DNA of 45,171 nucleotides from Vitrella brassicaformis CCMP3155 (GCA_001179505.1 CDMY01000600.1:1-45171); one strand, 5' to 3'. Numbered from the stretch's first letter, positions 1 to 45,171 are shown. A program made the numbers and translations. Notes: generated by a model from the sequence alone, not told the origin.

Positions 1-404
1 AAGACTTCGGCTCAGATAAGCAAGAACCAAGTTGCTGCGCCCATGTGCGAAAAGGCCGGTGAGGACCTTTCCTGTAGTTAGCTGAATAGAGGATCTGCTG
101 GGCGATAAGTCCCAGAGTAAGAGTGCTTTTACCTTAATAAGACCGATGGACTGGCCAGTCAGTCAAAGTTGTTTCTGTCCATCTATGGCATCATGAAGGG
201 TGGTCAACACAGATCTCACTTCGGTGATGGCTGATAAGATCGTGTCTCCTCAGAATGCTTTCCTTGTCTTTCCTTGTCTTCTCCTCTCTCCGTTACACAG
301 CAATCTACCCTAGCTCACAAGCTTGCAGTGGTTCGTCTTGCCAAGCTGGCAATCCTGACAGGTTGTTGCCCGTTCACATGTCCAACGCACTGCGATTTCG
401 GCTG

Positions 405-412
405 AGCTCGCA
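405..412 (+). promoter_or_regulatory. AGCTCGCA upstream motif
   Basis: About 50 nt before ATG 463. The same 8-mer recurs before most gene starts in the window. Confidence 0.5.
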
Positions 413-462
413 GCTTCCCCGTCAAACCCACAACCGACCGACCCACCGTGCCAGCTGATGCC

Positions 463-2354
463 ATGGATGAGGACGAGTCGGACGACATTCGCTTTCAGTC
501 GCTGCAGCGTGCCTTCGACCGGGCGGCCGAGCAGCTGTATGAGAGAGCCGTGGACAAGCTGTTGTCAATCAAGGAGAGGGCCGAGGAGAGGGGCTTCCAA
601 CTGATCAGTCCAGTGCACTGCCTGTTGGAAGGAGCGCATTGGATTCCCCATGGGGAACGCTTCGAGGGCCCTGAAGAGCAGAAAGTCCGGCGGCTGGCTG
701 AGAAGCTCGTGTGTGCGTATCCGTCGGTTCCGCAGGGAGATCCGAGGTATGATGCAGTGGAGGCAGCCAAGTTCCCCATGGTCGACTGCATCATGCAAAG
801 CGCCGCTTCGTATGGCGATCTGGCCTTGTTCCGCCTGGTGGCTGGTCGGATGGGGTCACTGGGACGACCGGATCACGTGGTGAGGGCGGCCATCTCGGGT
901 GGGTCGATTGCGGTTCTTCGAGAGCTGGTGCTAGAGCATGGTGTCCCTCTGCCGCTGAGTATCATGACGTCCCCACCCCAGTCTACCCAGTCTATCCTCC
1001 CTTTGCACAAGCAGGTGTCCACGCTCACCGAGGCCATTCAGCTGGGTGCGACGATGGACGGCAGCACACGGAGGAACCCCCTCGCCTGGGAGGCTCTGTT
1101 AGCATACCAACAACTCCTGAACCAAATACAAAAGCAGCAGAGTAACTTGGATGTTTTTACTTGCTGCTATCTTTTGCCTATCCATAGGCGTTTGTTCGTG
1201 TGGAGCGTGCAGCCAAGGCGGCCCTCCGGTCCCTCGCCGCTGTCTACACGGCCACTCAGATCCATCCCATCCTCTCCCCCTTCTCTTCAAGCGCCCCCAC
1301 TCTCGGCCCGCTGCTCATCGAGGAGGCCCCCCGACACATCCAGTTCCCCACATTAACCCTTTTCGGTCGCCGGATCACCATCGCACTTTCACACGCCGTC
1401 AAGTCGGTGGCCATGGGCACTCAGCAGCAGCAGCAGCAGGGCAACCAATCAGCAAGAGGGGGTGGGCAGCCAAGGCAGCAGGGCGACGAGCCAACACGAT
1501 CGGCCGCAGCGGAGCACGCAGCCGACAACGAAGCAACAGACCAACAGCGGCAGCCTGACGGCGACGAGCCATCACCAGCAGGAGATGGCCAGGGGCAGCC
1601 AGGGGGTGGCGACCGAGCAGTCCCATCGACCGCAGATGGGGATGGAGGCAGCGACCAAACAGCAGGACGTCCCCTTTGGACGGTGTCTGAGCAGCTGAGT
1701 CGCCGGCTTTTTACCATTGGTAGCGTCTCCTCTCGGCGTGTGTCGTTGTGGGATGTGGTGGAGAAGGCCAGGCACGAGGAGGCGGCCAAACACCGCCTGA
1801 CGATCGACGAGAGGGCGGGCAGCGACACATCTTTTGAGTGGACGGAGGTGGGCTATGTCGACAACGGCCAATTCGTGTCGCTGGGACTTGACACGGCCAT
1901 TATCCCATCCCAGCCCACTCTTGGTGCTACAGCCGATGGCGCATCTGCACCGCATGACGAACCCCCTTCCAGCTCGTCGTCTGTTGAGATGATGCGTGGC
2001 CAGCCATCGGCGCCCGCTGTCTCGCATGACGAGACCCCGGCCGGCCCCTCCTCGACTGGTGTGTCGGACGACGGTCCTGGCCCCGCCCCTCCACCACCAG
2101 TCACGCCGTCACCATCTGCAGCGAGTGGCGGTGCCCAGCCCTCTGCATCGTCATCAGCCAGCGCGCAAGGGCCCTCGTTTTGGGGGTGGATCCGGGGGTG
2201 GAACCCATCACCAGCATACACGGGAGTACCACAAGCTGCAGCGGCACCAGCATCATCTGATGACGTGCCGGGGGCAGAGCGTAGACGCCAGCCATGTGGC
2301 GTCATAATGCAAGCAGGAGAGCCAGACAGACGGGCAGATAGAGCGGGCAGGTAG
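463..2354 (+). CDS. Lineage-specific ankyrin-like protein, tandem copy 1 (2 exons; splice donor uncertain, possibly degenerate)
   Basis: ATG 463 in ORF 448-1356. Second exon starts at acceptor ccatag|1188 (AFVRVERAAKAALR) and is homologous to the exon at 3665 (VFDRVEGAARAALR). Helical ankyrin-like segments (SAASYGDLALFRLV, RAAISGGSIAVLRELV) are followed by a poly-Q/low-complexity tail and a conserved block (RRVSLWDVVEKAR..DTSFEW..VGYVD). The position equivalent to the paralog's donor reads caa|ataca at 1126, not GT. Confidence 0.6.
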
Positions 2355-2410
2355 CTAGCATTACGTTTGTGGTGTGCCGATCTGGTGGGGACTTGTTTGA
2401 CGTGTGGTCA
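1188..2410 (+). repeat. Tandemly duplicated 3' half of the ankyrin-like genes (second copy 3665-5110)
   Basis: Long near-identical stretches (e.g. 1470-1655 versus 3940-4130) and a shared downstream gtggtgtgccgatctggtggggact at 2369 and 5079. Confidence 0.9.
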
Positions 2411-2734
2411 AGCTGGTGGCCGGACAGAAATGCACCTATTGAAATGGACGCTGCCGTCTGCATGACAGACCGACGGCTGGTGGTGGCTCACCCGTGCGCT
2501 GCACTAATTGTCCAGCGGGCAGCAGCAGGGAAAGAAAGCCCCTTCGCCGTGAAACAAAACAGTGGCGCAGAGAACCTCACACGATGGCACCAGAATCGGC
2601 TGCGGAGATGTCAGTTCTACAATATGAGATGACAGCTGAGGCTCAGAGGCGCCTGAAATGGGACAGAACTGAAGCACAGGGGCTCTTGACGGCTTTTCTA
2701 TCGCTGCCTTATCCACTGATGTGGTGATGAGTCA

Positions 2735-4993
2735 ATGGACGCACGCAGAATCAGTGTGTGTAAGCTTGAGCTGATACCTGCTTCTGGACAGCAAATGCGA
2801 CGTCTGAACAGACAATACGTCGCAGTATATGAACAGGACTTGTATGAACAGGTGGATGCGGCACAGCACAGCACAGCAGCACAAAATAACTACCCATGGA
2901 TCACAACGGACGTTGGTGTTTGTTTGTTTCTTCCAGCCCAAGCCCCTTCGCTCAGCTTTGCGTATCCTGAAGGGCCTGGGGCTGGCCGCTTTCCCCTGTG
3001 CACTCACCCACACAGAGGCCCTGAGGCGGGGGCTGCTTGCCAAGCGTCTCACTGCGGCAGAGGTCACTCAGCTCATTGATGACGGAGCGGACCCCAACCT
3101 ACCATGGCATCGGCAGACGCGGACCGCTGTCAACCATGTGTTCTTCTACCTCAACGAGTGGCGTGGCGGGCGGCAGGAGGGGCTGCGCGTCATGGCGGCC
3201 CTCATCAGGGGAGGACAGGGCCCTTGCTGGCTTGACCTGTGGGCAAACTACGAGGACGAGGGTGACGTGATTGAGATGCTCCGAAGCCTATCCCTCGCCT
3301 CGTTTTCTTCCTGCCACGCCTACCTCCGAGCCGCCCTTCGAGCAGGCGAAGTGCACACGACTCGCGAGCTGATCTTCAACAGGGTGGGGATGTCGACTGA
3401 CGCCCTTCTTGCCGTCATGGGGTCGCGGAAGGAATGTCCCCATCTTCCAGCTGCCGCGAGTGAGGCCTTCCACCTGGGCGTGATCGCGGCGGCGATGAAA
3501 AGGACCATCGACAACTACCGGCAAGCAGATCTCCGCGTGCGGATGAGTGAGCGATTCGATGCCGCATACGAGCACTACTTGACCGAGGTGAGCATGGCTA
3601 TCTTTATTATCAGTGTCCTGTGTTGCCCTCGTTCTGTCTTGCCCTCGCTTCCGTATTGTACTAGGTGTTTGATCGTGTCGAGGGTGCGGCCAGGGCGGCG
3701 CTCCGGTCTGTCGTCGCCATGCACAGGGCTAGCAAGACCCATCCCATCCTCTCGCTCCACGCGCAGTCCGCCCCCACTCTCGGCCCCATGCTCATCGAAC
3801 AGCCCCCTCGCCACATCCAACTCCCCATCGCCAGCCCCTCCCTCCGCCGCATCTCCATCGCCCTCAACCACGCCGTCGACTCGGTGGCTGCGGGCCGAAT
3901 GCAGCAGCAGCAGGGCAACCAATTAGCAGGAGGGGGTGGCCAGCCAAGGCAGCAGGGCGACGAGCCAACACCACCGACCGCAGAGGAACACGCAGCCGAC
4001 AACGAGACAACAGACCAACAGCGGCAGCAGGACGGCGACGAGCCATCACCAGCAGGAGATGGCCAGGGGCAGCCAGGGGTGGCGACCGAGCAGCACCATC
4101 GACCGCAGAAGGGGATGGAGGCAGCGACCAACTCACACGGGATGGGGCCCACCAGCAGCAGCCGGGCGGCAACCAAGGTGCAGCAGGAGACCTCTGGACG
4201 GTTCCCCAGCAGCTCCGTCGGCCGTTCTTTGTTATCGACGGCGCCTCGGGTCGGCGTGTGTCGCTCTATGAGATCATAGAGAAGGCCAGGCGCGAGGAGG
4301 CGGCCTCATTCGGGATGACCATCAAGGAGAGGGAGGGCAGCGACACATCCTTCGAATGGGCGGACGTGGGCTATGTTGACGACAGCAACTTCATCTCATT
4401 GGGACTCGATACGCCTGTCATCGCAGCCCGGTCCCTTTCCGCTGCCCCTAGTCCCTCCTCCCCCTGGCCTGCCATCGCACCCGAGCCCACCGCTTCCCGA
4501 GTTTCTGCCCCTCCTCCCACCGTCGTGACCCATCGCAGGTGGAGGCCCTCCGACATCGTGCCACCGCCCCCTCGCCGTCTCTTTGGCCCCGGCAGCCCCC
4601 GGCCGCTGATCGACCCCCAGCAGCTGCTGCAAAACAAAGGCAGGACCATCTTCAGGTGGACAGGGACAAGCAAACGACGCACGAATAGCGGACAGGTAGG
4701 CGAGTCTGCGGCAACAAGCGGTCCATGCTGTCGGTTGCGGATGTGTGTATGCGCGGTAGGTCGCCGCTGCCCATGGCATAGCTGGCCAGCCATCGGCACC
4801 CGCTGCCCCGCATGACCATGCTGCCGCCGGCCTCTCGTCGTCTGCTGGTGTGTCGGGTGATCGTCCTGGGCCTTCACCATCAGCTGTGCCAAGTGGCGGT
4901 GATTCGCAGCTCACTGCCCCGCCGGCCGGCGATGCGCTACCAGCACCAGCAGCCTCTGGTGACGTGCCGCGTGCTGCCACAAACACACCATAG
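2735..4993 (+). pseudogene. Ankyrin-like tandem copy 2, with a 1-nt frameshift and an early TAG
   Basis: Exons 2735-2851, 2937-3587, 3665-4695 and 4760-4993, all with GT-AG phase-0 junctions. Ankyrin-like motif LIDDGADPN. The G-run at 4076-4079 has 4 G versus 5 G in copy 1 (1602-1606), shifting the frame; the homologous frame resumes in ORF 4258-4815. TAG 4991-4993 is followed by in-frame homologous sequence to 5069. Confidence 0.65.
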
Positions 4994-5369
4994 CGTGATG
5001 GCAGTGGAGACGCCAGTCATGATGCAAGCAGGGGAGCCAGACAGGCGGGCAGATAGGGTGGGCAGATAGCATCGACTGGTGGTGTGCCGATCTGGTGGGG
5101 ACTCGCCTGAGTGATGGTGTTGCGTTTGACGTGTCGTCGAGTCTGGCTGGCTGCCGCAAGGGCTGGTGTAATAGATTCATTGAGGAGGGAGCCACTGAAT
5201 TCGACACGACAGTGCTTCATGTGATTCAGTTTCGAGTAACGTCAGTCAGCGTATGCACCAAAAGACCCAATCAACATCATCAAATGCACAAACTCATCAC
5301 ATCTCGCAGCCCCACACCACAATCAGCTCCCGAGTCGACCACGCCGCCAGGGCAAGGTCTGCCTCACAA

Positions 5370-8300
5370 TTAGAAGTGCAGGTTGGCCATCCTGAGTATG
5401 TGGCTCATCTGCGGGTTGGTCTCCAGCACCTTGCCCATCTTCATCTTCAGCCGAGGGTCGCGGTGCTTCTTCGGATCCTGACACACACACACATGAGCAC
5501 TTGGACACTGCCCTCACTTGCGGCTGCGGTTACACTCACCCTGAGGAAGTCTAACACGTCGATGTTCTGCTTGGCCCCCTCGGCCACCAAGACGTCCCAT
5601 CCAGGCAGCTTGCGCAGGATCTCCTCAATAGCATTGCCGGCAGGGGCTGACTGTGCCGGCGGAGCACTGACGTGAGGAGGGCCTCCGGTGGGAGTACCTA
5701 GATATACACACGGCACACACACAGCAGACATCGATCGCCTGCCCCATGAATCCATCGATCTCTTCGACATCTGCTGACCTGTTTGTGTGGGTTGCTGCGT
5801 TTCGTCGTGCATGCCGCTTGGCGGCCCCGCCTGCATGCCAGCAGCCATTGCAGCCATCATGGCGGGTGGAGGCATTGACGGCCGGAAGGTAATCGGTGCC
5901 GACGGCGTCGTGGCTGGAGGTTGCACAATCGCCCCGCCTTGTTCGTCGAAGCCGTTCTCAGGCTGCAGCTGAATCGCCTGCTTCGGTGGGGCTGCAGCTG
6001 CTGATGGCGCCTGTTGCCGTCGGTCGGTTGCTGCTCCCGCATCCACCTTGACCTCCTGGCTTCTGGGTGGCGTCGGTGCGGGTGCAACGGGGGGCCTCCA
6101 GGGCCTGTCAATGGCAACTGGCGCCTGGGGCATCGGCACGTCTGGCGGGGGGCGAGAGGGCGAGGGGCCCGGTGGAGTGGGGATCTTGGCTGTGTTGTTG
6201 CCCTTCTCGAAGTCATCGACGTGCTTGGATGGCGGCCGCGAGAGGTCCCTACGTGCACGTCTCATCCGGAAGGTGTCGGTGGCGTCGTACTGCCTGCTGG
6301 GCGGTGGGAATGGTCTCGGTGCGGGGGGCTGCTGAGAAGGGGGAAAGCCTGGGCGGGGGGGCTGGCTGCGGCCACTGTCGTCGGTCGTGCCGGGAGGCCT
6401 CTGATGACATAAAGAGGACACACAATGAGTGGATGCACTGCGGTAGGCAATGGCTGCTGATTGGCTGACCATGAATGGCGCTTTCCCGATTGCGTCCGGT
6501 TGGAACAGGAAGTTGCAGGGCAGCATGGGGGGCGCTCCAGGCACCTGCTGTGGCACTGCGTCCTTCGGTCGATAGGGGATGCTCTCGCGACGAGCCACAG
6601 ACCTCCAACCAGTGCTCCGTTCCTGCAATAGGGCCAGCAAAAGGACGTGCAGATGTCATACACCCACACAATCCTGGCTCGCCTTTTCTCACCAGTTCTT
6701 TCGCCCTTTGGAAGACCCACTGCACGGCCTCCCTCGCACCTTGTCCGTCACTGTCCTTGTCGCCCCCAGCCCAGTCCATGCCATTGCCGCACAAGTCGTC
6801 GGTGGCGTCAGGCTCTACAGTGTCGATCATGCCGGCGCCCCCCGTCATCCGCTCCCCAGTGCGGTAGCTCGTGCTGACGATGAGGCCATGTGCGTACGGG
6901 TGGAAGGCCTGGCCAGTGGGCGGACTGCAGTGGGCTGCAAACAGGTCCACATGCAGGGACTGCTCGAGAGAGAAGGACGCAGAAACGTCGAGCACCGATG
7001 ACGGGAGACTCTGAGGACATGTGGAAACCCACATCGGTAAAGCCAACCTTGATCTCCAGGTCTTTCTCCTTCTTGGCTCACCGTCGGTGCCTTGTCGTCG
7101 CTGGCATTGTTCATGGCCTTGTCCCTGAGTTGCTGTAGGCTGCCCCTGACGTCCACTGCCCTGACGTGGCAAAGCGTCAGGGGCGACGACACATTCGCGT
7201 CGCTTCCCTCCTCCTGATAAAAGGCCTCGACAGACCGCACAGCCTCATCCAGCACCTCCAGGGGCGGCTTGGCGGACGACGGCAGCATGTGGTGGGCCTG
7301 GGAAGGGGACGTGGCCTTGGGCGAGACCGATGATGCCTCGAAGATGCCCCCGTAGATGTCGTCACCCTCGTCCAGCGCAGCAGCCTGTGTTGAAACGAGG
7401 GACATATCAATCACCCGTTCACCGCACTGTGTCCTGTGTGTTTGGTGCTGTGTATCCTTACCTGTGACGGCTGCTGTTGTTGTGTACTTGTGGTTTTTGC
7501 CGTGTCCCATGGCGAGTCCACGCCCGAGTCGGAGAGAGCGGCCTTGAGCAGGGGCAGGGGGGACGGTGTGCAGTCGACCACACGATTGGACAGGATGAGC
7601 AGCAGTTGTGTCGCCTCGAGCCACTGGTCAAGAGCCGCCTCAAGAGACAAACGCTCGCGAGACATTCGGTCGGCCTGAGAACCAAAATCAGTTTGATGTC
7701 ATTCTTGCTCCATCTGTCGTGCGTCTCCTGCTCACCTTCTGTTTGGTTGACGTGTCATTCCCCCTCAGTTTGTCCAGCAGAGCGGCGATTTCCATGCCCA
7801 CCCGCTGCATCACTCCGTGTAACTTGAGGGCGCTGCTGAGGTTGACGCGCACCTTCCCCACTCCTTCCCCCTGGCGCCCCTCGCCCAGCGCCATGTCAAA
7901 CAGGAACGGCAGCAGACACGACCGCCGAGATGTGAAGAGCAAGAGACAGCGGAGCCCCTCGAGCACCGTCGATATGGACGGCAGCGGCTCGCTCTCCCGG
8001 CTCATGGGCGTAGACCCCTTGTCGTCACTCGTGCGGTTTAGCACCGAGCTGAGGGCCTTGCACATCAGCCGGTAGGACGCCGCTATCTCGAACGGCGACC
8101 TGTCGCTGCCCTCTCGGCTGCCCTCGTTGATGCAGCGCCAGCCGACCGCCTTGAACGCCCGGATGGTGAAGCGGTAGATGGCGTCAGCGTGGGCGGGTGG
8201 ATAGCCCTTGTGCGACAGGAGGATGTTGAGGTGGCGGATCAGCGGCTCCAAAGCGGCGATCATCTGGCTTGGTGAGAGGGGCGTGGCTGAGGTGGGGAGG

Positions 8301-11300
8301 AGGGCTATGGTCTCGAAGAAGCTGAGTAGGCGACATGCGCGCCGCTGCGACTCGGCCGGCGCCGCTGACGACACGGACACAGATGACGCCTGAAACAGAC
8401 ACAAGCAACAGATGTACACAAGCGTCTGAACGCATGTGCGTATGGACTGTCTCCTGACCTGTGGCGATACTCTTGGAGTCCCCTGCCCCGAATGGTTGGC
8501 CGTCTGTGGAGTCGTGTAGAGCGCACTTGATCCACTCAGCAGCTCCCGGTTGCTCATCTCGACGGCCAGGGCCAGGATGGGCAGCCCGGTGTCGAGGAGC
8601 GGTACGGTGGCGAGGGCAGCGACAGAGTGCAGAAGTGGCGACGACGTGGACGCGCTGTGGGCAATGAAGCTCATCAGAGCGCCGAGATCCTCCATGTGCA
8701 CCGACTCATTCAACCGCAGTGCCTGAGACAGGGAGGACAGACGACACGGTCAGAGCAACAAGGCAGCACTCGCCATTCCATCCCTTTACCCGCTGAAGCG
8801 TCTTGTACTTCTTCCACTGCGCCTCCATGTCGCCGCGCATGCCGTCCATGTGCCTCTTGGCCACCTCCCACAACGGGTCACCCGGATCACCAACGACATC
8901 CATCTCATTTGCACCGTCCTGCCCCTCGATCGCCCCACACACGTCCCTCCATGTCTCCTCCTCCAGACCAATCCACCCGTCGTCTCGTCGGGCGATGCCC
9001 ACACGCCATTCCTTGCCCACTGACAGACAGCCGAGTCGCGAGCCTCCTCGCTGTGCTGTGTCGTTGCCTGTGAGAGTGATTTGGCATGTCAGGTGCAGCA
9101 GGGGAAGAGGCGGCTGGTCGTCCTGGTCGTTTAAGGCGTCGTCGATAAGAGATGGGGACCTCGACGGCCGGGGGGTTGGCAGGATGTCACAGGAGAGAGT
9201 GATGGACGAGGGAATGTCGATCCTGCCATCACCCTCAGACCTGAAGGAGGGCAAACCAGCCACGTGACAAAGAGAGCTGTTCTTGGGGACCCTGTTCTCG
9301 GCCTTACCTTTCCATCCATTCCTGGGCCACTTCCATGCCGCCTTTGACCATTGGCGGCCTTTCGCCCTCACCCAACCCGAAAACATGCGGCGCTGCCGGC
9401 AGCCAGCTCCCCCACCCCTTGCACGCGCCCACCAGCAGCAGCACCGCCGCACTCGAAGCAGGCAGCAGCGTCCCGTGCCGCACCAGAGTGCGGATCATCA
9501 TGCTGCGGGAGAGGGGGAACGAGTAGAGCCTGGCAGCAATGTCGGCTGTGAGTTCGATGCATGTGCGAATGTTGGTGGCGAGAGCGGCCATGTCGAATGG
9601 GTCGGGATCAGCAGGGGATGGTGGCTTGGAATGGGGGATGGTAAGCAGAGGTGGCATGCACGTGAGCCGCTGAGCGACGACCAACATGGCCTGGAGCAAC
9701 GGGGTGCAACGCAGTGCCTGCAGAAGGGTGACAAGAGGAGACGTGTGGAAGGAACATCTGTGCAGACGTCTGGGTCCGTTTAGTCAACCCACCTGTACGT
9801 TGGACGTCTTCCTGATGAGCGCCAGACTGCCACTGACCACTTGCAAAGCACTCCTGGGCCACAACAGAGATAGAGGACCAATTAATGCATGAACGTTCCA
9901 GCCCGTTGTGCTTGTGGGCATGTCGCTTCATCCTTACTCACCTGAGCAGGGGGAGGTGTTTGTGTGCGGAAGTGATCCACGCACCCAGCCCTTGACCGCT
10001 GTGCATCACCATGTCCTGGAGACCAGCAGTCTGCACACACACGACGACAGGCAGAGGCCAGTACATGATTACAGACCCAGATGGCCTTGTTGCTGGTGAG
10101 CTCACTGTCGGATTCGGCCCCATCGCAGCCGCACAGCTGACGACCAGCCCTGCCAACACCGCCAGCCCCTTCTCAGCCAGCTCTCTCGCCATCTCCTCGG
10201 CGGCACGCACCGCCCCCTCTCCATCCAACGCACCCAACAGCCCGTGCAGCTCCCTCGCCTTCTCCTGGGCCATTAGACTCTTCCCCACACCACTCCCAAT
10301 GCTATCGATCTTGCCCAGGCCTCCCACAGCCGTCAAGGTGTGCCATCTCAGCTGCCTCACGGCCACGTTGAGGGCGATTATGGACTCACTGTCAGACGGC
10401 AGCTCTCTGTCGATGTCGTTGAGCGGCCCCAGCTCGTCAGTGGGGTCAGTTTTGGAGTAGTCGATGTCCAGCAGATGGGTGGCTGTGGCCCAGTCCATGC
10501 CGCCCATCCTGGCGGCCACCTCGTCGCGAGCACCCTCCTTGGCCCGTGCCAAGGGACGGCACTGGCTGGGGTCGGCCAGAGACCTGCAACATGAGAGGAC
10601 CAATAGAAAGACAGAATTAAGTCTATCTGGCAGTGCTTGGATGTGCTGTGGTCTTCTCCCCCATCGCACCTGATTGTTTGTATGATGTCCGGCACGGAAG
10701 GCGTCCGCACGACCAGATGGGTTCCCGTGGCTGCGTCTGCTGGGCTGCCTGGGGCGGTGGCCATCTGCGGACTCGATGTGTGCGATGGCGGCTGAGATGA
10801 CGTCCGGCCGGTGTCCTTCTTGTCCAGCCGGAACCCCTCCAAGTAGTGCGCCACCTCACTCACAGAGGCCTTGAGCCGCATGTCGTTGGCAACCAGCTGC
10901 AAAGACAGCATTCCCGCACGTGTGCGAACAGGGCAGTGCACATGTTGCCTTCTTCATCACACCTTCGGCAATGTCCATTTCTGGTCGCCGCCGATGCAGA
11001 TGCCGGTGGTGAGGTTCTCCCCCTCCTTGCTGCCGCCCTCAGCCGGCATCAGCTCGTCTATCGGCGTCAAGGCCAAACAGCACTCATCCTCGCTCTTGTT
11101 GGCTTGCTGCAGTTGGTCCGCGTGGCTGCTGATGTCCATGAGAGTGCGTGTGACAGGCAGGAGTGTGGGCATGAGGGTGCGCGTGGTGGTCGTCAATTCG
11201 TCAGATGACAACAGGAAGTGACACAACGCGACCCAATGCCTGAAAGACAGACAGCGGAAGACATAAATATCCATACTCACCTGCATGTGGGTCGTCAGGT

Positions 11301-14242
11301 GCGTGTGTGCACTCGTCGCTCACCTGAGTGTGGCGAGGTCTTCTTGTTTGGCGGTGGGCGGTGTGGTGGCCTGGTCCATGTGCGAGGCGAATCGTTTCTT
11401 CTTGGCCTCTCGCTTGCCCTGCTGGCTCAGCAGCGGGTGGTCGGGCACCAACCGACACATGGTCGCATACACACACTCGCCAACGTGCCTGCATGGTCAG
11501 TAAACGGAAAACGCAGGCAGGTGATATCTGCAGCTGTGGTGCATTGCACTGTGATGTATACCTGACAAGCGCCGGCTCGGAGAAGACACGCAAGACGGCC
11601 AGGCGACCCTCAGGGCTACCCAGCAGCAGATCGATACGCTGCGCGACACGCACATGCACAATCCGCATCATACAGAAAGAAGCCCCTCCCCTTCTCCCCG
11701 TCAATAAATTCTCACCTGCAGCAGGTCGATGGATGGTTCCGTGCCGCTCTCCAAGAGCTGCCCCGCTAGCCTGGCCGCTTGCATGTGGTGGCCCAGCACA
11801 GACACCACGTAGTAGAGCGGCGGCAAACACCCGCTGCTGCCGCTCAGAGAGCCGCTAGCGGCCGCACCCTTTTCCTCGGTGAGAGCATTGATGGACGGGA
11901 TACACCCGTCGCCAGTTGCCTGGTCTCCCTTGGCCTCCTGCTTGACGGCCTGTGGTGTGCCCTTGGTCTGGGTGGCGGTGTTAAGCAGCACATGGAGGGG
12001 CGCGGGGGCGCTACACAGGACCTCCATCGCACCAGAACACCTGAACGAGAGGACGTCAGATAGGACCTGAACGGATTGGTAGATGGGTGTCACTACCTGA
12101 GCAGCATGTGCACGAGTTTGGAGCACGCAGCGACGAGCGACACCAACAGCTGGGGAGGGTGTGTGTCGAGGGGCGAGGGCGACGCGGCCGCAGTGGGCGT
12201 CTCGTATGTGTGCAGCTCCAGTGCCGTTTCGCTCCCAGAGGCTTCCATCAGCAGATAAGACACCGACAGGATGGTGCGGTGACGCTGAAGAGGACCAGAC
12301 AGATGAGAGATGAAGGAGGGAGCAGTGAGTTGTGTCGTGTCGTGCTGTCGGTACCTGCATGTAGCTCTGCAAGTATACTGGCATTGACGGTTGACAGCAA
12401 GTGACGGCATCGAAGTACTCTTGACGGCTCGCATCGTCCGGCAAAGAAGCATCTGCGGCCTGCATCAACACATGCGCTGTTAGCGACATTCACCTGTCTC
12501 CTCGGCAGTGCGTGTGTACCATTCTCGCCGGGTGTGTGGGGTGCAGGTGTGGTTCCATCTCAGCGTAGGCGCTCTCCACAGCCCCGATGGCGTCGACCCA
12601 ACGAGCAAGCAGCGCATCATCCTGCAAAAGGCACCACAAGTGCAGACCACTTCGTCTCCGCCCACTTCGTCTCCGCCCAGTGCTCTTCTCGTCCCTCTGA
12701 CCTTGTGGGCTTGCTGTTCCCTCGCCGTCGCCAGCTCCTTGGCAACAGCACTCAGCCTGGCGAGTCTGTCGAAGAGCTGCACACGCTGCAGCACCACACG
12801 GAAGCCACTCTGGAGGGGCACCCATGTGACCGCGGCCTTGTTGACGGTCAGAAGGCTGTGGACGATGCCCTGGAGGGGCGTCGCCTCGTCTGCTCGTCGT
12901 GAGCCCAATAGGTACTCAACGGCATCAGCGTGGTTGGTGGCCTCAACCAGCACACCCAACAGAGCAACCTGAGTGACACACACACCGACCAATTGGCACC
13001 TGTATGTGCGTGTGTATTTATTGTGTTCTCACCTTGAGTCTGGTGCCCATTCCCTCTCTGCACATGAGGTCCACCAGTGCCCCCATCCCCCCGCCAGCCA
13101 GCCACTCCCTCGCCATTGACCGACGATTGACACACAACACCACCCGATTCACTGCTGCAGCGCCATAGATGAGCTTGGTCGCCTCGCCGACGCCCCCAGA
13201 CCCGTCCGCCTCCACCTTCTCGTGAGCCCATACCAGAGACCTAGCGGCAATTGAGGCGATACGAGCCAGGGTGGATGGGCTGCTCGAGAGGAAACATGAG
13301 CCCCCCTCTCGGTGCGGCCACACGGCGCCTATAGTGTCGTGCTGGGCAGCAATTGCCCTCTCCAGCTCTTGAGTGAGGGTTTGAAGCTGATCGGGCAGGT
13401 CTACCGCGGCAACAGGCGAGCTCGATGCAAAGGTCTCCTCCACAACAGCAAGGCACCTCTCAACCTCCTCATCAGCCCCATGTGACGCATCGCCGTTAGG
13501 GTCACGCTTCACCAACACCTGGTGTGGCGTGCTGAAGGGCACCATGGCCTGCTCGGCCTGGATAACTCTCTGGCGGACGTGCCGCGCCGCTAGAGTGACG
13601 GCTGCTGGTTTGGGCAGCAATGGGGAGAGGGGCAGATCGGGTGTGATGGATGTGAGCCGGCGGATCTTGAGGCGACGCAGCAACTCGTGATCCACCTCAG
13701 GAAGCAGCTCGGCAGGAACAGACCTGACACACACAAGAAAAACAAAACACAAACAAGTGCCGAAGCGGCATGCCATGCTACTGGTCGTGTGTGCCTCACC
13801 TCTTCCGCCCCTTTTCGAGTTCAGCGCTGCCGGGCATGAGAGGGCTGCCGAAGACCAGCACACTCAGGCACGAGTACTCGCCCCTCAACACGATCTCGTT
13901 GGTCACCGCATTGGCCTCCTCAGCCACCAGCAGCGCTGCCTTGGGCGGCGGCTCCATGACCAGCTGCAGCGGCACATACGCCCTCACGCCATCGTCGCGC
14001 ACAAAGAAGCCCGAGAGGTTGCATTGCGGCGGCTCTGGTAGGGTCTCGCCCTCGATAGAGAGGCCCTGCACCAGGTGTGACTTGCATCCGTATGAGAGCA
14101 CCTCCACGTGGTCGAGGACGACAGGGTGGTGGAACTGGATGCGGTCAGTGCGGGCGGCGACGTCATCGTGGGACAGATGCTGACTGTGAACGAGTGAGTC
14201 ACACAACAGAGGCCGGTCAATCCCGTCGACGCGAACAGGCAT
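5370..14242 (-). CDS. VIRMA: Virilizer / VIRMA (KIAA1429) homolog, m6A methyltransferase complex scaffold; multi-exon
   Basis: Exon 1 (14242-13800) encodes LLCDSLVH..DRIQFHHPVVLDHVEVL..EGETLP..TNEIVLRGEYSCLSVLVFGS, which matches the Virilizer N-terminal domain pattern (LLFADTFKH..DVVRFP..GETSP..TDGLVLRGWYNCLTLAIYGS). Near the C-terminus (about 6210-6275), DTFRMRRARRDLSRPPSKHVDDF matches the Virilizer motif DxFRQRKxNTSRPPSMHVDD. The last exon ends KVLETNPQMSHILRMANLHF with TAA at 5370-5372. Intervening minus-strand ORFs read as helical-repeat exons separated by GT-AG introns. Confidence 0.88.
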
Positions 14243-14330
14243 GCTGGTGGAAGATCTCGGGTTGTGGGCCTCTCTAAGCTACTCCACGACCTTCCTTGAT
14301 GTCAATTTTCGCAAGAGTGAATAATCCCAG

Positions 14331-14352
14331 TGCGAGCTGAGATCTGCGAGCT
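14331..14352 (-). promoter_or_regulatory. Two AGCTCGCA motifs in the divergent VIRMA / coiled-coil gene intergenic gap
   Basis: TGCGAGCT at 14331-14338 and 14345-14352, between ATGs 14242 (minus) and 14387 (plus). Confidence 0.55.
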
Positions 14353-14386
14353 AAGCGAACAGTGTTTACGTTTGGCGCAGGAAGGG

Positions 14387-17300
14387 ATGAGGTTTCTTGT
14401 GTGCGTTCTGTGGGTGTTTGAGGTCAGCCGTGCCGTCGCCCAGTCCCCTTCAACGACTGCCATTCTTGGGGAGAGCGATGGCATCCTATCTGACCTCAGC
14501 GTGACGCTGTCAGCCCTGATAAACAATGAGAAGGCCGCTGGCGAGAAGACAGCGGCATGGTGCTCCAGCCAGCGAGACTTCCTCACTGCAAAGAGAACAC
14601 AGCACGTCACACTCATCGACGAACTGGCCGCAACCATCATCGCCAAGACGGCAGAGGTTTCCCGGCTCAAGAGTGAGATTCGCTCCGTTGAGGCATCCCT
14701 GGCCGACGCCCAAACGTCCTACGACAGCGCTGTGAGCGTCCGGCGGACAGAGCGGCAACAGTATGAGGGTGACCTCAAGAGCGCAACGAGTACCATAGCC
14801 GCCCTGACTTTGGCAATTGGCCATGTGGAGAATCGCACCATTATCGAGGGAGGGGATATACCGTCGGCCTCTGCAGGTGTCAGCCTGGGGCAGGTTGGCC
14901 GGGAGACATCGCCCAAGCAGCTGCAGGTCTATGTGCAGGCGGCTATTAGCCTGCTGGACCAGCTGCGAGCCGTTTCGTCCTCCGTGGTCGACAAAGAGCC
15001 ACAGCACCACCTGCGGCCAGTATCCTTTCTTCAGCTGGCTCTCAAAGGCAAGGCGGGGCGGCACCCAGCACATCATCGATTCAAGGACAGGAGAGTCAGT
15101 GTGACCATTCATTCCAAGCTGCCGCAGCTGCTCACAGCCGTGTCAAGAATTGTCAGCGAGATCTCACGGCCGAGAGCCCCTCAGGAGCTGCCTTCGCTGC
15201 CCTTTGTGAGTCGTCTGACTGGGCAATGTGAAATGCTAGAGGCGTTCCTGCAGGAGCTGGTCATGCAGCTACCGCTGTTCGAATTGGGTCAGGAGGAGCA
15301 GTATGTGCGGGGGATGGGCAGGACGCATCACCTAACGGAAAGGCAGCACTTTGGCCTCACATTCTTCCAGCGGGAACAGCTCGATCGCATCAAACAGGTG
15401 CGACCAAATGTGTTTGTTGTGTGAGGCAGGTCATTGTAATTCATCTTGTTGTCTGGGCCTGCAGGTATCTCGGGCTCTTCCCACTGCCATCCAGCGCCTT
15501 CATCAGCTGCAGCAGCTGTCCACCTTTCCCGTCCCTCCCCCGTCCCTCCATCATTTCGCCGATCAGCTCCTTTCCCAAGTCCGTCTCACCCTCATCGACC
15601 TCGGCATGACACTATCGCGGCTGCTACTCAAGGCCGATGCCCACCTGTACGCCTTGGAGCGGCAACTCGTCTACATGCCGCACACACATGCGCCTTCTAT
15701 TTTTCATACAACCAAGACACACAAATTGAGCAACAGGAAAACAGCCAAAGCAGCTCCTGTCGTCGTCCATTCCAAGCTCAACTTGGACAATGTTCCTTCC
15801 AGCACGGCAGCCAAGTCATCCGAGGCGCTGGATGTGATCCTTCATGGGCTGAAGGAGAGTGGCGAGTTGCTGCTTCAGGACAAGCTGTTGGAGGCCGATG
15901 CGTCTGATGTCAAGAGGACAATTCGGCAGCTGCAAAAGGCGCGGAGTGCATTAGCAAGGGGAGTCGCCGGCAGCCGATGCATTGCGGATGTGCGCAAGAC
16001 CATCAGCAGGGCGGCAGCCCTCTTTCTGTCGCTCGCTCGGGATGGCGCTGACGGACAGACCGACGACACTGATCCCAAACTCATACTCAGGTGGCCGCAC
16101 AATCGAAGACCGTCACAGGTTGGATGATGTGTCGCAATGCGTGTGTATGTGTGCGTGTCCCAACAGACTCTTCAACTTGATTGCTCTGTCAGCAGAGCTT
16201 GAGCGCGCTGCTACCCACCACCGTCCCGTTCATATGGATGGCCCTGCATCCTCCCTCACGTCTCTCATCAAGTCCCTGCACGCCAACATTCACGCCCTCA
16301 AGCACCACATGCAAGTCGCTGTCGATACGTCGGTCCACCCGCTCGCCATCAGACAGGTCAGGCACTTCAGGCACCGGCAAAAGAGCGCCAGGCGGGGAGT
16401 GATCTTGCTTGAGGTGACATCGGGAAGAAGAGGAGAGAGCCGGGCCGCTGAAGGTCCAGATTATCTTGACGCGTCTCCGACTTTCAACTCGGCGTACACG
16501 CCACAGGTGAGGTCATGAGATGTGTTAATGGAAGCCATAGGGCTGTGTACTTGTGTGTTGTTTGCAGTCTGATCAAATCCTCGGCGTGTTGAAGAATTTG
16601 AAGGACAACTTCGTCAGCGGTTTGGCTGAGCTGAATGCTACGGAAACAAGACGACAGACTGACTTCGAGACCCTCATAGAATCGAAGCGAGTACGCAGAC
16701 AGACACAACAGAGAATACTGACAGATTGGCATCTTACTCTTGTTTGCAGGATGAGGTGGCTTTGATGCGGACCGACCTCCAGCGCAAGCGCCACTATCTG
16801 GCTGAGGCACAGACCCTATTGCACGTCGCCAGCGCACAGCGAAACACACTCAAGGAGGGCACGTCGGCAGAGGAGTCGGCCACTGTCACCCTCGTCACCA
16901 GCTGCCAGGCGCTGCAGCAGGAGAGCAACAAGAAGCTGAAGGCAACGGAGGACACCCTGTTGGCTGTCGACATGACCCTGAAGAAGGTGCAGGGGTTGCT
17001 GGAGAGCAGCGAGGAGGCCGCCGTGATGACCACTCCATCCCCTTCTATGCAAGCTGCTATCGCTGCCGCCACTGAAGTTGCCCTTTCCGCCAACAGGCCA
17101 GCGCAGCCTGCGGCAAACAAAACACAGCTGCCCCAATTGAATGCAACCACACCGCAGCCAACATTTTCTTCACCCAGCTTTCAGTTGCATGGCCAAGCTG
17201 CGACAGTTGCCGTTCCTGCGAGCGAGATCAGCACAAGAGCTGCGGAGACGGAAGCGTCAGCAAGGCCGCCTGGCAATGTCAGAGGTGCGACGGCGCAAGT

Positions 17301-19824
17301 GGTGCTGGAGTCGGCTGGCGGCGATGGTCAAGGCAGCAAACGGCCGTCCATGCTGGCCAAGGGGCAGCAAGAGCGTTATGACGCCTATCCCGAAGCCCCG
17401 TTCCCATACCGCCAGTATGGCCCCCAGTACCCGCCGCCATGGTCGTATCAGCAGATGCCCCAGGCATACATGGGGCCGTACCCTTCCCCCAACCACCGCT
17501 CTCCTTCTACGGCCCTCCTCCTCCCTTCCAACCGACCCTCACTGCCGACACGTATAGTTATCCCGCACCCCTTCCCCCACAGCTGCCAAGGCGACAGGCA
17601 ATGGCGCAGCCGCACCACTCACAGCCTTTCACAAACCAAGATGCTGAGGGTAGAAAGGAGCTATCACAGACAGCGACAGTGTAACTGTTCGCGACAGGTA
17701 GGTGCGACACGAACTCATCTCATCAATCTCCTCACACACGCCTCTTTGGACAGGTGGTGCGGTGACTCCTGAAGACCAGTCCAAGGCGAGTGGTCTACCT
17801 CCCGCGCAAGCCGACCAACAGCCACCCTCTCATCACACACAAGGAGATCCAGTCAGCAAGGAGTCTTTTGCGGCCGAGAGCGAGGCGCGATCCACCCATT
17901 GGCGGCCGCCACAAGACGATCAGCAGCAGGAGGAGGGCCAGGTGCAGGCCATACTGCAAAGCGTCGGGCTGCCCCTGACGCCACCGACCGAGACACAAGC
18001 CACGCAGCAAATGGAGCCTTCCGTCGATCCGGTGCCACCAACCTCTTCGAAGCGCATCAACAAGTGGAGGGCCATGCTCATGGAGCAGCCAACCAGCAGC
18101 AGCGACGGCAAGGTCTTCCATGGCCTCAGCGACCCATTTGCAGAGACTTCTCCGTCCTATGGCGGTCCAGCATCAATGCAGCAGAGACCCTCATCATCCC
18201 AGCTGCAGGCGACGGCGGTCAGTGACATGCTCAGCGGCATCAGCCTGATCCAGGGAAACGTCTCGGTCAGCCGCCAAGCAGCCCGAAAGTCGTCTTCGCT
18301 GGGAGTGGCCGTTGCGAGGAGTCTTTTCCAGTCCGCCGCAAGGGAATTGGGGTCGCCGAATATGGACAAGCTTGCGGATGCCGTCATAAAGATGTCTGAT
18401 AAGGCAAGTACAGACAATTACAAGATGCATGAGCACACCAAAATCCCTGGGTTCGTTGCTTTTAAAGGACGCGGCGAGCATGTTGAAGGGTCTGGAGAAG
18501 ACCCTGACCGACAAGCTCCATCATCACGCCAATAGCACCGCGGCAACCAATGCCTCGGCAGCCAACTCAACCATCATGACCGCACATCACCAGAGCGACA
18601 CATCGAGGACACAGGAGAGCCAGCTCACCAGCCGGACGGGCGCTAACTTGACTGAATCTGCAGCGGCAGCGGAGACGCTTGACGGCACCAGCGACAACCA
18701 AACGGTCAGCAAAAACCTGCAGGGGCATGGCTGGGCGATGTGTGCAGTGCAGTGCATTGCTTGTATGCAGAACAAGTGCATGGCGGACAAACCTGGCGGC
18801 CATGACGGCATACCAAGAGGCAAAAGTCAAGTAACATTCAGAAAAAGAAGGAATGCCGCCATAGGTGACGTGACCACTGTGGATTGTTTAATAGGTATCT
18901 GGCGGCCAACGAGACTGTAGTTGAGGTGCGGGCAGAGATTCAAGGTTTGAACAAGTCCCAAAGCCACCTCATCGACCTACAGGTCCGGGCACGCGAGAGA
19001 CACAATCCATCGGATGAAGTTTCCTGGATTTTGTTGCTCCAGGGTGTGTTCAGCGGTATATCTGAGAAGATCAATGAGGAAATGGACGCTCTCAGCGGTG
19101 ACTGCTCTACCGTCATCACTGTCACACAAACAGCAAAGGTGGGGAACCCCGATGTCAAAGAAAAGCCCCCATTTGTTGCCGATCGATCCCCGGGTGCCAT
19201 TTCAGACAAATGTTGACCGCATGGTGAATGAGGCGAAGGCCCTCGCAGCCGCAAAACCTCGTGACGCAGAGGCCGCGCAGCTGCTTGTTCTCGCCGACAC
19301 GCTCGATAACAAGGTGCCACGGATACATGGGTGCATGCAACAAATGAGTGCCGAGTGTTTCAGACGTCAGCGCTCGTGTCCCTTCACACAAAGAGCATGC
19401 TGGCCAATGGCCGGTGCGCCACTGTCATGCACCTCGATACTCTCAAGGCACAAGTGGCAGCCGCCAAAACCAAATGGGAGAAGGCAGCGTTTGGCACACA
19501 AGATGCGCTGGCAGCCAAGACAAGAGAGCTCGACAGTGCCCAGAGGAATGCCACTGAGGCAGCCGGTGCCTTCGCTTTTTCCCTCCAAGTCCTCGCACAC
19601 GCACAGGTGGGGAGGGAACGAGAATTATATCATTGAGTGTGCGTGCCACAAGTGTCTCGTCCTCTTGTTGTTGCCAGTCTCGATGCGAACAGGTCGGTAT
19701 AGAGTTGCGGGCGAGGGTGGAGCGTCGGCTGACGGAGCTGCTGACGGTGCGGACGGCAGTGGCACTCATCGAAGGCCGAGCACCGCATATCCCATTGCAG
19801 CAAAGACAACAGGGCGGGGCGTGA
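14387..19824 (+). CDS. Large secreted multi-module coiled-coil protein resembling alveolate trichocyst-matrix/extrusome precursors; multi-exon
   Basis: Signal peptide MRFLVCVLWVFEVSRAVA. Repeated coiled-coil modules with a single Cys (TAAWCSSQRD..; DQILGVLKNLKDNFVSGLAELNATE..LVTSCQALQQE..; LSGDCSTV..; NGRCATV..). SFLQL-type motifs (RPVSFLQLALK, SGISLIQG). Pro/Ala/Gln/Tyr-rich linker at about 17030-18200. Stop TGA 19822-19824. That this is one gene is inferred. Confidence 0.55.
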
Positions 19825-20181
19825 ACACCAAGCTCAGCTGACTGCCGATGAATGAGCGTACACGAGTGGGTGAGTAAGCTAGGCATTTCATTGATGCTTG
19901 TCGAGCGCGGCTCAGCGGCCGGGCTAGACACTGCATGACTTTTGACAGTCGAATGGCATGAATGATCCGCATTTGTGTGTTCCATCTGCCCCATCCATCC
20001 ATCCATCGATTTGATGTGTAGAGAGTAGAGTCTTAAATGCATGTACGTATGCAACATCGATCAGCCAGAATCGATCGATGGTCCGACCAAAAATGAGTCA
20101 GTGTCACTTCACAATCCATCCATCTATTCATCCATCCATCCATCACTCGCCAAGAAGCTTCGACCATCCACCCGGTGCGGG

Positions 20182-23100
20182 TCACACACGCGTGAACTTC
20201 AACTGCATGTGCTTCATGTTGTAGTCATTGTAATCGCGCGTCGTGAGGTCGATGTGGCCAACGTCGAACCGCCCGCCCATCTTGCCCGCGATGGCATCAC
20301 TGCTCTCCAGCAGCTCAAACAGACGTTCTCCTAAGAAAGCTCCGGAGTCCTTCAGGAACTCCAACGTGAGGTTGTGGATACCGCGCAGCTCCAGCAGAGA
20401 CACCACACACTCGTAGAGCCGCCCAGCCGTCACAGACACATCAGGACGAACACCACGCGGGTCTGCAGACACACAACATTCATTCTTGCTGCACATCTCC
20501 GCTGTCACTACGCTGTCACTCACCAATGTCGTCGTCATCCTTTCCTTCTGCCACACACACACACACACACACACACGGAGAAAGAGAGAGAGAGAGAGAG
20601 AGAGGTCTCAGCCTCTTCCTTCAGCGTCCCATGTCGCCCTCTCTCACCGAGTGTGATGAGCAAATCCTCGATGATGGGCAAGCTTGCACGTTCCTGCCCC
20701 CACATGAGAAAGGATGACTCCGTCTGCTCTGTCGTCGATGGCTGCACATGGACGGTCGTCACCGTCTTGTCGGGCCCGATCGCCTTGAGCATGCCGAGGG
20801 CGCTGTTGTGGCCGGTGCGGCAGGTCGCCTGCAGCCTGGCGGGATCCTCATCGGAAGCCTTGAATGCCAGCGCCGCTCCCACCGCCGCCCCGACGGGACA
20901 CTCGACCAGCACCATAGCGGGGCTGAGTCAGCAGGGAAATGGACACAGATTCATTGAGCTTGGTGCCGTCCATTCATTCGTGTGTTCACCTGGTTGGACG
21001 TCTTTCCTCTACCCCGGGGGGCAGCCCAAAGAAGCACCTTCTGAGAGGCAGAGGGCGGCGGTCCAGCCGGGGCGGTGCGCGGGGGCCGAATGGGGAGGGG
21101 CACTTCTTGGTGATGTCGATGAGCTTGGCAAGAGTGGATGTGGGGGCCGGTGTGTCGGGCTGGTCGGCGAGGTTCGGACCTATGATGTAGACCGTCTCTG
21201 CCTTGTCGAAGGTGAGCGATGCTGCCAGGGCGGCGATGCCAGTGCTGGGTGGCGTGTCGGGGTTGTCGATGTGGTCCTGGGTGATGACCCACGTCAGGTA
21301 GGGCACTTTGTTGACGACGTCCCGCACCCATCCTGCCATGTCTGCCGGGGGCGTGTCCGGCAGCTGATGGAGGGAGGCAAGGTCGAAGCAATTGCATGGG
21401 AAGTCCTCGAGGGACGAGTTGGTGGGATGGTAGTGGAACACGATCTCCATGCTGGGTTTGCCTACAGCTGCCTTGAAGGCGTGCAGGTCTTGCAGGAAGT
21501 CGACGAAGCGGAAGGCATGGCGTGAGTCCGCAGCTGGCCGGTCGAAGAGCACCGTGAGAGACTCCAACTGCTGCCGGCAGCCAAGTGACATCAGCGTCTC
21601 CTGCACACGACAAAAGGCATTCATCGACACCACATGCATGCCATTTGTGATTCTCTTTTTTGCGCACCTGCAGTTCCTTCAGATGGCTCCGGCGATAGCC
21701 GCGTCCGATCCTGAGCGGTCCGAGTCTCTCCAAGCGAGCCAGAGAACCCGGCTGGCAGTACTTGAAGACATCACGCCAGTCGGAGGGCCACAGCAGTGGT
21801 GGCCCAAATGTGGGGACGACGAACATGTAAGTAACGCACTCCAGACACTTGAGGCAGTGGGATCCACTGATCAGCTCGCCCAAATCCAATGTCGCGACGA
21901 CATGCTTCCTATCGGCCATGTCATCCACCAGTTCCCGCACTGGAATGCCTGTCACGCACCGCACCTCTTGAAGCGCCGGCGCCTGCCATTTCCTGGCCAG
22001 ATGGAAGAAGTAGGGCGGCGCTGCTGTGATGGTCGTGAGATGGGGCAGGCGGGTGCCGCGGCCGAATTGGAATATCTTGAAGGAGGGCTCCACAGGGCAG
22101 CTGGTCTTGAGGTGGATGGTGGTGAGTGTGCCGTTGCCCCTTGTGGCGTGCCCCTCCGCAATGTCGGCGACCAGGCCAGACCACCCCAGCCCCCCCTGCC
22201 AGTCGTCCAGCGGATGGTCATCATCGCGTCCATGGAAGACGTGCTTGTTGTCGTATCCAGCGGTGATGTGGGTCAAGTTGGCGAGCCTGCCGCCCCATGC
22301 CCTGGCATCCTCACGGCTCATCGACAGCCAGAAGTAGACCTCCTGGTGGTTGAGTCCATCGACGCTCAGTGTGCTGTGCTGGTCGTAGTAGGGGAAGACT
22401 GTCGGCTGGACGGATGGGGGGAGCAGACGAATGAAGTAGGGCGGCAGGAACGAGACAACCTCTCCAACCATCCCCGGCCTCCGGAACAAGAAGAAACATC
22501 CATGTTGGTTCCTTGTGTGCTGTGTGTGTGTGTGTGTTCTTTCTTTCTTTCTTTCTTTCTTTCTTCTGCCCGCTTGGCTGACCTTCCCAAAGAGCAACTT
22601 CACAATCTTCTTGATATCGTCAGCCGTGCCTGATGAGCGAGCATCAATAACCGACACACGTGTAACTCCATACTGCCTGGCTTGGTGAGATCCTGACCAG
22701 GAATGCCTCGACGGTCGGCCTCTCGAGCGCTACAGCCCCGGTCGAAGATGGGCAGTTGGTATCCTCTAGCTGAAATAATCGGCAGGGATGGACACAAGGG
22801 CATGCGCTGGTCCATTTCTCGTGTTTGTGTGTCGCCATACGCTGCCAGTCGAAGGGGATGGCGTCTCGCGGGATGTGGGCGTATTTGCCTGTGGACGTGC
22901 CGGCCTCCAGGGCAGCGAGTGCAGCAATGTCGTCGAATCCAACGTACTGACATCCACGCAGACGCCCGTGTCGGCTTGGTATGGCAGTGAGTGTCTTGAT
23001 GCCCTTATCACAATTCGTACCGCGATGATGCATGCGATGCGAGCGCAGGCCAGCTGAATGAGAGGGCGACAGTCGACAAACTCAGCCGCCTGCATCCCAC

Positions 23101-23635
23101 CACACCCACAGCACCAATGGGCACCGGCGGTATGTGTGGGGGGTTTGTCATATCGTACCAGAGTCAGCGAACAGAGACCGTCCACGGTTAGGCGTTCGAT
23201 GAACTTGGCGTCCCAGTCATCAGCAACAACCTGCACTCACACACGCACGACATCCTGCCGATGCACGTCGGCCCTCTCCCTCCCTCACTGACTGACTGTC
23301 AACTCTCACCTCCGTCAGTTCATCTGTTTGGATTGGCTTGCTGATGTCGGCAGCCTGGCCCTTGTGATGCTCCGCATATTCGATGATCTGCTCGAGCTGG
23401 GCGCTGTCGACGGCCGGCAGCGGGATGGGATCACTGCTCCCGCCTGAAGCAGAAGAAATGACATGCATTGTTACAGATCATCGGCCCGTGTGCCCTGATC
23501 CCATTGCCTCTCTGTCGTACTAGCGGCTGTCTGTGGCGCCGATTGAATGAAGCCGCACATCTTGGCGCCGCCCTCGCTCATCTCGTGCAGACGGCCGTCA
23601 TTTGACTGCACAACGACGCTACCCACGGACTCCAT
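20182..23635 (-). CDS. SKP1-like domain joined to a lineage-specific F-box-like/LRR-like body; multi-exon
   Basis: Exons 23635-23521, 23443-23310, 23230-23159 and 23089-23021 encode VVVQSNDGRLHEM..DPIPLPAVDSAQLEQIIEYAEHH..DWDAKFI..SLTLAAEFVDCRPLIQLACARIACII, the SKP1 signature. Phase-compatible exons 22946-22841, 22769-22674 and 22629-22583 lead into ORF 20951-22657 (GEVVSFLPP..FWLSMSREDARAWGGRLANL..VADIAEGH). Further exons end at TGA 20182-20184. Confidence 0.7.
20553..20602 (+). repeat. Compound (CA)n-(GA)n intronic microsatellite
   Basis: cacacacaca..ggagaaagagagagagag. It reads (CT)n(GT)n before a minus-strand acceptor. Similar compound arrays occur at 29073-29122, 42887-42952 and 43855-43887. 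Confidence 0.9.
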
Positions 23636-23670
23636 GATTACGCCAATGCTGAGGAGATGCTGAAAGCAGT

Positions 23671-23688
23671 TGCATGCAAAAGCTCGCA
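23671..23688 (+). promoter_or_regulatory. TGCATGCA plus AGCTCGCA in the divergent SKP1-like / F-box-like gap
   Basis: tgcatgca 23671-23678 and agctcgca 23681-23688, between ATGs 23635 (minus) and 23839 (plus). TGCATGCA is a known apicomplexan ApiAP2-type motif. Confidence 0.5.
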
Positions 23689-23838
23689 AAAGAAATGGAG
23701 AAGGGGAGTCCTTAGCAGGAGCCGAGGGGGGAAGGACAAGGAGGGCGTCAAAATCGCTGGAGGATGATCCGCTGTTCATGCTTCTTTCAGCGGCGGAGGA
23801 TAGGTTAGGACGGCCGTGGCACCGCAAGTGGCACCGCG

Positions 23839-25176
23839 ATGGAAGCAGCAGGTGAAATGCACACAAACGGAGGGAAGGAGGAAGGCGTGCGGGCGTCTTT
23901 CATCCCAATGACTGTCTTATCCGTGTGGCAGGTGCGTGTGGTGGCAATGCTGGCGGTGGATCATCAGCGACTCGTCTGCCCGGCAGTGCCTCTGATGCTG
24001 CGAACCAGCAGGTCAGCGTCAGCCTTCACCAGTGGCATTTCGTTGCAGCGAAGTTGTGGTGGTGTGTTTGGTGCAGTCTGTGCGTCCTATGTGCTGTTGC
24101 AGGAAGGTGATTGCCATGTGCGGACTGAGTGAGTCGTGACGATGTCTGATTCGGTGCCCGACGACCTGTGGCGCAGGCGCATTCTGACGTCCCTTCTCGT
24201 CCATGAGACGGTCTGTGTCCGAGCGACCTGCCGGGCAAAAGCTGCTGTGGTGACCGCTGCTCTGCTGGTGGAGCGCATCGACGCCTCCCTCGCCCGCCAC
24301 TCACTCACCGGCCTCATCGACATCGACCGCACCGCCCCTCTCCCATTCACGTACGCGCTGCGGGCGGCCTATGTGCTGGAGCAGGACAGCAACGAGTGGC
24401 GTGGGATGGGACCGCTCATCCGGCTGGTCGCCATCTATCGGCTGACGCCTGCCAATGGGCTGCCCCTGGTGCTGTCGGCTCAGTGGCTGACAGCCCGCCT
24501 CCCCAGCAGGACGGCATTCCACCAGCTGCCATTGGCGATGGCGATCTATCGGCTGTTCGGCCACCTGCTCACAGACGTAGGGACCAGCCTGGCGCTGCAG
24601 CAAGCCGACGATAACGGGGCCTATCGGATCGGCAGTCAGTCGTTTCGTGTGGTGCCGTTGGGTGAGCTGCCGGCCGGCCATCCCTATGCTGAGGGCTACA
24701 AGCGGACCGACCCCGTCGTCCGATTCGGCCCCCTCTATCGCTCATTCTCGGCATTCCTGTTGTACGGGGTGCTCCGCTTGTGGCGCCATCAAGAGGGGGT
24801 GGGTCATAAGATGGTGCTGTAGGCCGACATCGGCCGCGGCGACCCTCGTTATGGCCGTCTGCTGACCGACGCCGTCACAGAGGATTCGGGCATCGCTGTC
24901 GACTCTCGCAATGACGGGTTCGATCTAAATGATGCTGCTGCGATTGACTATCGTCATGTGATAGTCAGCGGCTTCAGACCTGGTGAGACCGTGGCTGCCC
25001 ACATGTACGTATGGTTGGGCTCCATCCAGCTGTACACGACCGAGATATCAACTGCTGCTGGTCGGCCTGCATCACTCTCCGACCGCTACTCCGTATCGGT
25101 TGGTGCCGCCCGCCGTGTGCTGCGAGGATTCGGTCTCGAGAGTGACGTCGTCGACAGGGGGAGGGTGCTGGGGTGA
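23839..25176 (+). pseudogene. F-box-like lineage-specific family gene with shared leader exons and two in-frame stops
   Basis: Exons 23839-23851 (MEAAG), 23932-24011 and 24103-25176. F-box-like segment SVPDDLWRRRILTSLLVHETVCVRATCR. In-frame TGA at 24130-24132 and TAG at 24820-24822; the frame continues (ADIGRGDPRYGRLL..) into ORF 24958-25176. Confidence 0.7.
23908..24050 (+). repeat. Shared leader exon 2 with flanking intron sequence (copy 1; others at 28332-28480 and 26191-26310)
   Basis: ggtggatcatcagcgactc..tctgcccggcagtg..tgatgctgcgaaccagcaggtcagcgtcagccttcaccag is near-identical at 28382-28460, and diverged at 26240-26310. Confidence 0.9.
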
Positions 25177-25582
25177 GGGGTGACGGCTTGATAGGTGGTC
25201 CGGTATGTTGACCGAGCAGAGTCGCATATTAGTGGCGGTGCAAGGCTGACTACATTTGAAAGCGTTGCGTGCCTGTTTGCAAGTATGGCATCAATCGATG
25301 AATGTCCCACTCGTTGCTATCGGACTCTTTGACTGGATGGCGTGTTCACCTGAATGAATGGATTCATGCCAATCACCGTCGACTCGTCATGAGAAGCCAC
25401 CGTGGATGAAACCTGAGTGTGTGTGCGGATGAGGAAGGCCTGTGTGTGAGCATGAGTGTGTGTGTTTGTGGTGGAAAGCTCATGCTCACAAAGGGATCGG
25501 TTTGTGTCTTGAGCTTCAAGACTTGACGCGCTCCTTGCGAGCTTGGCTTTGCGATGACTGGGCCGACAGGGCGAAGGTCCGG

Positions 25583-25810
25583 GAGGCCTCTGAGCCTCCC
25601 GCGCAGCAAAACGGGCCCCGAGAGCCTCCTTGCAATGCGATCGAGTGAGGATCGAATCGCTGATTTTCTCCGAAGTGGCAAATTCGTTTTCCGATTTTAT
25701 CGGCTCAATGCCTTGTCTGTACCGCCACACACATGCCAATGGCTCAACGGCGCCGAACAAAGCCAAAAAAGGCACAAAAGGATTCGGATTTTGAGCTTGC
25801 AAGCTCGCAG
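25583..25810 (+). repeat. Dispersed non-coding upstream cassette, copy A
   Basis: gatcgagtgaggatcgaa..gattttct..agtggcaaattcgtttt..gattttatcggct, then gaacaaagccaaaaaag and caagctcgca. Collinear with the reverse complement of 41990-42215. Confidence 0.8.
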
Positions 25811-26136
25811 ATTTTCCGGTCCTGCGACCTTTTTTAGCGCATTCTCCGGTCTCCTGGGCGTCGTGTGATCAGAGTCTGCCATTCTCGTGGCGCTTGGTTG
25901 TCATTTTGCAGTCCGTCTGGTGCCGGGGTCATCGCGGGGGAGAAAGGACTCATCTCAGGTGGGCGGACGTCGCCAATGGGATGAAGCGACACTGTCAGAT
26001 GCAGACGACAGTCAGCAGGCACATCCTGCCGTCTGGGTTTCCTGCAGGTCACCGCCTTTGACCACGGAGGTGTTGGGCGAAGGAGGACCATCCGGTGAAG
26101 GGTAGCCAAGAGCAATTGGATAGAGGGAGCGCCACG

Positions 26137-27617
26137 ATGCAAGCAGGTGAAACAAGAAAGACCGACTGAGCAGGCACTGTTCTCATCACGGTGATTTTCT
26201 TGTGTGTGCCGCAGGCGAGTCGGCGTCTGCGATCGGTGGTGGTGGAGGTTCATCTGCAGCGGATCAGACCTGCAGTGACGCTGACGGGCACAATCAGCAG
26301 GTCAGACTTAGCCATCACAGCTTCGCACACCACCGAGGCGCCACTTGCAGCAGACGCCCAGACCAGCAACATCCGTTTGTTTCGGAATATGACTCTGCAG
26401 GTGGCCTCAGAGAGCGTCGAGCGAGAGAACCAAGGGGAGAGAGATGGTCATGGTGAAGGTGATAGTGCGGCGGCTGCGGCTGATGGTGGTGGTGGGGAGG
26501 CCACCGCACAAGCAGATCCCAACGCAGAAGTCTCATCAGGTACAATGGACTAAGCATTGTGACGTACATCCATCTGGAGGTGTGTCTACACGTGGGTGCA
26601 GAGTGGTTGAGGGAGGGTCCCCCGGAGGAGCCCGGGCAGTGCGGCCAGGCCATGCGCCGTGAGCCGATGACGATTCAGCAGTTCCACAAGTGTGTGCTGG
26701 AGAGCCTCTTCACACAGACGCGGCACCGAATCCAGGTAAGTATACGCACAACACCGGATCCATCCATGTGCAGAGAGCACTCAGCTCCTTGTGTGCGGGT
26801 TGGCTGCAGTGGCGGGTCAAGCAAGGGGACGGCAGGCTGGTGCGGGAGATGGAGGGCATCGATCGATCAGGGCAACTCGATGTTCAAGTTGGCTGTCCAT
26901 CAGTGGTGAGTCCGTCACACAGGGCCACAGAACCACTGCAATGCGCGTTGTTTTGATTTGTCCTGTGTGCAGGATGACCTGCTGTCACTACGGCGGGTGC
27001 GCATGGACGGTCATCGTCCAGCACACAGACACAGCCGGCTACACGCACCAGAGCGTAAGGCGACAAACACACCATCGCCAACACACACTACTGCGTGAAT
27101 CTTATGTGTGTGTGTATGTGTTGAGTGCAGGAGTTTTCGCTGCCAGTGCCCAGCAGTGTGACCGCTGACCTGATGGAAGCCGCCGTGAAGGATCTGCAGA
27201 CCCTCGTAGACGTCGTCGTGTGCAAGACGTAAGCCGCCCGGCCTCACCGCACAGACGGTCCCACACGCACATCGTAACACGGTAACGTGTGTGCAGCTTC
27301 ATTCGCGAGAAGATCGCCGGCCGCAACCCTCCCAGACAAACGCAGCAGAGGGGCCGCGAGAAGGGCCAGAATGAGAAGGTGCCCCACTCCCCTCAGATGT
27401 ACTTCATCGCACACAAAGCCTCCGGACGATTCTCTGCATTAGTGAGGGTGGACGGCGGGAAAGAATAACTGGGGGGGGTGTCTGTCGCGAGTGAGCCTCT
27501 GTGCTTGTGTCCTGGTGTTGGTGTGTGCAGGCGCGTCTTCTGGAGCTGTGCAGCACGCACCGCCCACACAGGGACGAGCCGCTACACAAGAAACGCAAAA
27601 CTCAGAACACCGCATGA
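26137..27617 (+). CDS. Orphan multi-exon gene with shared leader exons; one junction is out of phase (possible pseudogene)
   Basis: Exons about 26137-26146, 26215-26300, 26401-26539, 26601-26735, 26810-26905, 26973-27054, 27131-27228, 27298-27441 and 27531-27617. High-GC3 coding segments include MTIQQFHKCVLESLF, MTCCHYGGCAWTVIVQH and VTADLMEAAVKDLQTLVD. The donor at 26906 is phase 0 but the acceptor at 26973 needs phase 2. Confidence 0.5.
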
Positions 27618-27634
27618 GTGGCCGGCCATGGGTG

Positions 27635-27636
<2 letters not shown>

Positions 27637-27676
<40 letters not shown>
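27637..27676 (+). repeat. (GACA)n microsatellite
   Basis: About 10 perfect GACA units just downstream of the 27617 stop. Shorter GACA/CTGT runs occur at 40839-40856, 42462-42481 and 44651-44689. Confidence 0.95.
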
Positions 27677-27678
<2 letters not shown>

Positions 27679-27896
27679 TGGGCATGCAGTGGGCAGACCG
27701 ACACAGCGACACTTTTCGAATGCAATGTACGCACAAGAGTGAACGAGTTGGTCTGACATCTGTGGACATCGATTCATTGTCTTTCATATTCGACTGTCCG
27801 GGCCGACCAAAGTGGACGCCTGGACGCCCTGAGGGGCGCTCGCCCAGCCAACGTCGCCAAACGAACGCGAAAGCTCCCGATCGTGTGGCATTTTCA

Positions 27897-27904
27897 AGCT
27901 CGCA
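27897..27904 (+). promoter_or_regulatory. AGCTCGCA upstream motif
   Basis: In the context tttcaagctcgca, shared with 41993-42005 (reverse strand); upstream of the gene starting at 28271. Confidence 0.5.
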
Positions 27905-28270
27905 GCCCGTCCGTTCCTTCCCTTTCTCGCGACGTGCCGCGGCGTAGGGCTGATCCGTCTCGTATAGCTCCCCTGTGCATTGCGGTGACGTTTGGTTGTC
28001 ATTTCGCGAGGGCAGCTGCATTTCGGTGTGACGTGTGCTGCTGGAGTCATCGCCGGGGAGGCAGAACTCATCGCAGGTGGGATGAAGCGACGGCATGGGA
28101 TGCAGAGAAGCTCCCTCCGTTTGTTTGTGGCCGTACAGAGCACGTCGAGTCCCAAACACTGGCGTCGATGAAGGGATGACTGCCTTTGACGCCGAAGGAT
28201 GTCCACAGTGACTGACCGGTGTTGTGCGTGAAGCGCTCATCGTCGGAAGATAGAACAAACAAACACCACG

Positions 28271-29073
28271 ATGGAAGCAGGTGACGTGACACACACAAAC
28301 ACAAGGCAGCGAGCGGGAGGCGTCATCAACAGTGATTGTTCTCCGTGTGGCAGGTGAGTGTGACGCTGGTGGCAATGGTGGCGGTGGATCATCAGCGACT
28401 CATCTGCCCGGCAGTGTCACTGATGCTGCGAACCAGCAGGTCAGCGTCAGCCTTCACCAGCGGCATTTCGTTGCATCGACGTGTGTGAGGCTTCTGTGTG
28501 ATGCAGGCTGCCAGTTACAGTGACGTTCTCCATCGCATGCGCGAGCAGCTTGAGCTCATGCGAGACATCACCAGCACACTACACACTCAGGTATGCAGCC
28601 CTGGTCGCTTCCACAGGTCCCTGCCTCGTCTGTTGGCTGTCTTTCGTGTCAGTGCGTCGATCTGTCGGCGACACGAGAGGATGTGTCTGGGCGACTGGCT
28701 GAGCGGTTGATGCGCATTGAGTCGGACATTGCCCACATGAAACAGATGATCGAGAGCTCACAGGTGCGCATGTCGATGGATGCGGGATGTGAGTGCATTT
28801 TTGTGAGCTCGCGTGGTGTGCCTTTAGGTTCGTGTTGGCGAGGCGGTGGGTGTATCTCACTCGGTACTTGAAGAGGAAAGGGGAGAGAGACCGTCATTGA
28901 CGGCGGGCAATATCTTCCATGTGTGAGTGCAGCTACCTGCAGCCGTGAAGGAGGATGATTCCCCTGCTCCTGCGGCTGTTAGTGCTAGCAGTAGCACTGC
29001 TGCTGCTCGTGCCGGTAGTACGCAGCGACACAAGGATGAAACAGCGACCCGCCACATGCGCCAAGAGCCCCCC

Positions 29074-29120
<47 letters not shown>

Positions 29121-32100
29121 TGCAGGTGGTGTGTCAGAGGACTTTGAGCAAGGAGAGAGCAAAGGCCAGCAATAGCTGCAGGAGGTCAGTACATGCATAC
29201 ACCGACAGACATCGCACTCGGGACTCATTTCTCTCACTCCCCTGTGTCCGTCTGTGTGTCGGTCTGTGTGTGTGTGTTTGTGTGTGCCTGTCAGGGTGTC
29301 GGCCCGCGGTGTGTGGGCGTCCTGACGGCTGAGCCGCTGTGCGAGCGGACGATGTCATGCCCCTTCCTCGCCACCAAGAAGGCCTCTGTGCCGCCTCGCG
29401 AGATCGGGAAGGGGCCGGAGGACACGACGGGTGCCACTCACCGCAACATGCCCATCGCACCCCGTTCTCTCGACCAGGGCGCCAGCCACAGCAGAGGCCG
29501 CTCGTCATCCCTGCCGCCTCGAGTGGTGTCCCCGTCGCTGCATGATGATGCCTCACCATCTGGCCAGCGCAGCTCCGGAGGACAGGTGAAGCACGCCCAA
29601 CCCAATAGCAGCCCCTTGGTGGCAGCATGCAGTGTCCAATTCTTTCTCCCCCGGTCAAACAGGTTCGCATAGAGGATATCGAGGTTCTGCACCAGCTGCT
29701 TGTGCAGGTGGGGCGATGGATGGGAGGCAGCACCAACCAGACACACCACCGACACCGTGCATGGGTGTTGCTCATTCCCTCCTTTTGTGTGCTCCGTGCC
29801 TTCAGAACCACGCGATAGCTTGTATGGACGCCTCTCAGCTGCCCAACCAGGTCAGTCGGCGTCCCACAGCCACGGTGGTCGTCTACAAGTCAGGCTGCGG
29901 TGGATGTGTGAGTTATATGTGTGTTGATGCAGAGTCCCATGACGCTGCAGGACCACGCGTCGGTGAGAAGAGCCCTGCAGGCAGCGAAGGACGCCCTGTG
30001 GATGGGCTTCGGGAGCCTCCAGAACATCAGATACCAGGCAGGCACCTTGGCACGCACAACGACACACAGCGGCAGCACCGGCCATGTCGCAAAAGGCTCT
30101 GTTCTGTATGTGGTTTGCAGCACGACCCACAGCTGGAGGGCAACTTGTTCCATCTGCACAAGAGGGGCAGCATGTCAACTCGCAACGACGGACCGGTACA
30201 CAACAACTAACACACAGAGGAAAACATCGGCGTCGCGCCGCACTCCGTACCTGTCTGTCTGTATGTCGATCGATCACCAGGCGCAACTTCTGTTGACCCC
30301 TTTGGATCATGCCAACATCAGCAGCTTCTTCAGCCCCCGTGACCTCGGCCATCGCCTTCTCAGCAAAGGCGCCTTCTCACTCTCGTACGGCTGCTGCGAC
30401 CGCTTCGCCGTCGACTACGCCAAGTCGGCCACGAGGGCCATGTGGGAGCGGATGCCTACCGATGTGGCCCGCAACATGGGGCGCGGACTGGTCAACCTCA
30501 AGACGCTGGTGGTGCGCTACCCCGTTGACGCTCCGTCGTGGTGCTGCGAGGTCACTTACAATCCCCTGTGGTGCTCCCACGTGTGGGTGTCCATTGTCGA
30601 GGGCCACGTGGAGGGCCGGGAGGCAATGAAGAAGGAGAAGCGGCAGCGAGAGGCCAGCAGCAGGGGCGCTCCCACAGCCACAACCAATCAGCAAGCGTCC
30701 TTCCACGGCAAGGCCGACAAGGGGTCGCTCCACACCATCGTCTTCGAGGCGGTCCCCTTGTCAGAGTGCGACAGGGCAACTTCTGTCTCGAATGAATATT
30801 CGAGGCTGACGATACGTTTGTTGAATGAATATTCTTGGCCTCCACCCGCTTCTAGCTCCTCTAGTCGCACCCCCCGCCGCCGTTCCCTGCCACCGCCCAC
30901 CCCCATCACCCTCCCTGCGCTGACCACCATCACCGGCCTCCGCCCAGGTCAGGCCAACATCATCAGCGACAGAAGGTGGCGCACACCGGCACTCGAGCGG
31001 GCGCAGGGCTCCACCACCCAGCTCCCTCCCAATCCTCGCCCCTGGGACCGTGCTTCTCTGTCCTTCATCGGCACATCCAAGCGCCTCAAGCACATCGACA
31101 TGGAGACGAAAATGGGTGTGATGGTGGAGGTGCTGTCGAGGGTGTCGCCGCCGGCTGACGGGCAGCCAGGGGGGCTCGCCGCACTCGAGACCATCGCCAC
31201 GCTCGAGCTCGAGATCGGCCTCAGCAAGTCGGAGGCTGCTGTAGACAAACTTCGGGTAAGAAGGGATCACAACGGACGGGAAATGATGCCCGACACGCAA
31301 ATATCATCGGCGAATCTTTATGGCGTGTTTTCCTTCCCTTAGGGTCTGCTGGTGCGCCACAAGTGCCGATCGATCCGCTCTATCTTGATCTTGATCAATA
31401 TCGAGAAGAACGCTGTCGATTCCCGTGAGCTCTTCGCCTTCCTGTCGGCAGTCGATCGCCTGCAGGAAGCACTCGGCACCCACACAGACATCTCCATCCT
31501 CACGCCATACCTGCGAGATAGAGGGCTGCGCGTCGGTTTCCACCTCCCCGCCATAGTGCCTGCCACCTCCTACCGTCTCTTCACCTTCACATTCAACATG
31601 ATCGCCGGCCAGGCCGCGACCGTCGAGTGGCGTGTCGACGCATCTCGTCAGGAGGAGCTTCGCAGCCCCCCTCAGGCCGAGACAGACCTCTTCCACACTC
31701 TGCGCTTCCCCTCGGCCAAAAAGGTGGACGTCTCGGTCGACAATCTGGGGGCCCTCGCCAGCCGCCCGCTGCCCACCCTCTCCGCTCTCGCTGCTCTCCC
31801 AGCTGACGCATTCCCCGCAGCCTCAAAGCTTGCGATTGTGGACGGTCGGCTGTGTGAGCCCGGTGGTGTGCTGGCACAGAAAATGCCCAAGATCGCGAGC
31901 GTGACGGTCGGCCCATCAAATTCATCGGGTGCGGTGATGGCCGCCGACCTTCTGGGGCTGCTCCGACGGGCCGGGGGTGGCAAGACGCTACGTGTGGACA
32001 TCGGTGGAGTATTGGGCGGATTGGGTGGGGCCGGTGTAAGGTGGGATGAGGACTAGCTGCCGGAGGTCTCGTCACTGAAGTTCGAAATGATCGGTGGGTG

Positions 32101-32466
32101 GGAAGCAACACTGGAGGGAGGGAGGGAGGGAGGACAGACAATGCTGCACACATGGTGGTGGTGCATGTGTGTCTATGTGCAGTACCTCATGGTGATGTGG
32201 GTGTGGAGGTGATGTCGTGCGTCGAGCCACTGCTCCAGCTGCGGGGCATGCAGGAGCTGACGGTTTTCCCGCGGTTTCGGGAGGGTGCTGATAGAGAGGC
32301 CGTGCGAAGGGCGATTGAGGAGGAGTGCCGCAGACGGTTCCCTCCTGGCGGCACGCACGGCCTCGGCATCACCTTTGCGGGCCCCTCGTGGAGAGGTGGT
32401 TTCATCTTCAGGGTCCGCCGGCACGGCGCCCAGAAGGTCAGACATCATGCGCCGTCAGCATCCTGA
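28271..32466 (+). pseudogene. Mosaic gene of about 14 exons (leader + coiled segment + shared three-exon block + F-box/LRR-like body) with two in-frame TAG codons
   Basis: Phase-consistent chain from ATG 28271 (MEAG) through exons at 28354, about 28507, about 28652, 28933, 29126, 29295, about 29661, about 29806, about 29933, 30121, 30281, 31343 and 32183 to TGA 32464-32466. TAG 29173-29175 aligns with CAG in the paralog (44760-44762). TAG 32054-32056 precedes a homologous last exon (SCVEPLLQLRGMQEL versus ECVVSLLELRGIHNL in the 20182 gene). Confidence 0.65.
28933..29650 (+). repeat. Three-exon/three-intron block duplicated in inverted orientation at about 44310-44972
   Basis: Exon pairs GGVSEDFEQGESKGQQ*LQE versus GGVSGDLGQGGESKGQQQLQE, and EPLCERTMSCPF..SHSRGRSS..HDDASPSGQ versus EPLCEWTTSCPF..SHSRGRSS..HDDTSPSGQ. 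The introns are also alignable. Confidence 0.9.
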
Positions 32467-32900
32467 TGGTCATACATGGCCAACAGGGATGGTTGATGCA
32501 CGGTGGTGATGTGACGTCATCGACAGAGGGACGGTGGTGATGTGGGGGTGAGGGACAGGTTGGTGTGTTTGTAGTGGGAGGGGGGCTGACTGTGTTGGTC
32601 GGGCGAAGTGGCTGAAAGCATTCTTTCACGAAATGGACCTATCGACGCACACATTACTCGTGTGACTGGCTGCGGAGGTCCGTAGCAGCCCCTCTTGCAC
32701 GCTAAGTGACGCCAATCGCGCTTTTGCTCTTGAGTCTGTTGATCTACATCCATGTGCTGACAGACGGTCTGCCATGGACTGTTACTTGCTTCGTCTTATC
32801 AAGATGTCTGTCTTGTCACGCAGCACGACAACAATGCAGAATCACGGCACATCACACTATCCAGCGCTCTAACCGACAACAACATCTACACTTCTCACGC

Positions 32901-35900
32901 TCATTCCATCATGGGACTCGCCGAGGCACTTGCACTGCCCGGCTGCCCCTGACCCAGCCGCCTCACCGCACCTGTCAGCGTCTGCAGGAACCCCCCGCCC
33001 AGCTGCTGTGAGGTCGGCGGTCTCCTCAGCGCCGCCTCAGCCTCCTCATTCAGACCCAGCTGTGAGAACCACTTAGCCTGGGCCTCTGGGTCACGCAGGC
33101 GGGGGATGAGCTTCACAGCCGCATCGACGGCACGCACGCGGACACAGGCGGCAATGAAGGGGTCATAGCCGATGGGCGAGGTGCGCAGCTGGGCGAAGGT
33201 CAGCAGCTCGTCGATGTTGCCGCTGAAGGAAGACACCACACAGGAGATGTGTGCAATCCTTGTTGGTATCGTATCGCCGAGCACATACCTGTCGGCGAGT
33301 GCGTCGATCTTGACCCTCCAGTATCGCTTGTCTGGCACCTTGAAGTGCTGACGCAGATGGTCGGCCTCAGTCATCTCACCCCTGCGTAGACAAACAACAC
33401 AGCATGATGAATACTGTGTGTGTGTCTTTGGCATGTCGGTTGCATCACCTGAGTATGAGTTGCCTGAGCGTGGCCACCAGGGGCAGCCCCACGAACCGGG
33501 GCGGCCCTCCCCTCCACCCCTGTGTGTGTGCCTTGAGCTCCAGGTCGCGCTGCTGCCCCAGCAGGTCCAGCTGGTCCATCGTCGCCTCAAAGGCAAACTT
33601 GGACGCATGCTCACTCGGACCTGCACACATACGCGCACAGACAGAAGACGCATCACGCGTCGATTGTTGGGTCTCTGTTGTTGACGAGCCCACCTTTGGC
33701 TGACGAGTGTGTGGCTGGGTTGAAGAACTGTGCGGCGAGGGTGAGCCACGGCTTGCGCTGCTCCCAGTCGGCCTTCTGCAGGGCCAGGGTGAGGCTCACC
33801 ACACCGCCCTGCATGTAGCTGCCGCGCTTGTCGTAGTAACGCTGCAGCTGAACACATACGACAACAACGGGAGGTTTGTGTTTGCACGAAGGTTGCCCCT
33901 GTCGTGTGTTGTGTGTTTTGTACCTCTTCCCATTTCTGCGTCCGCTTGCACATGGCGACAAAGAGGTCGGCAGCCGCTGGCCGGTCCTTGATGGCCTCCA
34001 GCAAAGCGCCAAGACCACTGTCCATACTGACAAACAGAGACGCGGGGACACATTTACATGGCGCCGTGTCGCTCTCGCGTTTCTTTTTTGTTCCCTACGC
34101 GTCATCTCTGCGCCGTGTTGTCGACCCAGGTGCCTGTGCTGCGGTGTGTGTGAGCGGTGGGTGTGTGGGAATAGGTGTGGGTCTCATCCATCCGCTGGTC
34201 AGGGCCGCCAGACACTCGAGGATCAGGTCGGGGTCGCCACTCGCCACCGCCTTGTCAGTCGCGAGCCGCGTCTCGGCCAGCTTCAGCAACATGCGCACCT
34301 GAGCCTGATGGACAGATGGAGATAGACAGGTTGCCGTCTGTATGTGGGTCTTCCGGTTCTTGTCTCACTTGGCTCTTGATTTCATGCTCGAGCAGCATAC
34401 ATGCCAGGTTTGGACGGGCTGCATTTGCGGCCACACTCGCCACCTGTGAGCAACGGACAGGCAGGCAGACAATGTCTGTGTGTTTGAAACGAGAAACGAT
34501 CTCTGCTGACCGCCGAGTACGAGATGTTGGGGCATCCGTGGAAGCGCCTGACGATTTCCTTACACAGCTGGTCGTCCGTCAGCTCCAGAGTGTGCCGGAT
34601 CTTCTCGGTCGCCCAGTGCAGCAACACCTTGGACGCCGGCAGACCGACGTACTCACACAGACGATACGCCAACAGGTGATAACGCCGCCTGCACACACAG
34701 AAACATAGCACGCTTTGCTGCGTCTGCCAGCGCTGTTTTCTGCTCACTTGGCGAGTCTGTCGATGAGGTTGGCGATTCCGAGTTTCTGCAGCTGTGCCAC
34801 TGTGATGGGTATCTCGTATGGCGGTCCCCTGACGGCCAGACACACCCTGATGTTGCGGCACGCCTCGACAAAGGGCACTGGGTCGGGGGGGGTGTCCAGG
34901 AAATGACGACCGAACACCGCCGCCCTGATGACACGCACCACCGGCAACAAGGGATCTAAAAAGTGAATCAAGATCTAGATACGTCACGTGGTTGCGCACC
35001 TAAGCAGCTGTCTGATCTGTTCAGGGTTTGGTTCATGTGCTGCGGCCTCAATGCACGCGGTGGTCGCCTCGCCGAGTTCCTCCTTGATGGCCCTAAGGGA
35101 CTCGTCTGCGGCCACGTCGCCGGCCTCGTACTTCTCCAGAGCATACGTCAACATGGCCGGCGCCTCGCAGCTCCCAATGCTGAACAGGTCATGCACACAC
35201 AGGCATAGAAAGGAGCACCGTGTCTGTGGGTGGACTGCCTCGTACGTGTCATCCTTGCCTGAATATGGCTTCCGTGGAAGGGTGCACTCGGTGGAGCATC
35301 TCGCTCTTGTCGGCTGTGAGGATGCGGACGCCGTCGAGTTCGCTGACGAGGCACACAGACGTGTCGTAGGCATAAGGCAGCCAGTCGTTCTTGGGACCAC
35401 CCAGGAACACCATGTGCTGACAGAAAGAGCCACCAGTGCATTGCCTGCACCGACCATTGCGGGTGCATCGTGTGTTCCGGTGTACTTGTGAGCCGCCCGA
35501 GGGTGTGGGTGTGACGAGGTGGAGGGCTATACAGTCGTCGCCGCACCACACCTGACACACAGACAGCAAACGGGGCTGGCTGTTGATCTTCTGGAGCGTT
35601 CATTCTCTGTTACCCTACCATTTGTTTGGGCTTCTTGCGCACATCCAGAGTGGCGACGTCCAGCGGCCTCGTCAAGTTGTGCGACGACAACACCTTGAAG
35701 ATGCTGACACACATACGCAACACACACCCGTATCCTCCCCCTCCAGCTGCGTTGTCATTGTCTGGTGCTGCTCCTGACCCTGTCCTCGATAGACAAGCCA
35801 CCAGTCGGTGGCTCCGAGAGACGGCCAGCGCGCAGAAAGGACCATCCTCCAACCTAACAATATATACAAGGAGACCCCACAGGTGATACATGCCGAGCAA

Positions 35901-36942
35901 ACTGCACCCAAGTGCAGCCCGTCCAGCCTTACTTGAGGTCCACAGATTGGCTGTTGTCCACGAGCAGCAGCTGGCCGCTCTCAGCAGCCACCAGCACACG
36001 CAGATCGGCAATACTCATGCTCGTGGACGACAGAGAGGGTGACACGGCCGCCGGGCGGCCATCGGGCGTCCTCACGTGGAGGTTGGCGGCCGCCCGTGCC
36101 GACTGGTGTGGCGGAAAGAGGACGCACATGCTCATGGGAGGGCTGCGAAGGCCGGCGTCCGCCAGCCGTGTGCACTGGGCCCTCTCGAGTGAGAAGTTGG
36201 CGTAGAGGCGGAGGGCGGCCGACAGCAGCACCACACCATTGTCGAACACACACGCCTGGATCACGCCGCCCTGCACACAACCATGTCGACAAATGATGAT
36301 CAAGGGCATCAATCACGCCATCCTGTTGGTGAGATGTGGGTTGGTTCTCACTTCATTCTTGATCCGCTCGTCGACAGTGAAGAAGTGCATCTGTTCGCAC
36401 AGCGCCGAGAAGGTCCGCACCACACCGTCACCAAACACGCACACCAACACCTGACCGCGCAGAAGACGACCAGCACCCTTCGTGTGTGCGCTGTGCATCC
36501 ATCATTCCTGGTGTTTGTATGTCACCTCTTCGTCGGCCCATTCCATGGCAATGAGCTCCCTGAACGTCCACTGAGCCGAACCCAACCGACGGCCAGCCGC
36601 CGTGTAGGTCTGCGCAATCAACAGACAGACACAAAGGCGAAGTGTGCGGCTCTGCGCCTGCCTGATCTTGCAGAGTGCTTGTGCCGACCTGCAGCTGCGG
36701 GCGCAGCGCGCCTCGGGAAGGCTGGAATATCTTCTCATTGCGCACAGTCGCTGAAGGTGCAGGACAAATGCGGACACTCATGACAGATGCTTTCCGTGTT
36801 GTCTGTTACCTATAGGTCCTCCGAATGGCGCTGCGGCGACGACAGAGAGCCTCAGTTTGTCCCGATCTGCCGCCCAGTCCGTCGGATGAAGGGAATACAG
36901 ATCCGTGCGCCTATACCAAAGCGTGTCGAGTTTCTGCCACAT
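32901..36942 (-). CDS. VPS16: Vacuolar protein sorting-associated protein 16 (HOPS/CORVET core); multi-exon
   Basis: Exon 1 MWQKLDTLWYRRTDLYSL..VVAAAPFGGPI matches VPS16 (W.PLG..FYRK.ELYSM.W..VAAAPYGGPIA). Further matches: KKPKQMV/WCGDD, CLVSELDGVRILT, IGSCEAPAML..ADESLRAIKEEL.EA..ACIEAAAHE, HFKVPDKRYWRVKIDALA and SPIGYDPF. Stop TGA 32901-32903. Confidence 0.93.
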
Positions 36943-36990
36943 CGCGATGAACGTAGCACCGTCAGATCTTGCTTAGAAGCAGCTCCTCTG

Positions 36991-37011
36991 CGCTCGCAAG
37001 CTAAGCTCGCA
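36991..37011 (+). promoter_or_regulatory. AGCTCGCA plus a near-copy in the divergent VPS16 / MOGS gap
   Basis: cgctcgca 36991-36998 and agctcgca 37004-37011, between ATGs 36942 (minus) and 37101 (plus). Confidence 0.55.
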
Positions 37012-37100
37012 AGTGAGAAGAGGGAGGCTTTTCATTCAACAAACACGAAGAAGGACGCAGAAGACATTCTCTATCACCGGCTTTGCTAAATCTGGGCAAT

Positions 37101-40100
37101 ATGTACTGGATCTCTTCGGCCGTGTGCGTCTTCCTGATTCTGCTTCTGTTATCCATCGAAGGGGCCATCAGCATCAGCAGCCTTGACAGCCTCTACACGG
37201 CCGAATACAACGCAACAATGAAATGGGGCACTTATCGGCCCGGCGTCTACTTCGGGACTCGGTCACGAGACCCTCTCAGCGTCCTTCATGGGCTGGCATG
37301 GTCCCGCCCCGATGGCCTGGAGATCCACCATGACTGCAAGCAAGACGAGAAGGTGCGGCAGTTCGGATGGCTGGAGCATGACGGCGCCTCTTACGGCTAT
37401 CAGGAGATCGTCGATGACAGGTCCCACGTGCTGCTGCACACGTCCTTTGCTAAGCATGCCGACAGGCCGGGGGAGATCTTCCACACTCGGGTCGTGGCCA
37501 GGCCGCTGGCGGAGGACGACACCAAGGCAGTGAGCCTACTTGTGTATGTCGGTGTGGAGGATGAGAGCGGCCATGTTGTCGTCGACGAGCAAGTGACGCC
37601 GTTCAAGACCAAAGACGGCAAGAAGCACATCGACGCGAGTGGCTTTACAAAGAGCGGCAAGCTCCGGGTCGGCCTGACGGGATCTGTGCCGCACAAGGAG
37701 AGCGGAATTGGAGACTTTCGGTCTCTAGTTGAGGTGTCAGCGGCTGACGGGACGGCAATCAAGGTGTTCTATCACTCCCTCTCTCTCGACGATGAGGACG
37801 ATCCGGCCGTCAAGACTGTGTGGAACGCGGAGCATCACCTTTCGCAGCACCTGAAGCGGAAAAAGGTCAAGGCCAAGACTGACGCACCCACAGGCGGCCC
37901 TTCCCCACCCCCTGCACCCCAGATCGCCGTGCTACAGGACACCACGGATGACTCTGCCAAGCTGGTGTTCCTGCAGCTGCTCGTCAAGCCACCTGCAGAC
38001 GGCATCACTATCGACACACACTTCTTCACCAGAGCGTCGCTGGAGGCACTGGATGACGCAACAGTCAACGCCCTCCTCTCCCCCTCCCCCTCTGAATACC
38101 TCACCCAACTGCTTGATGCCAAGTCAGCGGCCTTTCACGACAAGTATCGGCGCATATTCCCTGTCAAGCCGACAGGAGGCGGGGAGGACTGGCCAACGAG
38201 CTACGAGAAAGTGGCCAAGGCGGCCTTCTCAAACCTGATCGGCGGCCTCGGCTACTTCCACGGCCCTCTCCCCGTGGCCAAGGGCGCCAAGCCACGCACG
38301 CTGACGGCCTTCTCTGCGGTCCCCAGCCGGTCGTTCTTCCCACGTCCATTTCTGTGGGACGAGGGCTTCCATGGTATGGTGATCAGCAAGTGGGACAGCC
38401 GCGTGTTCCTCGACGTGCTGGTGCACTGGATGGGGCTCATGGACACCGACGGATGGATCCCCCGTGAGCCTGCCCTGTGCGAGGAGGCCTTGACCAGAGT
38501 GCCCGAGCAGTTCCGGCTGCAAAGCAGAGAGGTCAGGGACGGGCGGGGTTGTATGATGCCCAGTAGCACATCTCTCGATTGTCCATTGCTGTGTGTGCAG
38601 GTAGCGAATCCGCCCAGCCTCGTGCTGCCGCTGATGGACCTCATCGATGCGGCAATGGTACAGAATCAAACACCGCCACGACCATGCCAACGTCTGCATG
38701 CACGGCTTGCCATGTGCGCGTCAGGAGAACGGCAAGTGTGCCGTACTATCCTCCCCTGACGACCCGCTGGTCGACAATTCGGCCGCCGACTGCTCGACGC
38801 CATCAGCGGGCGAGTCGCAATGGAGGCAGGCCATCGACCCCGCCCTGCTGTCTGCCGTGGCGTCATCCCTCTACCCCCGGCTGAGTCAGTGGTACCACTT
38901 CCTCAAGAAAAGCCAGGCGTCCAAGACTAAGGGGTGCTACAGGTGGCACCAGCGCACCACCGCACACACATACGGCAGTGGTTTCGACGACTACCCACGG
39001 GGGGTGCTGCCCACCACCACTGAGTGCCACCTGGACCTCCACGTGTGGATGATCGTCATGGCTTCAGCAATGCTCAAGCTCACCAAGTCAGAAAAGACAC
39101 ACAGCATCACTTGCACTCCTGTCTTTATGCTCTGTTCCAATGTGTGTGTATGTCAGGTATCTGCTGAGCCACTCCCCGTCTACCTCTCTCACGCAGAAAG
39201 ACGTCTCGCAGTGGAGCAAGGAGGTGACCCAGCTGCGTGACTTCCTCGTCAAGGACAAGACCAAGCTATACGACCCCTCGACGGGGCTGCTGGCAGACTA
39301 CATGGGCGAGCAGCCCACCACACGCACCGGCGCCCTCATGCTGGTGCCGCCATGGCGGACTGATGGGAGATGTGGAGAGGAGTTCAAACAGGACAACGGC
39401 AAACCTGGTAGGGAAACTGAAACTGCGAGCGTGGCTTGATATCTGCGTGCGCACCTCTGTCTGTGTCTGCATGTGCGTGTAGGTGAGTGTGACCCGTACA
39501 GCCCCTCCCCCTGTTGCTCGCCATCCGGGTGGTGCGGCAGCTCACCGCAGCACTGCCAGTGTGAAGGATGTACCATCTCTCTGCCCCTCGAGAAGCGACC
39601 CAAGATGCCCACCAAAGCTGCCACGTCGCCACACATCGGTGTGGTCTCCCTCTTCCCCTTCCTCTTCGGCATACTCGCCGACCAAACACCTGCCGGCTCG
39701 TCTTCCACATGGCTGGGGAAGCAGCTGCCGGCCATAGTGGATGACGTGATGCTGAGTGAGGATCGTCTGTGGTCGAGGGCGGGGCTGCGGAGCCTCTCCA
39801 AGAGCGATGTACTGTTTGGGAGCGGGGAGAACTACTGGCGCAGCAACGTGTGGATCAACATCAACTTCCTGGCGCTGAGGGCCATCAAAAAGTACTATCT
39901 GCTAGACAGGGAGGAGGGCGGCAGTGGCGATGTGACGCTGCCGGGGCCGCTCAGGGCCTCGATGGACAGGTGAGAGGGACGGGAATATATACGCACGTGC
40001 AGTGCCTGTCGATCTAACCATGGGATTGTCTTGGGCGCATGCAGGCTGTATTGGGAGCTTCGCGAGCGTCTCGTTGCAACCATCATGACCGCATACGAAA

Positions 40101-40289
40101 AACAGGTAATGCACTTTCTGGAATGACCTTGCAGGCCTCGGTATCTCCTCTCTCTCTGTGCGTCCCTATGCGTGTGTGCAGGGCTACATGTATGAGAGCT
40201 ACCACGAGCGGAGTGGGCGAGGTTTGGGTGCGGCGCCGTTCACAGGCTGGACAGCCACCGTGGTGCTCATCGTCGCAGAGCTATTCTGA
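37101..40289 (+). CDS. MOGS: Mannosyl-oligosaccharide glucosidase (ER glucosidase I, GH63) with a hevein-like insert; multi-exon
   Basis: Hydrophobic N-terminus. GH63 motifs KWGTYRPGVYFGTRSR, FGWLEHDG, LIGGLGYFHG, FSAVPSRSFFPRPFLWDEGFH, GWIPRE, ANPP, SGFDDYPR, GVVSLFPFL, LWSRAGLRSLS, YWRSNVWININFLAL and ESYHERSGRGLGAAPFTGWT. Stop TGA 40287-40289. Confidence 0.95.
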
Positions 40290-40725
40290 CCACCATGCGA
40301 TCGCACTGCATGTGGGGACGGCTGGAATTACGTGTCGAGATGCTATTTGTCAGATGAGTTTATGGTGTGTCGTGTGTGCATGAATGAGTGCGTGTAGATT
40401 CAGGTCAGGCAAGTTGAGTAGGCAGGCCTGACGCCAATTAGACCGGAGTGAGCACGTGCGGATTTGGTGAGCATGACATGCAGTCGGGTTGAGAGCTGCA
40501 TCTTTCGTATCCACACATCGTTCGGTCACCCATGGACACATCGTTCCAATCCATGCAGCCCAATTTGCCAAAAGGAAACCACACGCCCATCTGCACAGCC
40601 AAGTACACGACCCATTCGGTGGAGCACGTCTGCTTTCGGTCCCAGGGTGCAGAAGAGGTCTGCGATGCACCGCCCGTGGCGGGGGTGGGGGGCGTGGTGG
40701 GCATGGCGGGTGGGGGCTGGGGCGC

Positions 40726-41906
40726 TTAGTGGGAGAAGGAGGGGGAGGGGACGGGCCGGTCGACCCAGGTCCACGGCTCGGAGAGGGGGATCTCGACAGG
40801 GGTCCACCCGTGCCACTGCAAGAGGTCGACGCGGCCCTACAGACAGACAGACAGACGGACAATCGATGAGCCAGGATGTGTGTGTGGACAGTCTTTCTGG
40901 GTGGGTGGGTGGCTGGCTTACGTGCCACAACTCGAAGCGGGGATAGGAACCGTCGGGCAGCTGGACATCGGGGTGATGGCCCAGCCGCTTCTTGTGGATC
41001 AGTTCCACCTTCCCCTCGAGGATCTGAGGGAGCAATTCAATAAGAGAGAACAACAGTCATCCGATGGGCGCGTCTCCTTCATCCATCGATTCGCGCACTT
41101 TGGGTTTCGGTCCTCCCTTGAGCTTCTTGATCTCCTCGCGGGTGGGGAAGCGGCTGCCGGGCTTCATGTCGGCCAGCACCCGTTCCTTCAGGCACTCGAG
41201 CGTCTTCTCTGGCAGGCGCCGGTGCTGCTGGAGTGGGTCTTTCACCGGCACCCTCCCGCTGCACGCACAAACACGACAGACAGAGAGAGATTGAGGCGAG
41301 ATTCGTGACGTGCCAGTGTCCCTGAATTCCCGTGCAGATGCACTCACGCGCAGGCAGCGTCAATCATCGCCTCTTGACAGGCGACCGCCCACGCCGGGCT
41401 GCCGGCGAAGGCCTTCGTGGTGGTAAAGGGGGTCAGGCCCCGCCCAAGGCGGGCAATGGCGGAATCTCTAGCAGGCTCCACCAGTGCCACTTCAGGTTGG
41501 GCACTCAGCCCTACAGACAGACAGTCGATGAGCCAGGATGTGTGTGTGTGAGGCCTTCAGCACAACACAGAAGCCTTCCGTCATGTCACTGTGCATGTTT
41601 TGCCTGCCTGCTGCCCACCTGCAGCGGCCACCGATGCGTCCGTCATGCTAATGGGACCTGCACAACGGCACACACACAGCTGAGATGCGAAATGCACTGA
41701 CGGATGTGCCAAGGACTCTCTTGTGCGCTCAACCGCTCAGGAGCCAGCTCAGCTTCCAAGCTACCAAATTTGGAGCACTTGGCAATCAATGGCACCGGGA
41801 TTGCGATGTCTGCTGCCCTGCTGAGCTTCTCCACGAGCCGGTGCTTTCAGCAACACGAGCACAGGCCGCGAGGGTCGGTGGAGCAGCTTGAGGGCGGTTG
41901 GCTCAT
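40726..41906 (-). CDS. Orphan 6-exon gene of unknown function; in-frame TGA at codon 20 from the first ATG (possible pseudogene)
   Basis: Phase-consistent exons ending at about 41702, then about 41657-41620, 41510-about 41349, 41258-41099, 41023-40922 and 40836-40726 (TAA). High-GC3 coding such as KDPLQQHRRLPEKTLECLKERVLADMK and GRVDLLQWHGWTPVEIP. ATG 41906 is followed by TGA 41849-41847 in the same frame. Confidence 0.5.
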
Positions 41907-41989
41907 CCACAGCGGACGAGGCTCATTGCCGCTGCTTCCGTGAGGCTCTCAACGATCCAGAATGCGTCGAAATTCCCCCATCGGTCTCA

Positions 41990-42215
41990 TTTTGCGAGCT
42001 TGAAATTGCGGGCCGTTCGGCTTTTTTCGCTTCGTTCGCGAGTTTTCTCGAGGGATGTGTGTGTGCCATTGCACAGAGGACCCCCTCAGCCGATAAAATC
42101 AGAAAACGAATTTGCCACTGTTGAGAAAATCAGCCGTTCGATCCTCACTCGATCGGCTTCTGCGGCCGCTGCCGAGGGCCTGTTGGGCTGCCCGGGGGGC
42201 TGGGCGGCCTCTTGA
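41990..42215 (-). repeat. Dispersed non-coding upstream cassette, copy B
   Basis: Reverse complement matches 25583-25810 in the same block order and the same orientation relative to the downstream gene. Confidence 0.8.
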
Positions 42216-42697
42216 CGGCCGCCGTGACCGGCAAGAAAGGCAAAAAGACGAAGGCAATGCGTCCCCTTCGCCATCAGCACACTCGGCTGAGGTGTGTGTG
42301 AGTGCGGTGGCGTCAAGTATCGGCTCGTATGCATAGCGCCATGCAGTGCGGTCAGCACGGCGGAGGTCTGGCAAGTCACGCAAACACAGTGAAGACAGCA
42401 CAGAGTACAATGGGCGACATGGTGTGTCTTGGAAGGATGGAGCACACTGAGAGGGAGATACCTGTCTGTCTGTCTGTCTGTCCGATGACACAGCGCCGTC
42501 GTTGGTCACACTTGATACGTTCGTTTATTACACCCACCGTGGAGGTCTCCTCAGCACCACTCAGAGAGAATCAGGCTCCGCGAACACACACACTCCCATC
42601 CCCCCCACACACTCACGTCGCTGCCCCACCAGCAGAGCCTCATCCTCACAGAAGAATCGAACACCTGTGGTGCCGGTATTAAATGGGTCGAGTGATT

Positions 42698-42917
42698 TCA
42701 GGCGCCGTTCTCCTCGTCAGCCGATGCACTGTCACCTGTCATGAAGACACACGTGCACACCTGGATGTCGCGCATAGACGTCAGGACATGTGTGGTGTGT
42801 CTTCTTTCCTGTGTACCTCCGCTGTCCTCTCCGTTGATGTCGTCATCCAGATCATCCCAACCACCGCCATGGCCGTCGGAATCTACACCACACACACACA
42901 CACACACACACACACAA

Positions 42918-42951
<34 letters not shown>

Positions 42952-45171
42952 AGAGACGCCATCCGTCCATCCATGGCCACCATGTGTGTGTGTCCCTCCC
43001 TCCCTGTCCACACCGTCATCATCGTAGCTGTTATCGTCTACTTGGCCGTCGAAGACGTATGGCGCCACCCGCCTCAACGCCACACGGGCCAGCTGAGTGG
43101 TCAAGAGGAAGCGGTCCTTAAAGGCACCCCTCACACGCACGGGCGCCTCGGTCGTCAGAACACTGACGCACACTGCAGACAGTCACACACAGACAGCACT
43201 GGTGATATGTGACCACCAGAGCTGCCTTCCTGTCATACTTACCGATGCCGTTGCCACAACCCTTCACGTTCATCCACGCGACGAAGTTGTGGCTGCTGTT
43301 GGTCAGCACCAGATCCCGTATGTCACCGTCACAGCTCATTGTGGTGGTGCACCCGGCCACGGGTGTGTGGGGCGACTGGGTGAGGAGGCCATCCAGACGG
43401 CCGCCACCAACACGCCTGAACCAACCAGACACACAAACACAAACACAGACGCACCCCTTTTGCAACTGGTGCCATTGATGTGGTACCTGTTGGGCGATAT
43501 GAATGTGCTATTGGTCTGGTGAGTCCCGTTGAAGTGGACGATGACCATGCTCTTGGCGAACGACGATAGCGACGCATCGGTGGTCGGGAGGATCGACAAC
43601 TATCTGCCCGAGTAGAAGATCTCGCTGTGCACTGGCGGGTCGTGCTCCAGTCGGTGCCGCTCATACAGATGGCCGGCACCGGGGAGGGGCGGGTTGACAT
43701 CCAGCCGGAAGCCGGGCGTGTCCTTGATGGCCCGCACCTCACCATTCCCATGGCGGAAGATCTGGAGGCGGCTGCTCTTGCCGAAGTCCACGTGGCGGCC
43801 GACCATCATGAACTGCGCCAACACACGAGCTACCGATCCATACGCCTACACGACACCACACAGACAGAGAGAGAGAGAGAGAGAGAGGAATGACTGAGGC
43901 CTCCCTGTTCTCCCGCCCCTGTGTGTGTGCGTGCCTTACCGCCTTGTTGGCGTGTGTGTTGATGTCATCTGTCGTGAGGTTGAGGGGCAGCGTGCAGTAG
44001 CGGCACTGGCTGGCCCACTGCAGCACCTCTCGCATCTCTTCCCACCGCCCGCCCTCCTCGGCTATCCACACCGCCGCCATGAGCTCACCCATCCCCAGAG
44101 ATGGGTCGAACTGCACCAGCTGCAGATGCTGAGTGTTGATGCCATCTCCGTCACGGCTCAGTGAGTTGGCGAGGCGGGTGCGCAGCTCAGCTATGGTGAA
44201 GGCAGCCCGGATGCGCCGCGATGTGGCCCTCAGGCGGGCAACCGTGACGATGTCGGGCAGATGGCCTCGGCTGCCAACGAACAAGTAGCTGACGGGATGC
44301 TCCTGGGCGGACAGAAAGATATGGACTGCATGGCGCCAGCAAGGGGTTCCTGTTGGGTTGGGTTTGCCTCACCTGTCCATCAGACGTGTGCTGGCCAGAG
44401 GGTGATGTGTCATCATGCGGCGACCGGGACACCACTCGAGGCGACACGAAAGACGACCGGCCTCTGCTGTGGCTGCCGCTCTTGTTGAGAGCACGTGGCG
44501 CGATGATCTTGTTGTGGTGGTTGCCCTCTGTCATCTCCGCCGGCCCCTTCTCGACCTCGCGAGGCAGCACTGAGGTCATCTTAGTGGTGAAGAAGGGGCA
44601 TGACGTCGTCCACTCGCACAGCGGCTCACTCGTCAGACCGCCGACACCCTGACAGACAGACAGACAGACAGACAGACACACAGACAGACAAGGGGAGTGA
44701 GAGCAATGAATCCCGAGAGCCATGTCTGTCAGTGCATTTCACACACTGACCTCCTGAAGCTGTTGCTGGCCTTTGCTCTCTCCTCCTTGCCCAAGGTCCC
44801 CCGACACACCACCTGCACACACACACACAGACGGCTCTTGGTGCATCTTATGGGTCGCCGTGTCATCCCTCTGTCGTCTCATACCCCGGCCACCAGCAGC
44901 AGACACAGCACTAGCAGTAGCGGCAAGGAAAGAGGGCACCGAGGAGCCATCCGCCCTCACAGCAGCATGGGCCTGCACACACACATGTGCATCAGATTGC
45001 CCGGCGCCACTGATGCTCTCTCTCCTCTTCGAGAACCTACCGAGTGAGGTGCGTCAGATGTGTCGCTTGCCTCTCCTTCTACGCCACTCGCCTCGCCAGC
45101 ACCGACCTGAGGGCACACCACACCACACGAAGCCATGCAAGTGCACCCACATCCCGCACATATGTCGACGT
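42698..45171 (-). pseudogene. Mosaic F-box-like family gene, 5' end outside the window, with an in-frame TAG
   Basis: Exons 45106-45041, 44972-44885, about 44812-44751, 44648-44373, 44302-43940, 43845-about 43488 and further exons to TGA 42698-42700. TAG 43600-43602 separates abutting same-frame ORFs 43600-43824 and 43336-43599. Acidic C-terminal tail. Confidence 0.65.

What the first reader, a model, noticed from the sequence alone, without database searches (positions are those of the whole stretch)
23839..28480. Portable two-exon leader (MEAG + Gly/Ser exon ending NQQ) spliced onto three unrelated gene bodies
Genes starting at 23839, 26137 and 28271 share a 10-13 nt first exon (ATG GAA/CAA GCA G|gtga), a phase-1 intron and an 80-86 nt exon (GGGGSSA..DA.NQQ|gtcag). 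Homology stops inside intron 2 (about 24050 and 28480), after which the bodies are unrelated: an F-box-like long exon, an orphan Cys/His protein and a coiled segment. Upstream DNA is also shared (about 25890-26000 versus 27985-28105). This looks like a mobile promoter-plus-leader module that ends in phase 0 and can activate any downstream phase-0 exon set.
Basis: partly seen in the sequence, partly recalled or inferred. Interest (0 to 1): 0.75.

Follow-up and report, generated by a model that had tools for sequence, protein, structure and literature searches.

The report
Shared 5' leader from gene shuffling
Three neighbouring genes of the alga Vitrella brassicaformis really do begin with the same two tiny exons, but this comes from partial duplication and recombination inside introns in a fast-rearranging cluster of orphan genes, not from a mobile element, and in one of the three genes the leader is not fused to the protein behind it.

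Summary
A two-exon leader sits at 23839, 26137 and 28271: ATG plus 10-13 nt, a phase-1 intron, then a 74-86 nt Gly/Ser exon ending in phase 0. The genome (Vitrella brassicaformis CCMP3155) holds nine copies, not many.

The leader is the native 5' end of a small family, which I call C-type. Five full loci carry it, and MMETSP transcripts show leader exon 2 spliced to C-type exon 3. Gene C (873 aa) is a normal member.

Gene B (272 aa, an orphan) carries an older copy of the C-type upstream DNA plus leader. The copy is 62-80% identical and joined in frame. Homology stops about 20 nt into intron 2.

Locus A is a remnant. Exon 2 and all of C-type intron 2 abut the 5'-UTR acceptor of an intronless ORF cassette that has at least 45 copies genome-wide. 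The leader frame hits TGA after 9 codons, the cassette has its own ATG, and the public model omits the leader.

On contig C782 a full C-type gene precedes the same cassette, and transcripts splice into that acceptor. A deletion derivative is therefore the likeliest origin of A.

I found no terminal inverted repeats and no high copy number. The bodies are unrelated by BLAST and profile tests. This is ordinary exon shuffling by partial duplication.

The scan has no earlier report of this on other DNA.

The parts
23417..23824 (+). Upstream region of locus A, patchily homologous (77-83%) to the upstream region of the C-type copy at C791:231053
   Evidence: A -422..-15 vs C791b -445..-6.
23839..23851 (+). 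Leader A exon 1 (ATGGAAGCAGCAG|GT, 13 nt)
23932..24011 (+). Leader A exon 2 (80 nt, ends in phase 0). It is 92-94% identical to exon 2 of C, whereas exon 1 plus intron 1 is closer to the C791b/c and C782 subfamily.
24012..24102 (+). Chimeric 91-nt intron. 24012-24074 is the whole C-type intron 2 (80% to C) including its acceptor. About 24065/24075-24102 is the 3' end of the A-type 5'-UTR intron with its conserved acceptor.
24103..24132 (+). Nine codons read in the leader frame, then TGA (24130-24132). The leader would therefore give a 40-aa peptide or upstream ORF, not a fusion protein.
   Evidence: sequence; ORF 23839..24132.
24142..24822 (+). A-type ORF with its own ATG (226 aa), cut short by TAG at 24820. 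Intact relatives are 341-344 aa.
24075..25176 (+). A-type cassette, one member of a Vitrella-only family with at least 45 genomic copies (148 candidates)
25881..26006 (+). Upstream block of gene B shared with the upstream of gene C (74-80%)
   Evidence: z = 20.
26137..26146 (+). Leader B exon 1 (ATGCAAGCAG|GT)
26215..26300 (+). Leader B exon 2 (86 nt, ends in phase 0)
   Evidence: P0067.
26401..27617 (+). Body of gene B (exon 3 is 26401-26539; stop 27615-27617). It is an orphan. The only other copy is a frameshifted fragment of exons 4-7 on C782.
27979..28109 (+). Upstream block of gene C shared with gene B
28271..28280 (+). Leader C exon 1
28354..28439 (+). Leader C exon 2 (86 nt)
   Evidence: P0063.
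28507..32056 (+). Body of gene C (exon 3 is 28507-28590, exon 4 is 28653-28763, and so on; 873-aa public model CEM25408.1)
44313..45171 (-). Truncated further C-type copy that runs off the contig end, so its leader would lie beyond the window

Best explanation
The leader is the native 5' module of a small Vitrella-specific gene family, here called C-type. The module has four parts: a conserved motif 20-45 nt before the ATG, a 10-13 nt first coding exon, a 68-94 nt phase-1 intron, and a 74-86 nt Gly/Ser-rich exon ending in phase 0.

The three window genes share it because this cluster rearranges by partial duplication, gene conversion and deletion, with breakpoints inside introns.
- Gene C is an ordinary family member.
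- Gene B arose when an older copy of about 0.45 kb of C-type 5' DNA (upstream DNA to about 20 nt into intron 2) came to lie in front of an unrelated, orphan exon set in the same phase.
- Locus A is the 5' stump of a C-type gene. Its exons 3 to last are gone, so the exon-2 donor now faces the 5'-UTR splice acceptor of an A-type ORF cassette. If spliced, the leader forms only a 40-aa upstream ORF.

Shown: the homology maps, the frames, the copy numbers, and transcript use of both the splice of leader exon 2 to exon 3 and the A-type acceptor.

Inferred: the order of events, the deletion at A, splicing at A and B in this strain, and the idea that TG-rich intron 3' ends supply microhomology for the junctions.
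For: Copy number and the leader's home:
- A whole-genome BLAST and a sequence-only model find 7 strong and 2 distant copies.
- The copies at C791:217057, C791:262415, C791:231053, C782:19444 and window 28271 share exons 3 onward.
- MMETSP transcript ORFs P0066 and P0069 read leader, then exon 3, then exon 4.

Coding status of the leader:
- The frame is kept in 8 of 9 copies.
- Exon 2 is more conserved than its flanking introns: 77-79% against 47-58%.

Locus A:
- A-type homology starts at 24065-24106 in five other copies, and all of them keep an acceptor about 40 nt before the ATG.
- On C782 a full C-type gene is followed about 65 nt later by an A-type unit.
- The transcript ORFs end in TLVVHRRWPCAD*. 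Joining the C-type last donor to the A-type upstream acceptor on C782 reproduces that ending exactly.
- The A leader is itself mosaic. Exon 1 plus intron 1 is nearer to the C791/C782 subfamily, while exon 2 plus intron 2 is 80-94% identical to C.
- The upstream flank of A matches the flank of the C791b copy.

Gene B:
- The upstream block is shared with C (z = 20).
- Only aa 1-37 of the proteins are alike.
- No homologue turns up among candidates 150-476 aa long in 5.8 billion proteins.

Wider mosaicism:
- P0063 and P0068 share only aa 3-251 / 4-333.
- A block of gene-B exons 4-7 recurs on C782.
Against: - No RNA data from strain CCMP3155 were available, so splicing of the leader at A and B rests on gene prediction and on analogy with C782.
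- The window's A-type unit is closer to copies on C240 (85-88%) than to the C782 unit (78%). A simple shared-ancestry deletion model therefore needs later gene conversion, or else A formed by a different junction event.
- The two distant leader copies (C375, C311) precede yet another body with no detectable similarity to A, B or C. That means at least three in-frame contexts, which is more reuse than a single accident would give.
- The transcripts come from MMETSP. The Vitrella sample known from the literature is a different strain, CCMP3346 (PMC8464036).
Confidence: 0.72

Rival explanations
1. Mobile promoter-plus-leader module. A transposable or Helitron-like element carries the promoter and two exons around the genome and activates whatever phase-0 exons lie downstream.
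For: The module (upstream motif, exon 1, intron 1, exon 2, donor) is found in front of at least three unrelated in-frame bodies: B, C-type and the C375/C311 type. It always ends in phase 0.
Against: - Only 9 copies exist in 72.7 Mb, on 5 contigs.
- Six of the seven strong copies are paralogues or remnants of one gene family that shares far more than the leader.
- Homology fades gradually upstream, and its extent differs between pairs.
- No terminal inverted repeats flank the modules.
- The 3' limits differ: the end of intron 2 in A, about 20 nt into intron 2 in B.
- Helitron termini could not be tested properly because the edges are not sharp.
Confidence: 0.05
2. One ancient gene family. All the bodies are homologous but have diverged beyond recognition, while selection kept the N-terminal leader.
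For: All the proteins are Vitrella-only orphans without Pfam domains, so fast divergence is plausible. Exon 2 is under constraint. The C375/C311 genes have a phase-0 exon 3 of 81 nt, against 84 nt in the C-type.
Against: - A/C identity falls from 80-94% to nothing at 24075, and non-coding intron DNA is conserved right up to the break.
- The A body has at least 45 relatives, and none of those examined has the leader directly before it.
- B and C share non-coding upstream DNA at 74-80% but nothing in their downstream exons.
- HMM and hhalign tests between the bodies are negative.
Confidence: 0.1
3. Locus A is an assembly artefact. A full C-type gene was collapsed, joining its exon 2 to the A-type cassette that really lies further downstream, as on C782.
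For: - The region is rich in paralogous repeats, and the contig ends inside another C-type copy.
- Transcripts carry aa 1-23 of leader A on a full C-type body.
Against: - The junction lies in sequence that is not identical between the putative parents. There is only TG-rich microhomology of about 10-15 nt, and no N run.
- The transcript tail (RRWPCAD*) matches the C782 cassette, not the window's cassette, which would read differently.
- The transcripts probably come from another strain (PMC8464036).
Confidence: 0.07

Closest known systems
Chimeric genes formed by partial (5') gene duplication or illegitimate recombination, as described for Drosophila (PMC1463047, PMC4069613; review PMC3449122)
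   Same: A promoter plus the first exons of a parent gene are duplicated and joined, through a breakpoint in non-coding DNA, to unrelated downstream exons. The parent gene remains nearby, and the junctions show at most microhomology.
   Different: Here the same small phase-0 module is seen in at least three in-frame contexts and one out-of-frame context within one genome. All partners are lineage-specific orphans. Expression of the B chimera is not shown.
Classical exon shuffling with phase-compatible introns
   Same: The breakpoints lie in introns. The leader ends in phase 0, and exon 3 of B, of the C-type and of the C375/C311 type all start in phase 0.
   Different: The shuffled unit is a 5' terminal module that includes upstream DNA and the start codon. 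It is not an internal symmetric domain exon, and it encodes a short Gly/Ser-rich peptide rather than a folded domain.
Conjoined (read-through) genes
   Same: On C782 and in MMETSP transcripts, the last donor of a C-type gene is spliced to the 5'-UTR acceptor of the next gene, the A-type cassette. The upstream ORF ends a few codons into that exon. Locus A has the same layout in shortened form.
   Different: In A nearly all of the upstream gene is missing, so what remains behaves at most as a donated promoter and upstream ORF.
Gene-fragment capture by Helitrons or Pack-MULEs
   Same: Fragments containing a promoter and exons are found next to unrelated sequence.
   Different: No element termini, no inverted repeats, a low copy number, and no transposase or RepHel nearby were seen in the stretches examined.

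Membership tests
Chimeric gene by partial duplication / intron-located recombination | The shared segment is homologous as DNA, non-coding parts included | tested here: met
   Intron 1, the start of intron 2 and the upstream DNA all align.
Chimeric gene by partial duplication / intron-located recombination | Homology ends abruptly in non-coding DNA, and the flanking bodies are unrelated | tested here: met
   The breaks lie at 24075 (A) and at about 26320 (B). tblastx, BLASTP and hhalign are all negative for the bodies.
Chimeric gene by partial duplication / intron-located recombination | An identifiable parent gene for the donated part | tested here: met
   The C-type family, with 5 full loci plus transcripts. 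The parent of the A body is the A-type family with at least 45 copies. No parent was found for the B body.
Chimeric gene by partial duplication / intron-located recombination | The chimeric transcript is made and the reading frame is continuous | tested here: inconclusive
   The frame is continuous in B and C and closed in A by TGA at 24130. Transcript proof exists only for C-type genes. No RNA data exist for A or B.
Transposable element / Helitron capture | Many dispersed copies with constant ends | tested here: not met
   Nine copies, with variable extents.
Transposable element / Helitron capture | Terminal inverted repeats, target-site duplications, or a 5'-TC...hairpin-CTRR-3' signature | tested here: inconclusive
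   No flanking inverted repeats were found. Helitron ends could not be judged because the module edges are diffuse.
Spliced-leader trans-splicing | A leader exon encoded by separate SL RNA genes and added to many mRNAs | tested here: not met
   Each leader lies in cis, 67-119 nt of intron before the next exon on the same strand. There are only 9 copies, and the leader has its own ATG and an internal intron.
F-box proteins (the label given to the A body) | A match to an F-box profile | tested here: not met
   No Pfam F-box hit at E <= 0.1-1 for the window ORF, for P0006 or for P0068. The resemblance is by eye only.

The most novel reading that the evidence does not exclude
The leader module may act as a seed for gene birth. 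Each stray copy supplies a promoter, a start codon and a phase-0 splice donor, and this recruits downstream DNA as new exons. Gene B has no homologue among candidates 150-476 aa long in 5.8 billion proteins. It would then be a young gene made this way, and the C375/C311 genes an older case. On this reading the cluster is a local hot spot of gene origination in a chromerid.
Probability: 0.2. Interest if true: 0.6.

Novelty: new member of a known kind. Interest (0 to 1): 0.33.

Why it matters
This is a clean, dated-in-layers example of how a short 5' module gets reused by intron-level rearrangement in an alveolate alga. The module consists of upstream DNA, a start codon, two mini-exons and a phase-0 donor.
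- The A/C layer is recent (80-94% identity).
- The B/C layer is older (62-80%).
- The C375/C311 layer is old (about 66%).

It also corrects the local annotation logic:
- Gene A is not a leader fusion and may be a decaying copy.
- The C782 model fuses two genes that transcripts show to be conjoined but separately terminated.

It has no functional consequence that can be named yet, because every protein involved is an orphan.

Tried and rejected
- Pfam on the A ORF, P0063, P0067, P0068, P0006 and two long ORF stretches of gene C (30218-31339, 31352-32053): nothing above threshold.
- Rfam on 22000-33000 at E <= 0.1: nothing, so the conserved start of intron 2 is not a known RNA.
- tblastx, BLASTP, a local HMM of C-type aa 33-100, and hhalign between the bodies: all negative. 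A by-eye resemblance between C-type exon 3 and the corresponding exon of P0070 and the C375 gene was therefore dropped.
- tblastn of an intact A-type protein against the other C-type loci: no A-type unit follows them, only the window and C782 copies. A universal 'C-type followed by A-type' arrangement is rejected.
- The search for homologous proteins with a long C375 ORF returned only a 56% paralogue without the leader (P0070), not the locus's own model.
- Literature searches for Vitrella plus exon shuffling or chimeric genes found nothing specific.
- I submitted no joined (spliced) model to any search. Exons were searched by reference, and I used the public protein models instead. The only joining was a local translation of 77 nt across the predicted C782 junction, to compare with the transcript C-terminus.
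Full report
**What the window is.** The assembly has 72.7 Mb in 1064 contigs, and the window is the whole 45,171-bp contig C600. Public proteins that match it exactly are named Vitrella brassicaformis CCMP3155. GC content is about 59%, and introns are short GT..AG introns that often end in TG-rich tracts.

The corrected leader coordinates are:

| Locus | Exon 1 | Exon 2 |
|---|---|---|
| A | 23839-23851 | 23932-24011 |
| B | 26137-26146 | 26215-26300 |
| C | 28271-28280 | 28354-28439 |

- A and C are 94% identical over 23939-24054 / 28367-28482, with genome-wide E = 6e-49.
- B is much more diverged. It is 68% identical over 82 nt and 62% over exon 2.
- The donor context CAGGTCAGNNTNAGCC occurs three times in the window, against 0.22 expected.
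- B and C also share upstream DNA about 150-250 nt before the ATG. The local alignment scores 39, against 11.0 +/- 1.4 in 300 shuffles.
- The upstream DNA of A is not like that of B or C (scores 12 and 11). Instead it matches the upstream of another family member on C791.

**How many leaders there are, and whose they are.** BLAST with the A leader finds four more copies: C791:217057, C791:262415, C791:231053 and C782:19444. A sequence-only covariance model of the seven copies was run over the genome. It scores those seven at 128-199 bits and two further loci (C375:80474, C311:28811) at 44-45 bits. Everything else scores 30 bits or less.

The two distant loci have the same anatomy: ATGGAAGAAG|GT, an 89-94 nt intron with the same branch-site-like CAACAGTGAC motif, and a Gly-rich 73-74 nt exon followed by |GTCAGCC (C375) or |GTCAACC (C311). 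Exon 1 plus exon 2 is a multiple of three in 8 of the 9 copies although the split varies. Exon 2 is better conserved than its introns in distant pairs, at 77-79% against 47-58%. The leader therefore behaves as coding sequence.

The four extra strong copies and gene C share exon 3, exon 4 and more. The leader is thus the normal 5' end of a small family, which I call C-type. A sixth, truncated C-type body lies at 44313-45171 on the minus strand and runs off the contig.

**Public models and transcripts.** I built a profile of the nine exon-2 peptides, each taken by reference, and searched it against 1.84 billion proteins. It found only Vitrella proteins plus one spurious repeat protein:
- P0063 (873 aa) is gene C.
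- P0067 (272 aa) is gene B. Both start with the leader in frame.
- P0064 is the C791:231053 gene.
- P0066 and P0069 are MMETSP transcript ORFs. They read leader, then exon 3, then exon 4 and onward, which is transcript evidence that the leader is spliced and translated in C-type genes.

The MMETSP Vitrella sample named in the literature is strain CCMP3346 (PMC8464036). That would explain why no genomic exon matches these ORFs at 100%.

**Gene A is not a leader fusion.**
- The ORF behind leader A (24142-24822) has its own ATG.
- It belongs to a Vitrella-only family with at least 45 genomic matches at 75-92% identity (148 candidates) and about 60 annotated proteins.
- Intact members are 341-344 aa and intronless. 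The window copy carries an in-frame TAG at 24820, which the public model P0001 bypasses with a 57-nt predicted intron. P0001 starts at MSDSVPDD, without the leader.
- In five other copies, homology to the window starts at 24065-24106. All copies keep a splice acceptor (TGTGCTGT..CAG|G) about 40 nt before the ATG, so the cassette normally has a 5'-UTR intron.
- In the window, A/C homology runs through the whole C-type intron 2, to its acceptor at 24074 (80% identity), and is gone from 24075. The interval 24012-24102 is therefore a chimeric 91-nt intron.
- Reading from either acceptor (24075 or 24103) meets a stop before 24142. In the leader frame, nine codons are followed by TGA at 24130.

**Where A came from.** On contig C782 a full C-type gene (leader plus body) is followed about 65 nt later by an A-type unit. 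The public model P0068 (675 aa) fuses the two through an acceptor inside the A-type ORF.

The transcript ORFs instead end in ...TLVVHRRWPCAD*. Joining the C-type last donor (GTGCACAG|GTCAGTGG) to the A-type upstream acceptor (TGTGGCAG|GCGG) on C782 reproduces exactly that ending. So the cassette's 5'-UTR acceptor really is used by an upstream C-type donor, and the upstream ORF stops seven codons into that exon.

Locus A has the same layout, with C-type exons 3 to last missing. Its flanks support this:
- The upstream DNA of A matches the upstream of the C791:231053 gene.
- A short element after the A-type unit (25583-25714) also occurs downstream of that gene, although that element is a dispersed repeat.

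The A leader is itself mosaic. Exon 1 plus intron 1 is closer to the C791/C782 subfamily (66-69% against 61%), while exon 2 and intron 2 are closest to C (92-94% and 80%). That points to gene conversion or recombination between paralogues.

The likeliest history is a C-type gene followed by a cassette, then conversion by neighbour C, then a deletion between two TG-rich intron 3' ends. This sequence of events is inferred. The caveat is that the window cassette is closer to the C240 copies than to the C782 cassette.

**Gene B.** The public model is in frame: leader, then exon 3 at 26401-26539, and onward. B and C share patches of upstream DNA and the leader, and homology stops about 20 nt into intron 2. 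At protein level only aa 1-37 align.

B has no homologue among candidates 150-476 aa long in 5.8 billion proteins and no Pfam domain. The only other genomic copy of its body is a block of exons 4-7 on C782 (window 26600-27253, 91% identical), which starts a few bases before the exon-4 acceptor and is frameshifted.

B is therefore best read as a chimera of an older partial 5' duplicate of a C-type gene with an unrelated exon set. Whether those exons came from an older gene or were newly recruited cannot be told.

**Are the bodies related?** Every test was negative:
- tblastx gives at most about 28 bits.
- BLASTP shows nothing beyond the leader.
- hhalign of a 24-member A-type profile gives 0.6% probability against C and 0.15% against B.
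- A local HMM of C-type aa 33-100 finds nothing in the C375/C311 loci or in P0070.

The C375 and C311 genes are 87% identical to each other over 4 kb and unlike anything in the window. A 56% paralogue of them (P0070) lacks the leader. The C-type family is mosaic at its 3' side as well, since P0063 and P0068 share only aa 3-251 / 4-333.

**Mobile element?** The evidence is against it. There are nine copies, the extents of homology vary, no inverted repeats flank the modules, and no RNA family matches. Spliced-leader trans-splicing is excluded by the cis arrangement and by the leader's own ATG and intron.

**Verdict.** The sequence observation is correct and more than chance. The leader is a re-used phase-0 5' module, in frame on B, on the C-type genes and on the C375/C311 genes. 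It is not mobile in the transposon sense, and it is not fused to the A body. The closest known kind is chimeric-gene formation by partial duplication and intron-located recombination (PMC1463047, PMC4069613, PMC3449122), together with conjoined-gene splicing.

**Limits.**
- I had no RNA data for this strain.
- I searched no joined spliced model. Exons were searched by reference and the public models were used. The only joining was the local 77-nt junction translation.

Noticed in passing
window 25583-25719 (core about 25639-25705); also window 42088-42211 (-): A short dispersed element with at least 35 copies on more than 25 contigs, in both orientations. It has no Rfam match. It could be a miniature repeat or a shared regulatory element.
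   Followed up: partly
window 24142-25176 and proteins P0002-P0057: The A-type family (about 60 annotated Vitrella-only proteins, no Pfam domain) carries at least three alternative N-terminal modules on one conserved C-terminal domain of about 260 aa. The modules begin MSDxVPDDLW.., MASSxP..WRGRVV.. and MQPTGAAPSS... The family is therefore modular too.
   Followed up: partly
window 24766-24822: The public model P0001 removes an in-frame TAG (24820) with a 57-nt predicted intron. Intact relatives read this stretch as coding, and the copy at C240:80710 stops at the same place. The window copy is probably a decaying gene.
   Followed up: partly
C782:10282-10919 (= window 26600-27253): A block of gene-B exons 4-7 is duplicated on another contig at 91% identity. 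It starts a few bases before the exon-4 acceptor, ends about 20 nt into the next intron, and has a frameshift in exon 4.
   Followed up: yes
C782:16917-19622 (public model P0068, CEM33475.1): The annotated 675-aa protein fuses a C-type gene with an A-type gene through an internal acceptor. MMETSP transcript ORFs instead use the upstream acceptor and terminate after 351 aa, so the fusion model is probably wrong, or at best one isoform.
   Followed up: yes
window 44313-45171 (-): A truncated C-type gene copy at the contig end. It is the best genomic match (92%) to aa 167-262 of the MMETSP transcripts. Its leader would lie beyond the assembly.
   Followed up: partly
window 22667-23532: An 87.5% inverted match to C782 (about 6834-7691 in that contig's own coordinates). 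It lies inside the neighbouring gene that another note describes as an SKP1-like fusion.
   Followed up: no
window 27637-27676: A (GACA)n microsatellite directly after the stop codon of gene B. A related (CAGG)n/(GACA)n tract precedes the gene-B-like block on C782.
   Followed up: no
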